A DNA stretch of 64,000 nucleotides, from positions 33,002 to 97,001 of the forward strand of contig JAZRAA010000040.1 in assembly GCA_045634325.1 (NCBI GenBank), written 5' to 3'. This document shows, one piece after another, positions 1 to 64,000 of this stretch. The stretch's first letter is position 1, and each line of letters begins with the position of its first letter. The position numbers were made by a program, and so were the translations under genes. The notes beneath the pieces are model-generated. The model ran no database searches and was not told the origin of the DNA. It worked only from the letters and a program-made list of their open reading frames with translations. The stretch comes from Acutalibacteraceae bacterium (GTDB lineage Bacteria; Bacillota; Clostridia; Oscillospirales; Acutalibacteraceae).

Positions 1-149
1 ACATAGTCTTCGAGGTCGGCATGGTCTTCGGTGATGTCCACCAAAACGTCGATGATGGCTTTGAGCAATTTGCCCTCTTTGGTGGTTTCATCTAATTGCA
101 GTCCCTCTGCGAGACCTTTGATATACGCAACTTTTTCGATGGTGGTCAT
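1..149 (-). CDS. hypothetical protein, N-terminal 49 codons only (continues beyond window start)
   Basis: ATG at 147-149 (minus) with GGAGG at 157-161. Translation is MTTIEKVAYIKGLAEGLQLDETTKEGKLLKAIIDVLVDITEDHADLEDY. It lies directly downstream of efp and recalls the CD1247 N-terminal-domain proteins found next to efp in clostridia, but I cannot verify the family. Confidence 0.45.
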   Translation of the reverse strand, partial: MTTIEKVAYIKGLAEGLQLDETTKEGKLLKAIIDVLVDITEDHADLEDY

Positions 150-167
150 AGTAAATCCTCCTTTAAA

Positions 168-725
168 TTACGCACGCTCCATGTATTCGCCGGTACGGGT
201 ATCGATACGAATCATTTCGCCTTCTTCAATGAACAACGGCACTTTTACCTGTGCGCCGGTTTCCAAAGTAGCAGGTTTGGTAGCGTTGGTAGCAGTGTCG
301 CCTTTGAAACCAGGGTCGGTTTGGCTGACCTGCAGTTCCACAAAGTTGGGGGGTTCTACACCGAACACCTTTCCTTTATAGGACATCACGCGGCACACCA
401 TGTTCTCTTTAACAAATTTAAAGTTGTCAGACAAAACGTCAGCGCCGATAGGCATCAATTCATAGGTTTCGCCATCCATGAAATAGTACAAATCGCCATC
501 GTTGTAGGAGTATTCCATTTCTTTTCTCTCAACGTAAGCGGTCGGATATTTATCGGTCGGGCTGAAAGTTTTTTCCACCACAGAACCCGCAATCACGTTA
601 CGGATTTTGGTACGCACGAAAGCCGCGCCTTTACCGGGTTTTACGTGTTGGAATTCGATGATTTGATAGACGTTACCGTCCATTTCAAAGGTTACGCCAT
701 TGCGAAAATCACCAGCAGATATCAT
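168..725 (-). CDS. efp: elongation factor P
   Basis: 185-aa ORF with the conserved [12 protein letters not shown] loop and EF-P length. GGAGG at 736-740. Confidence 0.96.
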
Positions 726-759
726 AATTGTTATACCTCCAATTATATAGTTCTATACT

Positions 760-788
760 ATTTTACAGCAATCTGTATTTTTTTGCAA
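760..788 (-). promoter_or_regulatory. sigma-A type promoter for efp (TTGCAA-N17-TAAAAT)
   Basis: Minus strand has -35 TTGCAA (783-788), a 17-nt spacer and -10 TAAAAT (760-765), about 35 nt upstream of the efp ATG. Confidence 0.5.
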
Positions 789-825
789 GTGGTAACATAC
801 ATTTTTACCCAAAAATATGCAAAAA

Positions 826-1887
826 TCAAATAATAATCAATTGTTTAGGTGTCTTTGTGAGATTTTCACAACCATTTTGGGCGAGCAACACCATGTCTTC
901 TATGCGCACACCGAAACGACCCGGTAAATAAATGCCCGGTTCCACCGTCACCACACTACCAACTTTCAGCGGTGTATCTGCCGCCGAGGGTGAAAGTCTT
1001 GGCGCTTCGTGAATTTCCACGCCAACGCCATGACCGGTACCGTGACCGAAATAAGCACCATATCCGGCGGCGGTAATAACATCCCTTGCAGCCGCATCTA
1101 CCAATTTGCCGGAAACACCGGCACGCACCGTATCCAAAGCCGCCATCTGTGCTGCTAAAACCGTATCATACACCTTTTGTTGTTCATCGGTGACAAAGCC
1201 CATCGCTACCGTGCGGGTCATGTCCGCATGATACCCTTGATACAGCGCACCGAAATCCATGGTGACAAAATCGCCTTGCTCCAATGGTTTATCGGTTGGC
1301 ACGCCATGCGGACGAGAACTGTTTGCACCCGATACGACAATGGGGTCAAACGAAATCCCGTCAGCGCCGTTGTTGCGCATAAAAAATTCCAGTTCCAGCG
1401 CCACTTCTCGTTCAGTCACACCCACCCGCAAAAAGTCTAAAATATGCTCAAACGCCTGTTCGGTAATGGTTTGCGCACGCCGTAAACTCGCTATTTCCAG
1501 ACCGTCCTTTTGTACACGGGCATCACCCAACGCTGTTTGTAAAGCGTCATCGGTCACAAGCTGACAAGGTAAGTTTTGCAAAGCCGATAACTCGCCCAAT
1601 GTCACGGTCTGTTCCAACAGCATTTGTCCAATTTGTTCTTGTTCCAACAACCGTTCCACCGTTTTCAGCAAGCTGTCGCAACAAACACATTGCATGTGTT
1701 TCACCGCTTCTTCTGCCGCTTCTATATACCTTGAATCGGTGAGTAAAAAGGCGTTTTTTTCGGTCAGCAAAACAGCACCGTCAGTGAAATCAAAGCCCGA
1801 CAAATAGCGGCACGACGGCACAGACAAGCACAATGCCGCTTTGTTATCCGACAACAACGATTGTATGGTTTGTAACCGTCTTTTCAT
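826..1887 (-). CDS. Xaa-Pro aminopeptidase / M24B metallopeptidase
   Basis: M24 metal-ligand blocks DFGALYQGYHADMTRT, HGTGHGVGVEIHE and VEPGIY. Start trimmed to ATG 1885-1887 (MKRRLQTIQ...), 5 nt after the upstream stop; the longer track ORF would overlap the upstream gene by 80 nt. Confidence 0.85.
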   Translation of the reverse strand: MKRRLQTIQSLLSDNKAALCLSVPSCRYLSGFDFTDGAVLLTEKNAFLLTDSRYIEAAEEAVKHMQCVCCDSLLKTVERLLEQEQIGQMLLEQTVTLGELSALQNLPCQLVTDDALQTALGDARVQKDGLEIASLRRAQTITEQAFEHILDFLRVGVTEREVALELEFFMRNNGADGISFDPIVVSGANSSRPHGVPTDKPLEQGDFVTMDFGALYQGYHADMTRTVAMGFVTDEQQKVYDTVLAAQMAALDTVRAGVSGKLVDAAARDVITAAGYGAYFGHGTGHGVGVEIHEAPRLSPSAADTPLKVGSVVTVEPGIYLPGRFGVRIEDMVLLAQNGCENLTKTPKQLIII

Positions 1888-1891
1888 ACCA

Positions 1892-2746
1892 TCAGCCTTT
1901 CTGTGCAAGGTACAATTGCTGCATACATGCGGCATCTGCTGTTTGGGTGCCGTCGGATTCACAAATGACAACCGGCGCCATATCTCGCTCGGCGAACAAG
2001 GTCATAAGCGGTGCGGGGTCGGGACCGAACACGTCATCCGCAAAGGTGAGATGTTTTTTCTCGCCGCCCGCTGTATATTCAATCTTGGAAAAATGCACGT
2101 GGAAACAGTTGCCACGCTCGGTACCGATCGTGTTCGAAATAGTGTCCAGCACCTTGGCAAATGCCGTTTTATCACATAACAAACCACCCGTGCGACTGTT
2201 GAGGTGTCCGAAATCCACACATGGTAAAAACCGCTCGTCTACACCGCACATGGTCAGCACCTCTTCCAAAGTGCCGAGTTGATTGATTTTGCCCATCACT
2301 TCGGGACAAATATGCACCTGCGAAAAACCGTTTTCGTCCAGTGCTTTTTGCGCTTTTTTCAAAGTTTCCACAGCAATAGCGGTGGCCTCTTCACGAGAAC
2401 GTCCACCCAATCCGCCGGGATGCACAACGATGCGGTCTCCACCCAAGCGGGTCACAGCTTGGGCGCTCTCCAGAATATATCGCACACTGTTATCACGCTT
2501 TTCTTCCTCGGCGGAAGCCAGCGAAATATAATACGGTGCATGTAAAGACAGTTGCACCGCATGCTTTTCTGCCGCAGCGCGCAGCGCAATAGCAGTCGCA
2601 TCGCTCAACCGCACGCCTCTGCCACATTGGTACTCATACGCATGCAAATCTTTTTCTGCCAAAAAAGCAGGCATTTGCGCAGTCGATTTATACCCCGCAG
2701 CATAAAACGCATCACAGTTGCCTGCCGGTCCGAATTTTGCGGTCAT
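1892..2746 (-). CDS. endonuclease IV-like (AP endonuclease family 2 / xylose-isomerase-like TIM barrel) protein
   Basis: Ordered His/Asp/Glu ligand blocks LHAPYY, VVHPG, ICPE, VDFGH and HVHF. ATG 2744-2746 forms an ATGA overlap with the yqeG stop. Confidence 0.6.
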   Translation of the reverse strand: MTAKFGPAGNCDAFYAAGYKSTAQMPAFLAEKDLHAYEYQCGRGVRLSDATAIALRAAAEKHAVQLSLHAPYYISLASAEEEKRDNSVRYILESAQAVTRLGGDRIVVHPGGLGGRSREEATAIAVETLKKAQKALDENGFSQVHICPEVMGKINQLGTLEEVLTMCGVDERFLPCVDFGHLNSRTGGLLCDKTAFAKVLDTISNTIGTERGNCFHVHFSKIEYTAGGEKKHLTFADDVFGPDPAPLMTLFAERDMAPVVICESDGTQTADAACMQQLYLAQKG

Positions 2747-3240
2747 GTCTGCACCTCCCAATGTTTCATAATACGGCGTTCCAATTTGCGCTTGAAACGA
2801 ATAAACGGTTTATCGGTTTCGGGAGAGCGGGGCAACACCTGTATCACACGGATACCCGCCAATTTACCGCCCCACACATCAGTGAAAATCTGGTCACCTA
2901 TAACAACACATTCCCGCCGCTTTAAACCGTACTGCTTTTTGATACGCAAAAAGCCAAACGGCAACGGTTTTGCCGCCATTGCAATAAAAGGCAAACCCAA
3001 TTTTTCTGCAAACGGACGGATGCGTGCGCGTTTTCCGTTGGATACAATCATTGGGATAATGCCCGCGGATTGTACTGACTCTAACCACGCAGACACCTCT
3101 TGAGGCAACTGCTGGCTATCATGCGCAGTGAGTGTGTTATCCACATCTAACAGCACCATCTTTATCCCCCACGCTTGTAGGGTTTCCACAGAAATGCAGG
3201 TTATAGATTTTTTGAGCATAAACGGTTTAAAAAGCGACAT
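2743..3240 (-). CDS. yqeG: YqeG-family HAD-IIIA phosphatase
   Basis: 165 aa with HAD motifs LLDVDNTLT, IVSNG and IGDQIFTD. GGGAGGG SD at 3247-3253. Confidence 0.85.
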   Translation of the reverse strand: MSLFKPFMLKKSITCISVETLQAWGIKMVLLDVDNTLTAHDSQQLPQEVSAWLESVQSAGIIPMIVSNGKRARIRPFAEKLGLPFIAMAAKPLPFGFLRIKKQYGLKRRECVVIGDQIFTDVWGGKLAGIRVIQVLPRSPETDKPFIRFKRKLERRIMKHWEVQT

Positions 3241-3254
3241 ATCTTTCCCTCCCG

Positions 3255-3292
3255 AAAAGAGAAAAGACAGGCATGAAACATGCCCGTCTTTT
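3255..3292 (-). terminator. rho-independent terminator after rpsU
   Basis: Minus-strand hairpin AAAGACGGGCATG/CATGCCTGTCTTT (3263-3291, one mismatch) followed by a TCTCTTTTC run. Confidence 0.7.
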
Positions 3293-3301
3293 GTTGAGAA
3301 C

Positions 3302-3478
3302 TTATTTGAATTTTCTCTTGCGCGCAGCTTCGGATTTTTTCTTACGCTTCACGGAAGGTTTCTCGTAATGCTCTCTTTTGCGCACTTCGGCGAGAACGCC
3401 GGAACGCGCGCAAGATTTCTTCCATCTACGCAGAGCGCTATCCAAAGATTCGTTTTCTCTTACTCGAACTTCTGACAT
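3302..3478 (-). CDS. rpsU: 30S ribosomal protein S21
   Basis: 58-aa ORF below the ORF-track cutoff: [70 protein letters not shown] at 3485-3494, with its own promoter and terminator. Confidence 0.93.
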
Positions 3479-3526
3479 CTTATTCCCTCCCTCCGCCTGA
3501 CAGCAGGGGTTATTTTCATAAAATGA

Positions 3527-3556
3527 ATTATACTATATAAAGGTAACATCTGTCAA
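3527..3556 (-). promoter_or_regulatory. consensus sigma-A promoter for rpsU (TTGACA-N18-TATAAT)
   Basis: Minus strand has TTGACA (3551-3556), an 18-nt spacer and TATAAT (3527-3532), immediately after the leuS stop. Confidence 0.6.
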
Positions 3557-3560
3557 GAGT

Positions 3561-5966
3561 TTATTTTGCAACAATATTCAACAATTTACCTTTAACATAG
3601 ATTTCTTTGATAATTGTCTTGCCTTCCAGTGCCGCTGCAACACGTTCTTCCGCTTTTGCGAGCGCCACAACCTCGTCTTGCGACGCATCGGGAGACACGG
3701 TCACTTTGCCGCGAATTTTACCGCAAACCTGCACCACGACCTCTGCTTGTTGGTCACGGCTCTTGGCCTCATCATACTGCGGCCATTCACTTTCGGCAAT
3801 GGTACCGGCAAATCCAAGCTGTTCCCAAATTTCCTCGGTGATGTGCGGAGCAAACGGGTTAAGCAAAATGAGCAAAATACGGTATTCTTCTTTGGTGACG
3901 CCGCCCGCCGCATTCAATTCGTTGAGCAATGCCATCATAGCCGCAATTGCCGTATTATATTTCAAATTCTCAATGTCTTCGCCGACTTTGAAGATGGTTT
4001 TGTGCACGGCACTCTCCACCTGCGGACGAACACCGTCACCCTCTACCAACTGGTCCTGCAACGCCCACACACGTTCCAAGAAACGACGAGAACCACGAAT
4101 GCTGGAATTGGACCACGGTGCAGCTTTTTCAAAGTCACCGATGAACATTTCATACACACGCAACGTATCCGCGCCAAATTCATTAACAATATCGTCAGGG
4201 TTGACCACATTGCCGCGGGATTTGGACATTTTCTCACCATTCTCACCCAAAATCATGCCATGGCTGGTACGTTTAGCATACGGTTCTTTGGTGGGAACGA
4301 CACCGATGTCATACAAGAATTTATGCCAGAAGCGGCTGTACAGCAAGTGCAGGGTGGTATGCTCCATACCGCCGTTGTACCAGTTGACAGGTGTCCAATA
4401 TTCCAACGCTTCTTTGGAAGCCAACGCTTGCTGGTTATGCGGGTCGGCATACCGCAAGAAATACCAAGAAGAACCCGCCCACTGCGGCATGGTATCGGTT
4501 TCACGTTTAGCGGCACCACCACAGCAAGGACAAGTCGTGTTGACCCAGTCGGTCATAGCGGCAAGCGGAGACTCACCACTGTCGGTCGGTTCATAGCTGT
4601 CCACCATCGGCAAGCGAAGCGGCAGCTCTTCTTCCGGAACCGGTACAAAACCGCACTTCTCACAATGGATAATCGGAATCGGCTCGCCCCAATACCGCTG
4701 ACGAGAGAACACCCAGTCACGCAGTTTGAAATTCACTTTGCGTTCGCCGATACCTTTTTCAGCGAGGAAATCTTTAATCGCTTCTTTGGCTTCTTCCACG
4801 GTTTTGCCATCGAGGAAACCCGAATTGACCATTACGCCGGTATCGCAGTCTGTAAAGGCTTCCGCCTGTACATCGCCACCTTTGACAACTTCCACAATCG
4901 GCAGATCGAATTTCTTCGCAAATTCCCAGTCACGTGTATCATGTGCGGGTACCGCCATGATAGCGCCGGTGCCATAGGAAATCAGTACATAATCCGAAAT
5001 GAAAATCGGAATTTCTTTGCCGTTTACCGGATTGATAGCTTTCACACCATCCAATTTCACGCCGGTTTTTTCTTTGACAACCTCGGTGCGTTCAAAGTCA
5101 GACTTTTGTGCCGCCATCTGCTGATAGGCTTCAATCTCAGAAACATTACCGAGTGTTTCTTTCCATTTTTCCAACAAGGGATGTTCGGGAGAAATAACCA
5201 TATAGGTTGCGCCGAACAGCGTATCGGGACGAGTGGTATATACCTGCAACGTATCCCCTAACGTCGTTTCGAAATTGACCAAAGCGCCGGTGGAACGGCC
5301 AATCCAGTTGACCTGTTGTGCACGTACACGCTCAGGATACTCCACCAAATCCAAATCGTCAATCAAACGCTGTGCGTAAGCGGTGATTTTCAGCATCCAC
5401 TGGCTTTTTACCTTATGCACAACTTGACCGCCGCAACGCTCACAAACGCCGCCCACCACTTCTTCATTGGCAAGCACGCATTTACAACCGGTACACCAGT
5501 TGACCGACATTTCCTTTTTATAGGCAAGACCTTTTTTAAACAGTTGCAGGAAAATCCACTGTGTCCACTTATAGTACGCAGGGTCGGTTGTATTGATTTC
5601 TCTGGTCCAGTCAAACGAAAGGCCCAAAGATTGCAACTGCGCTTTGAAACGAGCGATATTATTCTTGGTCACAATTTCAGGGTGGATGTGGTTCTTAATA
5701 GCAAAATTTTCGGTGGGCAGACCGAAAGCATCCCAGCCCATCGGATACAGTACATTATATCCCTGCAAACGACGTTTACGCGCCAAAATATCCAGAGCAG
5801 TATACGAACGGGGGTGTCCCACGTGCAAGCCCTGGCCCGACGGATACGGAAATTCCACCAGTGCAAAATATGCAGGTTTGCTATGGTCATCCGACGCCGC
5901 AAAGGTGTTTTCCTTCACCCATTTATCTTGCCATTTCTTCTCGATTTCTGCATGATTGTAACGCAT
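3561..5966 (-). CDS. leuS: leucine--tRNA ligase
   Basis: 801 aa with class I signatures HVGH (HIGH) and KMSKS. The ATG abuts the rsfS stop with a 0-nt gap. Confidence 0.98.
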
Positions 5967-6335
5967 TTATATCTCCTCGGTTTCCATAAATTCTGTAATA
6001 TCCACAGCGGCACCGTCTTTCCACAGCCGCTCTAAATCATAAAACTCGCGCGCTTCTTGCAAAAAAACGTGTAAGATAACCTCACCGTAATCCAGCAAAA
6101 TCCAACGCGCTTGGGTTTGATACCCTTCCACCCGTTGCGGTTGCACCTCACGCATGCCAAGTTCCTTCTCGACATAGTCGCAAAGCGCCTTTACCTGCGT
6201 GGTGCTGCCGCCGGTAGCAAAAACAAAGTAATCGGTGATAGCCGAAATACCACGCACGTCAATGGCCACGATATCTTTCGCCAAATGTTTATCCAGCGAG
6301 CGTATCATCAGCGCTAATTTTTCATTTCCGGTCAT
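5967..6335 (-). CDS. rsfS: ribosome silencing factor RsfS
   Basis: Core sequence DIVAIDVRGISAITDYFVFATGGSTTQVKAL...ILLDYGEVILHVF. Start trimmed to ATG 6333-6335 with GGAGG at 6340-6344; the 44-aa extension in the track overlaps the LCP gene. Confidence 0.9.
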   Translation of the reverse strand: MTGNEKLALMIRSLDKHLAKDIVAIDVRGISAITDYFVFATGGSTTQVKALCDYVEKELGMREVQPQRVEGYQTQARWILLDYGEVILHVFLQEAREFYDLERLWKDGAAVDITEFMETEEI

Positions 6336-6345
6336 ACTACCTCCA

Positions 6346-7656
6346 TCAAGATGCAGTCGTAGTCGTCGCAGCGGGAGCGGTCGTGGTGGGCACGCTCTGC
6401 TCCACCGCAATTTCACCCATCGCTTGTTCACGAACATCCACCGTAGCGGACGTGTTAGCGATTTCATTGATTTGCAGGTGCTCTTCTTTCATTTCAATGC
6501 CGTAAGGATTGAATTTTTCCTGCAACAATTTCACTGCCGCCGCCTTATTCACACCAAAGTAACTCGCGGAACCGAGTTTGGTGGCATTGCCCGGCAAGAT
6601 ACAGAAAACAGCATTATTCGGTTCAATCTTTTTGAAGTGCTTGATCAATTTTGTCAAGCTCTCCGCAAAGGTCATATTTTCCGTGCTGCCGGCATGAATG
6701 CCCGCCATCATCTTCGCAACCGCTTGCGCATTGGTATTGGTACGCGGCGGGTTTGCGCCGGACATCATCGGCGCAATGACATTTTTAAGCAATTCGTTCT
6801 CGTCCATTGCGGACAACCGTTGCAACAATGCCGTCCACACCTTGCGCTGACGGCAGATGCGGTCAATATCCTTTTGCGGTGTACTGTTGAAACTATACTC
6901 GGTGACATAATAGTATGCCGCCTCACCGCTTAAAACCTGTTTGCCTGCGGCATAGCTGACCTCGCCCACTTTCATATAGGCTTCCAGGTCTACGTCCACA
7001 CCGCCGACACTATTCACCAGTTCTTTCAAAGTCGCGGGAGATAACAGGAAATAGTTATCAACCGGCATACTAAACTGATCGTTAAACACCGCAAGCAGAC
7101 TTTCCACCGCCGAGCCTGTTTTTTCGGTCAGAGCAGTGCCGCAAACCGTGTGTTTGCCGTCTTTTTGCTCCGGCTCATATACACGGCCTCGACAGGTTTC
7201 ACACCACACAAGCGGCGTAGGATTGTTCCATACGTTGCCGATACGACTCACCGTCCAATCGGCAGTATTGCCGATATAGGTATCCACCGGCACCTGCAAA
7301 AAGCGTACGTTCTTTGCCGCTTTATCGTAGCATACAAGAGTGAGCATATCCATCGGGTCGGTTTCGTTTTCACCGGTCAAACCGACAAGGAAATACGAAA
7401 CTTTTTTCTCTTGAGCCACCGGAGTGGTGTCATAGGTATACAACTCTACTTCGTGCTTATTTGCACCACTGGAAAAACTGGAAGCAACACCATACACCAC
7501 AATCGCAATAAAAACCAACGACAACGTAATCAAAATCGCAAGCATTACACGAATAATCACCGTACCGGTTGTCGCTTTTTTCTTCTTTTTCTTACGCACG
7601 CCGGCAGTAGATGCCAAGCTGACCTGCCCTTTGGTTTTACGCGTATTATTTGCCAT
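6346..7656 (-). CDS. LCP (LytR-CpsA-Psr) family envelope protein with N-terminal TM anchor
   Basis: 436 aa with a basic N-terminus plus TM (VIIRVMLAILITLSLVFIAIVVYGV). LCP-like core is MDMLTLVCYD...VRFLQVPVDTYI and the C-terminal tail is Thr-rich. GGGGAGG SD at 7666-7672. Confidence 0.6.
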   Translation of the reverse strand: MANNTRKTKGQVSLASTAGVRKKKKKKATTGTVIIRVMLAILITLSLVFIAIVVYGVASSFSSGANKHEVELYTYDTTPVAQEKKVSYFLVGLTGENETDPMDMLTLVCYDKAAKNVRFLQVPVDTYIGNTADWTVSRIGNVWNNPTPLVWCETCRGRVYEPEQKDGKHTVCGTALTEKTGSAVESLLAVFNDQFSMPVDNYFLLSPATLKELVNSVGGVDVDLEAYMKVGEVSYAAGKQVLSGEAAYYYVTEYSFNSTPQKDIDRICRQRKVWTALLQRLSAMDENELLKNVIAPMMSGANPPRTNTNAQAVAKMMAGIHAGSTENMTFAESLTKLIKHFKKIEPNNAVFCILPGNATKLGSASYFGVNKAAAVKLLQEKFNPYGIEMKEEHLQINEIANTSATVDVREQAMGEIAVEQSVPTTTAPAATTTTAS

Positions 7657-7658
7657 AC

Positions 7659-8837
7659 TCAGTTGCCTCCCCTTTCGATTTCATCTAATGCAGCCAACGT
7701 GTCGGGATGCACGGTGGCACCTTTTTTCTCCAAATCCCGTACCGTATATCGTAAAGCATACCCCATCGCCTCTTCCAGCGAGCTGTCTGCCAAACGGCGC
7801 ATCACGTCCACATCGGGATAGGTGCGGTCAGCAGATATGAAATCTGCAATATACAGCACCTTTTCAAGTAAAGACATCCCTGCTCGCGCGGTGGTATGGT
7901 AGTATACGGCGTGCACGATGTCCATATCCTCAACATGCAAAATGTGCTGTATAAAAGCGGCACCTGCATAGGCATGCCACAGCTTTGGTGCCTGCTTTTC
8001 AGCAACGCTTAACAGTATACCAAACTCTTTTAGAATTTGCAACTGTTCATTGCCGGAAACATCTTTCATTACATCGTGCAACAAACCCGCCACCCGTGCT
8101 TTGTCGGGGTCAGCGCCATACCGATGCGCCAGATATTCCGCAGAGTTCGCCACTTCCAAAGAGTGCAAGAAACGGTAATCCGATTCACGTTTACGGATAA
8201 TCTCAATAAAATGCGGTTCCATTTCACGCAAAGTGAGCGATTTTTTCTGCTCATATAATCCGTTTTCACGGATATAGGTTGCCACCCCTTGCGGTACATC
8301 TTGAACGATACCGTTCACAACACCGTCACGCACGGCAGTAGAAGATATATCCCCCACCGAAGTATCCGCAACATAAAAACGAGTATAGTGCGGCAACTGT
8401 GTTTTGGCATACTGCCGCAACATATCCGCTGAAATATCCGCGCGCGGCACCGTACACACCGTTGCCATGCGCAGAATTTCCTCGAAACGATACCACGTAC
8501 CCAGTGTCATGAACATATCCGCACCCACAAATAAATACCACTCGGCTTGCGGGTATTGCTCCGTGAGGGTTGTCAAAGTATCCACCGTGAAACTGGCACC
8601 GCCACGGGTGATTTCCAGGTCGGATACTTCGAAACGCGGGTCACAGGCAATCGCCATACGGCACATTTCCAAACGATGTGCCGCAGATGCCATATCTGCT
8701 GTCAATTTATGCGGCGGAACTAAAATGGGCATAAACAGCACCTTATCCAATGACAATGCATCTGCCAACATACCCGCCATCCGCAAATGCGCGGTATGAA
8801 TCGGATTAAAGGTGCCGCCGAACAACGCTATCTTCAT
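7659..8837 (-). CDS. nadD: fusion protein: nicotinate-nucleotide adenylyltransferase (NadD) + HD-domain YqeK phosphohydrolase
   Basis: The N-terminal half has GGTFNPIHTAHL (the nucleotidyltransferase HxGH-type motif). The C-terminal half has HSLEVANSAEYLA...GLLHDVMKD (YqeK HD domain). It is a single 392-aa ORF. Confidence 0.85.
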   Translation of the reverse strand: MKIALFGGTFNPIHTAHLRMAGMLADALSLDKVLFMPILVPPHKLTADMASAAHRLEMCRMAIACDPRFEVSDLEITRGGASFTVDTLTTLTEQYPQAEWYLFVGADMFMTLGTWYRFEEILRMATVCTVPRADISADMLRQYAKTQLPHYTRFYVADTSVGDISSTAVRDGVVNGIVQDVPQGVATYIRENGLYEQKKSLTLREMEPHFIEIIRKRESDYRFLHSLEVANSAEYLAHRYGADPDKARVAGLLHDVMKDVSGNEQLQILKEFGILLSVAEKQAPKLWHAYAGAAFIQHILHVEDMDIVHAVYYHTTARAGMSLLEKVLYIADFISADRTYPDVDVMRRLADSSLEEAMGYALRYTVRDLEKKGATVHPDTLAALDEIERGGN

Positions 8838-9130
8838 GCGCGAGGCAACACGATAACAGGTTCTTTTGCGGGACGATATAGCACGAAGGTACGGCCTACA
8901 ACCTGTACCACCGCACCATTAACGGCATCGGCAATCTGTGCCGCGGCTTCTTTAGCAGTCAGCGGTGCGGTTTCCAGCAATTTGCCTTTAATCAATTCTC
9001 TTGCTTCCAACGCATCGTCTGCTTGTTTGACCAACGTATCCACAATACCACCTTTACCCACATACACAATGGGTTGCAATGTATTAGCTTTCGCACGCAA
9101 AAATGCGCGTTGTTTACTTGTTAATTCCAT
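8834..9130 (-). CDS. yhbY: ribosome assembly RNA-binding protein YhbY (CRM domain)
   Basis: 98 aa starting LTSKQRAFLRAKANTLQPIVYVGKGG. ATGA overlap with the downstream nadD. Confidence 0.88.
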   Translation of the reverse strand: MELTSKQRAFLRAKANTLQPIVYVGKGGIVDTLVKQADDALEARELIKGKLLETAPLTAKEAAAQIADAVNGAVVQVVGRTFVLYRPAKEPVIVLPRA

Positions 9131-9141
9131 ATATACTTTCC

Positions 9142-9753
9142 TTACTTTCCGTACTTTTTAATGAATTCTTTCAATTGCGGTACAAAAGCCCGCAACGCTT
9201 TACCGCGATGGCTGATGGCGTCTTTTTCGGCATCCGAAATTTCTGCCGAAGTTTTGCCCTCATATTCCACGGTCACAAACAGCGGGTCATACCCAAAACC
9301 GTTCTCGCCCTTTGGCGCATACCCAATACTGCCACGTACAATACCGTTTGCGGTCACCGTATCGCCGTCGGGAAACACACAACAAATCGCCGACACGAAC
9401 TGTGCACCACGTTGCGCGGGGGGCACATCTTTGAGTGCATCCAGTAATTTTTCATTGCACTGTTCGTCGGTGCCGTTCTCTCCTGCATAGCGTGCGGAAT
9501 ATACGCCGGGTGCACCATCCAGAGCATCCACCATCAATCCCGAATCGTCTGCAATAGCGGGCAAGCCCGAAAACTCACAGGCAGATGCCGCTTTCAAATA
9601 AGCATTCTCGGCAAAAGTTTCACCGGTTTCATCTACTTCCGGCAACACAATGCCAAGGTCGGTATCGGTGACCGCCTCAATGCCGAGCGGCTCTAAAATA
9701 CGCCGCAATTCAAGCAATTTATGAGCATTATGAGTAGCAATGATAAAACGCAT
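9142..9753 (-). CDS. rdgB: non-canonical purine NTP pyrophosphatase (RdgB/Ham1 family)
   Basis: MRFIIATHNAHKLLE..., FGYDPLF and HRGKA motifs. Start trimmed to ATG 9751-9753 with an AAGGAG SD. Confidence 0.9.
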   Translation of the reverse strand: MRFIIATHNAHKLLELRRILEPLGIEAVTDTDLGIVLPEVDETGETFAENAYLKAASACEFSGLPAIADDSGLMVDALDGAPGVYSARYAGENGTDEQCNEKLLDALKDVPPAQRGAQFVSAICCVFPDGDTVTANGIVRGSIGYAPKGENGFGYDPLFVTVEYEGKTSAEISDAEKDAISHRGKALRAFVPQLKEFIKKYGK

Positions 9754-9766
9754 ATACTGTATCTCC

Positions 9767-10675
9767 TTATTCCGCAAATAACGCATCCGCAAAAGTTTGC
9801 GGGTCGAAGGGTTGCAAATCGTCAATCCCCTCGCCGACACCGATAAATTTCACCGGCACTTTCAAATCACCATGCAAAGCCAGAACCACGCCGCCTTTGG
9901 CTGTGCCATCCAGTTTGGTGAGCACGATGCCGGTCAAACCTGCGACCTCTTTGAATTCTTTTGCTTGGTTGACTGCGTTTTGACCGGTGGTAGCATCCAG
10001 CACCAACAGCACTTCTTTGTCTGCATCCGGTAATTCTCTATCAATGATACGGCTGATTTTATGCAGTTCGTCCATCAGATGTTTTTTGTTATGCAAACGA
10101 CCCGCAGTATCACAAATCACCACGTCACACCCACGGGACTTTGCGGCGGCAATGGCATCAAACACCACTGCACCGGGGTCAGCACCTTGCGCATGACGAA
10201 CAATATCCGCATGTGCACGACCTGCCCACACTTCCAGCTGTTCAATCGCTGCATCACGAAACGTGTCAGCAGCCGCAAGCAACACTTTTTTGCCATCTTT
10301 TTGCAAATTGTGTGCCAGTTTGCCGATAGTGGTGGTTTTACCCACACCATTGACACCGATAACCAAAATCACCGACGGTTTGGTATGCAGTTGCAACGCC
10401 TGTTCACCACGCAACATATCCGCCACAATGTCCTGCAACAGCGCACGCACTTTGGTGGTGTCGGAAACCCGCTCTTCTTTCACGCGGGTTTCCAATTGTT
10501 CACGTAACAGGGCAGCAGTCACAATACCGACGTCGCCCATAATTAAGATTTCTTCCAATTCATCAAACAATTCACGGTCGATTTTCACGAATGCTTTGAG
10601 CACACTGCCCAGCGGTGCCATCATCGCATCACGTGTCTTTTTCAAACCGCCACTGAATTTCTCGAATAAACCCAT
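9767..10675 (-). CDS. ftsY: signal recognition particle receptor FtsY
   Basis: SRP GTPase motifs GVNGVGKTTTIGKLA, DTAGR and TKLDGTAKGG. 302 aa. Confidence 0.96.
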   Translation of the reverse strand: MGLFEKFSGGLKKTRDAMMAPLGSVLKAFVKIDRELFDELEEILIMGDVGIVTAALLREQLETRVKEERVSDTTKVRALLQDIVADMLRGEQALQLHTKPSVILVIGVNGVGKTTTIGKLAHNLQKDGKKVLLAAADTFRDAAIEQLEVWAGRAHADIVRHAQGADPGAVVFDAIAAAKSRGCDVVICDTAGRLHNKKHLMDELHKISRIIDRELPDADKEVLLVLDATTGQNAVNQAKEFKEVAGLTGIVLTKLDGTAKGGVVLALHGDLKVPVKFIGVGEGIDDLQPFDPQTFADALFAE

Positions 10676-10685
10676 GTTTTACTCC

Positions 10686-13600
10686 TTATGCCTTGGCATC
10701 TAATTTGAGACCCAGTTTCTCCTCTACCTCGCTGGCACGCAGCTCAAGCATCTTAGAAACACCACGTTCTTGCATGGTAACACCATACAACGTATCTGCT
10801 TCTTCCATCGTACCACGACGGTGGGTGATAGCAATAAACTGTGTCTTATCACACATACGACGCAAGTATGCTGCATAACGGTCAACGTTGACATCGTCCA
10901 GTGCGGCTTCCACTTCGTCCAGCACACAGAACGGGGACGGTGTTACTTTTAAGATGGCAAACAACAATGCCGTAGCAGACAATGCTTTTTCACCGCCGGA
11001 CAACGCATCCAGATTTAAGATAACCTTTCCGGGGGGCTGAATATACATATCAATGCCGGAATTGAGAATATCCTCAGGGTCAGCCAATCGCAGTTCACCT
11101 TTACCGCCACCAAACATTTCGGCGAAAACAATACCGTAGTAATAGTTGATTTGCTTAAAGCGTTCAATAAAAATTTCACGCATATGCACGGTGAGCTTCT
11201 CAATCTGTTTTAACAGTTCATTGCGGGAGTTTTCTACATCCTCCACGTTGGTTTTCATGAACTGATACCGTTCATTGACCTCTTTATATTCTTCGATAGC
11301 TTCCACATTGACACTGCCCAGCGCACGAATCTTGTTTTTCAGTTCGGCGACTCGACGGTTTGCTTCACCGACGTTTTCAATCGGTTTTGCCACCGCTTCC
11401 GCTTCCATACGGGTGAGTTCATATTCCTCATACAAACGGCGGGTTAAGTCATCCACTTGTTTTTGTACGGAAATACCCTTTTCTTCCAAACGGGCGACCT
11501 CTTGACCCAGACGCTCACGCTCGTCATTCTTCTCGCGTGATTGTAAGCGCAAGCGGGTTTGCTCTGCTTCGCCCTCTTGCCGTTTTTGCACCAACGCTTC
11601 GATTTGTGCGTTGGAAGCGCCCGCCTCATCACGCAGTGCTTGCGCTTTTGCCAATATATCCGCAATTTTCGTTTCGATATCAGCGTTGGCGAGTTTCAGC
11701 AACTCAATCTGCGCAAGCAAGTTCTGACGGTGTCCGTCCGCATCGTTGCGACGGCTTTCCAAATCGGCAATCACCGCTTGCAAACTTTCAATTTCTTTTT
11801 GTGCAGCAAGTGCGTCCAAACGAGATTGCGCAATCTGTGCAGACAACGATTCTCTCTGTTCGGACAACTCTCTGCGTCCGCCCGAAACCGCTTCGATTTC
11901 CGCTTCCAGAGCCGCTTTTTCAGCGTTTTTCTGTTCAATTAACACGGTAGCGGATGCCGCGGTTTCTTTGGATTGTACCGCACGCGCATTGAGCGATTCG
12001 ATTTCCGCAGTCGCCTCTTGCACGGCCTGTTCACCGGCTTGCGCCAATTCACGCAAACGACGTACCTCCGCTTCACAACGGATACGGTCTTCCTGCGCTG
12101 TAATCAATTCGCCTTTCGCACCACTCAAAGCCGCTTCCACTGCAGCAATATCTTGTTGCAAGCGAGCATACTCCTGCATGGCGGTTTTTGCCTTTTCGGT
12201 GAGAGTTTCCGCCTCTTTCTCAAAGCGTTCAATTTCCGCACGACGAGACATCAGACCTGCACCTTTGATGCTGGAACCACCGGTCAGCGAACCACCGGCG
12301 TTGACCACCTGACCATCCAGCGTCACCACACGGAATTTATAGCCGTATTTACGAGCAATTGCGGTCGCATAATCCAAGTCTTCTGCAACAACAGTGCGAC
12401 CAAGCAAATTTTCCGCAATATCGGCGTACTGTTTGTCAAAAGATACCAAGTCTACCGCAAGACCTACAAATCCTGCTTCCGCATCGGGATTTTCCTGCAA
12501 ACGTTTGCCTTTGATGTAGGAAAGCGGCAAGAAAGTCACACGACCACCATTATTATCTTTCAAATAACGGATAGCACGTTTAGCATCTTCGTCACGGTCG
12601 CACACAATATTCTGTGCCGCCGCGCCCAGAGCGGTTTCTACCGCAAGCGCATACGCCGCTTCCGCACGAATGAGACGAGAAACAGGGCCGTGAATGCCAC
12701 GCAACTGTCCGTTTTCGGACTGTTTCATCACCGTTTTAACGCTCTGGGCAAAGCCGTCAAGGTTGCGCTCCAGTTCGGTGAGCAAACGTGCACGACGTGT
12801 TTTCTCTTCAGCATCCAATTTCAGTTTATCCGCTTGTGCTTTGGCGGTTTCTACCTTTCCGATACGGCTGTCATACCGCATTTGGTAGCCGTTAACCGTA
12901 TTTTGCAACGATTCGATGTTTTCACAGCAAACCTTCAAATCGTTTTCACATTGTTTCAATTCGTCATCGGTTTTGCGGTTTTGTTCGGTACGCAAAGCCA
13001 CCGCCGCAGTCACCTGCGACAAACGCAAGGTGATTTCAGACAGTGAGGATTCACCGGTACTCACCTTAACACGCAAGTCCGACAACGCCATCGCAATTTC
13101 GTTGGCTTTCGCAGACAAGGCTTCCATCTGACCCGCCGCCGATTCGCTGTTACGGGACAGATTTTCCATTTGTTCGGAAAGATCGAGTTGCTGTTGTGTA
13201 GCGTTTTCAATTGCCGTCTGTTTCTCAACAATTTCAGCTTGGCGGGCGGCAATATCTTCATCAATATGACGATTGCCGTCATCTGCGTTTTGAATTTCCG
13301 CTTCCATACGGGCAATGTTTTCGGTGTTGTGCGCAATATCATTGTGCAACACGGCCACACTGCTGTCATGCTGTGCCGCTTGTTCTAACAGTTCGCCTGC
13401 TTGACGACGAATATCATCCATCTGCACGTTGAGTTGTTGCGCCACCATATTGATGCGTTCGATTTCCTGTTCGAAATCGTCCTGCAAATCCCCGACCTTT
13501 TCATATTGTGTGCGTGCCAATTCCAGTTTGGCATCGAGTTCACGCAACACACCGCGGGATTCGTTCATGGTGCGCAACCACAAACCGATTTCCAGTTCTT

Positions 13601-14267
13601 TTTTCTCGCCCGCATAAGTCAAGAATTTCTTCGCTTTTTCGCACTGTTGTGCAAGCGGTCCGACACGATTTTCCAATTCCTGCAAAATATCACGCAAGCG
13701 CACCAAATTATCTTCCGCCACCTGCAAACGACGTTCTGCTTCGTTTTTATGATGACGATATTTCGCAATACCTGCCGCCTCTTCGAAAATTTCACGGCGG
13801 TCATGCGATTTGGACGAAACGATAGCGTCAATTCTACCCTGTCCGATAATGGAATAACCGTCTCTACCCAAGCCGGTATCCATAAACAACATTTGAATAT
13901 CTTTCAAACGCACCGCGGCATTATTGAGCATATACTCGCTTGCACCCGAGCGGTAGCAACGGCGGGTCACTTTCACGTCATCCGCATCAAAATCGAGTGC
14001 TCTGTCTTCGTTGCTGATAATCAGCGAGACCTCTGCGTATCCCATCGGTTTGCGCACGGTGGTGCCATTAAAGATAACGTCTTCCATTTTGGTACTGCGC
14101 AAACTTTTGCTGGACTGCTCACCGAGCACCCAACGGATAGCGTCACTGATATTCGACTTACCGCTGCCGTTAGGACCAACAACCGCGGTGATACCGTCAC
14201 TGAATTTCAAAACGGTTTTATCGGGAAACGATTTAAAACCGTGTATTTCCAACGCTTTGAGTATCAA
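10686..14267 (-). CDS. smc: chromosome segregation protein SMC
   Basis: 1193 aa with Walker A GPNGSGKSN, long coiled coils, a hinge, signature LSGGEKAL and Walker B VLDEVEAALD. TTG start with a GAGGTG SD. Confidence 0.97.
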   Translation of the reverse strand: MILKALEIHGFKSFPDKTVLKFSDGITAVVGPNGSGKSNISDAIRWVLGEQSSKSLRSTKMEDVIFNGTTVRKPMGYAEVSLIISNEDRALDFDADDVKVTRRCYRSGASEYMLNNAAVRLKDIQMLFMDTGLGRDGYSIIGQGRIDAIVSSKSHDRREIFEEAAGIAKYRHHKNEAERRLQVAEDNLVRLRDILQELENRVGPLAQQCEKAKKFLTYAGEKKELEIGLWLRTMNESRGVLRELDAKLELARTQYEKVGDLQDDFEQEIERINMVAQQLNVQMDDIRRQAGELLEQAAQHDSSVAVLHNDIAHNTENIARMEAEIQNADDGNRHIDEDIAARQAEIVEKQTAIENATQQQLDLSEQMENLSRNSESAAGQMEALSAKANEIAMALSDLRVKVSTGESSLSEITLRLSQVTAAVALRTEQNRKTDDELKQCENDLKVCCENIESLQNTVNGYQMRYDSRIGKVETAKAQADKLKLDAEEKTRRARLLTELERNLDGFAQSVKTVMKQSENGQLRGIHGPVSRLIRAEAAYALAVETALGAAAQNIVCDRDEDAKRAIRYLKDNNGGRVTFLPLSYIKGKRLQENPDAEAGFVGLAVDLVSFDKQYADIAENLLGRTVVAEDLDYATAIARKYGYKFRVVTLDGQVVNAGGSLTGGSSIKGAGLMSRRAEIERFEKEAETLTEKAKTAMQEYARLQQDIAAVEAALSGAKGELITAQEDRIRCEAEVRRLRELAQAGEQAVQEATAEIESLNARAVQSKETAASATVLIEQKNAEKAALEAEIEAVSGGRRELSEQRESLSAQIAQSRLDALAAQKEIESLQAVIADLESRRNDADGHRQNLLAQIELLKLANADIETKIADILAKAQALRDEAGASNAQIEALVQKRQEGEAEQTRLRLQSREKNDERERLGQEVARLEEKGISVQKQVDDLTRRLYEEYELTRMEAEAVAKPIENVGEANRRVAELKNKIRALGSVNVEAIEEYKEVNERYQFMKTNVEDVENSRNELLKQIEKLTVHMREIFIERFKQINYYYGIVFAEMFGGGKGELRLADPEDILNSGIDMYIQPPGKVILNLDALSGGEKALSATALLFAILKVTPSPFCVLDEVEAALDDVNVDRYAAYLRRMCDKTQFIAITHRRGTMEEADTLYGVTMQERGVSKMLELRASEVEEKLGLKLDAKA

Positions 14268-14289
14268 TTCATCTCACCTCTTTAAAACC

Positions 14290-14973
14290 TTAATACCCCA
14301 TCAGCTGCAACGCTTCTTTTGCAGCCAGTTGCTCTGCTTCTTTTTTGCTTCTCGCTTTACCGGTGCCGATACTATTGGAATTGAGATACACTTGCACCGT
14401 AAACTGTTTGCGATGGTCAGGACCCGACGCACCCGTCAGGACATATTCCAGCTTTTCGCCGGGGTTTTGCTGGATTATCTCCTGGAGGGTAGTCTTATAA
14501 TCTTTAAATTGTCTGCGGCGTTGGTTTTGTGCTTCCGCCACAATGAACCGCAACACGAATTTCGTGGCAGGTTCTAAACCGCCGTCCAGATAAATAGCGG
14601 CCACAATCGCTTCAAAAGCATCCGCAAGAATAGACGGACGCCCTGCACCGCCCGACATTCTTTCGCCTTTTCCCAGCCGCAAGAATTCACCTACCTGCAA
14701 CTGTTGGGAATACGCATACAGTGCTTTCTCACACACCACCGCCGCACGCAATTTGGTCAATTCACCTTCCGCGCTGCCGTCTTTGTGAAACAGCTCATTG
14801 GCAGTGATAAATCCCAGCACCGAATCGCCCAAAAATTCCAGACGTTCGTTACTGGACAACCCCCTGTCCCCTTCGTTTGCATACGAAGAATGGGTCAGGG
14901 CGTTTTCCAAAAGGGATACATCTTGAAAGGTGTATCCAATGTTATTCATTAAGGGTTGCAAATCCTGTTGCAT
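14290..14973 (-). CDS. rnc: ribonuclease III
   Basis: ERLEFLGDSVLG signature plus a C-terminal dsRBD. ATG 14971-14973 is preferred over the GTG at 14982 because AAGGAG lies 8 nt upstream. Confidence 0.94.
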   Translation of the reverse strand: MQQDLQPLMNNIGYTFQDVSLLENALTHSSYANEGDRGLSSNERLEFLGDSVLGFITANELFHKDGSAEGELTKLRAAVVCEKALYAYSQQLQVGEFLRLGKGERMSGGAGRPSILADAFEAIVAAIYLDGGLEPATKFVLRFIVAEAQNQRRRQFKDYKTTLQEIIQQNPGEKLEYVLTGASGPDHRKQFTVQVYLNSNSIGTGKARSKKEAEQLAAKEALQLMGY

Positions 14974-14978
14974 CCCGC

Positions 14979-15977
14979 TCACTCCTTATTTTCAGTGCTC
15001 ACCGCTTCGGTGATTGCCTCAATCACACCCGATTGTGCAAACAAAGCGGCTTGCCGAATGGCACTGCAAAATGCTTTCGCATCCGAATTGCCGTGCGCTT
15101 TAATCACAGGTTTCGCCACACCGATAATGGGAGCACCACCGTGTTCGGAAACGTCCATTTTCTTCTTGAATGCACCAAGTTGCGGTTTGACCAGCATGGC
15201 CGCCAACATGGTCAGCAAGTTGCTTTTGAAAACACGCTTAATATTGCGCATTAACGTCAAGGTCGTGCCTTCGATACATTTCAGCAATATGTTACCGGTG
15301 AAACCGTCTGCCACCACAATGTCCGCCGCCCCGGCAGGTACGTCACGTGCTTCGATATTGCCCATAAACGGTAAATCGCTCTCTTTGAGCATTGCGTAGG
15401 CTTCTTGTTGTAAAGCGGTACCTTTGCATTCTTCGGTGCCGATGTTGAGCAAACCGATTTTTGCATCCTTACGACCGAGCACACGGGTCATATAAATATG
15501 TCCCATCTGTGCAAACTGCACCAACATCTCGGGACGGCAATCCGCGTTTGCGCCGCAATCAATCAACAAAAACGGATTGGTGTCTGCGGGAATGAGCGGT
15601 GCCAACGCAGGACGAGATACGCCTTTGATACGCTTGACAATAAAAGTGGCACCCATAATCAGCGCACCGGTACTGCCGGCACTGACAAACGCATCACCAT
15701 CGCCCGCCGCCAACAAGCGTAAACCTTCCGCCATAGAACTGTTTTTCTTCGCTTTGAGAACCGCACGCGGTTCATCTTCCATTTCCATCACGTCAGGGGC
15801 ATCCACGATGGTCATACCATCCAAACAAATACTATGTTTTGCAGACAAATCACGAATGATTTCCTCTCTGCCGACCAAGGTTACCTCTACCGAAAGGGTC
15901 TTTACCGCCATTGCGGCGCCACGCAAAATTTCCAGCGGTGCATTATCGCCACCGAAAGCATCTACTATAATACGCAT
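14979..15977 (-). CDS. plsX: phosphate acyltransferase PlsX
   Basis: 332 aa starting MRIIVDAFGGDNAP, with a PlsX-like sequence throughout. Confidence 0.94.
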   Translation of the reverse strand: MRIIVDAFGGDNAPLEILRGAAMAVKTLSVEVTLVGREEIIRDLSAKHSICLDGMTIVDAPDVMEMEDEPRAVLKAKKNSSMAEGLRLLAAGDGDAFVSAGSTGALIMGATFIVKRIKGVSRPALAPLIPADTNPFLLIDCGANADCRPEMLVQFAQMGHIYMTRVLGRKDAKIGLLNIGTEECKGTALQQEAYAMLKESDLPFMGNIEARDVPAGAADIVVADGFTGNILLKCIEGTTLTLMRNIKRVFKSNLLTMLAAMLVKPQLGAFKKKMDVSEHGGAPIIGVAKPVIKAHGNSDAKAFCSAIRQAALFAQSGVIEAITEAVSTENKE

Positions 15978-15981
15978 ATTA

Positions 15982-17289
15982 TCAGTCTCCCTTCCTCTCT
16001 TCTAACATGGCAAGCGCCCTCTCCGACAGTGCGGCATAGCGCATTTTTTTATCACGGATATGATTTTCAAGCGGCGGTAAAATACCAAAATTGGCACCCA
16101 TCGGTTGAAAATCCGTTGTTTTGGTACATACATGGGATGCGAGCGCACCCATCATTGTCTCACGCGGCAAGATTAGCGGGGATTCGCCTTTGACCAAGCG
16201 TGCGGCGTTGATACCGGCGAGCAAACCCGATGCCGCCGATTCCATATACCCTTCCACGCCAGTCATCTGCCCTGCAAAAAACAAATTTTTTCTGGATTTT
16301 ACAGCAAAATCCGCACCGAGAAAATCGGGGGATTGCAAAAATGTGTTGCGATGCATCACACCGTACCGCATAAACTCCGCTTTTTTCAATGCGGGAATCA
16401 TACCAAACACTCGTTTTTGCTCACCGAATTTCAAATTCGTCTGGAATCCGACCAAATTATACAGCGTACCATCGGCGTTTTCGGTGCGCAACTGCAACAC
16501 CGCCCACGGACGATGCCCTGTGCGCGGGTCCCGCAAACCCACCGGTTTCATGGGACCAAATCGCAAGGTGTCAGCGCCACGTTTGGCAAGCACCTCAATC
16601 GGCATACAACCTTCATACACTTTCAGTTTGTCAAAAGCGTGCAATGGTGCTGATTCCGCTGTGACAAGTGCTTCATAAAACGCCTCGTATTCCGCTTTGT
16701 TCATCGGGCAGTTGATATAATCGCCCTCACCCGTCTCTTCACGGTCATATCGAGAAGCACGAAAAGCACTTCCCATATCCACACTTTCCGCCGTGACAAT
16801 CGGCGCTGCTGCATCATAGAAATGCAAACCGCCGCACATCTTTTCAATGTCTGCCGCCAAGCTGTCAGCTGTCAGCGGTCCTGTTGCGACCACCGTAACA
16901 CCATCGGTAGGCAATTGGGTAACTTCTTCTTCCACCACCGTGATGAGCGGATGGGAACGGATTTTTTCTGTTATCGCGCCGGAAAATGCATCGCGGTCCA
17001 CCGCAAGTGCCCCGCCCGCCGGCACGGCACATTCCTCTGCAACCGGCACGCACAACGAACCCAATCGTTTCATCTCTGCCTTGAGCAGACCTGCTGCGCT
17101 CTCCAACCGCCGTGCTTTCAATGAATTGGAACACACCAACTCCGCAAACAAGGGAGACGTGTGCGCAGGGGTATATTTTTGCGGTTTCATTTCATACAAC
17201 TGCACGGGAATACCCGCGCTAGCCACCGCATACGCCGCTTCACAACCGGCAAGACCGGCGCCGATAACGGTTACTTTCTTTTCACTCAT
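15982..17289 (-). CDS. trmFO: methylenetetrahydrofolate--tRNA-(uracil54-C5)-methyltransferase TrmFO
   Basis: 435 aa with the N-terminal FAD fold [12 protein letters not shown] (Gid/TrmFO family). ATGA overlap with the topA stop. Confidence 0.93.
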
Positions 17290-19358
17290 ACTTTCTCAAA
17301 TCCACAATTTTCAGTGCGGCAATACACACCGCCGTTTTTACCTTTGCGTTTGAACAGAGTTTTGCCGCATTTGGGACAGGTTTCTGCCGTCGGCTCATCC
17401 CACGTCATAAAATTACAAGTGGGATAGTTTTCACAACCAAAGAATTTGCGGTTGTGGCGGGATTTTTTCATGATGATTTTTCCACCGCAATCAGGACACA
17501 CACCTACGGTTTCTTCCACAATAGGTTTGGTGTTCTTGCAGTCAGGATAAGCGGGGCAAGCGAGGAATTTACCGAATCTGCCGGACTTGACAACCATTTT
17601 CCGTCCGCACAGTTCACACACCTCATCGCTTTCCACTTCAGGCACTTTGATGCGTTCACCCGACAAAGAGGTTTCTGCCTCTTGCAAAGTTTTGGAAAAG
17701 TCCACGTAAAATGCATCCAGCGTATTCACCCAATTTTTCTTGCCGTTTTCCACCGCATCCAACTGTTGTTCGATTTGCGCGGTGAATTCGGTATCGACAA
17801 TCTGCGGGAACTTATCCTTCATCAGAGAGGTCACCACTTCACCCAAAGCAGTGGGTTTGAGCGCCTTGTTTTCCCGCTCAATATATTCACGGGATAAAAT
17901 GGTGCTGACAGTCGGCGCATACGTAGACGGACGACCGATGCCGTTTTCTTCCATTTCCTTAATCAACGAAGCTTCGGTATACCGTGCGGGCGGTTGAGTG
18001 AAATGTTGGTTACCTTTCAGTTCACGGGTCACAAAAGTATCCCCTTCGCTGATAACGGCAAGCGGACGATTCTCGTCCTCTTTTTCATCCTTACCTTCCA
18101 CGTACAAAACAGTATAACCGTCAAATTCCACCGTGTAACCGGACGATTTAAAGATATACTGACCCGCCGCAATGTCTGCTTGGCAGGTTTTTTGCTGTTG
18201 GTCAGCCATCAAACTGGCAATAAAACGTTCCCAAATCAGCTTATAAAGTTTATATTGGTCACTCGACAGAGAGCCTTTCACCTGCTCAGGTGTCAAAGAC
18301 GGCATAGACGGACGAATCGCTTCGTGTGCATCCTGCGCATTGTTTTTGCTTTTGAACACACGCGCTTTTGCAGGCAAATACGCATCGCCGTAGGTTTCTT
18401 TGATATATGCCGTACCGCTGGCACGCGCTTCGTCGGAAATGCGCAAAGAGTCGGTACGCATATAGGTGATTAAACCCGTCGTGCCTTCGCCCTCAAGTTC
18501 CACACCTTCATACAACTCCTGTGCCGCTTTCATGGTGCGATTAGAAGAGAAACCAAGTTTGCGGTTGGCTTCCTGTTGCAAAGTAGAAGTGATAAAAGGA
18601 GGCGCGGGTGCAATTTTACGTTTACCGGTTTTTACCGAAATCGCTTTAAAGGTCTCCCCTTGCAATTCCGCCAAAATAGCGTTAGCTGTTTTCTCGTCTT
18701 TGATTTTCAGTTTACCTTTGGCGTTACCATGCAAACGAGCGGGGAAAGTTTTGCCCTTTTCGGTGCGAGACAAAGCCGCATCCACCGTCCAAAACTCCTC
18801 GCTGACAAAACTGCGAATCGCATTCTCACGGTCTACCACCAAACTGACGGTAGCGGATTGCACACGACCTGCCGAAAGGCCCTGGCGAATACTTTTCCAC
18901 AAAAAAGGACTGAGTTTGTAGCCAACAATACGGTCTAATATACGGCGTGCTTGCTGTGCATCCACTAAATCCAAATCCAATTTGCGCGGTTTCTGCATGC
19001 CTGCCGTCACACCGCTGCGGGTAATTTCATTGAACGTCACACGGTTTTTTTGCGCAGTATCCAATTCTAAAATCTGTGCCAGATGCCACGAAATCGCCTC
19101 ACCTTCACGGTCAGGGTCAGTTGCGAGGTACACGCACTCCGCATCCGCTGCTTTAGCACGCAATTGACGGATCAATGCAGTTTTGCCGGGGATGTCCATA
19201 TAACGCGGTTTGAACTGCCGTTGAATATCCACGCCGAGTAAACTTTTGGGCAGATCACGCACGTGACCCATTGAAGCGACCACTTCGTATCCTGCACCCA
19301 AATATTTCTGAATAGTTTTAGCCTTGGCAGGCGACTCCACGATGACCAGTTTCGACAT
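17286..19358 (-). CDS. topA: DNA topoisomerase I
   Basis: 690 aa with [18 protein letters not shown], active-site region YMRTDS and three C-terminal Cys4 zinc ribbons. Confidence 0.97.
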
Positions 19359-19394
19359 AATGACCGGTCTCCTTTCTTCACAACCTGATGAAAA

Positions 19395-20597
19395 TTAACG
19401 TTTTATCTTTTTGCGGTATTGCTGACCCGCTGTTTGTTCCACACATTGTAACATTTCCAGCTCGGTCAACAGTATCAGTAAACGGTGCGGGGGTAGTTCC
19501 GCTTTCTTTGCCAACACATCCACTAAACACGGTTGTTCATCCATCAGAGCGAACACCCGTTTGGCTTCTGTGGACGCCTCTGCGGGACATTCCACCATCA
19601 CGGTTTCTGTTATTTTCTCATTTATCATTTCTGTATTGTGCGCTTCTTCGGTATGTCCAAAAGCCGCTTTACGACAGGTTTCCTCCGCACTTTTGGCCGC
19701 TTCTATATCCAGTATGCCGGCATATCGCTCTGCATACTCTTCCAAAATGTCCGTCGCACACGATACCAGTACGGCACCTTGCCGTATCTGTTGATGCGCA
19801 CCGTCGTGTTTTCCATCAAAAACATCTCCCGGCACAGCAAACACTTCTTTACCTTGCTCCCGTGCAAAGTTTGCCGTTATCAACGTCCCGCTTCGCGCCG
19901 GTGCCTCGGTGATACAGGTGCCCACGCACATACCCGCTATCAAACGGTTACGCACGTGATAATCACACTTTTCTTTGGTAAAAGGCGGATACTCGGTGAC
20001 AATCGCTCCGCCTCTTTTGAGTATTTCTCGGCGCAGTGCCGTGTTTTCGGGTGGGTATTCCACATCGGGCGACGCCGCTTTTACCAGCACCGTCTTTCCG
20101 CCCACATACAACGCACCTTCGTGCGCTGCGGCATCACCATACTTAGCACCGCCGCTGACCACAATTGCGCCTGCCGCCGCCAATCCGGCACTCAGACAAA
20201 ACGTGAGTTTTGCACCGTTATCCGAAATACCGCGGGTGCCAACCACCGCAATGGCGGGCAAAGTATTAAAATCGGGCAACGCACCTTGCACATACAGCAC
20301 AGCGGGAAAACCCGCAATATGCCGTAGACTGTCGGGATACCGTGCATCGTCCGGCGTGAGTATCCAACCACCCACTTGTTGCATATCCGCCACAATGCGA
20401 GTGGCATCACGCAGTGATTTATCTGCCAGCGCCTGTACGATTGCAGACCGTAACCCCAACCGTTCCAATTGCTTTTTATCCGCAGCATAGATATCACCGA
20501 TATCTTCAAAATGCTCAAACAACAAATTGATAACCGTTGAGCCGATCGGCAAACGTCGTTGCAGCCAAATCCAATATAAACGGCGGTCAGGATTCAT
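19395..20597 (-). CDS. dprA: DNA-processing protein DprA
   Basis: 400 aa with a Rossmann-like core AVVGTRGISDNG...GGAKYGDAAAH...FAVPG. The dprA-topA-trmFO order is conserved. Confidence 0.9.
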   Translation of the reverse strand: MNPDRRLYWIWLQRRLPIGSTVINLLFEHFEDIGDIYAADKKQLERLGLRSAIVQALADKSLRDATRIVADMQQVGGWILTPDDARYPDSLRHIAGFPAVLYVQGALPDFNTLPAIAVVGTRGISDNGAKLTFCLSAGLAAAGAIVVSGGAKYGDAAAHEGALYVGGKTVLVKAASPDVEYPPENTALRREILKRGGAIVTEYPPFTKEKCDYHVRNRLIAGMCVGTCITEAPARSGTLITANFAREQGKEVFAVPGDVFDGKHDGAHQQIRQGAVLVSCATDILEEYAERYAGILDIEAAKSAEETCRKAAFGHTEEAHNTEMINEKITETVMVECPAEASTEAKRVFALMDEQPCLVDVLAKKAELPPHRLLILLTELEMLQCVEQTAGQQYRKKIKR

Positions 20598-21391
20598 GCG
20601 TCACCCCGCCTTTTCATCTCCCACATCACAATTCCCGCCGCCATCGCCGCATTGAGCGATTCGGCACGGCCGTCCATGGGAATGGTCACACGTGCATTAC
20701 AAGCGGCAATCGTTTGTGATTTCAAGCCGTTGCCTTCGTTTCCAATTAAGCAAACACATCCGTTGTGCAGTACCGTTTCCCGAATATCTTGTGCATCCGC
20801 GTGCGGCACACAAGCATACGTTTGAAAGCCACCCGCACGCAAATCGGCAACCGCCGCAGTCATATCCGTAACGTAAAATAACGGCAGCCGAAACACGCCG
20901 CCCATACTGCCACGCAACACTTTCGGATTATACACATCACAACAACCCGCAGACAGTAACAAACCGTCCAGCCCCAATGCCTCAGCAGTACGCACTGTCG
21001 CGCCCAAGTTGGCGGGGTCTTGGACATCTTCCAACGCCAGATACCGTCCGTTTGCAGACAACGCCGTCAGTGCCGCGCGGGTTTGCGGCATCTCACAAAT
21101 GCAAAAAATGCCCTGCGGAGAGGTCGTTTCGCCAATATGCTGTGCCAATGCAGGCGTGATAAGCAATGCCGTGTGTGCAGCTTGCAAAATCGGTTGCAAC
21201 TGTGCCGCATATGTAACCGATGCCTGCTCAGTATATAACACCGTTTGGATACCTATACCGGACACCGCCGCATCGTTGCAAAGACGCGCGCCCTCGCACA
21301 CAAACAGGTTATGTTTACGACGAATACGGCCGTCTGCAGACAGTTGTTTGAACAGTTTTACGTGTTGATTATCCTTGCTGCTAACCACCAT
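20594..21391 (-). CDS. TrmH/SpoU-family RNA 2'-O-methyltransferase
   Basis: SpoU motifs LEDVQDPANLG, LIGNEGNGL and IPMDGRAESLNAAMAAGI. 265 aa. Confidence 0.85.
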   Translation of the reverse strand: MVVSSKDNQHVKLFKQLSADGRIRRKHNLFVCEGARLCNDAAVSGIGIQTVLYTEQASVTYAAQLQPILQAAHTALLITPALAQHIGETTSPQGIFCICEMPQTRAALTALSANGRYLALEDVQDPANLGATVRTAEALGLDGLLLSAGCCDVYNPKVLRGSMGGVFRLPLFYVTDMTAAVADLRAGGFQTYACVPHADAQDIRETVLHNGCVCLIGNEGNGLKSQTIAACNARVTIPMDGRAESLNAAMAAGIVMWEMKRRGDA

Positions 21392-21424
21392 ATGGCATAC
21401 CTCCTCACTGCAAAAATCGGGCGT

Positions 21425-21466
21425 ATAAAACGGAAACGGCGCCCATCGGTCTTGCCGATGGGCGCA
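21425..21466 (-). terminator. terminator after rplT
   Basis: 11-bp GC-rich stem GCGCCCATCGG/CCGATGGGCGC (21439-21465) followed on the minus strand by GTTTCCGTTTTAT. Confidence 0.65.
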
Positions 21467-21474
21467 ATTAGAGC

Positions 21475-21834
21475 TTATTTAGAGAGCGCTTTTTGAGCTT
21501 TGACAACCAGCGCTGCGAAAGCAGCAGAATCGGTTGCAGCCAGTTCAGCCAGCATTTTGCGGTTCATGGTGATACCCGCTTTTTTCAAACCGTTCATGAA
21601 AGTGGAATAATTCATGCCGTTGATTTTCGCAGCAGCGGAAATACGAGCAATCCACAGACGACGGAAATCACGTTTACGCTGTTTACGGCCGATGTAAGCA
21701 TACTGACCGGATTTCATAACCGCTTCTTTAGCAGTTTTGAACAGCTTGGATTTCGCACCATAGTAACCCTTTGCGAGTTTTAATACTTTCTTTCTTCTTT
21801 TGCGCGTCATCATTGCGCCTTTAATACGAGCCAT
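21475..21834 (-). CDS. rplT: 50S ribosomal protein L20
   Basis: 119 aa starting [26 protein letters not shown]. Confidence 0.98.
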
Positions 21835-21852
21835 GTTTCGTAACCTCCGTCC

Positions 21853-22050
21853 TTATTTGTAGGGAATCATGCGCTTGACCTTCGCGACATTGGTTACGTC
21901 AGCGATAGCGGTCTGGCGAAGATTTCTTTTACGTTTGCTGGTTTTCTTGTTCAAGATGTGGGATTTGTAGGCGTGTGCGCGCACCACTTTGCCGGTTTTG
22001 GTCAGCTTAAAGCGTTTTTTCGCGCCACTGTGCGTTTTAATTTTAGGCAT
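21853..22050 (-). CDS. rpmI: 50S ribosomal protein L35
   Basis: 65 aa starting [21 protein letters not shown]. Confidence 0.98.
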
Positions 22051-22079
22051 AGTTTATATCCTCCTTAAATCTTTGCTTT

Positions 22080-22598
22080 TTACTTTGCGGGCTTCGGTGC
22101 CAAGAACATCAACATTGTACGACCTTCGAGTTTTGCGGGCTTTTCAACCACGGCAAATTCCGCGCAAGCCTCTGCAAATCGTTTCATAGCGTCCAAACCG
22201 ATTTCGGGATGGCCCATTTCACGACCGCGGAAACGGATGGAAACCTTGACTTTATCACCCTGTTTGATGAAACGCTGTGCATGGTTAACCTTGGTGTTAA
22301 AATCACCGATATCGGTGTTCAAACCCAGACGCACCTCTTTCACGTCCACCACATGCTGGTTTTTCTTGGCTTCCTTTTCACGTTTTGCCTGCTCGAAACG
22401 ATATTTTCCGTAATCAGCGATACGGCAAACCGGCGGGTTAGCATTCGGAGAGATTTTAATCAAATCGAGTCCGCTGTCGTCAGCAAGTTTTTGCGCTTCT
22501 TTTGCGCTCATAATGCCGACCTGCTTTCCCTCCATGTCAATGACACGCACTTCGTTGTCACGGATTTGTTCGTTGACCTGCAGTTCTTTGATGGCTAT
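22080..22598 (-). CDS. infC: translation initiation factor IF-3 (non-AUG start, ATA)
   Basis: The track ORF starts at an internal Met and lacks the conserved N-terminus. Extending the frame gives (I)AIKELQVNEQIRDNEVRVIDMEG. The only SD-served codon is ATA at 22596-22598, with GGAGG at 22608-22612 and a 9-nt spacer. Confidence 0.85.
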   Translation of the reverse strand: MAIKELQVNEQIRDNEVRVIDMEGKQVGIMSAKEAQKLADDSGLDLIKISPNANPPVCRIADYGKYRFEQAKREKEAKKNQHVVDVKEVRLGLNTDIGDFNTKVNHAQRFIKQGDKVKVSIRFRGREMGHPEIGLDAMKRFAEACAEFAVVEKPAKLEGRTMLMFLAPKPAK

Positions 22599-22758
22599 GG
22601 ATAAGCACCTCCACCACTGTTTAACAGTGAAAAATCATAAAACGCGGGCAGCATACACTGCCCGCGTCAATACGCAACTATCCCTAAAAGGAAAAGGTAT
22701 CAGCCTGTCGGAACGCAATCCTGAGGCGAGAACGGGCAAACGTTCTGCTTTGTTTTAC
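22599..22758 (-). promoter_or_regulatory. infC-rpmI-rplT leader, probable L20-responsive attenuator (L20 leader type)
   Basis: About 160 nt of untranslated leader lies between a consensus promoter and the infC start. It contains a terminator hairpin about 45 nt before the start codon. Firmicutes regulate this operon through an L20-binding leader. Confidence 0.5.
22628..22666 (-). terminator. attenuator terminator inside the infC leader
   Basis: 9-bp perfect stem CGCGGGCAG/CTGCCCGCG (22643-22666) followed on the minus strand by TTTTATGATTTTT. Confidence 0.6.
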
Positions 22759-22764
22759 CGCGTT

Positions 22765-22793
22765 ATTATAACAGACTGTTTTTGGTTTGTCAA
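22765..22793 (-). promoter_or_regulatory. consensus sigma-A promoter for the infC operon (TTGACA-N17-TGtTATAAT)
   Basis: Minus strand has TTGACA (22788-22793), a 17-nt spacer and an extended -10 TGTTATAAT (TATAAT at 22765-22770). Confidence 0.65.
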
Positions 22794-22797
22794 GCAT

Positions 22798-23688
22798 TTA
22801 TTGTCCGGTTTTTTCAAGATATTCTTCCAGACACCATCCGTTGCTCATAATTTCCTTTGCAACTTCCTTGCCGACGTAGCGATAATGCCACGGTTCATAG
22901 ATAACACCGGTCACATCTTCTTTGCCTTTGGGGAACCGCAAAATAAAACCGTATTCCGCACAATGTTCATATAACCATTTAAACGATGCGGTGTTTTCAA
23001 AATCTTGGCTCAAAGAATAATTACCGCTGCCGCCAACATCTACAGCGAGTCCCGTACTGTGTTCACTTTGGCCGGGGCGTTTGACAACCGTGGCAGCTTT
23101 CACTTCGGCATCCGCTTGCCCATACCCTTTCTTTTTCCATTTATCCACTTCGTTCCAGTACAACGTCTTTTGTCTGGCAACAGATCGATAACAGGAAACC
23201 GCTTGTAAATTGAGCGACGGGTCGGCAGCATTGCCCGCTGCAATCATTTCACGCAACGCCTCCACTGCTCGACTGTCAAACAATGTCTTTGCATTACCGG
23301 GAATCAATTCAACAGCGGTAAAACTCGAATCATACTCTTCCGGCAACGTATTCCAATCGTTTGCCAATTTCAAATACCACACGGCATTCGCCGGTTGCAC
23401 ATATCTTCCCTCTGCGCTCAGCGTGGTAACGGTTAGCTTGGTGGTTGCGGCCGCTGTCGTTTGGGTTGTGGTGGCCGTGGTGGTCACGGCAGTTGCGGTA
23501 GTGGCAGTCGTGGTAGTAGCTGAAGTCGTGGTGACGGTAGTTTTAGAAGTTTCGTTTTCATGATACAGCGAAAACAATGCCGATACTACCAACACCAGCC
23601 CTACCAATAATAAGACGATTGCTAAAATCAACGCAATTTTTACCTGCTCCCTCGTAACCTTTTTACGGGGACGTCCATGCTTATCCAT
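22798..23688 (-). CDS. M15-family D-alanyl-D-alanine carboxypeptidase (VanY-like), membrane anchored
   Basis: N-terminal TM, a Thr-rich spacer, then VanY motifs SEHSTGLAVDV and EPWHYRYVG. 296 aa. Confidence 0.85.
   Translation of the reverse strand: MDKHGRPRKKVTREQVKIALILAIVLLLVGLVLVVSALFSLYHENETSKTTVTTTSATTTTATTATAVTTTATTTQTTAAATTKLTVTTLSAEGRYVQPANAVWYLKLANDWNTLPEEYDSSFTAVELIPGNAKTLFDSRAVEALREMIAAGNAADPSLNLQAVSCYRSVARQKTLYWNEVDKWKKKGYGQADAEVKAATVVKRPGQSEHSTGLAVDVGGSGNYSLSQDFENTASFKWLYEHCAEYGFILRFPKGKEDVTGVIYEPWHYRYVGKEVAKEIMSNGWCLEEYLEKTGQ
23422..23550 (-). repeat. Thr-rich low-complexity linker coding region (VanY-like protein)
   Basis: Codes TSKTTVTTTSATTTTATTATAVTTTATTTQTTAAATTKLTVTT using mixed ACN codons. 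Confidence 0.8.
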
Positions 23689-23721
23689 ATATACACATCC
23701 TATTTAAGTTGCATTTTCTAC

Positions 23722-23750
23722 AATATACCACAAATTCTATATATTTTCAA
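23722..23750 (-). promoter_or_regulatory. sigma-A promoter for the VanY-like gene (TTGAAA-N17-TGgTATATT)
   Basis: Minus strand has TTGAAA (23745-23750), a 17-nt spacer and TATATT (23722-23727) with an upstream TG. Confidence 0.5.
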
Positions 23751-23751
23751 G

Positions 23752-23793
23752 GGATACAAAAAGAAAATCGCCGCGTATAACGCAGCGATTTTC
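23752..23793 (-). terminator. terminator after the M23 peptidase gene
   Basis: Hairpin GAAAATCGCTGCG/CGCGGCGATTTTC (23763-23793, one mismatch) followed on the minus strand by TTTTCTTTTT. Confidence 0.6.
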
Positions 23794-23867
23794 TTTGCCC
23801 TTCTTGCCGAGCCGCTAAAAGCGGTTTCCGAGGGCGGGCACAAACAGTGTATGCACCCCTCACCGTT

Positions 23868-24569
23868 TTATTCCGACTTTTCGGGATATTTCACTTCTTT
23901 ATCAATGGTTTTGACAGGGTCGGCAAACGCATCGCTTACCGTCACTTCCAAATGCAAATGGCAACCGTCCGCACTTTCACACGGCACGCCGGACAATGTG
24001 CCGATTTTATCCGCCGCTTTCACCGTGTCCCCCGCTTTTACCGAAGCAGTGACACCGCAATACTTGGAATGCACGCCGAAACCATGGTCTACCACAATGC
24101 AACCACCCCACGCCGCATCCTCGGCAACGCTTTTAACCGTGCCGTCCGCAATCGCTTTCACCGTCATTCCCTCGTTGCCGCTGAAATCCGCACCGTTATG
24201 ACAGCGCCAATCCCCCATGGTAGCGGAATAAACAGGTGTCGATCCACTGTACGCTTTGGAAACGGCGTTAGAGCCGGGCAATACAAACAACGGTTCTGCC
24301 GCTTGTGTAGGTGCCACGGTGGTAACAGCAGTGGTGACTGCGGTTGTAGTGGTGCGGGTATCCGCTACGTTAGTGAGCGGCTCTACCACCTGCTGTCCCT
24401 GCGTTTGTTCGGTTTTACCGTCCTGTTCGTTTTTGGCAAGGCCATTCACATCGAGGAACATAGCAAACGCCACACCGCCTACCACCAACAGACAAACCGC
24501 CAATACCGCAAAAAATCCTCTGCCGGATATAAATTTTTTAAATTTTGAAGGTTTTCGTATTGTTGACAT
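23868..24569 (-). CDS. M23-family (LytM-type) metallopeptidase, membrane anchored
   Basis: TM (FFAVLAVCLLVVGGVAFAMF), a Thr-rich linker, and M23 motifs HNGADF and GCHLHLEV. Start trimmed to ATG 24567-24569, the only candidate with an SD (AGGAAG). Confidence 0.85.
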   Translation of the reverse strand: MSTIRKPSKFKKFISGRGFFAVLAVCLLVVGGVAFAMFLDVNGLAKNEQDGKTEQTQGQQVVEPLTNVADTRTTTTAVTTAVTTVAPTQAAEPLFVLPGSNAVSKAYSGSTPVYSATMGDWRCHNGADFSGNEGMTVKAIADGTVKSVAEDAAWGGCIVVDHGFGVHSKYCGVTASVKAGDTVKAADKIGTLSGVPCESADGCHLHLEVTVSDAFADPVKTIDKEVKYPEKSE

Positions 24570-24709
24570 ATCATTTCTTCCTTTCCGAAAAATATCCGCA
24601 TTCATAGTGTGAACGGATTTGTACGTTTTATGCCAAAAAATAAATGTATACAAATCCACAAAGGTGTGTTATACTATATTTCGACATTTGATGAAGGCAG
24701 GTGTATACT

Positions 24710-25189
24710 ATGTCTGTAGGGTTCCCTCTATATATCGATTTAGAAGACAATAATTGCACCATTTTCGGCGGTGATGAAACGGCTTTTGAAGCCGCTTGTA
24801 CCCTGCGTCGTTTTGGCGCAAAGGTCACCATTATCAATCCGACTGCCTGTGAAAAATTACTGCAAATGGAACAAGACGGTGAAATTCGCTATCTGCGCCG
24901 CAGGTATTTCCGTGGCGACTGCTCCTCCGCACGTCTTTGCTGTGCATTCACCGATGATGCCGCTATGAATATTGCCATTTCAGACGAATGCAAAAACAAA
25001 TCCGTTCCGGTTGCAGTAAATAAGCCTGCGGGATTTGGTACGTTCCAACTGCCGCATGCCGCCATCGAGCAAGACACGGTGATTGCCGTGTCGGGAGACA
25101 GTGCGCCGGATTGTCAGCAATACATCACCGCTCGTTTGCAATCGCTTTTGCCGCTCCTTTTAGAAGAATATGAGAAGGCGAAAAAATGA
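24710..25189 (+). CDS. SirC/CysG-N-like precorrin-2 dehydrogenase family protein (orphan, degenerate NAD motif)
   Basis: About 160 aa starting FPLYIDLEDNNCTIFGGDETAFEAACTLRRFGAKVTIINP, which resembles the siroheme synthase N-terminal Rossmann domain. The ATG at 24710 is preferred to the GTG at 24701. Confidence 0.55.
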   Translation: MSVGFPLYIDLEDNNCTIFGGDETAFEAACTLRRFGAKVTIINPTACEKLLQMEQDGEIRYLRRRYFRGDCSSARLCCAFTDDAAMNIAISDECKNKSVPVAVNKPAGFGTFQLPHAAIEQDTVIAVSGDSAPDCQQYITARLQSLLPLLLEEYEKAKK

Positions 25190-25196
25190 GACTTTT

Positions 25197-25232
25197 AAAA
25201 AGCCGTTCTTCATTCGAAGAACGGCTTTTTGG
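25197..25232. terminator. bidirectional rho-independent terminator
   Basis: Perfect 11-bp stem AGCCGTTCTTC/GAAGAACGGCT (25201-25226) with A/T runs on both sides. It serves the SirC-like gene (+) and the Gln/Asn micro-ORF (-). Confidence 0.8.
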
Positions 25233-25242
25233 TTGCGAATAA

Positions 25243-25389
25243 TCAGATGCGATTTTGCTGATCAAAACGATTCTGTTTGTTTTGGCTGTTCTGATTATTT
25301 TGTTTATTCTGATTGTTTTGCTTGTTCTGATTGTTCTGCTGCTTCTGATTGTTCTGCTGATTCTGATTGTTCTGACGATTTTCCTGCAT
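25243..25389 (-). CDS. hypothetical 48-aa Gln/Asn-rich micro-protein
   Basis: Not in the ORF track. ATG 25387-25389 has an AGAGGT SD at 25398-25403 (8-nt spacer), and the TGA at 25243-25245 lies about 15 nt before the bidirectional terminator. Translation is MQENRQNNQNQQNNQKQQNNQNKQNNQNKQNNQNSQNKQNRFDQQNRI. Confidence 0.45.
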   Translation of the reverse strand: MQENRQNNQNQQNNQKQQNNQNKQNNQNKQNNQNSQNKQNRFDQQNRI

Positions 25390-25514
25390 GATACTTTACC
25401 TCTTTTCCGCCTTAAACTTTAGGTGCGGCAAGCAAACAGTATTTGCTTGCCGTCCCATACGTAGTGTTACCAACGGCATGTTTGTTATACGCCACAACCA
25501 AAAAGAAAAAAATA

Positions 25515-25543
25515 CTTGCAATTTTAAAGAATATATGGTAATA
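25515..25543 (+). promoter_or_regulatory. sigma-A promoter for rimP-nusA-infB operon (TTGCAA-N17-TGgTAATAT)
   Basis: TTGCAA at 25515-25520, a 17-nt spacer and an extended -10 TGGTAATAT (TAATAT at 25538-25543). Confidence 0.6.
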
Positions 25544-25570
25544 TTACTTTAAAGTAAAGATTGTATGTAA

Positions 25571-25602
25571 AGGAGTGGGGCGACCCGCTCTTTTGTATTG
25601 TT
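25571..25602 (+). terminator. weak terminator-like hairpin in the rimP-nusA leader (candidate attenuator)
   Basis: GAGUGGG-GCGA-CCCGCUC (25573-25590; 7 bp including one G-U, extendable by 2 bp) followed by UUUUGUAUUGUU. It lies between the promoter and the rimP ATG at 25621. Confidence 0.45.
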
Positions 25603-25620
25603 GAGGTGAATTTAAAAAAC

Positions 25621-26133
25621 ATGGCAAAAAAACGAACAGGCGGTGCTGGTAATACCGCCGACATTGTACGCCGTCTGGCAGAGCCTATCGCAGAACAAGC
25701 GGGTGTGTTCATTTGGGATGTCCGTTTTGTGAAAGAAGGCGCCGATTGGTACTTGCGGGTGTTCATCGACCGTCAAGAAAATGGCGTTACTATCGAAGAT
25801 TGCGTGGCAGTGTCCCGCAAACTCAGCGATGTATTGGATGAGAAAGATCCCATTGCACAATCCTATTGTTTAGAAGTCAGTTCACCCGGTATTGAGCGGG
25901 AACTGACCCGCCCCGAACATTTTGAAATGTTCACCGGTGCCGCCGTGGTGGTGCGCTTATATCAAGCGTTAAACGGAGAAAAAGAATTTGCAGGTATTCT
26001 GCAAGCACCGACCGAAGAAAACAAAGTGGTGCTCATCGACATTGATGACAACACGTTGGAATTTGACCGTAAAGAAATCGCCGCCGTACACGTTTTGGAA
26101 GAAGAATACGATACGGCAGACGATGCACAATAA
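25621..26133 (+). CDS. rimP: ribosome maturation factor RimP
   Basis: DWYLRVFID...LEVSSPGIEREL motifs. Start trimmed to ATG 25621, since the TTG at 25561 lies inside the leader. Confidence 0.9.
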   Translation: MAKKRTGGAGNTADIVRRLAEPIAEQAGVFIWDVRFVKEGADWYLRVFIDRQENGVTIEDCVAVSRKLSDVLDEKDPIAQSYCLEVSSPGIERELTRPEHFEMFTGAAVVVRLYQALNGEKEFAGILQAPTEENKVVLIDIDDNTLEFDRKEIAAVHVLEEEYDTADDAQ

Positions 26134-26162
26134 ATGAAAAGTCATAAACGGAGGGTTATCTC

Positions 26163-27236
26163 ATGACAAAGAAAGAAACAACCGAGTTCTTTGAAGCACT
26201 CAAAATGCTCGAAATCGAAAAAGGCATTTCCGGCGAATACTTGATGGAAAAAATTCGCACCGCCATCGTCAGTGCGGTCAACAAAGATTATGATACCAAA
26301 GACAACGTCACGGTAATCATGGATCCTGTTGCCAATGCTTTCAAAGTTTCCATCCGCAAGGAAATCGTGGAAGAAATCACCGACCCGAAAACCGAAATTC
26401 TGCCGGAAGCGGCGGGTAAATATACCAGAAAACCCGTTGTAGGCAATTTCGTGGAAATTCCGCTCGAACCCAAGCAGTTCGGCCGTGTGGCTGCGCAAGC
26501 GGCAAAACATACTATCCATCAAGGCATCCGCGAAGCAGAAAAAAGTCAACAGATGGAAGAGTTCCAGCGTTGTAATCAAGAATTGGTTACCGCACTTGTC
26601 CGTCGCGTTGATCCCCGTACCGGTGCTGTTACCGTGGAATTCGGCAAAGGCGAATCGGTGTTGCCCAAAACCGAGCAAATCGGCGACGAAGTCATCACCG
26701 AAGGCAGCCGTATCAAAGTGTATATCGTTGACGTGAAAAACAACGAAGGCGACCCGCGCGCACTCATTTCCCGCACCCATCCCGGTCTTGTCAAAAGATT
26801 GTTCGAAATGGAAGTGCCGGAAATCTTTAACGGCGTGGTAGAGGTGAAAGCGATTTCCCGTGAAGCAGGTTCTCGCACCAAAATCGCCGTGGTTTCCCAC
26901 GACGAAAACGTCAACCCCATCAGCGCTTGTATCGGCGTGCGCGGTGCGCGTATTGCCGGCATCGTTGAAGAATTGGGCGGTGAAAAAATCGACGTCATCG
27001 AATACAGCGAAGACCCCACCGTATTCATCGCCGCCGCATTGTCCCCCGCCAAAGTGTTGTCGGTGGAAGTTGACCCCAATGGCGAAAAAGCCTGCCGTGC
27101 CACCGTGCCGGACGGTCAATTGTCCCTCGCTATCGGTAATAAAGGTCAAAACGCTCGCTTGGCGGCACGCTTGACCGGCTGGAAAATTGATATCCGCCCC
27201 GAAAGCGGTTTCTACGGCGAGGATACCGCCGACTAA
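26163..27236 (+). CDS. nusA: transcription termination/antitermination factor NusA
   Basis: 357 aa with an N-terminal domain, an S1 domain and two KH domains (GNKGQNARLAARLTGWKIDI). GGAGGG SD. Confidence 0.97.
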   Translation: MTKKETTEFFEALKMLEIEKGISGEYLMEKIRTAIVSAVNKDYDTKDNVTVIMDPVANAFKVSIRKEIVEEITDPKTEILPEAAGKYTRKPVVGNFVEIPLEPKQFGRVAAQAAKHTIHQGIREAEKSQQMEEFQRCNQELVTALVRRVDPRTGAVTVEFGKGESVLPKTEQIGDEVITEGSRIKVYIVDVKNNEGDPRALISRTHPGLVKRLFEMEVPEIFNGVVEVKAISREAGSRTKIAVVSHDENVNPISACIGVRGARIAGIVEELGGEKIDVIEYSEDPTVFIAAALSPAKVLSVEVDPNGEKACRATVPDGQLSLAIGNKGQNARLAARLTGWKIDIRPESGFYGEDTAD

Positions 27237-27265
27237 TCCATCTCAAACGGAAAGGAGAAAACGCT

Positions 27266-27538
27266 ATGCCCGAAAAGAAAATTCCGCAACGGCGTTGTGT
27301 GGGTTGTAACGAGCATAAACCCAAACGTGATTTAATCCGTGTAGTGCGCACCGAAAACGATGGCTTCGCCATTGATTTGACCGGCAAGAAAAACGGGCGC
27401 GGCGCATATATTTGCAACAGCCTTGCCTGTCTGCAAGCTGCACACAAGAAACACGCGTTAGAGCGTTCTTTCTCCTGCAAGATTCCGGAAGAAATCTACG
27501 CCCGCTTAGAGGAGGAATTATTGCAAGGTGAACAGTAA
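27266..27538 (+). CDS. ylxR: YlxR/RnpM family (DUF448) RNA-binding protein
   Basis: 90 aa with the RRCVGC...GRGAY signature. It holds the canonical position between nusA and infB. Confidence 0.9.
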   Translation: MPEKKIPQRRCVGCNEHKPKRDLIRVVRTENDGFAIDLTGKKNGRGAYICNSLACLQAAHKKHALERSFSCKIPEEIYARLEEELLQGEQ

Positions 27539-27860
27539 ATTGCTGGGCACGCTCGGTATTTGCCGTCGCGCAGGTCATCTGATACTCGGTTTTGACGCCG
27601 TGTGCGATTTAATGAAACAGCGCCGTGCAAAATGCGTGTTAACCGCCGCCGACCTGTCCGAAAAAACAAAAAAAGAACTGCTGTTTGCAGGTAAAGAACA
27701 ACATACCTTGCTGTATGACCTGCCCTATGACAAAGCGACCATATCCATCGCTTTGGGTTTACAAAAACCGGTGGGCGTGATTGCCACCGATGATGAAGGC
27801 TTTGCGAAAGCCATCGCAAAACATATCCCTGCCGAAATAAAGGAGGACGATGCCCTATGA
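27528..27860 (+). CDS. L7Ae-family ribosomal-protein-like protein YlxQ
   Basis: 110 aa starting [20 protein letters not shown] start, and the stop overlaps the infB ATG (ATGA). Confidence 0.8.
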
Positions 27861-30292
27861 TGATAAAATATCGTGTCAGTGATGTTGCCAAAGATTTTGG
27901 CGTCCCTGCAAAAGAAATTATTGAATTGCTTTCTAAATATTTTGAACCCGCGAAAAAAAGCGCAACCGCATTAGAAGAAAACGAACTGGATATCATTTTT
28001 GAACACTATACTCAAAAGTTCGCGGTAAGCAATTTCGACGCATACTTTGCCACCGCCGCCGAGCGTCCGGCAAAAGTGAAAGAAAAGCCCGTCGAACAGC
28101 CCAAGGAAGAAAAGAAACCTGCTGTTCAAAAGGCTGAAAAACCCGCTGCGCAAAAAGCGGAGAAACCTGCCGCAACAAAAGCAGAAAAACCTGTTCAAAA
28201 AGCACCGCAAAAGGCTGAAAAGCCGGCCGAAAAACCGGCAAAAGATACCGGTCCCGCCGTGGTGATTCCGCCGATGCAGAAAAAGAAAAAACAGCCCGCT
28301 CAGAAAATCGAACGCGGTCCGATTGAACGTCGTGTAGTGGATACCCGCACCGTGCAAGTGGACGTGGGTAAATACGACGAGAAATTTGACGTGATGGCGC
28401 AAACCAACAGCCATCGTGGCAATGAAAATGCCGTCCGCAAACAAAAAATCAATCAAAAATCACAACAATATCGCAAACCGCAACGCCGTCGTGAGACCGA
28501 GGCGGAACGTTTGAAACGTATTGAAGCTGAGCGCAAGAAAAAGCAAATGACCATTTCGGTTGGCGAAACTATCACGGTAGGCGAATTTGCTTCCCGTTTG
28601 AAAGCTACCGCCGCTGAAGTTATCAAAGCCTTGATGAAACTGGGCGTAATGGCTTCTGTCAATGAAGAAATCGACTTCGACACCGCCTATTTGGTTGCAG
28701 AAGAATTCCACGCACACGTTGAACGTGAAGTGGTGGTTACCATCGAAGAACAAATCATCGACGACAGCGAAGACGATACCGAAAACCTCCGTCCCCGTGA
28801 TCCCGTTGTGGTGGTTATGGGTCACGTTGACCACGGTAAAACCTCCATTTTGGATGCTATCCGTCAAACCAACGTCACCTCGGGTGAAGCAGGCGGTATT
28901 ACCCAGCACATTGGTGCATACCGTGTTAACTGCGACGGCAATAATATCACCTTCCTGGACACCCCCGGCCACGCCGCATTTACCTCTATGCGTGCCCGCG
29001 GTGCGCAGGTAACCGACATCGCCATTCTGGTGGTGGCTGCGGATGACGGCATTATGCCCCAAACCATTGAGGCTATCAGCCATGCGAAAGCGGCCGGTGT
29101 TTCCATCATCGTTGCTATCAACAAAATGGATAAACCCGAAGCCAACCCCGACCGCGTGATGCAACAGCTCACCGAACACGAATTGGTGCCGGAAGAATGG
29201 GGTGGCGACGTGATTTGCGTGCCGGTGTCTGCAAAAACCGGCATGAACATCGACAAATTGCTCGAAACCGTTCTGCTGATTGCAGAAGTGCAAGAATATA
29301 AAGCCAACCCCGACCGTGCCGCAAAAGGTACTGTCATCGAATCCCGTCTGGATAAAGGCCGTGGCCCGCTCGCAACCGTGTTGGTGCAAAACGGTACCCT
29401 GCACGCAGGCGATATCGTGGTGGCGGGTTCCAGCGTTGGTCGCGTCCGTGCAATGACCGACGAAAACGGTCGTTCTTTGCAGATTGCAGGTCCTTCCGTT
29501 CCTGTGGAAATCATGGGTCTGGACAGCGTACCCGCTTCCGGCGATATGTTCAACGCCGTTACCGACGAACGTCTCGCACGTCAGTTGGTGGAGCAGCGTA
29601 AGACTGCCGCTAAAGAAGAACGCTTTAACGAATATCAGAAAGTTACCCTTGAAAACGTATTTGACCAGATGCAAGCGGGCGATATGAAAACCCTCAACGT
29701 CATCGTCAAAGCAGACGTACAAGGCTCTGTCGAAGCTGTTAAACAGTCGCTGGAAAAACTGTCCAACGAAGAAGTGCGTGTGCGTGTTATCCACGGTGCC
29801 GTCGGCGGTGTTACCGAAAACGACGTGATGCTGGCTTCTGCTTCGGAGGCTATCATCGTTGGCTTCAACGTGCGTCCCGACCCGCTTGCACAGGTCGCCG
29901 CCGAGCAAAACGAAGTGGATATGCGTATGTACCGCATCATCTACGATTGCATCGAGGAAATCGAATCTGCCATGAAAGGCAAGATGGCGCCCAAAACCCG
30001 CGAAGTGTTGCACGGTCGTGCGGAAGTCCGCCAGGTATACCGCATCACCGGTGTGGGTCTGGTTGCCGGTTGCTATGTCTTGGACGGCAAAGTATACCGC
30101 AATGATTTGTTGCGTATTGTGCGCGATAACATCATCATCGGTGACGACAAAATGATTTCGCTCAAACGCTTTAAAGATGACCAAAAGGAAGTTGCTCAAG
30201 GATATGAATGTGGTATCGGTCTGGAGAAATTCACCGACATCAAAGAGGGCGACATCTATGAAACCTATATCATTGAGGAGTATAGAGACTAA
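27857..30292 (+). CDS. infB: translation initiation factor IF-2
   Basis: 811 aa with G motifs [14 protein letters not shown] and NKMD, plus a repetitive Lys/Pro/Ala/Glu N-terminal region. Confidence 0.98.
28115..28243 (+). repeat. imperfect tandem 24-nt (8-aa) repeats in the IF-2 N-terminal linker
   Basis: Codes [43 protein letters not shown]. Confidence 0.8.
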
Positions 30293-30657
30293 TGGGAAGT
30301 TATCGTTCCGACCGTACAAGTGAAGATATCATGCGTGAACTGACCGCCATTCTGCGAACCGTCAAGGATCCCAGAGTAGCGGGCAAGATGTTGAGCATCG
30401 TGCGGGTGGATGTCACACGCGATATGTCCTATGCCACTGTGTTTGTCAGCGCAATGGAAGGATTAGACGTGGCAAAAGCTGCCGTGAAAGGCCTTGTATC
30501 CGCCGCCGGTTATATGCGACGGGAATTAGGGCTTTCCCTGCGCTTGCGCCACACACCCGAACTGCGTTTTGTAGCCGATGATTCCATCGCTTACAGTGCG
30601 GGTATCGCCGCGACACTCAACCGCCTCCACAAGGAGGAAAGCGAAGATGAACAATAA
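30292..30657 (+). CDS. rbfA: ribosome-binding factor A
   Basis: 121 aa with SIVRVDVTRDMSYATVFVS...HTPELRF. TAATG overlap with infB. Confidence 0.93.
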   Translation: MGSYRSDRTSEDIMRELTAILRTVKDPRVAGKMLSIVRVDVTRDMSYATVFVSAMEGLDVAKAAVKGLVSAAGYMRRELGLSLRLRHTPELRFVADDSIAYSAGIAATLNRLHKEESEDEQ

Positions 30658-31615
30658 ACAAATCACACTTGAACAAACGGCAAAACTGTTGCTGCATGCA
30701 GATAATATATTGGTGCTTTGCCATCAATATCCCGACGGCGATACCATCGGTTCCGCCGCCGGTCTGTGTCTTGCTCTGCAACGGCTGGGAAAACGGGTGC
30801 GCATTGCCTGCAACGACCCTTTCCCGTCTAAATATGATTACATGACTGCACCCATCGCCTTGCAGGACTTTGCACCGGATTTCATCTGCGCCGTGGATGT
30901 CGCTGACAGCAAATTGCTAGGTGCCAACATGCAAGTATATGCGGATAAAATCGACCTTTGCATCGACCACCACGGCACCAATACCGGCTATGCGAAGCAG
31001 GTTTTGCTCAACGCCGAGGATGCGGCAACGACTATGCTCATTTTCAATTTGCTGAAATATTTGGGCGTACAACTTGACAATGAAATTGCCGCTTGCCTGT
31101 ATACCGGCATCGTGACCGATACCGGTTGCTTTAAATACAGCAACACCACTGCTTCCGCTCACCGCATTGCAGCCGACTGCATGGAAACAGGTATCCCCTA
31201 CGATATGATTAATCGCATCATGTTTGACACCAAATCCCGTGCACGTATCGAACTGGAACGCCGCGCTTTAGAAGGTATTTCGTTCTATTTCAACGACCGT
31301 CTTGCCATCATGGCAATCACCAACGAAATGATTGCGCAAAGCGGTGCTACTGAGGATGATTTGGAGGGATTGCCCCCCTTGGTGCGTCAAATCGAAGGCG
31401 TGTGGGTCGGTATCACCCTGCGCGAGCACGCAGACGGTGGCTTTAAAGTGAGCATGCGCACCGGTAAACACGCCAACGCCTCCAACCTGTGCAAACTGCT
31501 GGGTGGTGGAGGACATGCTGCTGCTGCGGGCTGCCGTATCGATTTGCCTTTGCAAGAAGCGACGGACAAGCTGATACACGTCGTCGGCGAAAATGTCCTG
31601 CGTATAAAGGAGTAA
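30647..31615 (+). CDS. nrnA: DHH-family bifunctional oligoribonuclease/pAp phosphatase NrnA
   Basis: DHH motifs HQYPDGDTIGS, DHHGTN and GGGHAAAAG. Start trimmed to ATG 30647 with AAGGAGGA at 30631-30638. Confidence 0.88.
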   Translation: MNNKQITLEQTAKLLLHADNILVLCHQYPDGDTIGSAAGLCLALQRLGKRVRIACNDPFPSKYDYMTAPIALQDFAPDFICAVDVADSKLLGANMQVYADKIDLCIDHHGTNTGYAKQVLLNAEDAATTMLIFNLLKYLGVQLDNEIAACLYTGIVTDTGCFKYSNTTASAHRIAADCMETGIPYDMINRIMFDTKSRARIELERRALEGISFYFNDRLAIMAITNEMIAQSGATEDDLEGLPPLVRQIEGVWVGITLREHADGGFKVSMRTGKHANASNLCKLLGGGGHAAAAGCRIDLPLQEATDKLIHVVGENVLRIKE

Positions 31616-31619
31616 CATA

Positions 31620-32498
31620 ATGGACGGTATTCTTTGCATTGACAAGCACATGGAGGTAACCTCCTTTGTTTGCTGTGCCATGGCACGCCGTATTTTAAAA
31701 GAGAAAAAAGTCGGACACGCCGGCACCCTCGACCCGATGGCGACCGGCGTGTTGCCTATTCTGTTAGGTAAAGCCACTCGTGCTCTGGATTTCTTGCCCT
31801 CACATGATAAACGCTATACTGCCACCATGCGATTTGGCTTTCATTCGGATACGCTGGATGTCTGGGGAAAGGTGCAACCAACCAACGCACCCCTTCCCAC
31901 ATTAACGCAAATAGAAGCGGTTTTACCCGCTTTTCGAGGCGATATTCTGCAAGTCCCTCCCATGACCTCCGCGCTCAAACAAAACGGTAAACGGCTGTAT
32001 GAATTGGCGCGCGAAGGCATCGAAGTAGAACGAAAACCCCGCCCAGTTACGATTTATGCGCTGGAGATTATTGATTTTCAACCGCAAAAGGGGGAACTGA
32101 CCATCGATTGCCGTTGTTCGAAAGGCACATACATTCGCTCTATCTGTGATGACATCGGCAAGGCACTGGGGTGCGGTGCGGTGATGACCGCTTTGCGACG
32201 CACCGAGGCGGCAGGATATACATTAGATGCATGCGTACCCATCACAGACGATACAGATGCCGATACCCTGCGTGCGCATATTTTACCGATAGAAACCGCC
32301 TTTTCTTCCTACCCCGCCGTCACCGTTTCCGCTGCGCAAGCGATACGGTTTCAAAACGGCGGTGCTCTCAGTTTGCAACGCCTTCACACGACCTTGCCCC
32401 CGCACACCCCTTTGCGTGTGAAGGCACCTGACGGTATGTTTTTGGGCTTGGGACAAGCAGATGATACAGATTTAAAAGTATTAAAGTTGTTTGTATAA
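31620..32498 (+). CDS. truB: tRNA pseudouridine(55) synthase TruB
   Basis: Catalytic block HAGTLDPMATGVLPI. 292 aa. Confidence 0.95.
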   Translation: MDGILCIDKHMEVTSFVCCAMARRILKEKKVGHAGTLDPMATGVLPILLGKATRALDFLPSHDKRYTATMRFGFHSDTLDVWGKVQPTNAPLPTLTQIEAVLPAFRGDILQVPPMTSALKQNGKRLYELAREGIEVERKPRPVTIYALEIIDFQPQKGELTIDCRCSKGTYIRSICDDIGKALGCGAVMTALRRTEAAGYTLDACVPITDDTDADTLRAHILPIETAFSSYPAVTVSAAQAIRFQNGGALSLQRLHTTLPPHTPLRVKAPDGMFLGLGQADDTDLKVLKLFV

Positions 32499-32507
32499 GG
32501 TGACACG

Positions 32508-34073
32508 ATGAACGTATACGCTGTACCGACACAACTGCATACCGTTCACGACGCTGACCGTATCATTGCGGTCGGCGTATTTGACGGTGTGCACATCGGG
32601 CACAGTGCCGTGTTGACCAAAGCGTTGCTGGAACATGACCTCACTCCCGCTGTTTTCACATTCAAACAAAGTGACAACCTCAAATCAGGCGGCAGTTTGC
32701 AAACCGATGAAGCACGCCGTAAAATATTAGAACGGCTGGGATTTGCAGATATATTCGAAGCGGATTTTACCGCGATTCAGAATATGACACCGCAAGAATT
32801 TGTGGATATGTTGCACTGTAACCTGCACGCCAAAGCCATCGTGTGCGGTTTTAACTTCCGTTTCGGCAAAGGCGGGGCGGGAGATATTCGATTATTAGAG
32901 CAACTGTGCGCGCAAGCGAATATCAAGGTTATGGTGCAGCCCGCTGTCACCTTAGACGGTGAAGCGGTCAGCTCCACCCGCATCAAACAAGCGTTAAAAA
33001 ACGGAGATACTGCACTCGTACTGCGTTTGCAAGGCAGACCGTTCACGGTGGAAGCCACTGTCAAAAGCGGACAAAGGCTGGGGCGCACCCTTGGCTCCCC
33101 CACCATCAACCAACCCATTGAGGACAATATCGCCTTACCGCGTTTGGGCGTGTATGCTGCGGTTGCGACAGTGAACGGCCGTATGCTTCCTGCTGTTACC
33201 AATATCGGTATACGACCTACTGTCGGCGGAACAAAGCCGCTGGCGGAAACATATATTATAGATTTTGAAGGCGATCTTTACGGAGAAAAAATACCCGTCG
33301 AGCTGGTAAAATTTCTCCGTTCCGAACAGAAATTTGAAACGATTGTGGCACTGCAACAGGCCATCCAAAAAGATATCGCAGACACCCGTGCACTATTTGC
33401 CCCCACCAATACCACTCGTGCGGTGATTTTCGATTTCGACAACACCTTGGCAGACAGGCAAATCGCGTTTCACGCCTTTTTACAAGATTGGCTACGCAAA
33501 CATTTTCCGCAAATGCCGCAAACGGAATTGTTGGCATATTGTGACCGCCTTTTAGATGTCGGGCACTACGGCTTTGTACCTTTTTCCGCTGTCTTTGACG
33601 CGGCAAAAGAAATGTTGCCGTGGGAAAACCCGCCCACGCTCGAAGAAATGTTTGCATACTTAAAAATTGCATATCCTTTGCACACCACCGTGTTCGACGA
33701 TGCTGTGAAAACCATTACGCAGTTGCGCCGACGCGGCTATATCGTCGGTATTCTCACCAACGGTAACGTGCGTGTACAAACCGCAAAACTGGATATGTCC
33801 GGTTTGCGCCCGCTGGTTGACTATATGTTAATCGGCGGTGAAGAAGATATCCAAAAACCTGAGCCCGAACTTTTTTACCGTGTTGCCAAACGTTTGGGGG
33901 TACACCCTGCTGATTGTGTGTTTGTGGGTGATAACCCTAAAAACGATATTGAAGGGGCTTTAAATGCGGGTATGCGCGCCGTGTTCAAAGATTTCGGGTA
34001 TCCAACCGTCACAGTAGATGACCCTCAGGTGCCACACATATCCGCTTTGCAAGAATTACTCAATCTGCTTTAA
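32508..34073 (+). CDS. ribF: fusion protein: bifunctional riboflavin kinase/FAD synthetase RibF + C-terminal HAD-family hydrolase
   Basis: Residues 1 to about 300 carry FAD synthetase GVFDGVHIGH and the riboflavin kinase block GRTLGSPTINQ...PTVGG. Residues from about 305 to 521 carry HAD motifs IFDFDNTLAD, ILTNG, K(P) and VGDNPKNDIEGA. Confidence 0.88.
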   Translation: MNVYAVPTQLHTVHDADRIIAVGVFDGVHIGHSAVLTKALLEHDLTPAVFTFKQSDNLKSGGSLQTDEARRKILERLGFADIFEADFTAIQNMTPQEFVDMLHCNLHAKAIVCGFNFRFGKGGAGDIRLLEQLCAQANIKVMVQPAVTLDGEAVSSTRIKQALKNGDTALVLRLQGRPFTVEATVKSGQRLGRTLGSPTINQPIEDNIALPRLGVYAAVATVNGRMLPAVTNIGIRPTVGGTKPLAETYIIDFEGDLYGEKIPVELVKFLRSEQKFETIVALQQAIQKDIADTRALFAPTNTTRAVIFDFDNTLADRQIAFHAFLQDWLRKHFPQMPQTELLAYCDRLLDVGHYGFVPFSAVFDAAKEMLPWENPPTLEEMFAYLKIAYPLHTTVFDDAVKTITQLRRRGYIVGILTNGNVRVQTAKLDMSGLRPLVDYMLIGGEEDIQKPEPELFYRVAKRLGVHPADCVFVGDNPKNDIEGALNAGMRAVFKDFGYPTVTVDDPQVPHISALQELLNLL

Positions 34074-34075
34074 GA

Positions 34076-34110
34076 AAAGGAGCAACACCTCTCGGTGTTG
34101 CTCCTTTTTT
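34076..34110. terminator. bidirectional rho-independent terminator (ends the nusA-ribF operon and the convergent rnf/flavinylation array)
   Basis: Perfect 11-bp stem GGAGCAACACC/GGTGTTGCTCC (34079-34104), with TTTTTT downstream on the plus strand and TTTTC on the minus strand. Confidence 0.85.
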
Positions 34111-34140
34111 CACTTTGTTTATATGTAAAGCGTTATAACT

Positions 34141-34782
34141 TTACATCAATATTCCCTGTAATTCCTCCGCACTCGACGCAAGGGCTTTTGCGCCGTGCAG
34201 TTCTTCCCTGGAGCCGTATCCATACAACACACCTACCGTCTCAATACCGCAAGCACGCGCACCGTCCACATCAAAACTGCGGTCGCCTACCATACACACT
34301 TGAGCGGGTGTTTGTATGTGTAATTGCTCCAACGCATAACGGATAACATCCGCTTTTTCCACCCGTGCACCACCCAGTTCACAGCCCGAAACAAAGGTGA
34401 AATATTGTTTTAAATCAAAGTGTTCTAATATGCGCTCGGCATACACGGCGGGTTTAGAAGTAGCAAGCACCAATTTGAAACCCGCTTGCTGTAAAGCGGA
34501 AAGCATTGTCGGTATACCCTCGTATACCGTGTTTTCAAACAACCCTTTATCGCCATAATACACACGATATAAGCGCAACATTTCATCTGCTTGCTCATCC
34601 GTAAGTTTAAATACAATCTTAAACTGCTCTTTAAGGGGCGGGCCGATGAACGAATACAGTTCTCGTCTATCCTCCACCACAATGCCGAAATGCTGCAAAG
34701 CATACATAATTGCATTCGTAATCCCCAAAGCAGGGTCAGTGAGCGTGCCGTCCAAATCAAAAAATATATACCGTTCCTGCAT
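34141..34782 (-). CDS. HAD-IA family hydrolase (phosphoglycolate phosphatase/PpaX-like)
   Basis: FFDLDGTLTD, LATSK and VGDRSFDVDGA motifs. The ATG directly abuts the upstream stop (TAAATG). Confidence 0.8.
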   Translation of the reverse strand: MQERYIFFDLDGTLTDPALGITNAIMYALQHFGIVVEDRRELYSFIGPPLKEQFKIVFKLTDEQADEMLRLYRVYYGDKGLFENTVYEGIPTMLSALQQAGFKLVLATSKPAVYAERILEHFDLKQYFTFVSGCELGGARVEKADVIRYALEQLHIQTPAQVCMVGDRSFDVDGARACGIETVGVLYGYGSREELHGAKALASSAEELQGILM

Positions 34783-35277
34783 TTAGCGCCCTCCCATTTG
34801 TTTTACGTGTGGTAACAGTATTTTGGTGACCACACCAATCACACAGCCGGTGACGGCACCGGCACATAACAGTGGCAAAACATAATACAACACACCGCCC
34901 ATACCCAACAACGCAAACGCCACAAGGAGCTGTCCGATATTGTGCAACACACCGCCCAACACGCTAACCCCAATCGGGCTAAAATGCTGATGACGGTAGC
35001 AGAGGCACATACCGATGAAACTCAGCACGGCACCCGCCAGACTATATAACATACCGGACACCGAGCCAAATATAAACGTCGCAAGCAACACACGCACCAA
35101 TGATACCGTTACGGCGAGCGGCGCGCCCATACTGTATAAGCACAATAGCACCACCAAATTTGCTAATCCCAACTTCATGCCGGGAATACCAAACGGCAAT
35201 GGTACCAACATTTCAATATAACTGAAAACAAACGCCAGTGCGACCAGCATGCCGCCCAAGGCAATACGTTTTGACAC
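34783..35277 (-). CDS. Gx transporter family membrane protein (Hpre_diP_synt_I-like)
   Basis: 164 aa with 5 predicted TM helices and a Gly-rich sequence, LGGMLVALAFVFSYIE...GMKLGLANL. GTG start with an AAGGAGGG SD 6 nt upstream. Confidence 0.6.
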   Translation of the reverse strand: MSKRIALGGMLVALAFVFSYIEMLVPLPFGIPGMKLGLANLVVLLCLYSMGAPLAVTVSLVRVLLATFIFGSVSGMLYSLAGAVLSFIGMCLCYRHQHFSPIGVSVLGGVLHNIGQLLVAFALLGMGGVLYYVLPLLCAGAVTGCVIGVVTKILLPHVKQMGGR

Positions 35278-35289
35278 TGTGCGCCCTCC

Positions 35290-35676
35290 TTACAAATCCA
35301 CGTCACTTTGCTGACCATTTTCAACGGTGATAACCAGTTGATGCGGCAGACATATGACACTCTGTCCACGGCGGCTGACTTTTCCTTGCCGCACACACAG
35401 TCCGTCAGGACAATCCGCATCGCTGACCCATACGGCACCATCACCTATATGCACCGTATTAAAACCACCATTTGCATCTTCTATATGCAGTTCTCGTTCT
35501 TCTAGGAGAGAAAACTCACCGTACACTTCACCGTATACCGTGATTTTAACCATTCCGTTATGTGCGGTAGGATATAAAAACAACTTGCCCAAAAGGAAAA
35601 CTACGCACAACGCCAATACGAGCGCCAGTACGATACAATCGCCTTTTTTCAGAAATCGTTTTCCTCTTTTGATCAT
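35290..35676 (-). CDS. NusG domain II (DUF1312)-containing membrane-anchored protein
   Basis: 128 aa with an N-terminal TM (IVLALVLALCVVFLLG), then VKITVYGEVYGEFSL...VWVSDADCPDGLCV...ICLPHQLVITV. ATG 35674-35676 with a GGAAG SD. Confidence 0.6.
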   Translation of the reverse strand: MIKRGKRFLKKGDCIVLALVLALCVVFLLGKLFLYPTAHNGMVKITVYGEVYGEFSLLEERELHIEDANGGFNTVHIGDGAVWVSDADCPDGLCVRQGKVSRRGQSVICLPHQLVITVENGQQSDVDL

Positions 35677-35711
35677 CCTACACACTTCCTAGTTATGTAT
35701 CAAATCCAGTA

Positions 35712-35739
35712 TAGGCCGTCGGATATATCCGACGGCCTA
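35712..35739 (-). other. perfect 28-nt palindrome / stem-loop between the FMN-binding gene and the NusG-II gene
   Basis: TAGGCCGTCGGATA|TATCCGACGGCCTA, with no U-tract on either strand. Confidence 0.7.
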
Positions 35740-35743
35740 ACTC

Positions 35744-36301
35744 TTACTCAGCTTGTATATACTTTTCCTGCACAAAAGCGGCAACATCATTCACCGCTTT
35801 AACCACCGCCTGAGAGGTCACTGTTGCACCCGCAATGCCATCCACATGACTGCCGCGGCCCGCTTCGCCTGTCAGGTACATTGGCAACACACGGTCTTTG
35901 AAACGTTCTTTAAAAGAAGATTCCTTAATTCTGGCACCATAATATTCGCTTTCCTTTTGAGACAGCACCTCGATGCCACGCAATACCGTTGTATCCGAAG
36001 ATACCGTAATCGCCAATTTAATCGGCACTTCGCTGTTATATCCCGTGACAGCGGTTTGCACACGATAAGCTATCACATTTCCCTGTGCATCCGTACAGGA
36101 TTCAACGACCGAAATCGCCGCTTGTTCATCTGTGAAAATAGCGGTTTTAGACACAATCTCCGGCAACCCTTCCACAGGTTGTTCAAAAGAATTAAAAACC
36201 GCTTGCCGTGCCGCCGTGGCACACCATAACAACGCTGCGGTCAACACCGCCATGCACACAATCGATACGCCTATGCGCACCACTTTGTTTTTTCGTTTCA
36301 T
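35744..36301 (-). CDS. membrane-anchored FMN-binding domain protein (RnfG/NqrC paralogue)
   Basis: 185 aa with an N-terminal TM and an FMN_bind-like core. It carries the flavinylation motif VDGIAGATVTS. ATGA overlap with the apbE stop. Confidence 0.8.
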   Translation of the reverse strand: MKRKNKVVRIGVSIVCMAVLTAALLWCATAARQAVFNSFEQPVEGLPEIVSKTAIFTDEQAAISVVESCTDAQGNVIAYRVQTAVTGYNSEVPIKLAITVSSDTTVLRGIEVLSQKESEYYGARIKESSFKERFKDRVLPMYLTGEAGRGSHVDGIAGATVTSQAVVKAVNDVAAFVQEKYIQAE

Positions 36302-37359
36302 ACGGTATCTCCTTGATGTAAAAATGCAGTAAATCCATCGCTATATACCAAATCGCCGGTATGTTCCACCCAAACCGCCTCATATCCTTCGACGGTTTTG
36401 AGAAGCGCCGCCCCCTCTTGCTGCGGCATCAAAAACAAGGCGGTTGAAAGTATATCCGCCATCCCTGAATCCGGTCCTATCACCGAAACAGAGGCAAAAT
36501 ACTGTGCTGGTTGTAACGAATCAGGGTCAATCAGATGATGATAACGCACACCATCTACCTCAAAATACCGCTGATAATCGCCGCTGGTCACCACCGCACA
36601 ATTTTGTACATCCACTGTCAGCAGATGCTCTTGCGGATTTTTGGGGTTCTCGATGCCGATAATAAACGGCTTGCCCTGTTTGTCCCCCACGGCGACCACG
36701 TTACCACCCACACTGATTAAAGCGCTATGCACGCCAAGGTCCACAGCGTATTGGGCGACCCATTGCGCCGCCAATCCTTTTGCAAAGGCGCCCACATCCA
36801 ACGACATTGCGGTATCGGTCAATTGCACGGTGCCCGCCGCAGTATCCAGCACAACATTCGTTATGTCCGTGTGCTGATTAGCGGCTGACAGTGCCGCGTT
36901 CGACGGCGGGAGCGGTTTTTCTGCGTTACGTGCTTGATGCCACAAACACAAAACACTGCCCATCGCCATATTGACCTTGCCGTCGGTAAGGGTATATGCC
37001 TGCTTGCCGTATTGGAGCATACGCATCAAGTCTGTTGAAACCGTCACGGCTTCCCCCACGGCATCGTTGACCGCTTTTACATTCTGCAAACCTTGTATGG
37101 TATCGTAAATACTAAACTCATTGTGTAAAGCAGACAGTCGGGCGTGCAACTGTGCCGCCCAATCATCTGCCACCTGCTGTGACGTTGCATACAACTGTAA
37201 AACGGTCACCGTATCAAACACATCCAAATAGGTGTACTGGAACCGTTTTACAGTATCGGCACAACCGACAAAGGAAAAGAGCATCCCGCAGATGCATAAA
37301 AGCACAAGCAATCGTTTCAATGCCCTTTTCCTCCCCGTTTCAATCTTACACAGCAGCAT
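36298..37359 (-). CDS. apbE: FAD:protein FMN transferase ApbE (lipoprotein)
   Basis: Lipobox LFSFVGC, with ApbE blocks DVGAFAKGLAA, TSGDYQRYF and HHLIDP. 353 aa. Confidence 0.88.
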   Translation of the reverse strand: MLLCKIETGRKRALKRLLVLLCICGMLFSFVGCADTVKRFQYTYLDVFDTVTVLQLYATSQQVADDWAAQLHARLSALHNEFSIYDTIQGLQNVKAVNDAVGEAVTVSTDLMRMLQYGKQAYTLTDGKVNMAMGSVLCLWHQARNAEKPLPPSNAALSAANQHTDITNVVLDTAAGTVQLTDTAMSLDVGAFAKGLAAQWVAQYAVDLGVHSALISVGGNVVAVGDKQGKPFIIGIENPKNPQEHLLTVDVQNCAVVTSGDYQRYFEVDGVRYHHLIDPDSLQPAQYFASVSVIGPDSGMADILSTALFLMPQQEGAALLKTVEGYEAVWVEHTGDLVYSDGFTAFLHQGDTV

Positions 37360-38308
37360 TCATTGCTTTTTTCACGTTGATCAACATGGCGGGAACCATG
37401 ATGGTGCAGCCGGCAGCCGCATCGGTGATTTTAGAATCGGTAAGTTCCATACCGGCAATATCACCTTCAGTTTTGCCCGCCAAATATTTTTGCAGGTTAT
37501 CTACTTGCTCAAACCATTCCAAACCAATGCCGGAAGCAACTTTCATACCATAGTCATTTCCGAGCTGACGTTTGGTTTTCACTTCGCCGCTTTCTGCTGC
37601 AAATTTACCGTCGGTCACGGTGAATGCCTTTTGCAGTTCGTCAGCACGGCAGGCAGTTACTTTACCGTCTGCGCCAACAGCCACGCCGGTGAATTCAACG
37701 TCATAGCGAGGAGCGGTGTCTTCGCTGGAAGCATAACGAGAAGCGGTGACAGCCAGGCCCAATTTATCGGTAGCTTTTGCGCCGTCTTCTTTTGCATCGG
37801 CAGCAGCCTTGGATACCACTTTGATGAAATCGGTCACTACAATGGTGCAACCTGCGCTCAAGTCGGTGTCGACACCTTTGCCGTCTTGGGTTTGGATGCT
37901 CGAAACTTCGTTAGCTGTTTTGCCAACTACATATTTGCAGAATGCATCCACCTGCTCAAACCATTCTTGCTTTGCACCGCCATAGGTTTTCATGTTGTAA
38001 TCATTACCAAGTTCATATTTGGTTCTGAAATCCGCAACATCTTTCAAAACGTCGTTTTCTATAGCGGGTTTCAACTGCACTTCGTCCAAACGGCAGGAAA
38101 TGATTTTGCCGTCAGCATCGGTGAGTACCACTGCTGCGAGAGCGGTCAAGGAAGCTTCTTGCTCGCCTGCTTCGGCATTGGCGATGACCGCCATGCCCAT
38201 TTTGGTTTTTGCGTCATCATCATTTTGTTTGCCGCCGGCTTCCTTGGCGCAACCGACAAACGTCACCAACAAACATACTGCTAACAAACATGCCAATACT
38301 TTTTTCAT
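37346..38308 (-). CDS. internally duplicated lipoprotein with two FMN-binding-like modules (variant AGCT motif)
   Basis: Lipobox LLVTFVGC. There are two modules of about 140 aa, each with K-x-LGNDY-x-MK, EWFEQVD and GKT, and each ending D-x-x-AGCTI(V/M)V. This tail aligns residue-for-residue with the D-x-x-(S/A)GATV(T) flavinylation site of RnfG and of the neighbouring FMN-binding protein. AGAGGTG SD, 17 nt after the rnfB stop. Confidence 0.6.
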   Translation of the reverse strand: MKKVLACLLAVCLLVTFVGCAKEAGGKQNDDDAKTKMGMAVIANAEAGEQEASLTALAAVVLTDADGKIISCRLDEVQLKPAIENDVLKDVADFRTKYELGNDYNMKTYGGAKQEWFEQVDAFCKYVVGKTANEVSSIQTQDGKGVDTDLSAGCTIVVTDFIKVVSKAAADAKEDGAKATDKLGLAVTASRYASSEDTAPRYDVEFTGVAVGADGKVTACRADELQKAFTVTDGKFAAESGEVKTKRQLGNDYGMKVASGIGLEWFEQVDNLQKYLAGKTEGDIAGMELTDSKITDAAAGCTIMVPAMLINVKKAMNAAV

Positions 38309-38325
38309 TTTTCAACACCTCTTAC

Positions 38326-39120
38326 TTAAAATATAATTTTTACAGGACATTTCTCGGCACAAGTGCCGCAATCGATACATTTTTCGTGCGAGATAACCGC
38401 CACGCCGTCATCCAGCGTAATGGCTTGGGTAGGACAGTTTTTCGCACAGATGCCGCAAGCGATACAACCGATATCGCACACAGCTTTGACATCTTTGCCT
38501 TTATCGTGGGACGAACACCGCACCGTGTAAGGACGTCCCGCCGGTTGTAAACTAATCAAGTTTTTCGGGCAAGCTTTCACACATTTGCCACACGCAATAC
38601 ATGCTTCTTCATCCACCACGGCGATGCCATCTACCATATGGATGCATTGTTGCGGACAAACTTTGGCGCAAGAGCCAAATCCGAGACAACCAAACGCACA
38701 TTGCTTTTGTCCACCACCGGGAGCCAACGCCGCCGCTTCACAGGTTTCAATACCGTCGTATACATATTTTGCGCCGGCACGCTCACAACTGCCCGCACAA
38801 TGTACCATTGCCGCCAAACGCGTCGCTTCCTCAGCTTGTTTGCCCATGATTTCCCCAATTGCTTTGGCGCCTGCGGCACCGGCAACGGGGCATAGATGAA
38901 CGGGTGCATTATCCTCGGCTATCGCCTTAGCATACGCATCACAACCGACATAGCCGCAACCGCCACAGTTAGAACCGGACAATATATTGCGTACCGCCGT
39001 TTGTTTTTCATTTTCGGCTACCGCTAATAGTTTACCCGCGACACCGAGAATGATACCAAGCAGCAGACCGACACCTGCGACAACGCCTGCTGCAATCAAA
39101 ATCCCCAAATAATTTTCCAT
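38326..39120 (-). CDS. rnfB: Rnf complex subunit B (ferredoxin-binding, polyferredoxin)
   Basis: N-terminal TM, a CGGCGYVGC cluster and several CxxCxxCxxxCP motifs. 264 aa. Confidence 0.92.
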   Translation of the reverse strand: MENYLGILIAAGVVAGVGLLLGIILGVAGKLLAVAENEKQTAVRNILSGSNCGGCGYVGCDAYAKAIAEDNAPVHLCPVAGAAGAKAIGEIMGKQAEEATRLAAMVHCAGSCERAGAKYVYDGIETCEAAALAPGGGQKQCAFGCLGFGSCAKVCPQQCIHMVDGIAVVDEEACIACGKCVKACPKNLISLQPAGRPYTVRCSSHDKGKDVKAVCDIGCIACGICAKNCPTQAITLDDGVAVISHEKCIDCGTCAEKCPVKIIF

Positions 39121-39132
39121 TGTCTTCCTCCT

Positions 39133-39711
39133 TTACAACAAGGACTTAAAGCCGAAAAATGCCAACGACATCAATCCCGCCGTCATCAACACAATCGGTG
39201 TCCCTTTAAAGGATTCCGGTATATCGTTATCTGCGATTTTTTCACGCACACCCGCCATGATGACAATAGCAACGGTAAAACCAACCGCCGTACCGAAACC
39301 GCTCACCACGCTGGTGATAAACGAATATTCATTCTGCACATTATTGAGTGCCGCACCCAACACCGCACAGTTAGTGGTGATGAGCGGCAAATATACGCCC
39401 AGGGCACGATATAACCCTACGCTGTATTTTTTGAGCACCATTTCTACCAACTGCACCAGAGCGGCGATGACTAAAATAAACACAATCGTTTGCAGATAGC
39501 CAAGACCGAGCGGTTGCAAAATACCGGTATAAATTAACGACGTAAGTGCAGAAGAAACCGTGATAACACAGATAACCGCCAATCCCATACCGGAAGCGGT
39601 TTTCACCTGACCGGAAACGCCGACGAACGGGCACAAACCTAAAAACTGGCTAAGTACCACGTTATTAATCAGCGCAGTGGTGAGCAAAACAAGAAACAAA
39701 TTATCACTCAT
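39133..39711 (-). CDS. rnfA: Rnf complex subunit A
   Basis: 192 aa polytopic protein starting LINNVVLSQFLGLCPF. Start trimmed to ATG 39709-39711 (ATGA overlap with the rnfE stop). Confidence 0.92.
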   Translation of the reverse strand: MSDNLFLVLLTTALINNVVLSQFLGLCPFVGVSGQVKTASGMGLAVICVITVSSALTSLIYTGILQPLGLGYLQTIVFILVIAALVQLVEMVLKKYSVGLYRALGVYLPLITTNCAVLGAALNNVQNEYSFITSVVSGFGTAVGFTVAIVIMAGVREKIADNDIPESFKGTPIVLMTAGLMSLAFFGFKSLL

Positions 39712-40382
39712 TGTGCATCCCCCTCTCCGCTTTCGCACGCCGTACAACCACCGCAATGGCCGTTACAGGTCTTTGCGCCTTTACGGTTAGTGGCAGAGGG
39801 CGCTTTGAGTTTGTTCTGCAAAGCCGTGAGAATTGCCAACACAAAGAACGCACCCGGCGCCAACACCAAAATCGGAATGGTATACGTTTCGGGAAGCACG
39901 CGCAACCCAAACACCGTACCCGCACCCAGCAATTCACGCACAGCGCCCAAAATGGTGAGTGCTACCGTAAAGCCCAGACCCATACCGATACCGTCAAACA
40001 AAGCAGGCATGGGTTTGTTTTTAGAAGCATACGATTCCGCGCGGCCGAGAATAATACAGTTGACCACAATGAGCGGAATATAAATGCCCAACGTCTCATA
40101 CAGGCCGGTCACAAATGCCTGCATCAGCAATTGTACCATGGTAACAAACGAAGCTACCACCACAATGTAAGCGGGCATTCGCACCTTATCAGGAATGACA
40201 TTGCGCAAAATGGAAATCAGTAAATTGGAAAGCATCAACACAACCGTGGTGGAAAGACCCATACCGAGTCCGTTAAAAGCGGCGGTGGTGACCGCCAAGG
40301 TAGGACACATACCCAACATCAACATAAAGGTGGGGTTTTCTTTGATAATGCCGTTATATAACCGTTCTAAACACGTTTTCAT
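39708..40382 (-). CDS. rnfE: Rnf complex subunit E (with Cys-rich C-terminal tail)
   Basis: NPTFMLMLGMCPTLAVT and PLIVVNCIILGRAE motifs. Start trimmed to ATG 40380-40382 (ATGA overlap with the rnfG stop). The tail sequence is CNGHCGGCTAC. Confidence 0.9.
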   Translation of the reverse strand: MKTCLERLYNGIIKENPTFMLMLGMCPTLAVTTAAFNGLGMGLSTTVVLMLSNLLISILRNVIPDKVRMPAYIVVVASFVTMVQLLMQAFVTGLYETLGIYIPLIVVNCIILGRAESYASKNKPMPALFDGIGMGLGFTVALTILGAVRELLGAGTVFGLRVLPETYTIPILVLAPGAFFVLAILTALQNKLKAPSATNRKGAKTCNGHCGGCTACESGEGDAQ

Positions 40383-40996
40383 GCATCCAACCCCCCCCCG
40401 ACCATATATTCCGAAACGAACCAAACGCCCGCATTCACCGCATTGGTCACCCCTTGAGAAGTGACGGTAGCACCACTGATGCTGTCGATTTGTGTTTCAT
40501 TCGCACCGCCCTTGACCACCGAAAGGGTGGTAGCGGATTTGCCGGCAAATTGTCCATAAAACGACTCGTCGGTACATTTAGAACCCAGTCCCGCAGTTTC
40601 GGTGTGGGACAAAATGGAAATACCGGTGAGCTTACCGTCTGTTCCAATACCCAACGTCAAATCAATAGGACCGCCGTAGCCGTTACCGCTGACGGTTAAT
40701 ACATACCCGATTTTCTCGCCGTTTGCATCGGTAGCATACAAGGCATCCGCCACCTTGCAGCCTGCAAAACCGGCTTTTGCCAACGCTTCATCTGCGGTTG
40801 TTAACGCCTTGTTGACGGTCTCATCTTCCGCGAAAGATGCCGCTTGTGAGAAAATACCGCGATACGCCTTTGCACGTGCTTCAAGAGCCGCTCTCGCAAT
40901 TGGCTCTTTAGTCACCGCATATACCGCCGCCAACAAGACACCTGCTACCAACGTAATCATAAACAAGGCAAATGCATCTTTTGCTATTTTCTTCAT
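40379..40996 (-). CDS. rnfG: Rnf complex subunit G (FMN-binding)
   Basis: N-terminal TM, SHTETAGLGSK and the flavinylation site DSISGATVTS. 205 aa. Confidence 0.92.
   Translation of the reverse strand: MKKIAKDAFALFMITLVAGVLLAAVYAVTKEPIARAALEARAKAYRGIFSQAASFAEDETVNKALTTADEALAKAGFAGCKVADALYATDANGEKIGYVLTVSGNGYGGPIDLTLGIGTDGKLTGISILSHTETAGLGSKCTDESFYGQFAGKSATTLSVVKGGANETQIDSISGATVTSQGVTNAVNAGVWFVSEYMVGGGLDA
40391..40399 (-). repeat. G9 homopolymer (C9 on plus strand) in the last codons of rnfG, 9 nt upstream of the rnfE ATG
   Basis: Plus strand reads ccccccccc at 40391-40399, coding the GGG of ...YMVGGGLDA*. Confidence 0.95.
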
Positions 40997-41946
40997 GCTT
41001 TTGCCTCCTTTTTCACGCCGAAAGCGCGCGGTAGTGTCACCTTTTCAATGAGCGGCACCAAAATGTTGCCCAGCACGATTGCATAGGAGACACCCTCAGC
41101 CGCCGAACCGACTAATCGGAACAACGCGGTCAGCACGCCAATCAAAATGGCATACAACCATTGACCGCCACGCGTGATGGGGCTGGTAGAATAATCGGTT
41201 GCCATAAAGAACGCACCGAGCATCAAACCGCCGCTGCACAATTGCGCCGCCAAATACGATAACGTGGGCAAGCCACTGCCGTTCAGCAAGGAAATCAACG
41301 TGACAGATACCGCAAAACTTCCCAAATATACCAACGGAATACGCGGACTAATCACATGACGCACCAACATATACGCCGCACCAAGCAAGATTGCCACGGT
41401 GGACACCTCGCCGATACAACCCGCACGTGTGCCAAACACCAGTGACAGCATATCCACCGTTTCACCCGCCTTCATAGCAGCAAGCGGGGTGGCTCCTGTG
41501 ACACCGTCCAAGCCCGCAGGATAGGTGGTCATATAGCCACCAAAAGAAATCAGCATGAAACAACGTGCGGCTAATGCGGGGTTAATAAAGTTTTGTCCGA
41601 TGCCACCAAACAGTTGCTTGACAGCAATAATTGCAAACACACTGCCCAAGACAGCAATCCAAATCGGAATACCGACAGGCAAATTATACGCCAGCAACAA
41701 GCCGGTAACCAGCGCACTGCAATCCCCGATAGTCACCGGGAGTTTTAACAGTTTTTCATATACAAACTCCGAAAGCATGCAAGTGAGCACGCAAACGCCA
41801 ATTACCAGCAACGCGCGCCAGCCAAAATTCCACACACCGAACACACCTGCCGGCAACAGTGCAATGGCGACGTCCGCCATGATTTCACCTGTGTTGGTGT
41901 GCGCATGGATATGCGGCGAAAAAGAAATGCGTTTTAAAGTATTCAT
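40993..41946 (-). CDS. rnfD: Rnf complex subunit D
   Basis: 317 aa polytopic protein with the flavinylation site GVTGATPLAA. Confidence 0.92.
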   Translation of the reverse strand: MNTLKRISFSPHIHAHTNTGEIMADVAIALLPAGVFGVWNFGWRALLVIGVCVLTCMLSEFVYEKLLKLPVTIGDCSALVTGLLLAYNLPVGIPIWIAVLGSVFAIIAVKQLFGGIGQNFINPALAARCFMLISFGGYMTTYPAGLDGVTGATPLAAMKAGETVDMLSLVFGTRAGCIGEVSTVAILLGAAYMLVRHVISPRIPLVYLGSFAVSVTLISLLNGSGLPTLSYLAAQLCSGGLMLGAFFMATDYSTSPITRGGQWLYAILIGVLTALFRLVGSAAEGVSYAIVLGNILVPLIEKVTLPRAFGVKKEAKA

Positions 41947-43283
41947 TTTTTTGCCGCCTCCCTTGTTTGTTTATTAGCAGTGGAAATCGCCGTCTTGGCT
42001 TGCACAAAACTTTGCGTCAAATAAATGTGTGCGGGGCACACATACGAACAACTACCGCAGGAAACACATTCCATGCCGTTCAAATTCTTGAATGCATCCA
42101 TATCGCCTTTTCGCACGGCTTTCACCATTAACTGCGGCACCAAATTTGCGGGACACACACGCACACAGCGTCCACAGTGGATACAATTGGTGGTTTTCAA
42201 ATCCGCCGTTTGATTGTTTGTAAATGCCAGCAGTGCAGAAGTAGTTTTCTGCACCGGCACATCAGCGCTCATCAGCGCCGTACCCATCATCGGACCACCC
42301 GCAATGAGTTGTTGCGGTTCCGTCGCAAAACCACCCGCAAGCTCTACAACCTCTTGCAAAGAAATGCCAATGGGCACTTCATAGTTGCCGGGATTGCAAT
42401 AGGCGTTGCCCGACAAGGTAACGATGCGGGTGAGCAACGGCGTGTTTTCTACTACGGCACGATACAGTGCAATCACCGTTGCCACGTTGTGCACAATGCA
42501 GCCTGCCTCGTAAGGCAACATACGGGAATGTACTTTCTTGCCGGTCAACGCATAAATCAGTGAGCGCTCACCGCCTTGCGGATATTTGGTTTTCAGTGCG
42601 CCCACAGAAATTCCCGCATGTTCATCTGCTTTATGAGAAAGCAGACGAATCGCCTCCGGTTTATTATCTTCAATGCCAATAATTGCTTTGGCATTCGGGA
42701 ACATTTGAAGCAAAATACGAATACCGCCAAACAAAGCATCACTTTGTTCCAGCATCAAACGGTAATCCGATGTGAGATACGGCTCGCATTCCGCACCGTT
42801 GATGATGATATGCGTAATGGCGTTATCCTCACGAGGAGTAAGTTTTACATCAGCAGGGAAACCTGCGCCGCCCAAGCCGACAATGCCCGCCGCACGCGCA
42901 ATCTCGCGGATTTGACCGTTATCCAAATCATGAAAATCATCGTGCGGCGTTCCCCACTCACAAGCGGTATACTGCCCGTCATTATCCACCACGATGGACA
43001 GCACACGATTACCCGAAACAGTCAGCCGTTTTTCTATCGCTTTGACGGTACCCGACACGGCTGCACAAATACCCGCAGATAAGCCGTCGGCAGGCATGGC
43101 GATCTGCTGTCCGACCAGCACCATATCACCTTTTTTTACCGTCGGCACCGCAGGCTTACCGATATGCTGCGACAACGGATATACCGCTTCTCCGACAGGG
43201 CGCAACTGCTGTATCGGCAACGAGGCTGTCAACGCCTTACCATCGTACATATGCACGCCACCGCGAAATGTGTTTTTCAACAT
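41943..43283 (-). CDS. rnfC: Rnf complex subunit C (NADH-binding, 2x[4Fe-4S])
   Basis: GLGGAGFP and two CxxCxxCxxxCP motifs (CIHCGRCVRVCP, CVSCGSCSYVCP). Start trimmed to ATG 43281-43283 with an AAGGAGAG SD. Confidence 0.92.
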   Translation of the reverse strand: MLKNTFRGGVHMYDGKALTASLPIQQLRPVGEAVYPLSQHIGKPAVPTVKKGDMVLVGQQIAMPADGLSAGICAAVSGTVKAIEKRLTVSGNRVLSIVVDNDGQYTACEWGTPHDDFHDLDNGQIREIARAAGIVGLGGAGFPADVKLTPREDNAITHIIINGAECEPYLTSDYRLMLEQSDALFGGIRILLQMFPNAKAIIGIEDNKPEAIRLLSHKADEHAGISVGALKTKYPQGGERSLIYALTGKKVHSRMLPYEAGCIVHNVATVIALYRAVVENTPLLTRIVTLSGNAYCNPGNYEVPIGISLQEVVELAGGFATEPQQLIAGGPMMGTALMSADVPVQKTTSALLAFTNNQTADLKTTNCIHCGRCVRVCPANLVPQLMVKAVRKGDMDAFKNLNGMECVSCGSCSYVCPAHIYLTQSFVQAKTAISTANKQTREAAKK

Positions 43284-43373
43284 AAACCAACTCTCCTTCT
43301 TTCTGCTAAATATTTTTTGCAAAAAGATAACAATTATCAAAATGAACATAGCATTCGTAAATTATACATCACT

Positions 43374-43402
43374 ATTATACCATATATATATACTTTTTGC
43401 AA
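43374..43402 (-). promoter_or_regulatory. sigma-A promoter for rnfCDGEAB (TTGCAA-N17-TGgTATAAT)
   Basis: Minus strand has TTGCAA (43397-43402), a 17-nt spacer and an extended -10 with TATAAT (43374-43379). Confidence 0.6.
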
Positions 43403-43410
43403 TGTATTTT

Positions 43411-43453
43411 AAAAGACAAAAACACCACACGGCAAAAATTTGCCGTGTGGTGT
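43411..43453 (-). terminator. rho-independent terminator after fba
   Basis: 15-bp perfect stem ACACCACACGGCAAA/TTTGCCGTGTGGTGT (43422-43453) followed on the minus strand by TTTTGTCTTTT. Confidence 0.85.
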
Positions 43454-43467
43454 GTATGCACGTATGT

Positions 43468-44331
43468 TTACGCTTTGTTGACACTGCCGAACAGTTCCAT
43501 TTTTTCTTTGACGGTCGCTTTGATGGCTTCTACACCGGGAGCGAGCAATTTTCTGGGGTCAAAGCCTTTACCCTGCAAATCTTTGCCGGCTTCCACATAT
43601 TCGCGGGTAGCAGCCGCAAAAGCGAGCTGGCATTCGGTGTTAACGTTGATTTTGGAAACGCCCAAGTCAATCGCCTTTTTAATCATGTCAGCAGGGATAC
43701 CGGTGCCACCGTGCAAAACGAGCGGCATAGCGCCGGTTTTCTCCTGTACAGCCGCCAGCGTTTCGAAGCTGAGGCCTGCCCAGTTTTCAGGATATTTGCC
43801 ATGGATGTTGCCGATACCGGCAGCCAACATGGTCACACCCAAATCAGCAATTGCTTTGCACTCGTCGGGGTCAGCGCATTCGCCGTTACCCACAACGCCG
43901 TCTTCTTCGCCGCCGATAGCGCCGACTTCTGCTTCCAGAGAAAGACCTTTCTCTTCACAGATTTTCACCAGTTCAGTGGTCTTTTGAATGTTTTCATCAA
44001 TCGGATAATGAGAGCCGTCAAACATAACCGAAGAGAAGCCTGCCTCGATGCAAGCCATAGCGCCTTCATAGCTGCCGTGGTCAAGGTGCAACGCAACCGG
44101 CACGGTGATGTTGAGATTCTTGAGCATGCCTTCGACCATGCCCACAACCGTGGAATAACCGCACATATATTTACCTGCGCCCTCGGATACACCGAGGATG
44201 ACAGGAGAATTCAGTTCCTGTGCGGTCAAAAGAATGGCTTTGGTCCATTCCAGATTGTTAATGTTGAACTGACCGACAGCATAGTGGCCGGCCTTTGCTT
44301 TGGTAAGCATTTCTTTTGCGGATACTAACAT
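43468..44331 (-). CDS. fba: class II fructose-1,6-bisphosphate aldolase
   Basis: 287 aa with AVGQFNINNLE, VALHLDHGS and GGEEDG motifs. Start trimmed to ATG 44329-44331 with a GGAGGA SD. Confidence 0.94.
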   Translation of the reverse strand: MLVSAKEMLTKAKAGHYAVGQFNINNLEWTKAILLTAQELNSPVILGVSEGAGKYMCGYSTVVGMVEGMLKNLNITVPVALHLDHGSYEGAMACIEAGFSSVMFDGSHYPIDENIQKTTELVKICEEKGLSLEAEVGAIGGEEDGVVGNGECADPDECKAIADLGVTMLAAGIGNIHGKYPENWAGLSFETLAAVQEKTGAMPLVLHGGTGIPADMIKKAIDLGVSKINVNTECQLAFAAATREYVEAGKDLQGKGFDPRKLLAPGVEAIKATVKEKMELFGSVNKA

Positions 44332-44387
44332 GTTAAATTCCTCCGAACTATGAATTTTCGATTGTGGCTGATAGCCACGTTGCATCT

Positions 44388-44416
44388 ATTATACAGTGTT
44401 ATACAGTAAAAAGCAA
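44388..44416 (-). promoter_or_regulatory. sigma-A promoter for fba (TTGCTT-N17-TATAAT)
   Basis: Minus strand has TTGCTT (44411-44416), a 17-nt spacer and TATAAT (44388-44393). Confidence 0.5.
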
Positions 44417-44444
44417 TACACAATCGGGCGCTTTTTCATATAAT

Positions 44445-46730
44445 TCACGCAAAAGTGACATCAATTTCACCATTCTCGCCCACATCTGCGGTAATAACGG
44501 CGGGCGACGTCGGTGCCTTTTCCACCAAAACAGTGGCAATCGCATCCTCAATCTCCCGTCGAATGACATTGCGCAAATCACGTGCACCACGCTTTCCGCC
44601 GTGTGATTTCTTAGCTAAAACAGCGGCAACAGCAGGTGTAAAGGTGAATTTGATACCCTTATCTTTCAGCGGTTGTTCCAACTGCGACAGCATCAAAGCA
44701 GCAATTTTCTCAAAACTGTCAAGCGACAGCGGCGAGAAAAACACCACTTCGTCCACACGCCCAATAAATTCGGGTCGCAAGAATTCTCGCAACGCTTTCA
44801 TCGCACGGTCTTTTGAAGCCTGCGCATCGGTTTTGCCAAAACCCATCAGCGTATCGGCAAACTGACTGCCCGCATTGGAAGTCATCACAATCACCGTGTT
44901 GGCAAAATTGACCACTCTGCCGTGTGCATCGGTGATTTTGCCTTCATCCAGAATTTGCAACAAAATATTGAGCACATCGGGATGCGCTTTTTCAATTTCG
45001 TCAAACAACAAAACAGAATATGGTTTGCGACGCACTTTTTCGGTGAGTTGTCCCGCTTCATCATACCCCACATAACCGGGCGGAGAACCAATAATACGGG
45101 AAACTGCGTGTTTTTCCATAAATTCCGACATATCCAGTCGAATCAATGTTTCGGGGGTGTCAAACAACTCGTTTGCAAGCACCTTGACCAGTTCGGTCTT
45201 GCCCACACCGGTAGAGCCGACAAAAATGAAAGATGCGGGACGCGGGATGGGACTGATTTGCACACGGGAACGGCGCACTGCCGCCGCTACCAAATGCACC
45301 GCCTCGTCCTGACCGATGACCTTGTCACGCAACCGTTGTTCCAAAGCGGACAGTTTACCCAGTTCGCTTTGTTCAATTTTTGCGGCGGGAATACCCGTCC
45401 ACAATTCAATCACCCGTGCCAAATGGGCATCGGTGACCGGTGCGTGTAACGCCGTTTCTTCCAACGCTTGTGCAGACTGCTGCGCTTGTAACAATTCCGC
45501 TCTGGTATGCGCCAATTGTTCATAATCTACCGCTTCTGCTTCCATCTGCGTTTTTTCGAGCGCTTGCAAGCGGTCGCATTCCTTTTGTATTGACGCATAT
45601 TGCACCGCATCCTGATTAGCGAGCGAAGCCGCCGCAGATGCCTCGTCAATTAAATCGATTGCCTTATCCGGCAAAAAGCGGTCGGTAATATACCGTTCAG
45701 ACAAAGTGACCGCACGATGCAAAATTTCATCCGACAACAAAACGCCATGATATTGCTCATACCGAGGGCGCAAACCTTTCAAAATGGCAACCGATTCCGC
45801 AACGGACGGTTCCTCCACCGTCACCGGTTGGAAACGGCGTTCGAGAGCTGCATCTTTTTCGATGTGCTTGCGGTATTCGTTAAACGTAGTGGCACCCACC
45901 ACCTGAATTTCGCCGCGAGAAAGTGCCGGTTTCATAATATTTGCCGCCGACATACTCCCCTCGGAATCACCGGTGCCCACCAAACTGTGCACCTCGTCAA
46001 TGAAGAGGATAATATTGCCCTCCGCCTTGACTTCATCCAGCAAACCTTTGATGCGGCTTTCGAACTGTCCACGGAACTGTGTGCCCGCGACCAGTGCGGT
46101 CAAATCCAGCAAAAATACCTCTTTGTCCTGCAACCGCATCGGCACGTTGCCGTCAGCAATGCGTTGCGCCAAGCCCTCGGCAATCGCCGTTTTACCGACA
46201 CCGGGTTCGCCGATTAAGCAAGGATTGTTTTTGGTGCGGCGAGATAAAATCTGGGTGACACGATAGATTTCGTCTTCTCTGCCAATAACGGGGTCCATAT
46301 TACCCGCTTTGGCTTTCGCGGTTAAATCATGACAATATTGATTGAGAAAACGACGTTTGCGTTCTTTCGGGTCGCCCTCTTTTCCTTTTTTATCCTTTTT
46401 GCCTTTTTGCGAAGCATGCATACCATTTTCCGGTGACATACCACCAAACAAATTTTGCAAAAACGGAAACACCGGCGCACCACCCGCACTGAAATTCTCA
46501 TCCTCGTCGGTTTGCGCGAGTTCACCGCCCATCATTTCCTGCATCTGATTTTCCATTTGTTCGATGTCCTCTTCATCCACACCGAATTTATCCAGCATGT
46601 CGGTCACCGATTTGATGTTGAGTGCTTTTGCACAGGTGAGGCAATAGCCCTCGTTGATAACTTTTTCTCCCTCCATGCGCGTCACAAACACCACGGCAGG
46701 ACGCTTTTGACAACGGGAACACAAGGTCAT
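44445..46730 (-). CDS. ClpE-type two-AAA+ Clp/Hsp100 ATPase with N-terminal zinc ribbon
   Basis: 761 aa. The N-terminus is CSRCQKRPA-x22-CLTCAK, with no Clp_N repeats. There are two Walker A motifs (GEPGVGKTA, GSTGVGKTE), a short middle coiled coil and a candidate ClpP loop LMGFG. Confidence 0.85.
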   Translation of the reverse strand: MTLCSRCQKRPAVVFVTRMEGEKVINEGYCLTCAKALNIKSVTDMLDKFGVDEEDIEQMENQMQEMMGGELAQTDEDENFSAGGAPVFPFLQNLFGGMSPENGMHASQKGKKDKKGKEGDPKERKRRFLNQYCHDLTAKAKAGNMDPVIGREDEIYRVTQILSRRTKNNPCLIGEPGVGKTAIAEGLAQRIADGNVPMRLQDKEVFLLDLTALVAGTQFRGQFESRIKGLLDEVKAEGNIILFIDEVHSLVGTGDSEGSMSAANIMKPALSRGEIQVVGATTFNEYRKHIEKDAALERRFQPVTVEEPSVAESVAILKGLRPRYEQYHGVLLSDEILHRAVTLSERYITDRFLPDKAIDLIDEASAAASLANQDAVQYASIQKECDRLQALEKTQMEAEAVDYEQLAHTRAELLQAQQSAQALEETALHAPVTDAHLARVIELWTGIPAAKIEQSELGKLSALEQRLRDKVIGQDEAVHLVAAAVRRSRVQISPIPRPASFIFVGSTGVGKTELVKVLANELFDTPETLIRLDMSEFMEKHAVSRIIGSPPGYVGYDEAGQLTEKVRRKPYSVLLFDEIEKAHPDVLNILLQILDEGKITDAHGRVVNFANTVIVMTSNAGSQFADTLMGFGKTDAQASKDRAMKALREFLRPEFIGRVDEVVFFSPLSLDSFEKIAALMLSQLEQPLKDKGIKFTFTPAVAAVLAKKSHGGKRGARDLRNVIRREIEDAIATVLVEKAPTSPAVITADVGENGEIDVTFA

Positions 46731-46736
46731 GAACGG

Positions 46737-47339
46737 TTACTCCCCTTCCGAAACAGACGCGCCCTCTTGCACGGGCGCAGAAATTGTTTTACGAATACTA
46801 ATAAATAACAACAAATACCGTATGAATGCAAATAACATTAACAAACCCACGAGTATCACCAACGCAAGCAATAATTGTGCGGGCATATCTTTCCACAACA
46901 CAATCGCCGCCACGCTGACATAAAACACCACGGTGGAAACCTTGCCATACCACTTAGAAGCACGCATTTCACTGCCGCGGCTGAGCAATATTAGACCGCC
47001 AAGTCCTTGCAGACTTTCCTTCACAACGCAGATGAGCAATAACGGTAAGAACGCCGTATACTGTGTCGCCAAGCAAATCATCACCGCAACCTGCGTCAAT
47101 TTATCTGCAATGGGGTCAAGCAGTTTGCCGATTTCACTTTCTTGATGAAATTTGCGCGCGATATACCCGTCAAAGCAGTCGGTCAGCCCCGACAACACCA
47201 ACAAGCCAAACGCCGCATACTGCATGATATCATCAGCGGTATTGCGACTCCAAATATACATCACAATGAATATCGGCAAAATCGCAATGCGAATCAGCGA
47301 CAATACATTTGGAATGGTCCACTTCCACTGTAATTGCAT
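46737..47339 (-). CDS. pgsA: CDP-alcohol phosphatidyltransferase (phosphatidylglycerophosphate synthase-like)
   Basis: DCFDGYIARKF-x8-GKLLDPIADK signature. 200 aa polytopic protein. Confidence 0.85.
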   Translation of the reverse strand: MQLQWKWTIPNVLSLIRIAILPIFIVMYIWSRNTADDIMQYAAFGLLVLSGLTDCFDGYIARKFHQESEIGKLLDPIADKLTQVAVMICLATQYTAFLPLLLICVVKESLQGLGGLILLSRGSEMRASKWYGKVSTVVFYVSVAAIVLWKDMPAQLLLALVILVGLLMLFAFIRYLLLFISIRKTISAPVQEGASVSEGE

Positions 47340-47370
47340 GAGAAAATCCTCCCGAGAGTCTTTTACTCTC

Positions 47371-48120
47371 TTATTTTATCAACAAATCTAACCATCCGTC
47401 ACCCACACTGAGCACCGGATTATTATTGGCAATTAACTCGAACAAAATGCTTTGCTCGATAGTCTGTTGTGAAATGAAGGCATCCGCAGCGGTAAAGCCG
47501 GCAATCAACTGCACCACAGTCGTAAGTAACAGCACCCACAAAACGCCTTTTAAGGCACCGAGTATACCGCCCAGCACTCCATCCAAACCTTTGAGCGGAG
47601 TGATGCGTATAAGCTTGCTGATTAAGCGTGTGAGCAAAGCGGCGACAACCAACAATACCAGCAATAAGATGATGCCCACCGCATACCGCAACACCACCGT
47701 TGCCACCGGTCTGACCACCTGTTGTTCTACCGTGGTCGCAACCTGCATACCGACACCGGCAGTACCATTGTCCACAATCGTCAGCGCAGAGTCGGAGAGA
47801 GAAATGTTATTCTTATCCAACAAATCCTGCACAAAGGATGGCAAGGCTTGTTGGACTTCATCCAAATTATTCCCAATAACAGTCGAGCCCGTATTGGCAA
47901 TCGCATCATTCACGCTGGTTTCCACGGCGGTAATCACCGGTTTTTGCACAAAAGCACTGTAAATACCGTTAGCGAGTGGCTGGCTGAGCGTGACCGCCAA
48001 AATCACCGCCGCAACAATACCAACTAAACCGATAATGCTTCTCACAAAACCAATTTTGCGTCCGTGCAAAACGAGGCATACAAAAATCAGTATAACCGCT
48101 ATATCTAATATGTATCCCAT
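47371..48120 (-). CDS. cvpA: CvpA-family membrane protein
   Basis: N-terminal CvpA-like TM helices (ILDIAVILIFVCLVLHGRKIGFVRS). ATG 48118-48120 is chosen because GGAGGAA lies 8 nt upstream. Confidence 0.7.
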   Translation of the reverse strand: MGYILDIAVILIFVCLVLHGRKIGFVRSIIGLVGIVAAVILAVTLSQPLANGIYSAFVQKPVITAVETSVNDAIANTGSTVIGNNLDEVQQALPSFVQDLLDKNNISLSDSALTIVDNGTAGVGMQVATTVEQQVVRPVATVVLRYAVGIILLLVLLVVAALLTRLISKLIRITPLKGLDGVLGGILGALKGVLWVLLLTTVVQLIAGFTAADAFISQQTIEQSILFELIANNNPVLSVGDGWLDLLIK

Positions 48121-48137
48121 ATCCATTTCCTCCTATC

Positions 48138-49310
48138 CTATACGGTATATTGTGACAACACTTGTAATCCTAAAATCATCACACGACTACCGACACGAGC
48201 AACACGATTGCCATCCGCAGCAACCGATATCGTATCTGCAAAACCACGTGCATTCACCTGATATAACATACCGTCTGTCAACACCTGATACGTGTTATTC
48301 ACCACCGACATGTCACGGCAAGCACCTTCAATATTGCCCGAAAACGCCACCGACCCATCGGTTTTAATATATGACACCGTGCCGCCGGATGCCGCGCCAT
48401 ACGGCTTTGTCACCACCGCAACACTCTTATCACCAATTGCAAACGACATCAGTTCTCCATCTGTAAAGGTGTACTGCTTGCATGTGCCTTTTTTGGGTTG
48501 ATACATCCAAACACTATTATCCGATACCGCGGCAATGACCACATCGGTTAAATACTCCAAACGACATATCATGGTATCCCTTTCAGAATAACTGTAGAGC
48601 GGTTTTTCGGATGCGGAAGACAAGGACAACACCTCAATACCACTGCGCATTGCACCCTGTTCTGCGCCAACGGTGGCGATTGCCACGTCTTTGCCGCTAG
48701 GTGAAAATGCCACATCCGCAATCAAACTGCTGCATAAACGCTCATATATCAAATCGCCGTGCACCGAATACACCAACAATTTCGCATTATATCCCTGCTG
48801 CGCAGCAGTGACAACCGCGACACTTCCGTTCGTGTGTACCGCAGCGGTCAGAATATCATACTCAGTGGTTATGGTAAACAGCGTTTTAGAACGCATCTCC
48901 AGTTGCAAGCGTTTGCCGCCGCTTTCCGCCAGCAACACATATTTTCCTGCCGTGCGCAACAACGGTGCTGTATAAGAATGGGTGCGGCGCATCACCTCTT
49001 TGCCCTGCATATTCAACATAGTAACATACGTGTCACTCAGCAAAACAACGCAACTGTCCGCGGTATCCATTTGATAAATCGGACTGCCCGACACATCCAC
49101 GGGATACCCGTTTGTTTCTCCCTCGGTAAATAAGTTGCCGATTTGCGGTACTAATGCCGCAGGCGACAGTTTATCCCAGTTACGCACCAACGTAGCAACC
49201 AACACAGCCACAAGCGCGACCACGCCCAAACGCAACCAAAAACGTCGTCTGCGACGTACACGACGGCTATGGCGTTGTGTGCTTTCTTGTTTACGCTTTC
49301 TCGCTCCCAT
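48138..49310 (-). CDS. membrane-anchored hypothetical protein (DUF5711-like)
   Basis: 390 aa with an Arg-rich N-terminus (RRVRRRRRFW), one TM and a large beta-rich ectodomain. No catalytic motif is recognisable. Confidence 0.55.
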   Translation of the reverse strand: MGARKRKQESTQRHSRRVRRRRRFWLRLGVVALVAVLVATLVRNWDKLSPAALVPQIGNLFTEGETNGYPVDVSGSPIYQMDTADSCVVLLSDTYVTMLNMQGKEVMRRTHSYTAPLLRTAGKYVLLAESGGKRLQLEMRSKTLFTITTEYDILTAAVHTNGSVAVVTAAQQGYNAKLLVYSVHGDLIYERLCSSLIADVAFSPSGKDVAIATVGAEQGAMRSGIEVLSLSSASEKPLYSYSERDTMICRLEYLTDVVIAAVSDNSVWMYQPKKGTCKQYTFTDGELMSFAIGDKSVAVVTKPYGAASGGTVSYIKTDGSVAFSGNIEGACRDMSVVNNTYQVLTDGMLYQVNARGFADTISVAADGNRVARVGSRVMILGLQVLSQYTV

Positions 49311-50061
49311 GTGGGACTGTCACCTCCTCATAAAACACTTTTTCGAGTCGCAACCCTTTTGCGGGGGCAGTGGTGCCTGCCATTTCACGCTTACCGGTAT
49401 GTAACGCTGTTTCAATGGCATCGGGCGACAGTCTTCCCGCCGCCATATCAAGCAAGGTGCCCACCATAATGCGCACCATATTATACAAAAATCCGTTTGC
49501 TTCCACCGTAAAAGTGACCATATCACCCTGACGCTCCACAGAAAATGCGGTCACGGTACGCACTGCATCCGACGTATCTGCACCCGCAGCGCAAAACGCC
49601 GAAAAATCGTGGGTGCCGACATACGCCTGTGCGAAACGGTGCAACCGTTCCGCATCCAACGGATACGGATGCTTGGTCACAAATTTATCGGTGAATGGGT
49701 TGCGGCAGTGAGAATTCCAGACACGGTAACAATACCGCTTGCCGCGCGCGGCATACCGTGGATGAAAATCGGCAGGCACTTCTTTACAATCGTACACCGC
49801 GACATCCTCCGGCAGATGCATATTGAGCGCTAACGGCATTTTATAGGCGGAAATATCACTATCCGTGTCAAAGGTACAGCAAAACATTTCGGCGTGCACA
49901 CCGGTATCGGTGCGACTGCAACCAATCACGCCTGCACGGGTGCCCGTCAACGCCTCGATGGCATCCTGTAAGGTTTCTTGCACCGATACGGCATTAGGTT
50001 GCACCTGCCATCCATGATAGGCGGTTCCGTCATACCGCAATGTCAGCAACAACCTTCTCAC
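49291..50061 (-). CDS. truA: tRNA pseudouridine(38-40) synthase TruA
   Basis: YDGTAYHGWQ and the catalytic RTDTGVHA motif. GTG start with an AAGGAGA SD. 20-nt overlap with the downstream gene. Confidence 0.93.
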   Translation of the reverse strand: MRRLLLTLRYDGTAYHGWQVQPNAVSVQETLQDAIEALTGTRAGVIGCSRTDTGVHAEMFCCTFDTDSDISAYKMPLALNMHLPEDVAVYDCKEVPADFHPRYAARGKRYCYRVWNSHCRNPFTDKFVTKHPYPLDAERLHRFAQAYVGTHDFSAFCAAGADTSDAVRTVTAFSVERQGDMVTFTVEANGFLYNMVRIMVGTLLDMAAGRLSPDAIETALHTGKREMAGTTAPAKGLRLEKVFYEEVTVPHGSEKA

Positions 50062-50074
50062 TTTCGCATCTCCT

Positions 50075-50890
50075 TTACAAAACCGGTTTCACAATCACGT
50101 TCAAAAGAATAAAACCCACAAGCACAACCGTGCATACGGTGAACGCAATATAATCTCTCGCCGCCAAATGCAAGATTTTCATACGTGTTCTGCCGTCGCC
50201 GCCCTGATAACAGCGACATTCCATCGCAGTCGCCAGTTCATACGCACGACGGAAAGAGGAAGCGAGCAACGGAATCAGAATGGGTATCATCGCCCGCACA
50301 CGTTGTAACAGTTTTCCGCTTTCCAAATCCGCACCACGCGCTTTTTGGGCAGACATGATTTTGTCCGTTTCTTCAATCAGCGTCGGGATAAAACGCAACG
50401 CAATGGTCATCATCATCGCAAGGTCATGCACCGGCACACGCAACACTTTGAGCGGTTTTAACAGCCGTTCCAGTGCATCGGTCAATGCCGTTGGCGGCGT
50501 GGTGTAAGTCAGCAATGAACTACCTGCAATCAAACACAAAATACGCACTACAATAAACGCGGCGGTGACAAAACCACCGGTATGGATTTCAAAAATCCAC
50601 CACCGTGCCAACAAAGCACCTTGTTTGACATAGAAAATATTGATTGCGGAAGTAAACAAAATAATGGGCACGATGGGTCGTATGCTTTTGAGTACCAAAC
50701 GTGTCGGCAAACCCGAGAGGGAGATGCTCAAAAACAAAAACGCCACTGCACCGCCGAGTCCATACCAGTTTTTGGGTATAAACACCATGCAAATCCACAA
50801 AATCGTTAAAACGAGTTTCATGCGTGGGTCTAACCGATGCAAAAGCGACTTGGCGGGGAAATATTGCCCCATAGTAATATCTTTCAGCAT
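50075..50890 (-). CDS. ecfT: ECF transporter transmembrane component EcfT
   Basis: 271 aa starting MLKDITMGQYFPAKSLLHRLDPRMKL, with the coupling-helix region ARGA. Confidence 0.9.
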   Translation of the reverse strand: MLKDITMGQYFPAKSLLHRLDPRMKLVLTILWICMVFIPKNWYGLGGAVAFLFLSISLSGLPTRLVLKSIRPIVPIILFTSAINIFYVKQGALLARWWIFEIHTGGFVTAAFIVVRILCLIAGSSLLTYTTPPTALTDALERLLKPLKVLRVPVHDLAMMMTIALRFIPTLIEETDKIMSAQKARGADLESGKLLQRVRAMIPILIPLLASSFRRAYELATAMECRCYQGGDGRTRMKILHLAARDYIAFTVCTVVLVGFILLNVIVKPVL

Positions 50891-51738
50891 GTGCCCACCC
50901 CCTTTTCACGGAGATAGGCTGTCAGCTTTTCTGTCGCGGCCTCCACCGTAAAAGCATCGGCATCCAGCCCCAACATATTCAATATACGCGCAACCGAGGG
51001 TACCGATAACCCCATTTGTTGCAGTTGGTCGGCATGTGAAAACACCGCTTGCACGGTATCATACATCTGCACCCGACTGTGTTGCATGACCAACACTTTA
51101 TCCGCCATGCGCGCGACGTCTTCCATGCTATGCGACACCATCAACACAGTGGCGTTGTGCGTTTTACGATAATCGTCAATACGCTCTAACAAAACGTCCC
51201 TTCCATGCGGGTCGAGTCCTGCTGTGGGTTCATCGAGCACCAACACCTCGGGTTGCATGGCAAGCACACCCGCAATTGCCGCACGTCGTTTTTCACCGCC
51301 GGACAAATCAAAAGGAGATTTTTCCAACAGGTCACGTGACAATCCGATTGTGTCAGCCGCTTCCAACACACGCTCGTCTATCTCGCATTTGGAGAGTCCC
51401 ATATTAGCGGGGCCAAAAGCTATATCTTTATACACCGTTTCTGCAAACAGCTGATGCTCGGGGTATTGAAACACCATACCCACTTTAAAACGGACATCCC
51501 GTATCTTTTTAGGGTCTGCCCAAATATCTTTTCCGTGCAACAACACCTGACCGGAAACCGGTTTGAGCAAACCGTTTAAATGTTGTACCAACGTGGATTT
51601 GCCACTGCCGGTATGGCCGATAATGGCGGTTAGCTCGCCGCTTTCAAATGCCACTGACACGTCTTTGAGTGCCGCATGCGCAAACGGCATGCCGTCCGCA
51701 TAGGTATAACACACATTTTTCATTTCAAGAACGCTCAT
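50884..51738 (-). CDS. ecfA2: ECF transporter ATPase EcfA2
   Basis: Walker A GHTGSGKST, signature LSGGEKRR and Walker B LVLDEPT. Confidence 0.92.
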   Translation of the reverse strand: MSVLEMKNVCYTYADGMPFAHAALKDVSVAFESGELTAIIGHTGSGKSTLVQHLNGLLKPVSGQVLLHGKDIWADPKKIRDVRFKVGMVFQYPEHQLFAETVYKDIAFGPANMGLSKCEIDERVLEAADTIGLSRDLLEKSPFDLSGGEKRRAAIAGVLAMQPEVLVLDEPTAGLDPHGRDVLLERIDDYRKTHNATVLMVSHSMEDVARMADKVLVMQHSRVQMYDTVQAVFSHADQLQQMGLSVPSVARILNMLGLDADAFTVEAATEKLTAYLREKGVGTC

Positions 51739-52592
51739 TCGCCGTCACCTGCCTTTCGGACAAGTGCCGCAATTGCGGCGGCGCACTCTTCCTCGGTGAG
51801 CACCGCTTGCGGTAAATCAAATCCGGCTTTTCGTAAGCGATAAGCAAGTTCAGTGGGTTGCGGCACATCCAAACGCAATGCACGCAAAGTATCTACCTGC
51901 GCAAAAATTTCACGTGGTGTACCATCCAGACGGATAATGCCGTTATCCAACACAACCACGCGGTCTGCCGCCGCCGCTTCCGCCATGTAGTGCGTGATGA
52001 GCACCACCGTCATCCCATGTTCGCGGTTAAGCATATGCACGGTATCCAACACCTCTTTGCGCCCTTGCGGGTCCAGCATAGCGGTGGGCTCGTCCAACAC
52101 TAACACCTTTGGTTGCATGGCGAGCACACCCGCAATAGCAATACGCTGTTTTTGACCGCCCGACAGTTTGTGTGGCGCACTTTCTCGATGTTCGTACATA
52201 CCCACGGCACGCAAAGCATCATCCACACGTTTGCGGATTTCCTCCGACGGCACACCGATGTTTTCGGGGCCAAACGCCACGTCTTCTTCCACGATGGACG
52301 AAACCAGTTGGTTGTCGGGGTTTTGCAGTACCATGCCTACCGTGCGACGAATTTCATACAACAACGCCTCATCCGCGGTGTCCATTCCCTGCACCCACAC
52401 TTTGCCGCCACTGGGTAATAAAATGGCGTTAAAGTGTTTGGCGAGTGTAGATTTACCGCTACCATTAGAACCAAGCAACGCAACAAAGCTCCCCTGCTCA
52501 ACGGTAAGGTCTACGCCCCGTAATACCGTTTGAGGAGCTTCATTTGCATACGCATATTTAAATTCCACATGTTGCGTGCTGATAATCTCCAT
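51735..52592 (-). CDS. ecfA1: ECF transporter ATPase EcfA1
   Basis: Walker A GSNGSGKST, signature LSGGQKQR and Walker B LVLDEPT. Start trimmed to ATG 52590-52592 with a GGAGGA SD. Confidence 0.92.
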   Translation of the reverse strand: MEIISTQHVEFKYAYANEAPQTVLRGVDLTVEQGSFVALLGSNGSGKSTLAKHFNAILLPSGGKVWVQGMDTADEALLYEIRRTVGMVLQNPDNQLVSSIVEEDVAFGPENIGVPSEEIRKRVDDALRAVGMYEHRESAPHKLSGGQKQRIAIAGVLAMQPKVLVLDEPTAMLDPQGRKEVLDTVHMLNREHGMTVVLITHYMAEAAAADRVVVLDNGIIRLDGTPREIFAQVDTLRALRLDVPQPTELAYRLRKAGFDLPQAVLTEEECAAAIAALVRKAGDGE

Positions 52593-52608
52593 GGTTCCTC
52601 CGAGAAAA

Positions 52609-53478
52609 CTACTTGGTTTCATGCCACATGGCAGTGGCGCCGCAAGGCAGTACCAAACCGCTTGCGCTGACCGGCAAACCAATTTCGTCCGCCGAAAATG
52701 CACCGCCATATTTTTTATCCATCAGCGAAGCCAATATGTACTGCATCACCGACGGGGATAATCCTGTTGTATACGAGTTAATCAGGAAAAACAGCGGTGT
52801 GTCAGACAACAGTTTAACACATTCCGACACCAGCCCGTAAATCTGTTCTTCCAGTTTCCACACCTCGCCACCGGGACCTCTGCCGTAAGACGGCGGGTCC
52901 ATCAAAATGGCATCGTAGGTATTACCACGGCGCAGTTCACGTTGCACAAACTTACCGCAATCGTCCACCAACCATCGCATCGGACGGTCGGCAAGGCCCG
53001 AATCTACTGCATTTTCACGTCCCCAAGAAACCATGCCTTTAGAGGCATCTACGTGGGTAACGTGCGCACCCGCCGCTATGCAAGCGAGGGTGGCGCCACC
53101 GGTATACCCAAACAGGTTTAACACCCGAATGGGTCTACCGGCATTTTTAATAAATTCTGTCATTTTATCCCAATTCACAGCTTGTTCAGGGAATAAACCG
53201 GTGTGCTTAAAACCCATCGGTTTCAAATTAAAGCGCAGGTCACCGTAACCGATTTGCCAACTCGCCGCTACCGAGCGAAACGTTTCCCAGTGTCCACCGC
53301 CCGTACCCGAACGCACGTACCGTGCGTGTGCCGTTTTCCAACGGGGGTCACGGCGCTCACTGCTCCATATAATCTGCGGATCGGGGCGAATCAAAATCAC
53401 GTCGCCCCACCGCTCCAATCGCTCGCCGTCACCGGCATCCAGCAATTCATAATCTTTCCAGTTATCTGCTACTCTCAT
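52609..53478 (-). CDS. class I SAM-dependent (RlmI/COG1092-like) methyltransferase
   Basis: LNLFGYTGGATLA (motif I) and ILMDPPSYG (motif IV). The start is ambiguous between ATG 53478 and TTG 53490. Confidence 0.75.
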   Translation of the reverse strand: MRVADNWKDYELLDAGDGERLERWGDVILIRPDPQIIWSSERRDPRWKTAHARYVRSGTGGGHWETFRSVAASWQIGYGDLRFNLKPMGFKHTGLFPEQAVNWDKMTEFIKNAGRPIRVLNLFGYTGGATLACIAAGAHVTHVDASKGMVSWGRENAVDSGLADRPMRWLVDDCGKFVQRELRRGNTYDAILMDPPSYGRGPGGEVWKLEEQIYGLVSECVKLLSDTPLFFLINSYTTGLSPSVMQYILASLMDKKYGGAFSADEIGLPVSASGLVLPCGATAMWHETK

Positions 53479-53486
53479 GTTTTTTG

Positions 53487-54839
53487 TCAACCGCCAATCA
53501 AATTCTTAATCGCATTGCAAATGGTTTCTGCCGCTTCATTGATAACAGCAAAATCTTTACCTTCCACCATCACACGAATAACCGGTTCGGTGCCGGAAGG
53601 ACGCACCAATACTCTGCCGTCTCTGCCCAAAGATGCATCAACGTCCGCAATCAATTTTGCAACCGTTTCATCAGCCGCATACTTCGCTTTTGCGGCCGCA
53701 TCTGCACGCACGCTGGAAAGCACCTGCGGGTAACGCGGCATCAAAGCGCCCACTGCGGAGAATTTCCAACCATGACGTTTCACAGCGGACAACAAATGCA
53801 ACGCGGACAACTGACCGTCACCGGTAGTGGCAAATTCACGCATGATGATATGACCCGACTGTTCACCGCCAATGACATAGCCCTTTTCTACCATTTCTTC
53901 CAACACATAACGGTCACCCACTTTAGTGGAAGCCACGTTGATACCCGCTTCTTCGCAATAACGGAAGAAACCGAGGTTGGACATCACGGTTACAACAGCG
54001 GTATTACCCGTTAACTCATTGATGCCTTTAAGGTCTGTAGCCAGTGCGGCAATCATCTGGTCACCATCTATCACTTCGCCGTTTTCATCCACCGCTAAGC
54101 AACGGTCGGCATCGCCGTCAAATGCAACGCCGCCATCCAGTTTATGCGCTTTGACATATTCTGCAAGCGGTTCCAAATAGGTAGAGCCGCAACCCGCATT
54201 GATGTTCACGCCATCGGGATCTAAGGACATAAAGTCACACTGGACGCCCAATTTGTCGAACAATTTTTTGGCAGTCACACTGGCAGAACCATTGGCACAA
54301 TCCACCGCAATATGCAAACCTTTCAAATCAACCGAAACGGTGGACACCAGATGCTCGATATAGTCTTCCACTGCGTTTTCACAACGGTACACGCGACCCA
54401 CGTCACCACCGGTCGGGCAGGGGATCTCTTTTGCATTATCCAGCACAATAGCTTCAATTTCTTCTTCCAAGCTGTCGGACAGTTTAAAGCCTTCGCCGTT
54501 AAAAATCTTAATGCCATTATATTCACAAGGATTATGCGAAGCGGAAATCATCACTGCGGCATCCGCGTTATATGCTTTTGCCAAAAACGCAACAGCGGGG
54601 GTGGGCACTACTCCCAGCAAATGTACGTCTGCACCCACAGAACACAGACCCGCGCACAATGCGGTTTCCAGCATATCACCGGAGATACGGGTATCTTTAC
54701 CAATCAACACCTTGGGACGTTTTTTTTCAGCAGAGGTCAGCACCATTGCCGCCGCTCTGCCGATGCCGATAGCCAACTCACAAGTCAACTCCGTATTTGC
54801 AACGCCACGCGCGCCGTCCGTACCAAATAATCTTCCCAT
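53487..54839 (-). CDS. glmM: phosphoglucosamine mutase
   Basis: 450 aa starting MGRLFGTDGARG, with the phosphoserine loop SASHNPCEYNGIK. Confidence 0.96.
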   Translation of the reverse strand: MGRLFGTDGARGVANTELTCELAIGIGRAAAMVLTSAEKKRPKVLIGKDTRISGDMLETALCAGLCSVGADVHLLGVVPTPAVAFLAKAYNADAAVMISASHNPCEYNGIKIFNGEGFKLSDSLEEEIEAIVLDNAKEIPCPTGGDVGRVYRCENAVEDYIEHLVSTVSVDLKGLHIAVDCANGSASVTAKKLFDKLGVQCDFMSLDPDGVNINAGCGSTYLEPLAEYVKAHKLDGGVAFDGDADRCLAVDENGEVIDGDQMIAALATDLKGINELTGNTAVVTVMSNLGFFRYCEEAGINVASTKVGDRYVLEEMVEKGYVIGGEQSGHIIMREFATTGDGQLSALHLLSAVKRHGWKFSAVGALMPRYPQVLSSVRADAAAKAKYAADETVAKLIADVDASLGRDGRVLVRPSGTEPVIRVMVEGKDFAVINEAAETICNAIKNLIGG

Positions 54840-54872
54840 AAAACATAACTCCTTTTTTAAAATTAAGTTTGT

Positions 54873-55922
54873 TTACAATATCGTTATCTGCTCCGGCACA
54901 TTTTCAGTTGTACCGGGAGCAGGTAAACCCAAATGTTTGTAGGCGGCGGGTAAAACCACCCGACCGCGCGGGGTGCGGCTCAAAAAGCCGATTTGCATCA
55001 GATACGGTTCGTACACATCTTCAATAGTCACCGATTCTTCTCCGATAACCGCTGCCACCGTGTCCAAGCCAACCGGACCACCGCCGTAATGGCGAATCAT
55101 CGCTTCCAGCATATTTCTGTCCACACGATCCAACCCCAGAGCATCCACTTCCAAACGGTCCAGCGCCTGTGCAGCAGTATCCGCATCAATCACGCCGTCG
55201 TTCATTACCTGCGCAAAATCGCGCACACGCTTTAACATACGGTTAGCAATACGCGGTGTCCCGCGACTGCGGGAAGCAATTTCCAAAGCACCGCGTTCAT
55301 CACACGGCGTATGCAAAATCTGTGCACTGCGTCGGACAATTTCCGCTAAATGTGCGGGGGTGTACAACTCCAACCGCAAAATCACGCCAAAACGATCACG
55401 CAACGGTGCAGAAAGTTGTCCGGCGCGGGTGGTCGCGCCAATCAGCGTAAATTTCTGTAACGGCAGATGAATGGAAGAAGCGCCTTGTCCTTTGCCGTTG
55501 ATAATATCAATGGAGAAATCCTCCATCGCCGGATACAAAATTTCTTCCACCGTGCGGGGCAAACGATGAATTTCGTCGATGAACAGTACGTCGCCTTCCT
55601 CCATGTTGGTGAGCATTGCCGCCAAATCGCCGGGGCGTTCGAGTGCAGGACCCGAAGTAACACGGAAATTCACGCCCAGTTCATTGGCGATAATTGCCGC
55701 TAATGTAGTTTTGCCCAAACCGGGCGGTCCGTATAATAATACGTGGTCAAGAGGTTCATGCCGCAATTTCGCGGCATCGATGAACACCGACAGGTTTTCT
55801 TTCACCTTGTCTTGACCGATATACTCAGAAAGGGTGCGCGGGCGCAATGGGTTATCCCCGTCATCCTCCGGCAGATATTCCGCCGCTACCATTCGATTTT
55901 CATAATCGGTTTCAAACTCCAT
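54873..55922 (-). CDS. ruvB: Holliday junction branch migration helicase RuvB
   Basis: Walker [10 protein letters not shown], Walker B FIDEIHR and a RuvB C-terminal winged helix. Start trimmed to ATG 55920-55922. Confidence 0.96.
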
Positions 55923-55936
55923 CAAACACCCTCCCC

Positions 55937-56536
55937 TCATTTATTCGCAAGCAGTTTCAATGCACTGCGCACCAACGCCTCCACCGGCAAGTTGCTGTCC
56001 AGTTTGCCAACTGCCGCCGCCGCTTCTCCGGAAGAGAAGCCCAGCACCGTCAAAGCACTGACCGCCTGCGCAGCATTTCCCGCCGCCGAAATCGGTCCCG
56101 CTTCGGGCAAAGATACACCGTCTCCTGCCGTAGGCAATGCGCATTTATCTTTCAGTTCCAAAGCGATTCGCTGTGCGAGCTTCGGACCGACACCCGCCGC
56201 TTTGGTGAGCGCCTTGTAATCACCTGACGCCACGGCCAATGCCACTTGTTCAGGCGTGAGTTCGGATAAAATCGCAATGCCGACTTTCGGACCGACACCC
56301 GACACAGTGGTGAGCATCTTGAAAGATGCCAATTCATTTTTATCTGCAAAGCCGAATAATTCCATCGCATCCTCACGGACGTTGAGTGTGGTATACAACA
56401 TCACTTCATTGCCGACAGCGGGCAGTTGTCTTGCCGTGTTAAAGGTGATTTGGCAAGCCATGCCCACGCCGCCGCATTCCACCACCGCCAATTTGGGTTC
56501 CGCATGGGTCAGTTTGCCGCGCACACTATATATCAT
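55937..56536 (-). CDS. ruvA: Holliday junction DNA-binding protein RuvA
   Basis: MIYSVRGKL..., with HhH motifs ([24 protein letters not shown]). ATGA overlap with the ruvC stop. Confidence 0.94.
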
Positions 56537-57048
56537 ATCCTCTTCCCTCGCATTTCCAGCAACGAATTTTTCACCGCCGAGCCACCGTATTGCGCGTGGC
56601 AAATTGCCATAGCGAGCGCATCGGCAGTATCGTCGGGTTTTGGCACCGCTTTCAGCCGTAACAAACGGCGGGTCATTTCCATCACCTGCGGCTTTTGCGC
56701 TTGTCCGTAACCGGTAACGGCACTTTTCACCTGCAACGGTGTGTATTCATAAAACGGCACATCGCCTTGCTGCAACGCCAACAAAATCACACCACGCGCC
56801 TGCGCCACCTCAATCGCAGTTTTCTGGTTGTTTTGAAAGTATAATTTCTCCACAGATGCGACATCGGGATGATATCGCTCAATAACCGCCGCAAGATCGC
56901 TGTGGATTTTTTCCAGACGCGCCGAAAACGGCGTTCCCGCCTTGGTAATAACGGCACCAAAATCTATCGGTGAAAACCTGCCTCTCTCGTATTGAATCAC
57001 GCCCCAACCGACAATCGCATAACCGGGGTCAATGCCGAGAATAACCAT
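56533..57048 (-). CDS. ruvC: crossover junction endodeoxyribonuclease RuvC
   Basis: MVILGIDPGYAIVGWG... with a RuvC fold. Start trimmed to ATG 57046-57048 with a GGGAGGTG SD. Confidence 0.93.
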   Translation of the reverse strand: MVILGIDPGYAIVGWGVIQYERGRFSPIDFGAVITKAGTPFSARLEKIHSDLAAVIERYHPDVASVEKLYFQNNQKTAIEVAQARGVILLALQQGDVPFYEYTPLQVKSAVTGYGQAQKPQVMEMTRRLLRLKAVPKPDDTADALAMAICHAQYGGSAVKNSLLEMRGKRI

Positions 57049-57089
57049 GTTTTCACCTCCCAACACTTTCTCATGGTATTATCTATAAC

Positions 57090-57118
57090 AGTATAACATA
57101 TATCTGCAAAAAATGCAA
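57090..57118 (-). promoter_or_regulatory. sigma-A promoter for ruvCAB (TTGCAT-N17-TATACT)
   Basis: Minus strand has TTGCAT (57113-57118), a 17-nt spacer and TATACT (57090-57095). Confidence 0.5.
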
Positions 57119-57163
57119 AACTTTCTGTTAAATTTCTTATATATTTTGTATAGAAAATTACAG

Positions 57164-57192
57164 TTGCCATATGTGCCATTTTCGTGTATACT
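57164..57192 (+). promoter_or_regulatory. sigma-A promoter for the cysteine desulfurase-thiI operon (TTGCCA-N17-TATACT)
   Basis: TTGCCA at 57164-57169, a 17-nt spacer and TATACT at 57187-57192. Confidence 0.5.
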
Positions 57193-57223
57193 ATAACCAA
57201 CTATAAATTATGGAGTTGTGCGC

Positions 57224-58381
57224 TTGAAAATTATCTATTTAGACAACAGTGCTACCACCGCCGTGTGCCCGCAATCGGCACAAAAAGCGGTACATATCAT
57301 GCAAGAATGTTATGGCAACCCCTCTTCTTTGCACCGTTTAGGATTCGAAGCGGAAAAAGAAATCAACGCCGCCAAAGAAGTCGTTGCCGACATGATGGGC
57401 GTGCCCGCTCGTGATGTATATTTCACCTCCGGCGGCACCGAGGCAAACAACACCGCCGTTTTGGGTGCCGCACGCGCACTTGCGCGACGCGGCAAACACA
57501 TCGTCACCACCGCTGTGGAACATTCTTCGGTTGCGGCAGCGTGCGATTTGCTGGAAAAAGAAGGATTTGTCGTCACACGTCTCACCCCTGACGAAAACGG
57601 CTGTATTACACCCGGAGCAATCGCTGCCGCCTGCCGTGAAGACACCGTTGTGGTATCCATTATGTTGGTCAACAACGAAACCGGTGCGCGATTCCATCCC
57701 GAACTGGCGGTTCCGCTCATTCGCAAACGCGCTCCGCTCGCCTTCATCCACTGTGATGCAGTGCAAGCCGCGGGTAAATTGCCGTTACACGGTGCAAAAT
57801 GGCAACTGGATGCCATGACCGTTTCCGCACACAAATTGCATGGTCCGAAAGGATGCGGCGCACTGTATCTGCGACGCGGTGCACGTATGAAACCGTTGCT
57901 ACTGGGCGGCAAACAACAAGAAAGTGTGCGTCCCGGTACCGAAGCGGTACCACTGATTGCCGCTTTCGGCGAAGCAGTAAAAGCTTTACCCTCCCTGTCA
58001 GCGCAAACGGAACATTTTAAAAACTTACGCGACCATCTGGTCGGACGTTTATCTACGCTTGAAGAAGTTGTGCTGCATCTGCCGCAAGACGGCGTGCCGT
58101 ATATCATACATCTGTCTGCAGTAGGCCTGCGCAGTGAAACCGTGTTGCATTTCTTATCCGAGCGGGGCATATTCGTATCCAGCGGTTCCGCTTGCTCCAA
58201 AGGTGCGAAAAGCCCCGTATTAACCGCTATGGGACTGCCCTCGGCGGAGATTGACAGTGCTATTCGTGTCAGCTTGTGTCATACCAATACCGCGCAAGAT
58301 ATAGACGCCTTTGCAGACGCCCTTTCACTTGCCATTCAAACCATTGCCAGAAAAAAAGGAGCTTCCAATCATGAATCGTGA
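57224..58381 (+). CDS. class V aminotransferase-fold cysteine desulfurase (NifS/NifZ-like, ThiI partner)
   Basis: IYLDNSATT, PLP lysine block SAHKLHGPKG and catalytic loop SSGSACS. The TTG at 57224 is preferred (GGAG 8 nt upstream); the GTG at 57218 is too close to the SD. Confidence 0.88.
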   Translation: MKIIYLDNSATTAVCPQSAQKAVHIMQECYGNPSSLHRLGFEAEKEINAAKEVVADMMGVPARDVYFTSGGTEANNTAVLGAARALARRGKHIVTTAVEHSSVAAACDLLEKEGFVVTRLTPDENGCITPGAIAAACREDTVVVSIMLVNNETGARFHPELAVPLIRKRAPLAFIHCDAVQAAGKLPLHGAKWQLDAMTVSAHKLHGPKGCGALYLRRGARMKPLLLGGKQQESVRPGTEAVPLIAAFGEAVKALPSLSAQTEHFKNLRDHLVGRLSTLEEVVLHLPQDGVPYIIHLSAVGLRSETVLHFLSERGIFVSSGSACSKGAKSPVLTAMGLPSAEIDSAIRVSLCHTNTAQDIDAFADALSLAIQTIARKKGASNHES

Positions 58382-59909
58382 TTTCAATGAAAAAGAATAC
58401 GCAGCGGTTGAGCAAGAGATATGGGATTTGCTGAAAAAAATGCAAGAAAAATCCTTGTCCACAAAGACCGAGCAAGAGAAGAAACCGACAAGCGAAAAAA
58501 TCCTGCCGGAATTGCCCGACACGCCCAACCCCGATTTTGTAGATGCACCGCTCATATTACCTCTTGCCAATGAGCAACTGCATCCTGCAAGTGCCACCGT
58601 CAACAACGCAACACAAACAGATAAAAACAAACCCGCAAACAAACGTAGCACGGGTCTGCGCAATATGTTCCCCTCCAAATCCGACTCCATCGGTGAAAAG
58701 ATGCGCAAATGCGTATTCTTGATTTGTCTGCTATTATGTATCGTCTCGTTATGCTTTTTAAGCTATTACATGGTCGTTGAACCCAAACAAGTGGAAACCA
58801 AAAACCAGCAGTACTTAGCACTATATACCGAGCAACCCGTCAACACGACCCCCAACACCAACACCTATCCCGATGGAATGCAATCCTCTTTCCGTGGGTT
58901 ATACGACGTCAATCCCGACATCGCAGGTTGGTTGAGTTTCGCTTCCAAAGGCACCGATGCATTTTTGCGTGTCAATCTGCCGGTGGTACATTGCGACAAT
59001 AACGACACCTATTTGTCCCGCTCGTTTGACGGTGAACAAAGCCGTTCAGGTACACTGTTTTTTGATGCAAGTAACAGCATTGCCAAAGATACCGATAACA
59101 AAGTCAGCATCATCTACGGGCACAACATGGCAAGCGGTGCTATGTTTGCAGGACTAAACAAACTGGTAGATAACGTCTACCGCGCACGTGCTGCTACCAC
59201 TATTTCACTCAACACGTTGTATGACACGCAACAGTATCAAGTGTTTGCAGTGTTGGTGTGTGATGAAGATGCAACCGGCGATGCCTATTTCCCGTATCTG
59301 CGCACCTCATTTGACACAGAAGCCGAGTTCCTCGAATATGTGTCCAATTTGCGTGCACGTTCTATGTACAATTACCCCATCACCGTCAGCGGTGATGACC
59401 AGTTGTTGATTCTGTCCACCTGCACCAACAAAAGTCAGGTCAAAATCAGTAACGGCAGATTGGTGGTAGTAGCGCGCCGTGTGAAAAAAGGCGAAAACGC
59501 GCAAATGAATACCAATCTCATCACACAAAACGAAGATGCGATTATGCCGTATGCCTGGTATACCGCACAACAGTTGTCCCCCCACGCATTTTACACCGAA
59601 AAGAACTATACGGTACAAAACGAAGGTAACGTTGTAACGGCAACTACCACTCCCCCTACGACCACTACCGACGTTGCAACCACTACTACCAATACCACAA
59701 CTACGAGAAAAAAAGTCGTGGCAAAAAACAACAAAACGACTAAAACGAAAGCTACCACAACAACGGTAAAAACTACCACTACTGTAGCGACCACAACCAC
59801 AACTACGACTGCAACTACGACTGCAACTACGACTGCAACGACTACAGCGAACACAACTACTGCTGCTACCGGCAGTCAAACCACCCAAACGGAAGGAACA
59901 ACCACATGA
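58371..59909 (+). CDS. class B sortase-family transpeptidase with long cytoplasmic N-terminus, one TM and a Thr-rich C-terminal tail
   Basis: Catalytic His (IIYGHNM), Cys (LILSTCT) and Arg (VVVARR) lie in SrtB-like order. TM is CVFLICLLLCIVSLCFLSYYMVV. ATG 58371 has an AAGGAG SD, overlaps the desulfurase end by 11 nt, and its stop overlaps the thiI ATG (ATGA). Confidence 0.8.
   Translation: MNRDFNEKEYAAVEQEIWDLLKKMQEKSLSTKTEQEKKPTSEKILPELPDTPNPDFVDAPLILPLANEQLHPASATVNNATQTDKNKPANKRSTGLRNMFPSKSDSIGEKMRKCVFLICLLLCIVSLCFLSYYMVVEPKQVETKNQQYLALYTEQPVNTTPNTNTYPDGMQSSFRGLYDVNPDIAGWLSFASKGTDAFLRVNLPVVHCDNNDTYLSRSFDGEQSRSGTLFFDASNSIAKDTDNKVSIIYGHNMASGAMFAGLNKLVDNVYRARAATTISLNTLYDTQQYQVFAVLVCDEDATGDAYFPYLRTSFDTEAEFLEYVSNLRARSMYNYPITVSGDDQLLILSTCTNKSQVKISNGRLVVVARRVKKGENAQMNTNLITQNEDAIMPYAWYTAQQLSPHAFYTEKNYTVQNEGNVVTATTTPPTTTTDVATTTTNTTTTRKKVVAKNNKTTKTKATTTTVKTTTTVATTTTTTTATTTATTTATTTANTTTAATGSQTTQTEGTTT
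59637..59906 (+). repeat. Thr-rich low-complexity tail coding region, including a perfect 3 x 12-nt tandem repeat (59801-59836)
   Basis: Codes TATTTPPTTTTDVATTTTNTTTT...TTTTTTATTTATTTATTTANTTTAATGSQTTQTEGTTT. The unit aactacgactgc repeats three times. Confidence 0.85.
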
Positions 59910-61087
59910 ATGATACTGTATTAAAAGAAATTCTACTGATAAAAAACGGCGAACTGGCACTCAAAGGTTTGAACCGCGGCACGTTTGAAGCGGTGCTGGT
60001 GAAAAACCTACGATACCGCCTTCGTAAACTGGGACAGTTTACCATTCGTAAGGCCCAATCCACCATTTATATTGAACCCTCCAGCCCCGATGCCGATTTG
60101 GATGCGGCAGTGGATGCGATATCCCGCGTGTTCGGTATTGCCGGATTCTCCCGCGCTTGCGTCACCGAAAAAGACATCGATGCCATCGGCAAAGCGGCTA
60201 TTCAGTATTTGGAAAACGAGTTATGCGCCGCCTCCAGCTTTAAAGTGGAGTCCAAGCGAGCCGACAAGTCATTCACCTTTACATCTCCTGAAATCAGCCG
60301 AGAAATCGGTGGCAGAATTTTAGAGCATTATTCGCATCTGCGGGTAGACGTGCACGCCCCTGATATCACGGTGTATGTAGAGATTCGAGATTTCGGTGCT
60401 TATATACATGCGCCACAGTTGCCTGGTGCCGGTGGTATGCCGGTAGGTACCGGCGGCAAATGCGGTATCCTCATTTCCGGCGGCATCGACTCTCCCGTTG
60501 CAGCTTATATGATGGCAAAACGCGGTATTGAACTGACCGGTATTCATTTTGCCTCTCCCCCGTATACCAGTGAACGCGCCGAGCAAAAGGTTATCGACCT
60601 TTTGAAACAGGTTTCCACTTATGCAGGGCGCATTCCGTTGCATATCGTACCGTTCACGCATATTCAAGAAGAAATTCAGCGCAACTGCCCCGAAGAATAT
60701 TTCACACTGATTATGCGACGGTTTATGATGCGGCTCGCCTGTCGTATCGCCAAAGCACAAGGATGCGGCGCACTTATCACAGGCGAAAGTGTCGGACAGG
60801 TAGCCAGTCAAACAATCCCCGCACTCGCTTGCACCGATGCCGTGACCGACCTGCCGATGTTCCGTCCAGTCATTGGCATGGATAAAGAGGAAATCGTGCG
60901 TATTTCCCGTAAAATCGGTACATTTGATATTTCCATTCAACCGTTTGAGGATTGTTGTACCGTGTTTACACCCCGCCATCCCTGCACCCGCCCCAAAGTA
61001 GAGGCGGTTGCCAAAGCCGAAAGTGTTTTAGACATTGACGGGTTGGTAGAAGAAGCATTAGCGGGCGTGCGCATCATAAAAATTTGA
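59906..61087 (+). CDS. thiI: tRNA 4-thiouridine(8) synthase ThiI (no rhodanese domain)
   Basis: 393 aa with a THUMP region and the PP-loop SGGIDSPVAAY. Confidence 0.94.
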   Translation: MNDTVLKEILLIKNGELALKGLNRGTFEAVLVKNLRYRLRKLGQFTIRKAQSTIYIEPSSPDADLDAAVDAISRVFGIAGFSRACVTEKDIDAIGKAAIQYLENELCAASSFKVESKRADKSFTFTSPEISREIGGRILEHYSHLRVDVHAPDITVYVEIRDFGAYIHAPQLPGAGGMPVGTGGKCGILISGGIDSPVAAYMMAKRGIELTGIHFASPPYTSERAEQKVIDLLKQVSTYAGRIPLHIVPFTHIQEEIQRNCPEEYFTLIMRRFMMRLACRIAKAQGCGALITGESVGQVASQTIPALACTDAVTDLPMFRPVIGMDKEEIVRISRKIGTFDISIQPFEDCCTVFTPRHPCTRPKVEAVAKAESVLDIDGLVEEALAGVRIIKI

Positions 61088-61114
61088 CCGATTTGAGATG
61101 AAAGGAGGGACAGC

Positions 61115-62848
61115 ATGGCACAAACGATATCCACTGCCATTCATGAAACGGCACAAAAAGCGGTAGATGTTTTGTGTGCGAAAGCACTCACCGTTTCCAC
61201 CGCGGAATCCTGTACTGCCGGACTGCTGTCCGCCGCCATCACCGAAATAGCCGGTGCGTCCGCTGTTTTTGGTTGCGGGATTGCGGCATATTCTCCTGCT
61301 ATCAAACAACAGCTTTTAGAAGTGCCCGCCGCTATATTGGAAGCGCACGGCACTGTTAGTAGTGAAACCGCCACCGCCATGGCAGACGGTGTGCGCCGCA
61401 AAAGCGGCGCAGATATAGGTGTTGCCATTACCGGTGTCGCAGGACCTGCACAAAGCGAGGGAAAACCCGTGGGTACAGTGCACATCGCACTCTCCGACAA
61501 AAACCGTGTGTGGCTGACACAATTACCCACGCAAGATGGTCCGCAAACCCGTGAGAATATTCGCAATGCGGCTGTATTGACCGCACTTTCCCTCATACTG
61601 CAATATGCAGAAAATTTCCCACTGATGATGGCGGGCAGCATACCGATTGTGCAAGCCGAAAAAACACAGGTGGTCATCCCCGAACAACCTACCACCCATC
61701 AGCACAAGCCCTTTTTGGCCACTATTTTTCCGTGGCAAGGCGATTCCATTAAAGAAAAATTATACAAAGCGGGCGGAGCTTTTGCCGCACTGTGTGTTTT
61801 AGTGGGAATTGTTTCAAGTGGGTATCAGCTGTTTTCAGAAAGCGGTAATCGCTCGCTGTACAGCGACTTGCAAGATATGTATACCACCGAACAATCCCAA
61901 GCATCAACGCCTTCCGACCCTAAAAATATTCTTCCGCGTTTTTCCTCGCTGAGACTGCAAAATGCGGATATCGGCGGTTGGATACGCATTGCCGACACCG
62001 GCATCAACTATCCCGTGATGAAAAATGCGGGCAGTAATTTTTACGCAGACCACAATTTCCGCCAACAAGCATCTGCTTATGGCGTGCCTTTTCTGGATAA
62101 AGATAACCACTTGGCATCAGCAGAGAGCCAAGACAAAGTATTGGTCGTCTACGGCAACAACACAGAAGACGGACAGATGTTTTCGGATTTGCTGTCCTAC
62201 CGTGACCCGAACTTTTTCAAAAACCACGCCGTAGTAGAAATGAGCACCTTATATGCGGCTGAACAATGGGAATTGTTTGCCGTGATGGTCATTGACCCAC
62301 AAGAAGTCAACGCATTTGCATTTAATCAAACAACATTTGAAGACCATCAGGCTTTCACCGACCATATCGTAGGGATACGCAAGCGCTCCTTGCTCAACAC
62401 CAACGTCACCGTAAACCCCGACGACCGTCTGTTAGTACTGGTAACGCAAGCAGAAAAGACATATGGATTTGACGGGGCAACTTTTGTGGTGGTAGGCAAA
62501 CGGCTGACCCAATCGAATACGGCAAGCAAGAAAGAACCTTTGACCGTCAAAAAGAACCAGACGGTTATTATGCCGCGTGCATGGGTGCGTAACCAACAGA
62601 ACACCGTCACCAAGCACACTACCGCTTCCAAGACGCAAAATACAACCACGACCACCTCGGCAGAAACTACCACGAATGCCACATCGACAACCACCCATAC
62701 GCAACCGACGACCACCGATGTGACCATTTCTACTACCGATACAACCTCCTCTACACAAGGCACCACTACCGCAGACACGGCGGCTACCCAATCACAAACC
62801 ACTATAACGACGACAACAACCGAGTCTGCTCTATCCGAAAATACTTAA
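61115..62848 (+). CDS. fusion protein: CinA C-terminal/PncC-type nicotinamide-nucleotide amidohydrolase domain + TM + catalytically degenerate sortase-B-like domain + Thr-rich tail
   Basis: Residues 1 to about 165 are TAESCTAGLLSAAIT...GVAITGVAGP (CinA/PncC). TM is GGAFAALCVLVGIVSSGYQLF. The ectodomain is paralogous to the upstream sortase, but the His block reads VVYGNNT and the Cys block reads LVLVTQA. AAAGGAGGG SD. Confidence 0.75.
   Translation: MAQTISTAIHETAQKAVDVLCAKALTVSTAESCTAGLLSAAITEIAGASAVFGCGIAAYSPAIKQQLLEVPAAILEAHGTVSSETATAMADGVRRKSGADIGVAITGVAGPAQSEGKPVGTVHIALSDKNRVWLTQLPTQDGPQTRENIRNAAVLTALSLILQYAENFPLMMAGSIPIVQAEKTQVVIPEQPTTHQHKPFLATIFPWQGDSIKEKLYKAGGAFAALCVLVGIVSSGYQLFSESGNRSLYSDLQDMYTTEQSQASTPSDPKNILPRFSSLRLQNADIGGWIRIADTGINYPVMKNAGSNFYADHNFRQQASAYGVPFLDKDNHLASAESQDKVLVVYGNNTEDGQMFSDLLSYRDPNFFKNHAVVEMSTLYAAEQWELFAVMVIDPQEVNAFAFNQTTFEDHQAFTDHIVGIRKRSLLNTNVTVNPDDRLLVLVTQAEKTYGFDGATFVVVGKRLTQSNTASKKEPLTVKKNQTVIMPRAWVRNQQNTVTKHTTASKTQNTTTTTSAETTTNATSTTTHTQPTTTDVTISTTDTTSSTQGTTTADTAATQSQTTITTTTTESALSENT
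62618..62825 (+). repeat. Thr-rich low-complexity tail coding region
   Basis: Codes TTASKTQNTTTTTSAETTTNATSTTTHTQPTTTDVTISTTDTTSSTQGTTTADTAATQSQTTITTTTTE. Confidence 0.8.
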
Positions 62849-62890
62849 AAAAAGCGGTTTCACCGTCCAAGACGGTGAAACCGCTTTTTA
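62847..62890. terminator. bidirectional rho-independent terminator
   Basis: Perfect 15-bp stem AGCGGTTTCACCGTC/GACGGTGAAACCGCT (62853-62885), flanked by AAAAAA and TTTT. Confidence 0.88.
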
Positions 62891-62891
62891 C

Positions 62892-63518
62892 TTATTCTTC
62901 TTTTTGTTTTTCCCAAGGAATGATGCACAGCGCTTCCGCAACCGGCTCTCGCATCCACAAAGAAGGCGTGATACGCAATGTAAAACCATTACCCGCATTT
63001 GCCACACAATCTCCCATGGACAACTTGGGCAACGCATAGGTCATCATCAACATCATAATCACACCGCCGTGGGTGCAAATGACCGCCTCGGTATCTCCGC
63101 TACGCATCAGTTCTTCTACCACCGCCTCAAAAGCCGCCGTCACACGTGCACAAAACGTCTCGGTAGACTCACCGCCCGGAATCACTTGGGACGTGCCCTC
63201 CATCCATTCCAGAAAATCAGCACTGTTTTTGAGTTGCGCAATACTTTTGCCTTCCCACGCCCCGAAATCACATTCGGTCAATCCTTCTACCACTTCCAAT
63301 TTTGCTTGCGGATACAACACCTTCATCGTCTGTTTGCAACGATTGAGCGGTGCAGTAAAAAAGCGTGCGGCACCGGGATATTCCATCTGTTCTTTTAAAG
63401 TCAGAAGTTCTTTTAACCCCTCCGGTGATAACGGTAAATCGGTTCTGCCAATATACAATCCTTCCGTATTCGCGGCGGTTTGCCCGTGGCGAATGAGATG
63501 AATTTTGTAAGTTTTCAT
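62892..63518 (-). CDS. histidine phosphatase (phosphoglycerate mutase-like) family protein
   Basis: RHG motif (IHLIRHGQT) and a second catalytic His region (ICTHGGV). ATG 63516-63518 with GGAGGA 7 nt upstream. Confidence 0.8.
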   Translation of the reverse strand: MKTYKIHLIRHGQTAANTEGLYIGRTDLPLSPEGLKELLTLKEQMEYPGAARFFTAPLNRCKQTMKVLYPQAKLEVVEGLTECDFGAWEGKSIAQLKNSADFLEWMEGTSQVIPGGESTETFCARVTAAFEAVVEELMRSGDTEAVICTHGGVIMMLMMTYALPKLSMGDCVANAGNGFTLRITPSLWMREPVAEALCIIPWEKQKEE

Positions 63519-63551
63519 CAAAATTTCCTCCTAATTGTTGCAATTTGACGA

Positions 63552-63580
63552 TTTACAAATGGTATCATTTATTATATAAT
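63552..63580 (+). promoter_or_regulatory. sigma-A promoter for the XRE-family regulator (TTTACA-N17-TATAAT)
   Basis: TTTACA at 63552-63557, a 17-nt spacer and TATAAT at 63575-63580. Confidence 0.45.
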
Positions 63581-63629
63581 AATTAAACTCACTGTAATTT
63601 TTTTGAGAAAAATCTTTGGAGGATTCCCC

Positions 63630-64000
63630 ATGAACAGTACGTTCCCACGACTAATTACCCTCTTGCGCAAAGAACAGGGTATTAGTCAGAAAAAAGCATC
63701 TGCGGACTTGGGTATTTCGCAGGCATTGCTTTCTCACTATGAAAAAGGTATCCGCGAATGCGGTTTGGATTTTGTAGTACGTATTGCCGATTACTATGGT
63801 GTTTCTTGTGACTATCTGCTGGGTCGCACCGCTGACAAAAGCGGTGCTATGATTGCCGTAGACGATATTCCCGAAAACGACCCTGCGATACAAGACAGCC
63901 GTTTAAGAGGCGGCGTGCTGCCGGTCCTCAACAAAAAATTGGTTGTCAACTCCCTACATATCCTGTTCGATATGTTGCAAAAATGCAATAACAAAGCCCT
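63630..64000 (+). CDS. XRE-family helix-turn-helix transcriptional regulator (3' end outside window)
   Basis: ATG 63630 with GGAGGA at 63618-63623. HTH is LRKEQGISQKKASADLGISQALLSHYEKG. The frame stays open to the window end. It is absent from the ORF track because no stop is reached. Confidence 0.8.
   Translation, partial: MNSTFPRLITLLRKEQGISQKKASADLGISQALLSHYEKGIRECGLDFVVRIADYYGVSCDYLLGRTADKSGAMIAVDDIPENDPAIQDSRLRGGVLPVLNKKLVVNSLHILFDMLQKCNNKA

Follow-up and report, generated by a model that had tools for sequence, protein, structure and literature searches.

A two-domain lipoprotein encoded behind rnfCDGEAB suggests a quinone-free way of sending electrons outward

An unannotated lipoprotein of two domains, encoded directly behind the rnf genes of an Acutalibacteraceae-like gut Clostridium, suggests a quinone-free way of sending electrons outward. 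The operon encodes the ferredoxin:NAD+ oxidoreductase Rnf, and in the reading towards which we lean, with somewhat better than even confidence, Rnf would feed a flavin relay that includes this PplA-like lipoprotein, in a ferredoxin/NADH-fed outward electron transfer that bypasses quinones. Most of the combination has already been published, and the lipoprotein is its less described part.

Gene content and order of the locus

The window, that is the whole stretch of 64,000 nucleotides that was analysed, had previously been interpreted from its letters alone (the sequence-only reading). Open reading frames on the minus strand were taken from a longest-ORF listing, with several starts subsequently revised by reading. 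Twelve minus-strand genes in the order rnfCDGEAB, lipoprotein, apbE, RnfG-like FMN_bind, NusG_II, Hpre_diP_synt_I and HAD are bounded by a promoter (43402-43374) and a bidirectional terminator (34073-34110):

43374..43402, minus strand: sigma-70-type promoter 5' of rnfC, TTGCAA-17-TATAAT with extended TG, best minus-strand match
41943..43283, minus strand: rnfC, 446 aa, with RnfC_N, Complex1_51K, SLBB and Fer4 domains
40993..41946, minus strand: rnfD, PF03116 3.7e-108
40379..40996, minus strand: rnfG, 205 aa, single FMN_bind domain, PF04205 4e-20
39708..40382, minus strand: rnfE, PF02508 1.5e-66
39133..39711, minus strand: rnfA, 192 aa, same length in relatives, PF02508 1.7e-60
38326..39120, minus strand: rnfB, FeS domain (PF04060) and several Fer4 domains
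37346..38308, minus strand: two-domain lipoprotein, 320 aa, PplA-like / FMN-bind2-like, lipobox FVGC, Cys20
36298..37320, minus strand: apbE, fmnB-type FAD:protein FMN transferase, PF02424 8e-67 over full length, lipobox FVGC
35744..36301, minus strand: RnfG-like membrane-anchored FMN_bind protein, 185 aa, PF04205 7e-13
35714..35737, minus strand: intercistronic hairpin GGCCGTCGGA-tata-TCCGACGGCC, GC-rich, 10 bp, without U-tract
35290..35676, minus strand: eetA homologue (NusG_II), single N-terminal TM helix, PF07009 3.2e-28
34783..35277, minus strand: eetB homologue (Hpre_diP_synt_I / Gx-transporter type), 164 aa, PF07456 7.9e-38
34141..34782, minus strand: HAD-IA phosphatase (PGP/PpaX-like), 213 aa, HAD_2 1.1e-30
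34073..34110, no strand assigned: bidirectional intrinsic terminator, 17-bp stem with T runs on both sides, common to the convergent truB-ribF operon

All six Rnf subunits were confirmed by Pfam search, and ORF list and Pfam together bore out the content and order of the same-strand set of twelve genes that had been proposed. Among the six downstream proteins, the HMM searches recovered ApbE, FMN_bind, NusG_II, Hpre_diP_synt_I and HAD_2, whereas the lipoprotein had no match in profile searches of Pfam and NCBIfam. The coordinates equally agree with a spacing of 17 nt between rnfB and the lipoprotein gene, which has its own SD (AGAGGTG), with a 4-nt overlap (ATGA) between apbE and the FMN_bind gene, and with spacings of 12 nt (NusG_II/Gx) and 0 nt (Gx/HAD). 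On the other hand, the 14-nt overlap claimed for lipoprotein and apbE gives way to a 25-nt gap, since the most likely start of apbE is TTG 37320, preceded by the SD GGGGAGGAA and conserved with it in the related locus L007, and not ATG 37359 of the longest ORF (353 aa). Starts are also probable at ATG 43283 for rnfC, with the SD AAGGAG 8 nt ahead (longest ORF from 43349), and at ATG 35676 for eetA (longest ORF 35290-35685, 131 aa); for rnfE, ATG 40382 was picked by reading (longest ORF from TTG 40424).

The gene order is found again in dozens of species-level genomes, a recurrence that is more than chance. Conservation of the HAD gene is limited to the closest relatives (one of 53 species loci, plus L005), and it follows eetB only in L005 and L007; every NCBIfam match of its product fell under the cut-off. 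The gene is a recent addition specific to this lineage and probably lies outside the core set.

Promoter, hairpin and terminator

The promoter 5' of rnfC scores 10/12 and is the top minus-strand site within 33800-43800, in line with the proposal that it is the sole strong one; ahead of it, at 43453-43422, stands the terminator of fba, the gene upstream. At the 3' end of the cluster, no terminator-like site is stronger than the 17-bp stem at 34073-34110; the sequence-only reading missed the hairpin at 35714-35737. This hairpin, which starts six nucleotides past the FMN_bind stop between genes 9 and 10, has a folding energy of -25.2 kcal/mol (z = -4.97; none of 200 shuffles equally stable) and is kept in the relative L006 with one compensatory pair. 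No hairpin was found at the FMN_bind/NusG_II junction of L005, where 19 nt separate both genes, and in L007 its place is taken by a second FMN_bind gene. The element may be a partial terminator or may stabilise the transcript. As this strong hairpin follows the FMN_bind gene, a single 12-gene transcript is unproven, and the transcription unit claimed before cannot be read from sequence; we infer co-transcription of the cluster.

Alternatively, rnfCDGEAB-lipoprotein-apbE-FMN_bind and eetA-eetB-HAD might be separate transcripts, incidental neighbours without a shared function. The hairpin would fit such a division, as would a promoter-like site at 35703-35675 (9/12) and the fact that eetAB and lipoprotein-apbE are not arranged in the same order in all clades. 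However, the hairpin lacks a U-tract, the -10 of the promoter-like site runs into the start codon of eetA, and the linkage of the genes, whichever order they take, persists through dozens of species whose proteins are 35-45% identical, so that we regard this explanation as highly improbable.

The lipoprotein and its family

The internal repeat of the lipoprotein is real (local score 221 versus 33 +/- 5 for shuffles), as the earlier description of a duplicated protein had it. Its earlier assignment as an FMN_bind protein, on the other hand, finds no counterpart in Pfam, and the canonical flavinylation site [S/T]GA[S/T] is absent from the protein. Its two variant sites, DLSAGCT with Thr155 (codon 37846-37844) and DAAAGCT with Thr302 (codon 37405-37403), follow the pattern D-x-x-A-G-C-T as compared to the canonical S-G-A-T, with the Thr conserved. 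The family numbers about 2,200 representatives. For the two domains, this Thr is present in 118/120 and 120/120 homologues, and two further positions of the ApbE motif, the Asp at -6 and a small residue at -2, have largely been retained; canonical G-A-T occurs in none of the first 120 homologues, and rare family members have an SGAT or AGAT site. The family profile matches PDB 2KZX, an SGAT protein, at 4e-8 and RnfG-type domains in hhalign (E 8e-5, probability 61%), each time with the Thr residues aligned, and four of 24 relatives match FMN_bind. By these sequence comparisons, the domains are divergent and FMN_bind-like, and their conserved Thr coincides in the alignments with the flavinylated one. 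The AF2 model is well defined (pLDDT 91, pTM 0.86); as no solved FMN_bind structure was matched significantly in Foldseek searches with AF2 models of the whole lipoprotein and of domain 2, the fold assignment rests on sequence profiles only. The family also includes versions of four to six domains, up to 991 aa, which look like electron wires.

Downstream of the lipoprotein gene, at a distance of no more than 700 bp, 64 of 72 relatives have apbE. Of 80 species-level lipoprotein loci, 54 are Rnf-linked, 14 are Ndh2/UbiA-linked and none has both, the same family thus alternating between Rnf loci and Ndh2/demethylmenaquinone loci, which supports both the analogy to PplA/FmnB and the earlier proposal of an outward flavoprotein set wired to Rnf rather than to Ndh2/quinone. 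In a sister clade, the family, here with the site S-V-T, takes the place of PplA in loci of the Listeria type (ndh2, polyprenyl synthase, UbiA, eetA, eetB, lipoprotein, apbE) and fills the only candidate-substrate slot, a PF04205 gene being absent. The family is equally found with apbE beside a DsbD-redoxin fusion; like the Ndh2/UbiA setting, this one has no rnf gene within 10 kb. Roughly one lipoprotein locus in three lacks a neighbouring eetB, and the RnfG-like gene is present in only 17/61 loci. Rnf-linked relatives usually have further outward FMN domains, either fused within an RnfG of 360-410 aa that has two canonical sites, or encoded by a separate RnfG-like gene. The split in context and motif tracks three clades of the lipoprotein tree and therefore reflects few independent events.

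The changed motif can also be seen in a different light, with covalent attachment lost and the lipoprotein binding flavin non-covalently, as a FAD receptor between EetB and ApbE or as a flavin scavenger. The missing G-A-T would be in agreement with this, apbE is a tighter genomic partner than any electron-input system, and ApbE-flavinylated proteins are thought to derive from non-covalent flavoproteins (PMC11334425), the reverse step being conceivable. Yet a Thr that is nearly invariant at the attachment position of both domains would be unneeded without a covalent link, the Asp and the small residue of the ApbE motif are largely kept, and the family fills the PplA slot of EET-type loci in which no further gene for a substrate is present; we consider non-covalent binding improbable. 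In a known substrate, Ala to Val just before the target Thr only halved flavinylation (PMC12052999).

A proposed flavin relay

The 3' end of the operon would provide a full kit for covalent extracytoplasmic flavinylation together with two extra predicted flavin carriers. The NusG-II and Gx proteins, previously held for uncharacterised, are EetA (PF07009, so labelled in Data Set S1 of PMC9973259) and EetB (PF07456), and the role of EetB is published: it binds FAD, is required in Listeria to export FAD to FmnB, an ApbE homologue, and acts as a FAD-exporting ECF S-component that feeds ApbE (PMC9973259). The eetB homologue of the window has weak matches to ECF S-component models, and ecfA-ecfA'-ecfT lies about 15 kb off in the same window (50075-52709). 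FAD would be exported by EetB with the help of EetA, energised by this general EcfA/A'/T module. The lipoprotein ApbE would use the FAD to attach FMN to RnfD (site DGVTGAT, Thr153, codon 41490-41488) and RnfG (DSISGAT, Thr177, codon 40468-40466), both found by motif search, and presumably also to the RnfG-like protein and to Thr155 and Thr302 of the lipoprotein. The RnfG-like protein has the site DGIAGAT (Thr160, codon 35824-35822), whose Thr is invariant in six aligned sequences; it is 33% identical to RnfG of the same window, and its matches to the rnfG models of NCBIfam (6e-21 and 4e-17) stay under their cut-offs. The lipoprotein, as counterpart of Listeria PplA, and the RnfG paralogue could form a short flavin relay at the outer face that taps the mobile flavins of RnfG/RnfD and passes electrons to soluble flavins or other outside acceptors. 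The outcome would be a quinone-free form of flavin-based extracellular electron transfer fed by ferredoxin/NADH.

ApbE and EetAB beside rnf do not alone imply such electron transfer, because RnfG and RnfD themselves require ApbE; their needs alone fully account for these genes, which counts against the relay. The genes 3' of rnfB might instead only serve to build a working Rnf from which no electrons leave, with ApbE and EetAB flavinylating RnfG and RnfD, and the lipoprotein and the RnfG paralogue being assembly, flavin-delivery or stabilising factors or extra subunits. The canonical ApbE sites on RnfG and RnfD agree with this, the maturation genes apbE and nqrM are co-transcribed at the 3' end of the Vibrio cholerae nqr operon (PMC12174285), the association of eetB with Rnf has been read as FAD supply (PMC9973259), and neither ORF list nor Pfam revealed a gene for a terminal reductase or related to an acceptor in the cluster. 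However, the lipoprotein family occurs with apbE in loci without rnf within 10 kb and is therefore not Rnf-specific, and its conserved Thr and versions of four to six domains suit a redox carrier better than a chaperone. A pure maturation role is thus, in our view, rather unlikely, though it deserves more weight than the other alternatives, and we retain the Rnf-fed relay.

Comparison with known systems

In Listeria monocytogenes, the EET locus comprises ndh2, dmkA, dmkB, eetA, eetB, pplA, fmnA and fmnB, and PplA is a lipoprotein flavinylated on two Thr, T143 and T265 (PMC8906456). The window resembles it in the ApbE-type lipoprotein (FmnB) encoded beside a two-site flavin lipoprotein (PplA) and in the presence of EetA and EetB, and exactly the Listeria gene set surrounds relatives of the window's lipoprotein. 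It differs in having rnfCDGEAB in place of the electron-input genes ndh2, dmkA and dmkB, which the window lacks, in the absence of a dedicated FmnA-type ECF-T gene from the cluster and in the extra RnfG-like protein. Compared to PplA, to which it is likened by published description, the lipoprotein has A-G-C-T sites, spaced 147 residues apart as opposed to 122, and no Pfam FMN_bind match.

The sequence-only reading knew of no described function for this exact combination, yet co-location of eetB has been published, with apbE for 2,169 genomes and with Rnf for 572 genomes of Clostridia. The locus is an instance of these clusters, which Rivera-Lugo et al. 2023 took to export FAD so as to supply ApbE in an Rnf-associated system (PMC9973259, accessible sections). 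Neither the lipoprotein nor the extra RnfG-like gene is discussed in these sections; the lipoprotein would be unlabelled in the annotation scheme given there because it has no Pfam domain. A second outward electron path from Rnf via extra flavin domains and multi-flavinylated RnfG has equally been proposed (Meheust et al. 2021, PMC8238504). Most Rnf-linked relatives of the locus agree with it in their enlarged RnfG, whereas the RnfG of the window is a plain 205-aa single-site protein, with the extra sites on its paralogue and the lipoprotein.

The FMN-bind2 proteins (Huang et al. 2024, PMC11334425) are similar in domains of about 145-160 residues present in even numbers (2, 4 or 6 in the lipoprotein family), in predicted packing into one rigid pseudo-symmetric unit and in poor detection by Pfam, a likeness by description and not by the sequence NTW96865.1; the accessible part of that description gives no site sequence for comparison with G-C-T or S-V-T. 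In Vibrio cholerae, nqrABCDEF-apbE-nqrM has cofactor-maturation genes at the 3' end of a homologous redox-pump operon, but neither a FAD exporter nor additional flavinylation substrates (PMC12174285). Finally, although the conduit of the archaeon Methanosarcina acetivorans is the haem-based multihaem cytochrome MmcA and the proteins are unrelated, its Rnf operon likewise includes an extra outward redox protein, one that is able to reduce extracellular acceptors (PMC12174285).

Anatomy of the cluster

The cluster under study consists of twelve closely spaced ORFs on the minus strand, located between 43402 and 34073. Pfam recognises its first six genes as rnfC, D, G, E, A and B, each with signature domains over the full length, all Rnf subunits being encoded in one cluster in the order CDGEAB, and five of the six downstream genes match the Pfam families ApbE (8e-67), FMN_bind (7e-13), NusG_II (3e-28), Hpre_diP_synt_I (8e-38) and HAD-IA hydrolase (1e-30). 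According to the ORF coordinates, rnfB and the lipoprotein gene are separated by 17 nt with an SD present, apbE and the FMN_bind gene overlap by 4 nt, and the spacing is 12 nt between the NusG_II and Gx genes and 0 nt between the Gx and HAD genes. In a consensus scan, the minus-strand site that best resembles a promoter is TTGCAA-17-TATAAT at 43402-43374 (-), preceded by a TG, and a 17-bp stem at 34073-34110, common to the cluster and the convergent truB-ribF operon, is the strongest terminator-like site at the cluster 3' end. The anatomy put forward in the sequence-only reading, with its twelve minus-strand ORFs, domains, junctions and signals, has thereby been confirmed, except that its 14-nt overlap of the lipoprotein gene with apbE is probably a 25-nt gap, because apbE most likely starts at TTG 37320, with GGGGAGGAA in front, exactly as in the relative L007. 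Equally, the most likely start of rnfC is ATG 43283 with AAGGAG in front, and the NusG_II gene probably starts at ATG 35676, preceded by AGGAAG.

The proposed 12-gene transcription unit cannot be asserted as a single transcript from sequence in view of a perfect 10-bp GC-rich hairpin at 35714-35737 (-), located between the FMN_bind gene and eetA six nt past the FMN_bind stop. This hairpin (-25.2 kcal/mol, z = -5, with 0 of 200 shuffles equally stable) recurs in the close relative L006, with a compensatory change at one base pair; it has no U-tract and is therefore no canonical terminator, and may serve attenuation or the stabilisation of part of the transcript. An internal promoter at 35703-35675 (-) was judged unlikely, its -10 element overlapping the eetA start codon, and an Rfam scan of the whole 64-kb window, covering for example the FMN riboswitch, found no family. 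Long plus-strand ORFs at 37232-38284 (350 aa), antisense to the lipoprotein gene, and at 42994-44328 (444 aa), antisense to rnfC/fba, were treated as mechanical and non-coding. The GC skew is near zero at 24001-34000 compared with about -0.12 to -0.18 elsewhere in the window; since a plus-strand gene block including truB and ribF, set among minus-strand genes, coincides with this shift, the shift reflects the coding strand and does not mark a foreign island.

Flavin transfer and flavin supply

Canonical ApbE target sites are present in RnfG (DSISGAT, Thr177) and RnfD (DGVTGAT, Thr153). The window ApbE, with a full-length PF02424 domain (residues 49-330) on an exported lipoprotein chain (lipobox FVGC), is by these two features a predicted FmnB-like flavin transferase and scores below the cut-off of the NCBIfam E. 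coli-type equivalog. The FMN_bind gene (35744-36301, minus strand) encodes a 185-aa protein with an N-terminal TM helix, its PF04205 domain and the site DGIAGAT, of which Thr160 is invariant in 6 aligned sequences; since it scores below the NCBIfam rnfG cut-offs, it is a paralogue of RnfG and not the subunit. The window lineage has a plain 205-aa RnfG plus a separate RnfG-like gene, and in most Rnf-linked relatives RnfG has 360-410 aa, often with two canonical sites, further outward flavin domains usually being the addition in these relatives. Multi-flavinylated RnfGs have been proposed to give Rnf "a second electron transfer pathway" to extracytosolic acceptors (Meheust et al. 2021, PMC8238504). 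The RnfG-like protein keeps the Thr and loses the Gly of the ApbE motif in L001 12269-12835 (Eubacterium coprostanoligenes-like; AKST) and L003 12122-12715 (Emergencia-like; ANAT). Two RnfG-like genes are found in L007, whose lipoprotein is 70% identical to that of the window; the second, a membrane-anchored FMN_bind gene of 210 aa with the site DTLTGAT at 12541-13173 (+), lies between the RnfG-like gene and eetA.

The Gx protein matches PF07456 (7.9e-38) over profile positions 1-146 of 147, eetA (NusG_II, PF07009) is located 12 nt upstream of its gene and apbE resides in the same cluster. In Rivera-Lugo et al. (2023, PMC9973259), EetB is Pfam PF07456 and PF07009 is labelled EetA in Data Set S1; Listeria EetB binds FAD, is needed for PplA flavinylation by the ApbE homologue FmnB and is read as the S component, which binds the substrate, of an FAD exporter of the ECF type, and eetB is found beside eetA in 3,328 genomes and beside apbE in 2,169. 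Because the two families are so defined there, the NusG_II and Gx proteins, formerly regarded as uncharacterised partners, are homologues of EetA and EetB, and the gene combination, formerly considered undescribed, matches the pattern of EetA/EetB beside rnf and apbE published there (PMC9973259). The locus is a member of this published Rnf-apbE-eetB class.

Within the rnf cluster of the window, no dedicated FmnA-like ECF-T gene is present. A solitary ECF S-component would need an ECF energising module, and a general one is encoded in the window:

49291-52709, minus strand: ECF energising module ecfA-ecfA'-ecfT-truA, with two ABC_tran domains and CbiQ at 50075-52709
51735-52709, minus strand: ecfA
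50884-51738, minus strand: ecfA'
50075-50890, minus strand: ecfT/CbiQ
49291-50061, minus strand: truA, after ecfT

Judged by gene content, the solitary EetB S-component is likely to be powered by the products of ecfA-ecfA'-ecfT. A 521-aa fusion of the riboflavin kinase/FAD synthetase RibF with a HAD-IA phosphatase domain at the C-terminus is encoded at 32508-34073 (+); ribF converges on the HAD end of the cluster with a terminator common to both, and is the same neighbour in L005 and L007, placing an FAD-making enzyme tail-to-tail with the FAD-using module.

The lipoprotein family and its candidate attachment site

The 320-aa ORF directly after rnfB (37346-38308, minus strand) encodes a lipoprotein with the lipobox FVGC (Cys20) and an internal duplication (local alignment score 221 vs 33 +/- 5 for shuffles). 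The family assignments expected for the six downstream proteins held in Pfam for five and failed for the lipoprotein, for which Pfam gave no match, PF04205 being absent even at E <= 1, and NCBIfam no credible match; a lipo_LytA match at 0.0049 was ignored as far below the cut-off, and exact-sequence look-up found no record. Among 5.8 billion clustered proteins, 415 relatives, almost all unnamed or hypothetical, were recovered, only one of which has a precomputed FMN_bind match, and the family profile gave 2,193 matches at E <= 0.001 (885 at <= 1e-30) among 1.84 billion representatives. In longer versions of 640-990 aa the two-domain unit is repeated two or three times. The homologous proteins P0121, P0122 and P0123 are such multi-copy versions, which reach lengths of 983-991 aa and carry as many as six candidate sites, and P0122 has ASCS at every site, that is, Ser in place of Thr.

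AlphaFold2 yielded a confident two-domain model of the whole lipoprotein (pLDDT 91, pTM 0.86; domain 2 alone pLDDT 94). As Foldseek found nothing in the PDB at E <= 0.001 for either the full model or domain 2 alone, the fold is not confirmed structurally; MHC-like and IscU-like top matches with TM scores of 0.1-0.44 were not used. On the other hand, the family profile matches PDB 2KZX at 4e-8, a protein of 131 residues on whose canonical DAISGAT site the family motif D-L-x-A-G-C-T aligns, 4 of 24 diverse family members pass Pfam FMN_bind (best 1.2e-7), and hhalign of the family against an RnfG-type domain alignment (E 8e-5, probability 61%) covers the whole domain with the Thr aligned on the flavinylated Thr. 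These alignments indicate that the lipoprotein is homologous to flavin carriers, at profile level only.

The candidate sites DLSAGCT (Thr155) and DAAAGCT (Thr302) keep Asp, Gly and Thr, with Ala at position -3 and Cys at -1, and the canonical D-x-x-[S/T]-G-A-[S/T] is present in neither domain. Among 120 homologues, the Thr is kept in domain 1 of 118 and in domain 2 of all 120, the preceding residue is Cys in 108 and otherwise Val or Ile, and canonical G-A-T occurs in none; SGAT or AGAT in a few more distant family representatives connects this variant with the classical site. Flavinylation of a model substrate is abolished when the target Thr is replaced and roughly halved when the Ala before it is changed to Val (PMC12052999, ApbE review), so that G-C-T or S-V-T is a plausible site where the transferase has co-evolved. 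From these alignments and motifs, the family members are probably ApbE substrates whose attachment site is non-canonical. The lipoprotein might alternatively be a non-covalent flavin receptor; the near-invariance of the Thr in both domains weakens this explanation, which we consider improbable. An Fe-S or metal site formed by conserved Cys residues was rejected, the strand Cys not being conserved and the motif Cys being Val across one clade.

Gene neighbourhoods in relatives

A pattern scan with one genome per species recovered at least 566 loci with lipoprotein relatives. The best 80 of these, together with loci of individual homologues, were analysed by tblastn with the twelve window proteins, each feature being counted among loci with enough flanking sequence.

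Conservation of gene order around the lipoprotein gene (loci with the feature/loci with enough flank)
apbE at most 700 bp downstream of the lipoprotein gene: 64/72
rnfB immediately upstream of the lipoprotein gene: 29/71
rnfB at most 1.6 kb upstream of the lipoprotein gene: 46/67
eetB within the lipoprotein locus: 33/51
RnfG-like gene after apbE: 17/61

The gene order thus recurs outside this genome. Mere adjacency of unrelated functions, the explanation to which we assign the smallest probability, is for practical purposes excluded by this synteny. Two Rnf-linked layouts occur, rnfCDGEAB-lipoprotein-apbE-FMN_bind(-eetA-eetB), which is the window type, and rnfCDGEAB-eetA-eetB-lipoprotein-apbE; the closest relatives of the window, with lipoproteins 70-80% identical, are MAGs of Acutalibacteraceae. 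Lipoprotein-apbE-FMN_bind linked to rnf is also present in cultured relatives, namely Eubacterium coprostanoligenes ATCC 51222, Ihubacter sp. rT4E-8 and Senimuribacter DSM 106208. The HAD gene is found downstream in 1/53 loci, plus L005; in the window, L005 and L007 its translation is coupled to that of eetB, beyond that lineage it is absent, and all NCBIfam matches of the window HAD protein are below cut-offs.

The loci L086 and L087 are without rnf and encode Pyr_redox_2 (675-678 aa), polyprenyl_synt, UbiA, the lipoprotein and ApbE, with NusG_II and Hpre_diP_synt_I before the lipoprotein in L086 and after ApbE in L087, and no PF04205 gene in either. By gene content this is the set of the Listeria EET locus, with the present lipoprotein family in the position of PplA. 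Among the best 80 species loci, 54 are Rnf-linked, 14 have ndh2/polyprenyl synthase/UbiA and 12 have neither or are too short, and Rnf and Ndh2 occur together in none; with the L086 and L087 proteins as tblastn queries (E <= 0.01), ndh2, UbiA and polyprenyl synthase have no match in the 64-kb window. In L079 (12047-13474, +), lipoprotein and apbE are followed by a DsbD_TM-Redoxin fusion without Rnf or Ndh2; this fusion would add a third type of membrane partner for electron input.

These contexts bear on the main rival account, namely that the genes after rnfB serve Rnf maturation or assembly only. As RnfG and RnfD carry canonical ApbE sites, Rnf maturation alone explains an ApbE and an FAD exporter beside rnf, and the locus would then be an ordinary, already described Rnf-ApbE-EetAB cluster; occurrence of the lipoprotein-apbE pair also without rnf weakens this account, which we regard as rather unlikely. 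The earlier proposal of outward-facing flavoproteins wired to Rnf is partly supported: the lipoprotein family is mostly Rnf-linked and found in the PplA slot of ndh2/UbiA loci, and ApbE and EetAB beside rnf are on their own no evidence of outward electron transfer. The lipoprotein is the part not covered by existing annotation.

The motif before the Thr follows the context, with Cys in 100/100 motif instances of Rnf-linked proteins, mostly A-G-C-T, and [A/S]-S-V-T in 25/26 instances of Ndh2-linked ones. A neighbour-joining tree has three clades, two Rnf-linked and one Ndh2-linked, with one context per clade; as three clades represent few independent events, the link, although real, is not weighed heavily.

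A proposed outward flavin relay fed by Rnf

The flavin-based extracellular electron transfer (EET) of Listeria and lactic acid bacteria is understood, and needs a special NADH dehydrogenase and a quinone. The reading which we prefer for the window, and to which we give as a whole somewhat better than an even chance, is an outward flavin relay fed by Rnf. EetB and EetA would export FAD, powered by the shared ECF module, and ApbE would flavinylate RnfD and RnfG, but also the RnfG paralogue (Thr160) and the lipoprotein (Thr155 and Thr302). The latter two would together make a short flavin relay at the membrane's outer surface, taking electrons from the mobile RnfG flavin domain and passing them to soluble flavins or other outside acceptors. 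FAD export and the flavinylation of RnfD and RnfG rest on what is established for these families, and we infer flavinylation of the two extra proteins and the subsequent electron steps from homology, site conservation and the PplA slot. In current structural models, the flavin domain of RnfG is mobile and moves back and forth between RnfD and the iron-sulfur cluster of RnfA/E (PMC12174285).

A broader proposition, held tentatively and at less than even confidence, is that many quinone-poor gut Clostridia perform quinone-independent EET with Rnf as the electron source and the di-flavin lipoprotein as a new class of ApbE substrate. Electrons would leave Rnf via RnfG-type flavin domains to the dedicated di-flavin lipoprotein, its ApbE site being G-C-T in the two Rnf-coupled clades vs S-V-T in the Ndh2/demethylmenaquinone-coupled sister clade; Acutalibacteraceae, Oscillospiraceae, the Eubacterium coprostanoligenes group and Anaerovoracaceae may be involved. 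Several of the relatives, from at least 566 species-level genomes, derive from human and animal gut samples. If this holds true, Rnf oxidation of ferredoxin or NADH could be discharged directly to outside acceptors and an unannotated ApbE-substrate class of about 2,200 representatives would exist; equally, a flavinylated and Rnf-reduced lipoprotein would provide a concrete route, free of quinones, by which ferredoxin or NADH drives electrons outward. As the family is invisible to Pfam and NCBIfam, its members are flagged here as probable ApbE substrates, and surveys using FMN_bind matches or SGAT motifs would undercount flavinylated proteins.

Comparison with known systems

Listeria PplA (LMRG_02182) is a lipoprotein whose two flavinylated residues are the threonines T143 and T265 (PMC8906456). 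The window lipoprotein shares with it the lipoprotein signal, two tandem candidate flavin-carrier domains and the place beside a flavin transferase, but differs in having neither a Pfam FMN_bind match nor the canonical motif, and is therefore called PplA-like in role and not a member of the PplA family. Equally, the Listeria EET locus possesses ndh2 and the demethylmenaquinone genes (DmkA, DmkB), whose counterparts are absent from the 64-kb window. Compared by description only, FMN-bind2 (Huang et al. 2024, PMC11334425; example NTW96865.1) resembles the lipoprotein in domains of ~145 residues, their even numbers, poor Pfam detection and, as described there from AlphaFold models, a predicted rigid two-domain unit. 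ApbE and an exporter beside rnf find a parallel in the Vibrio nqr operon, at the end of which apbE and nqrM are co-transcribed (PMC12174285). The locus with its two extra proteins is a variant of both PplA-type flavin-based electron export and Rnf with an outward branch.

Follow-up and report, generated by a model that had tools for sequence, protein, structure and literature searches.

The window, which is the whole 64,000-nucleotide stretch of DNA analysed here, carries on its minus strand a set of rnf genes followed by the genes of a two-module lipoprotein, an ApbE, an RnfG-like FMN_bind1 protein and two proteins resembling EetA and EetB. As shown in Table 1, the rnf genes lie immediately upstream of the lipoprotein gene. 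The rnfB stop and the start of the lipoprotein gene are separated by 17 nt, which is consistent with one operon, and relatives with 36-80% identity have these genes in the same order. The operon probably starts at the promoter-like site upstream of rnfC, as judged from its consensus match, and a strong terminator is located just before this site. The apbE gene overlaps the 3' end of the lipoprotein gene by 14 nt, and its product is also a lipoprotein (lipobox FVGC). RnfG has a single domain in the window, whereas it has two domains (~395 aa) in many relatives. Outside the clade nearest to the window, the gene of the FMN_bind1 neighbour is absent; its product is a candidate for passing electrons from RnfG on to the lipoprotein. 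The pairing of eetA and eetB has been described, with eetB corresponding to PF07456 and having a role in FAD export (PMC9973259); by analogy with that role, the EetB-like protein may be the FAD exporter subunit that supplies the extracytosolic ApbE.

The N-terminus of the lipoprotein (MKKVLACLLAVCLLVTFVGC, followed by AKE) is a lipoprotein signal with Cys20 as the lipidated residue, which is kept in at least 90% of the homologues (n = 65), and from this signal the protein is predicted to be extracytosolic. Residues 22-28 have low pLDDT values, which suggests a flexible tether. The two halves align with 41% identity over 109 residues (E 2e-25, internal alignment), and the strings DGK(I/V)..CR.DE(V/L)Q, K..LGNDY.MK, EWFEQVD and GKT are common to both modules in the translation, in agreement with the first-pass annotation, which had quoted these strings and described two homologous modules in a 320-aa lipoprotein with the lipobox FVGC.

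The same annotation had pointed out D..G.T tails in which Cys takes the place of Ala, and these tails are present: both motifs were read from the DNA, and the sequences of RnfG and the neighbouring FMN_bind protein were confirmed. As in the canonical motif D-x-x-[S/T]-G-A-[S/T], both motifs have Asp six positions before the Thr (T-6) and Gly at T-2. The T-1 residue is Cys in both modules, and in motif 1 this is Cys154, which stands where the canonical motif has Ala; the T-3 residue is Ala in both, the canonical Ser/Thr being absent. Thr155 is the predicted FMN phosphoester acceptor of module 1, and Thr302, which is invariant among 65 homologues, is the predicted second FMN acceptor in module 2.

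Table 1. Features of the rnf operon and of the lipoprotein gene in the window.
Feature	Position	Strand	Basis or remark
Terminator	43422-43453		strong
Promoter-like site TTGCAA-17-TATAAT with TG	43374..43402	-	upstream of rnfC; consensus match only
rnfC-D-G-E-A-B	38326..43349	-	ORFs; Pfam for RnfB and RnfG
RnfG	40379-40996	-	Pfam FMN_bind; carries IDSISGATVTSQGV
Lipoprotein gene, 320 aa, two modules	37346..38308	-	translation of the window
Signal peptide, residues 1-19	38252..38308	-	translation; lipobox F-V-G-C
Cys20 codon	38249-38251	-	directly after the signal peptide codons
Module 1, residues 33-176, FMN-bind2-like	37781..38212	-	internal repeat, AF2 model, module-profile matches
Motif 1 DLSAGCT, D149-T155	37844-37864	-	read from DNA
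Module 2, residues 179-320, FMN-bind2-like	37349..37774	-	internal repeat, whole-protein model
Motif 2 DAAAGCT, D296-T302	37403-37423	-	read from DNA
apbE (FAD:protein FMN transferase)	36298..37359	-	Pfam ApbE 8e-67
Membrane-anchored FMN_bind1 protein, RnfG-like, motif AGAT	35744..36301	-	Pfam FMN_bind 7e-13; NCBIfam rnfG-like matches; carries VDGIAGATVTSQAV
EetA-like membrane protein, NusG_II domain	35290..35685	-	Pfam NusG_II 3e-28
EetB-like ECF-S-type subunit (PF07456)	34783..35277	-	Pfam Hpre_diP_synt_I 8e-38; weak ECF_trnsprt match

Relationship to the FMN_bind family

In direct scans, the lipoprotein had no Pfam or NCBIfam match, and against the Pfam FMN_bind profile (PF04205, gathering threshold 22 bits) it gave no match even at E ≤ 1. 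Its matches to SPASM, LytA and SP0191 were far under threshold and were rejected. On their own sequences, 9 of 65 family members matched PF04205. A homologue that is 44% identical to the lipoprotein and has DLSAGCT in both modules (P0031) scored 32.7 bits, where its module 1 covers profile positions 4-76 of 77 and spends 114 residues on 73 profile positions; three further members (P0026, P0028 and P0029) reached 17.7-19.6 bits over the full profile. The matches of family members to SPRY, MmlI, DUF6763 and TonB_C were regarded as noise, being inconsistent in position or sub-threshold.

The module profile matched only two PDB sequences, 2KZX (2.9e-9) and 8P2B (0.026). The former, which is listed as a member of PF04205 (PMC4348036) and scores 25.6 bits on that profile, matches the lipoprotein itself at E 1e-6 and has SGAT at the aligned motif site. 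In the module-profile alignment, the family Thr is aligned with Thr67 of 8P2B, which is the FMN-linked residue (PMC10339131). The hhalign comparison gave P values of 0.002 against RnfG and 0.03 against the FMN_bind1 protein, with five control families at 0.17-0.59, and with the module HMM (207 modules) the RnfG and FMN_bind1 proteins of the window reached no more than 0-5 bits, which is too weak alone. Since P0031 and 2KZX are above the threshold and the lipoprotein itself is without a Pfam match, its FMN_bind membership is by transitive homology, and on sequence grounds the protein is assigned as a divergent FMN_bind-type protein. The profile search against FMN_bind suggested in the first-pass annotation thus found the similarity by way of P0031, 2KZX and 8P2B, the direct scan being negative.

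The model of the whole protein has a pLDDT of 93 and a pTM of 0.87, which indicates a fixed mutual arrangement of the two modules. In the AF2 model of module 1 alone (pLDDT 95), three long β-strands come first, and after them a helical insertion, the loop with the acceptor and a helix at the C-terminus. The module strands are 11-13 residues long in the AF2 models, the Thr lies 4 residues ahead of the last helix, and β3 is separated from the EWFEQ helix by an addition of about 40 residues, which includes further short helices. As modelled, this order of elements, β-β-β then helices with the Thr before the last helix, matches the FMN_bind scaffold (PMC10339131), and the modelled insertions match those described for FMN-bind2 (PMC11334425).

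A Foldseek search of the PDB gave no significant neighbour for the whole model or for module 1, and its best 50 matches included none of 2KZX, 3O6U, 8P2A/B, NqrC and RnfG. Known FMN_bind members likewise score poorly against one another. The earlier annotation had raised a comparison of the fold with NqrC and RnfG; the order of elements in the AF2 models agrees with the FMN_bind scaffold, and no FMN_bind structure is retrieved by Foldseek. The matches to MHC-like, CaMKII-hub and ISCU structures have low TM scores and were discounted as signs of homology.

Acceptor motif and loci across the family

The family comprises about 2,000 sequence clusters, mostly from gut and rumen Clostridia, with Acutalibacteraceae, Oscillospiraceae and the Eubacterium coprostanoligenes group as the main hosts, and all named members are annotated as hypothetical proteins. 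Eubacterium coprostanoligenes ATCC 51222 (L014) is a culturable carrier of the gene. An exact-sequence context look-up of the lipoprotein itself gave no match. Among 150 representatives, 135 have two modules, 10 have four, 2 have six and 3 have an odd number.

The column statistics refer to 333 modules of the family. The acceptor position is Thr in 311 modules, Ser in 21 and a gap in 1, so that Thr or Ser is retained in 332 of 333. The counts at T-1 are 187 Cys, 109 Val and 25 Ala; those at T-2 are 159 Gly, 126 Ser and 22 Thr; those at T-3 are 227 Ala, 81 Ser and 21 Thr; and 243 modules have Asp or Glu at T-6. The motif does not arise by chance, since in practically all homologues both modules have it at one and the same column of the alignment. 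The G-C-T triplet, whose conservation the first-pass annotation had proposed to survey, is retained at the Thr/Ser; its Cys and Gly are not invariant, as the T-1 and T-2 counts show. Canonical SGAT/AGAT modules also exist within the family, sometimes alongside SSVT in one protein, and one sub-clade is without the Thr of module 1, having xGCD or xGCN instead.

Verified ApbE substrates nearly always have Ala at T-1, and so do RnfG and RnfD at the loci of the family. The T-3 position, on the other hand, is a loose one, since AGAT is also found in the RnfG and RnfD of the same loci. A Ser or Thr at T+2, which hydrogen-bonds the flavin N3 in 8P2A/8P2B (PMC10339131), is not conserved in the family. 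In the literature, an Ala-to-Val mutant of a verified ApbE substrate retained about 50% flavinylation in vitro (PMC12052999), and no natural Cys or Val site at T-1 was found reported as a verified ApbE substrate. If the family members are ApbE substrates, the working acceptor motif widens to D-[LI]-x-[AST]-[GST]-[CVA]-[TS].

In 69 of the 79 loci that could be evaluated, the family gene is directly followed by one for ApbE. No ApbE lies within 5 kb downstream in 8 of the 79; seven of these have none in the flank covered, and one (L040) has an upstream copy at 7.8 kb. Together with the near-invariant Thr/Ser, this adjacency makes it very probable that the neighbouring ApbE acts on the protein, as the first-pass annotation had predicted. 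Among 85 species loci, the family gene is found with Rnf in 62, with Ndh2, a polyprenyl synthase and UbiA in 9 and in other contexts in 14, and EetA/EetB are present in 58. In the nine Ndh2-type loci, the polyprenyl synthase is DmkB-like, UbiA is DmkA-like, and the family gene occupies the PplA slot, with no other FMN_bind gene within 8 kb. A natural fusion joins a canonical FMN_bind1 domain to two family modules (L084), and its gene adjoins those of ApbE and of a DsbD_TM-thioredoxin protein. The Pfam bridges through homologues and 2KZX, the profile matches to 2KZX and 8P2B, and the loci with the PplA slot bear out the earlier reading of a divergent tandem FMN_bind lipoprotein in a PplA-like position.

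Proposed electron relay and alternatives

We consider it likely that the lipoprotein is a two-module covalent-flavin carrier acting as a surface electron relay from Rnf. This proposal builds on the gene anatomy, the duplication, the homology to FMN_bind, the conservation of the acceptor Thr and the linkage to ApbE, EetA/EetB and electron-input modules; we infer flavinylation itself, the direction in which the electrons move and the partners involved, and what the Cys does. In the proposed mechanism, the protein would be exported and lipidated at Cys20, and its two FMN-bind2-type domains would pack into a rigid pseudo-symmetric unit. The EetB-type ECF exporter of the same operon would provide extracytosolic FAD, from which ApbE, itself a lipoprotein and the product of the overlapping gene downstream, would transfer FMN onto Thr155 and Thr302 through phosphoester bonds. 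The resulting two-flavin unit would relay electrons outside the cytosol in the manner of PplA; it would be fed by the outward-facing flavin of Rnf (RnfG), possibly via the FMN_bind1 protein two genes downstream, and would hand electrons to acceptors outside the membrane. Such a relay suggests that the Rnf of many abundant gut anaerobes has a built-in, quinone-free outward electron branch, and as probable ApbE substrates the family members would form a large overlooked set of extracytosolic flavoproteins, invisible to Pfam-based flavinylation surveys.

A rather unlikely alternative is that the protein is a non-flavinylated descendant of FMN_bind, namely a flavin-handling or ligand-binding lipoprotein that is not an ApbE substrate, for example an extracytosolic FAD/FMN-binding chaperone that would accept the FAD exported through EetB and deliver it to ApbE, which would use it to mature RnfG and RnfD. 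The canonical Ala, which RnfG and RnfD retain at these loci, is lost in more than 90% of the modules, the flavin contact at T+2 is lost, and the Thr itself is gone from some modules. The gene is linked to the FAD-export genes eetA/eetB as much as to electron-input genes, and clusters of Rnf, eetB and apbE have already been explained without this protein (PMC9973259). However, the retention of Thr/Ser (332/333) and of Asp/Glu at T-6 (243/333) is hard to explain without a phosphoester function. The presence of canonical SGAT modules inside the family, the fusion to a canonical FMN_bind1 domain, the tolerance of ApbE to the Ala-to-Val change in vitro (PMC12052999) and the position of the protein as the sole candidate ApbE substrate nearby in the Ndh2/Dmk loci also argue for the flavin carrier.

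As for the Cys, the first-pass annotation had suggested that it could add thiol or redox chemistry, but the occurrence of Cys, Val and Ala at T-1 (187, 109 and 25 of 333 modules) fits a small hydrophobic packing residue. Because these three residues interchange, a steric role is favoured over thiol chemistry, and the Cys is most likely a family-typical replacement of Ala, by Cys or Val, that fills a slightly larger packing pocket and takes no part in chemistry. Every module of every Rnf-linked copy examined has Cys at T-1, including the Thr-less xGCD/xGCN modules. In the tree, Val at T-1 forms one nested clade, so that the pairing of Cys with Rnf and of Val with Ndh2 amounts to approximately one evolutionary transition; this association is therefore not independent evidence, and its reading as functional tuning was rejected. 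A disulfide between the motif Cys and a β3 Cys (C72/C220) was also rejected because the two positions do not covary, as seen in members that combine IDVKIDE with AGCT or ACKIDA with ASVT.

It is quite unlikely that the Cys is functional as a thiol beside FMN in the Rnf-coupled members, forming a flavin-thiol couple or a transient flavin-cysteinyl adduct, although this would explain the Cys in every Rnf-linked module, even the Thr-less ones. If it were so, the potential might be tuned for the low-potential electrons of Rnf, or the protein might reduce disulfides, persulfides or metals at the surface, and this would be new chemistry for ApbE-type flavoproteins.

A further reading, for which we see little probability, makes the conserved Cys the functional centre, either as a thiol or metal site (an IscU-like Fe-S or metal site) or as a flavin-thiol couple, with the Thr secondary. 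In IscU, the last helix begins at a ligand Cys, and ISCU scaffold proteins head the Foldseek list for module 1, with probabilities of 0.90-0.98 over about 145 aligned columns. The conservation of Cys in all Rnf-linked modules examined, xGCD/xGCN included, and the adjacency of some family members to a DsbD-thioredoxin protein or a copper ATPase point the same way. However, the ISCU matches are non-significant (E 0.017-0.05, TM 0.32-0.44, rmsd ~6 Å), and the module profile has no match among the ISCU chains of the PDB, even with a cut-off as loose as E ≤ 10. No second conserved Cys/His ligand is present, C72/C220 being Val in many members, and whole functional-looking clades are among the modules with Val (109) or Ala (25) at T-1; the Cys-with-Rnf pattern is a single clade split. 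An IscU/NifU-like scaffold, which would have three Cys ligands, is not supported: each module has one conserved Cys, which is replaceable by Val or Ala, and there is no significant similarity in profile or structure.

Finally, it is highly improbable that the lipoprotein is a dedicated peripheral Rnf subunit that stabilises the complex or extends its internal flavin chain without outward electron transfer, replacing the second FMN_bind domain of the relatives' RnfG, despite the spacing of 17 nt between rnfB and its gene in an operon without interruption, the Rnf placement in 62 of 85 species loci and the single-domain RnfG of the window, because the lipoprotein is kept even in relatives with a double-domain RnfG, the family also occurs at Rnf-less Ndh2/quinone and DsbD loci, the four- to six-module versions resemble extended relays, and solved Rnf complexes (7ZC6) are not known to contain such a subunit.

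Comparison with known systems

Judged from its sequence and its AF2 models, the lipoprotein resembles the canonical FMN_bind domains (NqrC, RnfG, 3O6U, 8P2A/8P2B and 2KZX) in having three antiparallel strands followed by helices, with the acceptor Thr shortly ahead of the final helix; it also shares the Asp at T-6, and its T-2 residue is small. It differs from them in its sub-threshold Pfam score, in the Cys for the conserved Ala, in the absence of the T+2 Ser/Thr contact, in having ~40 more residues as additional helices, and in showing no significant Foldseek similarity.

By its described features, which are module size, copy number, insertions and invisibility to InterPro, the family matches the FMN-bind2 subtype (Huang, Meheust, Barquera and Light, mSystems 2024; PMC11334425), whose exemplars are NTW96865.1 and WP_312031774.1. 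Because of this match, the subfamily is not an undescribed one, as the first-pass annotation had considered it might be; the FMN-bind2 subtype has been published and is still missing from Pfam/InterPro. The described FMN-bind2 module has ~160 aa and that of the lipoprotein ~144-147 aa, both being larger than FMN_bind1. The FMN-bind2 insertions lie at β1/β2 and β3/α1, and the additions in the lipoprotein are between strands and from β3 to the first core helix. Both have even copy numbers (2, 4 and 6), Firmicutes hosts, no InterPro/Pfam assignment and a confident, fixed two-module unit. In FMN-bind2 the two modules are described as packing sheet to sheet into a pseudo-symmetric unit; for the lipoprotein, the pTM of 0.87 implies a fixed mutual arrangement. 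The text of the FMN-bind2 paper makes no mention of Cys or Val for Ala, of the placement in Rnf operons or of the PplA slot at Ndh2 loci. The two exemplars were not among the sequences returned by the cluster look-ups and homologue searches of the family, and our literature search found no experiment on any FMN-bind2 protein.

Compared by gene position and description, PplA of Listeria monocytogenes, which belongs to flavin-based extracellular electron transfer, is also a lipoprotein with two flavinylation sites (predicted in the present protein) and is encoded beside an ApbE homologue (FmnB in Listeria) with eetA/eetB. The flavinylated residues of PplA are Thr143 and Thr265, a spacing of 122 aa, which suggests a smaller domain type than that of the lipoprotein, where the spacing is 147 aa. 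The PplA gene set of FmnB/ApbE, EetA/EetB, Ndh2 and DmkA/DmkB is complete in the nine related loci, whereas the upstream partner of the lipoprotein is Rnf in place of Ndh2/demethylmenaquinone. Clostridial iron reduction is the subject of a 2026 paper, in which the protein treated is NosR-ApbE, a different one.

The multi-flavinylated RnfG and other proteins described by Meheust et al. (eLife 2021) embody the same concept, an Rnf with extra extracytosolic flavins and an outward electron path. In those systems, however, the extra domains are fused to RnfG and are of the Pfam-detectable FMN_bind1 type, whereas in the window they are carried by a separate lipoprotein of the FMN-bind2 type, which Pfam-based surveys would miss.

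The two-module lipoprotein and its operon

The lipoprotein encoded between rnfB and apbE comprises 320 aa in translation and carries a lipoprotein signal at its N-terminus (MKKVLACLLAVCLLVTFVGC), and the Cys20 position is kept in at least 90% of 65 homologues. The remainder consists of two modules, which align with each other at 41% identity (E = 2e-25) and are each closed by D-x-x-A-G-C-T followed by a helix. This organization had been described in the first-pass annotation and was confirmed; all the strings quoted there, including the RnfG and FMN_bind-neighbour tails used for comparison, were found in the translation.

As listed in the table, the gene follows rnfC-D-G-E-A-B, starting 17 nt past rnfB. 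The start of rnfC is bracketed by a promoter-like site and an upstream terminator, and no strong terminator was found within the operon gene run in the window sequence. PF07456 corresponds to EetB, an ECF-S-like subunit exporting FAD for extracytosolic ApbE, whose usual partner is EetA (Rivera-Lugo et al. 2023, PMC9973259); the same study reports 2,169 genomes in which eetB is colocalised with apbE, and 572 Clostridia genomes in which it is colocalised with Rnf (PMC9973259).

Features of the lipoprotein gene and its surroundings
Feature	Position (nt)	Strand	Basis or remark
rnfC-D-G-E-A-B	38326-43349	minus	ORFs
rnfC, as mechanically called	41943-43349	minus	ORF
rnfE, as mechanically called	39708-40424	minus	ORF
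Lipoprotein gene	37346-38308	minus	translation
Module 1, as modelled	37781-38212	minus	AlphaFold2
Motif 1, DLSAGCT (Thr155)	37844-37864	minus	DNA read
Motif 2, DAAAGCT (Thr302)	37403-37423	minus	DNA read
apbE	36298-37359	minus	Pfam ApbE 8e-67; 14-nt overlap with the lipoprotein gene
Membrane-anchored canonical FMN_bind protein, next after apbE	35744-36301	minus	FMN_bind 7e-13
NusG_II protein	35290-35685	minus	Pfam
PF07456 protein	34783-35277	minus	Pfam
HAD_2 hydrolase	34141-34782	minus	begins right at the eetB stop codon
RibF with HAD domain	32508-34073	plus	convergent on the operon end

The RibF protein (521 aa; FAD synthetase and riboflavin kinase) has a HAD hydrolase domain fused at its C-terminus (residues 304-492), and the HAD_2 hydrolase is encoded separately. 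That two HAD phosphatase-type domains adjoin the FAD-synthesis and FAD-export genes may indicate that flavin nucleotide turnover is tied to the flavinylation operon. The called starts of rnfC and rnfE seem to have been placed too far upstream; the likely start of RnfC is the internal MLKNTFRGGVH, and that of RnfE is near MKTCLERLYNG rather than at the TTG overlapping rnfG.

Relationship to the FMN_bind domain

The lipoprotein has no match in Pfam or NCBIfam, and an HMM of 207 modules gave only 0-5 bits against the window's RnfG and FMN_bind proteins, yet with the motif in register. The homology to FMN_bind (PF04205) rests on bridges via other sequences. PF04205 is matched individually by 9 of 65 family members (best E = 1.2e-7). 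The member P0031, which is 44% identical to the lipoprotein and has DLSAGCT in both modules, reaches 32.7 bits (threshold 22), and its module 1 extends over positions 4-76 of the 77-position profile. PDB entry 2KZX comes from Clostridium thermocellum and is counted among the PF04205 members by Borshchevskiy et al. 2015 (PMC4348036). It scores 25.6 bits on PF04205 and matches the lipoprotein at 1e-6 and the module profile at 2.9e-9, with TDAISGATIKV aligned with TDLSAGCTIVV of the lipoprotein. The sole other module-profile match in the whole PDB is 8P2B (domain 1 of CbFMN4, E = 0.026), and the family acceptor Thr aligns with its Thr67, which carries FMN in the crystal structure (PMC10339131). 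Similarity was also detected in a local profile-profile comparison, with P values of 0.002 for RnfG and 0.03 for the FMN_bind neighbour over 106 columns; five families of the same loci, taken as controls, gave 0.17-0.59. These matches support the earlier reading of the lipoprotein as a divergent tandem FMN_bind protein.

The AlphaFold2 models are confident (whole protein, pLDDT 93 and pTM 0.87; module 1 alone, pLDDT 95) and show three long antiparallel strands, several helices and then the acceptor-Thr loop, four residues ahead of the last helix, with extra elements inserted past strand 3 in each module. The best Foldseek matches of module 1 in the PDB were chains of the human Fe-S scaffold ISCU (5wkp_D, 8pk8_D, 6uxe_D), spanning about 145 columns at a probability of 0.90-0.98, although with E of 0.017-0.05 and TM of 0.32-0.44. 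No profile similarity between ISCU and the module profile was found in the PDB, and the resemblance may reflect shared general topology and nothing more.

The acceptor motif and its preceding cysteine

An exhaustive profile search (E <= 1e-3) gave 1,997 family representatives (50% clusters); the named members are all annotated 'hypothetical protein'. Of the best 150 of these representatives, 135 are two-module proteins, 10 four-module and 2 six-module proteins. In the 333 modules of these 150, the acceptor is Thr in 311 and Ser in 21, with one gap, so that the acceptor of the G-C-T triplet noted in the first-pass annotation held in 332. The Cys did not: the preceding position (T-1) is Cys in 187, Val in 109, Ala in 25, Thr in 7 and Ile in 3. 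The other columns contain mainly Gly 159, Ser 126 and Thr 22 (T-2), Ala 227, Ser 81 and Thr 21 (T-3), and Asp 211 and Glu 32 (T-6). Canonical SGAT, AGAT and TGAT modules also exist in the family, some sharing a protein with an SSVT module. From these sequences, D-[LI]-x-[AST]-[GST]-[CVA]-[TS] may serve as the working motif.

Giant members with at least six modules were also observed (P0138, 991 aa; P0139, 983 aa; P0430, 1324 aa). One giant member, from a Sphaerochaetaceae (spirochaete) genome, has a Ser acceptor and EELFASCS in all six modules; the range of the family therefore exceeds Clostridia.

According to the ApbE review (PMC12052999), flavinylation of a verified substrate is lost on Thr-to-Ala exchange, little affected by Asp-to-Ala, and reduced to about 50% by either Gly-to-Ala or Ala-to-Val; ApbE can therefore tolerate a larger side chain at T-1. 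RnfG and RnfD in the same loci keep Ala (xGAT in 66/68 and 34/34 matched motifs), which indicates that the Cys is a trait of the lipoprotein family and not of the genomes.

The cysteine had been suggested to add special thiol chemistry. However, Cys, Val and Ala interchange at T-1, and neither a second conserved ligand residue nor covariation of the motif Cys with the other frequent Cys was found in the family alignment, which points to packing by a small hydrophobic residue; a chemical role of the Cys is considered quite improbable. In the loci examined, both modules of all Rnf-linked copies have Cys at T-1, and all Ndh2-linked copies have Val save one (Met in one module, Cys in the other). 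In the distance tree, the Val/Ndh2 group forms one clade nested among Cys/Rnf clades, which amounts to roughly one transition; the association was therefore dropped as independent evidence for functional tuning.

In one sub-clade (L055, L039, L036, L053, L043, L022, the first copy of L040, L048, L037), module 1 ends in x-G-C-D/N, where three residues of the D-x-x stretch are deleted and the acceptor Thr is lost while Gly-Cys is kept; module 2 ends in D-A-I-[ST]-G-C-T, canonical but for the Cys. These proteins seem to be single-flavin variants of the two-module unit. At L040, two copies flank one Rnf operon (10001-10906 and 17709-18700): the degenerate one is situated upstream of rnfC, and the other, with AGCT in both modules, adjoins ApbE.

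Genomic setting and comparison with known systems

In a sample of 80 species-level genome loci and 6 metagenome loci, ApbE lies directly downstream of the family gene in 69 of 79 evaluable loci (median gap 123 nt). The surroundings of 85 loci are Rnf in 62, Ndh2-polyprenyl synthase-UbiA in 9, and other or unseen in 14; EetA/EetB genes occur at 58. Hosts belong to Acutalibacteraceae, Oscillospiraceae, Ruminococcaceae and 'Eubacterium', with E. coprostanoligenes ATCC 51222 among them; the closest relative of the lipoprotein (80% identity) is from an Acutalibacteraceae genome. At L084 (9530-13474), a single 460-aa protein combines a membrane anchor, a canonical FMN_bind1 domain (53 bits) and two family modules, and is followed by ApbE and a DsbD_TM-Redoxin/thioredoxin-like fusion protein. 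This arrangement, also found at L074, indicates thiol-based transmembrane electron input as a third partner type.

Several other arrangements were observed. At L045 (6076-10628) and L038, a lipoprotein-ApbE pair (motifs AGCT, AVCT) precedes a heavy-metal P-type ATPase with two HMA domains, and no Rnf or Ndh2 genes were found within reach of the locus. RnfG is of double length in many relatives (L001-L003, L012, L013 and other loci), with about 395 aa and two FMN_bind matches. In the window, RnfG has a single domain (205 aa) and is accompanied by a separate anchored FMN_bind1 protein; L008 and L009 have two FMN_bind1 matches downstream of ApbE.

The acceptor conservation and the ApbE pairing uphold the lipoprotein as a probable ApbE substrate, as first proposed. 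It would be exported and lipidated, an EetB-type exporter would provide FAD, and the adjacent ApbE would move FMN onto Thr155 and Thr302. The lipoprotein could then take electrons from the outward-facing flavin of RnfG, possibly via the anchored FMN_bind1 protein, and hand them to extracellular acceptors. Extra flavin sites on RnfG were proposed to open a second, outward path (Meheust et al. 2021, PMC8238504); here, the putative sites are on a separate lipoprotein, which would extend that idea and be missed by Pfam-based surveys.

The family had been thought a possible undescribed subfamily, but its features match FMN-bind2, the less common type of about 160 aa distinguished from compact FMN-bind1 (Huang, Meheust, Barquera and Light, mSystems 2024, PMC11334425; preprint PMC10979944). 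FMN-bind2 has insertions at beta1/beta2 and beta3/alpha1 and usually occurs in two or four copies, whose packed sheets form a pseudo-symmetric unit that contains two flavinylation sites (PMC11334425); its published exemplars lack an InterPro identifier. By this description, the likeness lies in size, insertions, even copy number, a two-module unit modelled as fixed, and database invisibility. In the literature consulted, no FMN-bind2 protein was found to have been tested biochemically. New here are the motif relaxation documented across a very large unannotated family, its near-obligate pairing with ApbE, and its embedding in Rnf operons of common gut Clostridia.

In the Ndh2-type loci, the place of PplA is taken by the family member, and within 8 kb no further FMN_bind gene was found. 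In Listeria PplA, the flavinylated residues are Thr143 and Thr265, a spacing of 122 aa compared to 147 aa in the lipoprotein, which suggests that PplA uses the smaller domain type. The relation to PplA is claimed as analogy and shared locus position, rather than orthology.

What the first reader, a model, noticed from the sequence alone, without database searches (positions are those of the whole stretch)
57224..62848. tRNA 4-thiouridine operon (cysteine desulfurase-thiI) interleaved with two paralogous membrane sortase-fold proteins
What the sequence shows:
- A NifS/NifZ-type desulfurase and ThiI, a functional pair for s4U8 synthesis in Firmicutes, are separated by a class B sortase gene.
- That sortase gene's start overlaps the desulfurase end by 11 nt, and its stop overlaps the thiI ATG (ATGA).
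- thiI is followed 27 nt later by a second gene whose ectodomain is a paralogue of that sortase.
- One promoter (57164-57192) and one terminator (62847-62890) bracket all four genes.

Inference: translational coupling of a cell-surface transpeptidase to cytoplasmic tRNA-thiolation enzymes is not an arrangement I recognise. It implies co-regulation or a functional link. Both sortase-fold proteins also have sizeable cytoplasmic N-terminal domains. No LPXTG/NPQTN-type substrate gene is present in the window.
Basis: partly seen in the sequence, partly recalled or inferred. Interest (0 to 1): 0.65.

Follow-up and report, generated by a model that had tools for sequence, protein, structure and literature searches.

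The report
Sortase pair inside tRNA-thiolation operon
A gut Clostridia bacterium keeps four tightly packed genes together (two enzymes that put sulfur on tRNA, one membrane sortase, and an inactive sortase copy fused to the cytoplasmic enzyme CinA), the same unit is found in several hundred related species, and nobody has described it.

Summary
On the + strand lie a NifS/IscS-type cysteine desulfurase (57218-58381), a bitopic class-B-type sortase "SRT1" (58371-59909), a ThiI without a rhodanese domain (59906-61087) and a CinA/PncC-TM-sortase-fold fusion "SRT2" (61115-62848). The junctions are -11, -4 and +27 nt. A -30.9 kcal/mol terminator closes the unit.

The order is not strain-specific. 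It holds in all 71 related loci with enough sequence, out of 310 relatives in Acutalibacteraceae, Oscillospiraceae and Ruminococcaceae. It was also recovered from searches started with SRT2. Flanking genes vary.

- SRT2 is a dead sortase (His→Asn, Cys→Gln, Arg→Thr). None of 55 orthologues keeps His or Cys, yet the fold is conserved and the CinA Ser/Lys dyad is intact.
- SRT1 keeps His-Cys-Arg in 79 of 80 loci, but some lineages carry a dead SRT1 in the same slot.
- SRT1's cytoplasmic extension is unconserved, not a domain.
- In 31 loci the fusion also carries a SpoIID-like peptidoglycan-hydrolase domain.
- ruvC stays adjacent to the unit.

Most likely this is a co-expressed housekeeping operon that holds a cell-wall-directed enzyme/pseudoenzyme pair and tethers CinA to the membrane. 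A biochemical link to tRNA thiolation is unproven. No RNA data were available.

The parts
57164..57192 (+). Sigma-70-like promoter candidate (TTGCCA-17-TATACT) in the 151-nt AT-rich gap shared with divergent ruvC
   Evidence: 10/12 match; hits in the region are at chance frequency; sequence.
57218..58381 (+). NifS/IscS-type (NifZ-like) PLP cysteine desulfurase. The start is GTG 57218 or TTG 57224.
   Evidence: PF00266 at 3e-72; TIGR03402 at 3e-101, below the equivalog cutoff.
58371..59909 (+). SRT1, a bitopic class-B-type sortase of 512 aa. It has an unconserved cytoplasmic extension, a juxtamembrane motif, a TM helix, a catalytic domain, a post-domain motif and a Thr-rich tail.
58668..58778 (+). 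SRT1 juxtamembrane motif FPSKSDSIGEKMRK (aa 100-113) and TM helix (aa 114-136). P101, D105 and K113 are conserved in both paralogues.
   Evidence: AF2 helix.
58863..59489 (+). SRT1 sortase-B catalytic domain (aa ~165-373) with His251 (YGHNM), Cys351 (LSTC) and Arg363 (NGRLVV)
   Evidence: The PDB alignment to B. anthracis SrtB aligns the YGH and LSTC motifs and the GRLVV Arg. AF2 pLDDT 90.8. Foldseek TM 0.85-0.87 to 1rz2/2oqw.
59529..59561 (+). Post-domain motif NEDAIMPYAWY (aa 387-397), conserved in both paralogues and in the wider clostridial family. Its role is unknown.
   Evidence: modelled with high confidence, packed on the domain.
59637..59906 (+). SRT1 Thr-rich low-complexity extracellular tail. 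Its last codons carry the thiI Shine-Dalgarno sequence.
59906..61087 (+). thiI, tRNA uracil-4 sulfurtransferase (ThiI_fer + THUMP + PP-loop, no rhodanese domain)
   Evidence: TIGR00342 at 369 bits, above the cutoff of 264.5.
61115..62848 (+). SRT2, a 577-aa fusion: CinA/PncC domain, TM helix, catalytically dead sortase-B fold, Thr-rich tail
61145..61606 (+). CinA/PncC amidohydrolase domain (aa 11-164), cytoplasmic. Ser32/Lys64 dyad and Tyr59, Thr106, Arg146 are all invariant in the family alignment.
   Evidence: residue roles from PMC5384747.
61727..61831 (+). SRT2 juxtamembrane motif FPWQGDSIKEK (aa 205-215) and TM helix (aa ~219-239)
61922..62509 (+). Pseudo-sortase domain (aa ~270-465). The catalytic positions are Asn348, Gln445 and Thr456 in place of His, Cys and Arg.
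   Evidence: Foldseek TM 0.92 to S. aureus SrtB 4lfd.
62555..62584 (+). SRT2 copy of the post-domain motif (NQTVIMPRAW, aa 481-490)
62603..62845 (+). SRT2 Thr-rich extracellular tail
62849..62889 (.). Strong intrinsic terminator, probably bidirectional (A-run / 19-bp stem / T-run)
   Evidence: dG -30.9, z -9.8.
54873..57066 (-). ruvC-ruvA-ruvB, divergent from the cluster. This neighbour is conserved: ruvC directly follows cinA on the same strand in 20 related loci.

Best explanation
This is a conserved housekeeping operon of Acutalibacteraceae, Oscillospiraceae and Ruminococcaceae. It is read from one promoter region to one terminator, with translational coupling between genes.

It encodes two things:
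1. The s4U8 tRNA-thiolation pair: a NifZ-like desulfurase that makes a persulfide, and a rhodanese-less ThiI that adenylates U8 and transfers the sulfur. This is the Bacillus subtilis arrangement.
2. An envelope module of two N-in/C-out bitopic proteins with sortase-B folds.

SRT1 keeps the His-Cys-Arg triad and is probably an active transpeptidase. Its substrates are not encoded nearby.

SRT2 has lost the triad everywhere but is under strong purifying selection. Its most likely role is as a non-catalytic partner or ligand-binding ectodomain directed at peptidoglycan. That domain tethers an apparently active CinA/PncC amidohydrolase to the cytoplasmic face of the membrane.

The linkage to nifZ-thiI most likely reflects shared expression, held in place by overlapping coding and Shine-Dalgarno sequences. 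It does not indicate shared chemistry.

Shown: gene content, junctions, folds, the state of the catalytic residues, conservation of the order.
Inferred: co-transcription, topology, enzyme activity, the SRT1-SRT2 partnership, the peptidoglycan target.
For: - Junctions of -11, -4 and +27 nt, each with a Shine-Dalgarno sequence, and a single strong terminator.
- The order is conserved in 71 of 71 informative loci, with median gaps of 16, 20 and 28 nt, while the flanks differ.
- The same four-gene unit was recovered from SRT2 homologues at 36-40% identity. It was also found in the locus of a protein identical to one from the cultured Anaeromassilibacillus sp. SJQ-5.
- SRT1 has a sortase-B fold and triad. 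The triad is His-Cys-Arg in 79 of 80 upstream copies and in 0 of 55 downstream copies.
- Upstream and downstream copies form separate clades in a neighbour-joining tree.
- SRT2 has many invariant ectodomain residues, and its CinA catalytic and binding residues are invariant.
- Topology and peptidoglycan link: in relatives, CinA always sits N-terminal of the TM helix. SpoIID-like (31 of 80 loci), PASTA and Big domains sit C-terminal of the sortase fold.
- The window consists otherwise of core housekeeping genes.
Against: - No transcript data, so internal promoters cannot be excluded. Weak consensus hits lie at 60486 and 60701 inside thiI.
- No substrate with a sorting signal was found in the window or in about 1 Mb of related loci. 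SRT1's transpeptidase role therefore rests on residues and fold only.
- Both sortase-fold proteins fall below NCBIfam's SrtB cutoff.
- Dead SRT1 copies sit in the same slot in some lineages (L079, L083, L084). So catalysis is not what keeps the gene there in every lineage.
- Unbroken linkage across an order-level clade is stronger than co-expression alone usually explains.
- An SRT1-SRT2 interaction was not tested.
Confidence: 0.55

Rival explanations
1. Functionally coupled machine. The two sortase-fold proteins form a transmembrane sensor or scaffold that reports cell-wall state to cytoplasmic enzymes. These would be CinA (fused), and ThiI and the desulfurase (recruited through the conserved juxtamembrane motif). 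tRNA thiolation or NAD recycling would then be tuned to envelope growth or damage.
For: - Unbroken linkage with translational coupling across hundreds of species despite changing flanks.
- A juxtamembrane cytoplasmic motif, P..GD...E..RK, is shared by both paralogues.
- CinA is repeatedly fused to the sortase fold, in both active and dead forms.
- A dead SRT1 is retained in the slot, which suggests a non-catalytic role.
Against: - There is no evidence of any contact with ThiI or the desulfurase.
- SRT1's long cytoplasmic extension is unconserved and is absent in lineages with 333-343-aa SRT1, although the order is kept there.
- CinA is unfused in seven loci (L011, L021, L023, L031, L035, L044 and L084).
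- Established precedent for tRNA-modification genes sharing operons with membrane proteins without a known functional link: E. coli queA-tgt-yajC-secDF (from established knowledge, not tested here).
Confidence: 0.15
2. Ordinary housekeeping sortase plus historical accident. SRT1 is simply the general protein-sorting sortase of these organisms, with substrates elsewhere, as for C. difficile SrtB. SRT2 is a membrane anchor for CinA with no ectodomain function of its own. Gene order persists only because overlapping genes are hard to separate.
For: - Triad and fold are intact.
- No linked substrate, as is typical for housekeeping sortases.
- Overlaps and embedded Shine-Dalgarno sequences constrain rearrangement.
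Against: - The SRT2 ectodomain is strongly conserved: dozens of invariant residues in 40 sequences down to 34% identity. It forms one clade. That is not expected for a mere spacer.
- The recurrent SpoIID and PASTA fusions argue for a cell-wall role.
- Most loci have small positive gaps rather than overlaps, so physical constraint is weak.
- Some lineages have a dead SRT1.
Confidence: 0.2
3. Strain-specific insertion, assembly chimera or frameshift artefact created the interleaving and the CinA fusion.
For: None found.
Against: - 310 relatives in species-representative genomes, with 71 of 71 informative loci sharing the order.
- 635 homologues of the fusion from independent assemblies.
- GC content is uniform with the surroundings.
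Confidence: 0.01

Closest known systems
Bacillus subtilis nifZ-thiI s4U8 pair (rhodanese-less ThiI with a dedicated cysteine desulfurase)
   Same: A ThiI made of ferredoxin-like, THUMP and PP-loop domains without a rhodanese domain, encoded in one operon with a class-V aminotransferase-type desulfurase.
   Different: Here a sortase gene is inserted between the two and translationally coupled to both. A CinA fusion follows. That the desulfurase serves ThiI is inferred from context only.
Class B sortases with solved structures (B. anthracis SrtB 1rz2/2oqw, S. aureus SrtB 4lfd, C. difficile SrtB 4ux7/5gyj)
   Same: Fold (TM 0.85-0.92), an N-terminal membrane anchor and, for SRT1, the His-Cys-Arg triad in YGH, LSTC and GR contexts, at 24-32% identity.
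   Different: - Scores fall below the TIGR03064 cutoff.
- There is an extra cytoplasmic extension, a conserved post-domain N..IMP.AW motif and a Thr-rich tail.
- No linked substrate or isd-type locus is present.
- SRT2 lacks the whole triad.
CinA / PncC NMN deamidases (A. tumefaciens 2a9s, T. thermophilus 4ct8, S. mutans 6mr3)
   Same: Fold (TM ~0.88-0.93), about 40% identity, and a conserved Ser/Lys dyad plus phosphate-binding Tyr, Ser and Arg. Like cinA-recA in other Bacillota, the gene sits next to recombination genes, here ruvCAB.
   Different: Known CinA proteins are soluble. Here the domain is fused through a TM helix to an extracellular dead sortase fold. In relatives the fusion also includes the COG1058 and KH domains and a SpoIID-like domain.
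Enzyme/pseudoenzyme pairs in cell-wall remodelling (e.g. degenerate LytM factors EnvC/NlpD that activate amidases)
   Same: A catalytically dead paralogue is retained under selection beside an active one in the envelope. This is an analogy from established knowledge.
   Different: No interaction or activation has been shown here, and the fold and chemistry are unrelated.
E. coli queA-tgt-yajC-secD-secF operon
   Same: tRNA-modification genes share an operon with membrane-protein genes without a demonstrated common pathway (established knowledge).
   Different: Different genes. It is cited only as a precedent that such linkage need not mean shared function.

Membership tests
Class B sortase (TIGR03064 / MEROPS C60B): SRT1 | Sortase beta-barrel fold with class-B-specific elements | tested here: met
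   AF2 pLDDT 90.8. The top 19 Foldseek PDB hits are all class B sortases, TM 0.73-0.89 normalised to the target.
Class B sortase: SRT1 | Catalytic His-Cys-Arg triad | tested here: met
   H251, C351 and R363 fall in the YGH, LSTC and GRLVV motifs shared with B. anthracis SrtB. The triad is His-Cys-Arg in 79 of 80 orthologous loci.
Class B sortase: SRT1 | Family HMM score at or above the curated cutoff | tested here: not met
   TIGR03064 scores 146.0 bits against a cutoff of 153.75. Pfam Sortase gives no hit with hmmscan.
Class B sortase: SRT1 | Cognate substrate with a C-terminal sorting signal, usually encoded nearby | tested here: not met
   None in the 64-kb window. There is one dubious candidate in 1.05 Mb of related loci. 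Whole genomes were not searchable.
Class B sortase: SRT1 | Transpeptidase activity | not testable with these tools
   Needs an enzyme assay.
Class B sortase: SRT2 | Catalytic His-Cys-Arg triad | tested here: not met
   N348, Q445 and T456 in the window. None of 55 orthologues keeps His or Cys. The fold is retained, TM 0.92 to 4lfd.
CinA/PncC amidohydrolase (PF02464): N-terminal domain of SRT2 | HMM above the gathering score, and the fold | tested here: met
   162 bits against 23.5. TIGR00199 scores 130.7 against 68.9. Foldseek TM 0.88-0.93.
CinA/PncC amidohydrolase | Ser/Lys catalytic dyad and NMN-phosphate ligands (AtCinA S31, K63, Y58, S48, R145) | tested here: met
   S32, K64, Y59, S49 and R146 are invariant in 40 sequences. 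They align to 2a9s. Residue roles come from PMC5384747.
CinA/PncC amidohydrolase | NMN deamidase activity | not testable with these tools
   Needs an assay. The physiological substrate of membrane-tethered forms is unknown.
NifZ-ThiI type s4U8 system | ThiI with THUMP and PP-loop domains, without a rhodanese domain | tested here: met
   Pfam finds ThiI_fer, THUMP and ThiI only, in 393 aa. TIGR00342 is above its cutoff.
NifZ-ThiI type s4U8 system | Dedicated cysteine desulfurase encoded in the same operon | tested here: met
   A PF00266 desulfurase lies two genes upstream in the same tight unit in 71 of 71 loci. Partner specificity was not tested.
SpoIID-type lytic transglycosylase fusion (form found in relatives) | C-terminal SpoIID domain after the pseudo-sortase | tested here: not met
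   Absent from the window (tblastn). Present in 31 of 80 related loci.

The most novel reading that the evidence does not exclude
The sortase-B fold has been recruited in Clostridia as the extracellular, peptidoglycan-facing part of a transmembrane device whose cytoplasmic effector is CinA. SRT1 (active) and SRT2 (dead, CinA-fused, often carrying SpoIID) would work as an enzyme/pseudoenzyme complex. That complex would couple cell-wall remodelling or damage to cytoplasmic NAD/nucleotide metabolism and, through the co-translated NifZ-ThiI pair and the adjacent RuvCAB, to tRNA thiolation and recombination repair. This would give the long-enigmatic 'competence/damage-inducible' CinA a defined membrane role and would be the first functional pseudo-sortase.
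Probability: 0.12. Interest if true: 0.85.

Novelty: new variant of a known kind. Interest (0 to 1): 0.55.

Why it matters
Every component belongs to a known family, but three things appear to be undescribed. Six full-text literature searches found nothing on them.

1. A sortase gene is embedded in, and translationally coupled to, the nifZ-thiI pair across several hundred gut and rumen species.
2. A family of catalytically dead sortase-B domains is kept under purifying selection.
3. CinA occurs as a bitopic membrane protein whose ectodomain is a sortase fold, often extended by a SpoIID-like peptidoglycan hydrolase.

The third point offers a concrete handle on CinA, whose physiological role remains unclear. 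It also suggests sortase folds can have non-transpeptidase, cell-wall-directed roles. The carriers are abundant, poorly studied gut anaerobes, and at least one cultured isolate exists for experiments. If the linkage is only co-expression, the finding is still a useful annotation correction: 'class B sortase' is being applied to inactive proteins.

Tried and rejected
- RNA evidence. No RNA runs hold the window sequence; only gut and bovine metagenome DNA runs do. Operon transcription therefore remains inferred.
- Pfam hmmscan does not detect the Sortase domain in either window protein. NCBIfam, PDB sequence search and fold search were needed instead.
- A word-indexed homologue search with the SRT2 ectodomain alone returned only 12 hits and was uninformative. 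The exhaustive representative search replaced it.
- A Pfam scan of 144 representatives exceeded the size limit. A 52-member subset was used.
- Sorting-signal scans of the window and of 1.05 Mb of related loci found no credible substrate.
- Rfam and tRNA scans of the window found nothing, so there is no leader or riboswitch upstream.
- A conserved 'QTEGT' near the SRT1 C-terminus was considered as a possible sorting motif. It was rejected because it is the thiI Shine-Dalgarno sequence (GGAAGGA) read in the SRT1 frame.
- A lineage-specific recent duplication giving SRT2 was considered. The neighbour-joining tree shows two old, separately monophyletic clades that are as distant from each other as from short canonical SrtB-like proteins.
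- Adjacency to the dcw (cell division and wall) cluster, with mraZ downstream in L081 and ftsZ upstream in L084, looked suggestive. It occurs in only a few loci.


Full report
**1. What is there**

The + strand from about 57.2 to 62.9 kb carries four ORFs.

- The first (57218 or 57224 to 58381) is a class-V aminotransferase-type cysteine desulfurase. PF00266 scores 3e-72. The best NCBIfam matches are NifS, DndA and IscS, all below their equivalog cutoffs.
- The third (59906-61087) is ThiI, with ferredoxin-like, THUMP and PP-loop domains and no rhodanese domain. TIGR00342 scores 369 bits against a cutoff of 264.5.
- The second (SRT1, 58371-59909) matches NCBIfam's SrtB model at 146 bits, just under the 153.75 cutoff.
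- The C-terminal half of the fourth (SRT2, 61115-62848) matches the same model at 133 bits. The first 164 residues of SRT2 are a CinA/PncC domain (PF02464, 1e-47). Pfam's Sortase model hits neither window protein.

**2. Junctions**

- The SRT1 ATG at 58371 lies 11 nt before the end of the desulfurase gene. AAAGGAG sits 7 nt upstream of it.
- The SRT1 stop and the thiI start share ATGA.
- 27 nt containing AAAGGAGGG separate thiI from SRT2.
- The thiI Shine-Dalgarno sequence (GGAAGGA) is encoded within the last SRT1 codons (T-E-G). This explains a conserved 'TEG' at the C-terminus of SRT1 homologues.
- Homologues start MNRDF/MNRNF, which supports 58371 as the start rather than the upstream TTG.
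- The hairpin at 62849-62889 has a 19-bp stem, dG -30.9 kcal/mol and z = -9.8.
- The promoter candidate at 57164-57192 is a 10/12 match, but such matches occur at chance frequency in this region.
- No Rfam family and no tRNA gene occur in the window.

**3. The two sortase-fold proteins**

AlphaFold2 models, built with family alignments, are confident.

- SRT1 residues 115-440: pLDDT 90.8.
- SRT2 residues 1-500: pLDDT 87.5.

Foldseek against the PDB puts class B sortases first for both. SRT1 reaches TM 0.85-0.87 to B. anthracis SrtB. SRT2 reaches TM 0.92 to S. aureus SrtB. The N-terminal domain of SRT2 matches CinA/PncC structures at TM about 0.88-0.93.

The sequence alignment to B. anthracis SrtB aligns the YGH, LSTC and GRLVV motifs with SRT1 His251 (YGHNM), Cys351 (LSTC) and Arg363 (NGRLVV). 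In SRT2 the same columns hold Asn348, Gln445 and Thr456. SRT2 is therefore a pseudo-sortase.

The two proteins are paralogues, with 29% identity over 339 aa and E = 8e-36. The similarity starts at a cytoplasmic juxtamembrane motif (FP..GD...EK..K). It runs through the TM helix and the domain, and ends in a post-domain motif (N..IMP.AW) that canonical SrtB proteins do not have.

Both end in Thr-rich low-complexity tails.

The roughly 100 residues before SRT1's juxtamembrane motif are not conserved among 46 homologues. Some orthologues of only 333-343 aa lack both this extension and the tail. It is an extension, not a domain.

The CinA domain keeps the residues shown by mutagenesis of A. tumefaciens CinA to be catalytic (Ser31/Lys63) or substrate-binding (Tyr58, Ser48, Thr105, Arg145) (PMC5384747). 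They correspond to Ser32, Lys64, Tyr59, Ser49, Thr106 and Arg146 here. All are invariant in a 40-sequence family alignment.

**4. Conservation of the arrangement**

A scan of one genome per species found 310 relatives of SRT1. The best 80 loci come from assemblies labelled Acutalibacteraceae, Oscillospiraceae, Ruminococcaceae, Ruminococcus sp., Candidatus Avimonas, and unclassified Clostridia, Clostridiales or Eubacteriales.

tblastn with the window's proteins shows desulfurase-SRT1-thiI-cinA in every locus that extends far enough, down to about 40% SRT1 identity. In 71 loci the median gaps are:

| Junction | Median gap |
|---|---|
| desulfurase to SRT1 | 16 nt (22 overlaps) |
| SRT1 to thiI | 20 nt |
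| thiI to cinA | 28 nt |

.

Flanking genes are not conserved. The exception is ruvC. It follows cinA on the same strand in 20 loci. It lies about 160 nt upstream and divergent in the window and its six closest relatives, and about 2.7 kb upstream in L020.

The unit was also recovered from other starting points:

- From SRT2 homologues of 36-40% identity, with entirely different flanks.
- From a prevalent human-gut lineage, where it abuts mraZ and the cell-division/wall gene cluster.
- From the locus of a protein identical to WP_457790525.1 of the cultured Anaeromassilibacillus sp. SJQ-5.

**5. Division of labour, and exceptions**

Over the 80 loci, the copy between the desulfurase and thiI has His-Cys-Arg in 79. 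The copy after thiI never has His or Cys, in 0 of 55. Seven further loci agree. In a neighbour-joining tree the two sets are separately monophyletic. Each is as far from the other as from short canonical SrtB-like proteins.

There are exceptions. In a wider sample, 5 of 46 SRT1-family proteins lack both His and Cys. Two of them were traced. One sits in desulfurase-deadSRT1-thiI-CinA fusion-ruvC-ruvA (L083). The other sits in ftsZ-desulfurase-deadSRT1-thiI-unfused 166-aa CinA-ruvC-ruvA (L084). So in some lineages the slot is kept without catalysis.

**6. Forms of the fourth gene, and the wider family**

The gene after thiI occurs in three forms.

- An unfused CinA C-domain of 160-175 aa: six of the 80 loci, plus L084.
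- CinA C-domain (with or without the KH domain), TM helix, pseudo-sortase and Thr tail, 540-700 aa. This is the window's type.
- Full CinA (MoCF + KH + PncC), TM helix, pseudo-sortase, Thr linker and a roughly 350-aa C-terminal domain, about 1150-1200 aa in total.

That last C-terminal domain carries GHGVGMSQ and matches SpoIID structures (5i1t, 5txu, 4rwr; E about 3e-10). It is present in 31 of the 80 loci and absent from the window.

An exhaustive search of 1.84 billion cluster representatives with the SRT2 ectodomain gave 12,739 hits. Among the top 148, 91 keep His-Cys-Arg and the rest are dead. CinA motifs are fused to both active and dead sortase domains, and so are SpoIID motifs.

Pfam on 52 long representatives found:

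| Family | Members |
|---|---|
| Sortase | 39 |
| CinA | 24 |
| CinA_KH | 19 |
| MoCF | 17 |
| SpoIID | 9 |
| Big_2 | 4 |
| PASTA | 2 |

In these architectures the cytoplasmic enzyme always precedes the TM helix, and the wall-related domains follow the sortase fold. This fixes the N-in/C-out topology and points the ectodomain at peptidoglycan.

**7. Interpretation**

The best-supported reading is a co-expressed housekeeping operon that combines two things. One is the s4U8 thiolation pair. The other is an envelope module: an apparently active class-B-type sortase and a conserved dead paralogue that tethers an apparently active CinA to the membrane.

Nothing beyond linkage connects the sortases to tRNA thiolation. 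The unconserved SRT1 extension argues against a fixed cytoplasmic docking domain, and so do the lineages that lack it.

The linkage is nevertheless unusually stable, a juxtamembrane motif is shared, and dead SRT1 copies persist. A real functional coupling therefore stays open, at roughly 15%.

A purely accidental arrangement with a functionless SRT2 ectodomain is unlikely, given its conservation and its SpoIID and PASTA fusions. An artefact or recent insertion is excluded.

**8. Known or new**

Six full-text searches found no paper on a sortase within nifZ-thiI, on CinA-sortase or SpoIID-sortase fusions, or on pseudo-sortases. Public annotations call these proteins 'class B sortase' or 'nicotinamide-nucleotide amidohydrolase family protein'.

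I rate it a new variant of known kinds: real, widespread and undescribed, with the mechanism unresolved.

**9. Limits**

- No transcript data were available.
- No whole genome was available to search for sortase substrates.
- The tree is a quick neighbour-joining tree.
- The 80 loci were selected through SRT1 similarity. Six further loci chosen through SRT2 or other homologues agree.

Noticed in passing
L012:13253-14293, and 30 other related loci (L015, L020, L022, and others): The CinA-pseudo-sortase fusion of many relatives ends in a SpoIID-like domain (GHGVGMSQ motif; PDB SpoIID hits at E about 3e-10). The result is a 1150-1200-aa protein with a cytoplasmic NAD-recycling enzyme and an extracellular peptidoglycan hydrolase. 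The domain is absent from the window.
   Followed up: yes
L083:7001-8530; L084:7001-8602; L079 upstream copy: In some lineages the sortase between the desulfurase and thiI has itself lost His and Cys, yet it keeps its place in the operon. In L084 the CinA after thiI is unfused (166 aa), so the operon contains only a dead sortase.
   Followed up: partly
window 54873-57066 (- strand); L083, L084 and 20 of the 80 loci: ruvC-ruvA(-ruvB) is a persistent neighbour. It is divergent from the cluster in the window, and it directly follows and overlaps cinA on the same strand in many relatives. This recalls the cinA-recA linkage of other Bacillota.
   Followed up: partly
L081:11942-21707; L084:1-5360: In two lineages the four-gene unit abuts the cell-division/wall gene cluster. 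In one it sits just before mraZ-rsmH-ftsL-PBP-murE-mraY-ftsW-murG. In the other it sits just after ftsW-murG-murA-ftsQ-ftsZ. This is not general: 2-4 of 80 loci.
   Followed up: partly
window 59529-59561 and 62555-62584: A motif N..(V/A)IMP.AW(Y) follows the sortase fold in both paralogues and across the wider clostridial family. It is modelled with high confidence against the domain. Whether it acts like the lid of class C sortases could not be checked.
   Followed up: no
window 59890-59909: The conserved C-terminal 'TEG' of SRT1 homologues is the thiI ribosome-binding site (GGAAGGA) read in the SRT1 frame. This is a case of protein-level 'conservation' imposed by the next gene's translation signal.
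   Followed up: yes
window 59307-59960 and 62347-62802 (- strand): Long Val- or Gly-rich antisense ORFs lie opposite the Thr-rich tails. They are by-products of the ACC/ACA repeats and are not genes.
   Followed up: no
window 32508-34073 (+): A RibF (FAD synthetase + riboflavin kinase) is fused to a C-terminal HAD-family hydrolase domain. This is an unusual three-domain arrangement.
   Followed up: no
window 44445-54839 (- strand): The block upstream is a run of housekeeping genes: glmM, a SAM methyltransferase, ecfA1-ecfA2-ecfT, truA, DUF5711, cvpA, pgsA and a ClpC-type ATPase. pgsA is not followed by cinA here, unlike the pgsA-cinA-recA order of Bacillus (the latter from established knowledge).
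   Followed up: no
window 62849-62889: The terminator has an A-run on one side and a T-run on the other. It lies 3 nt from the stop of the convergent histidine-phosphatase gene (62892-63521), so it probably terminates both.
   Followed up: partly
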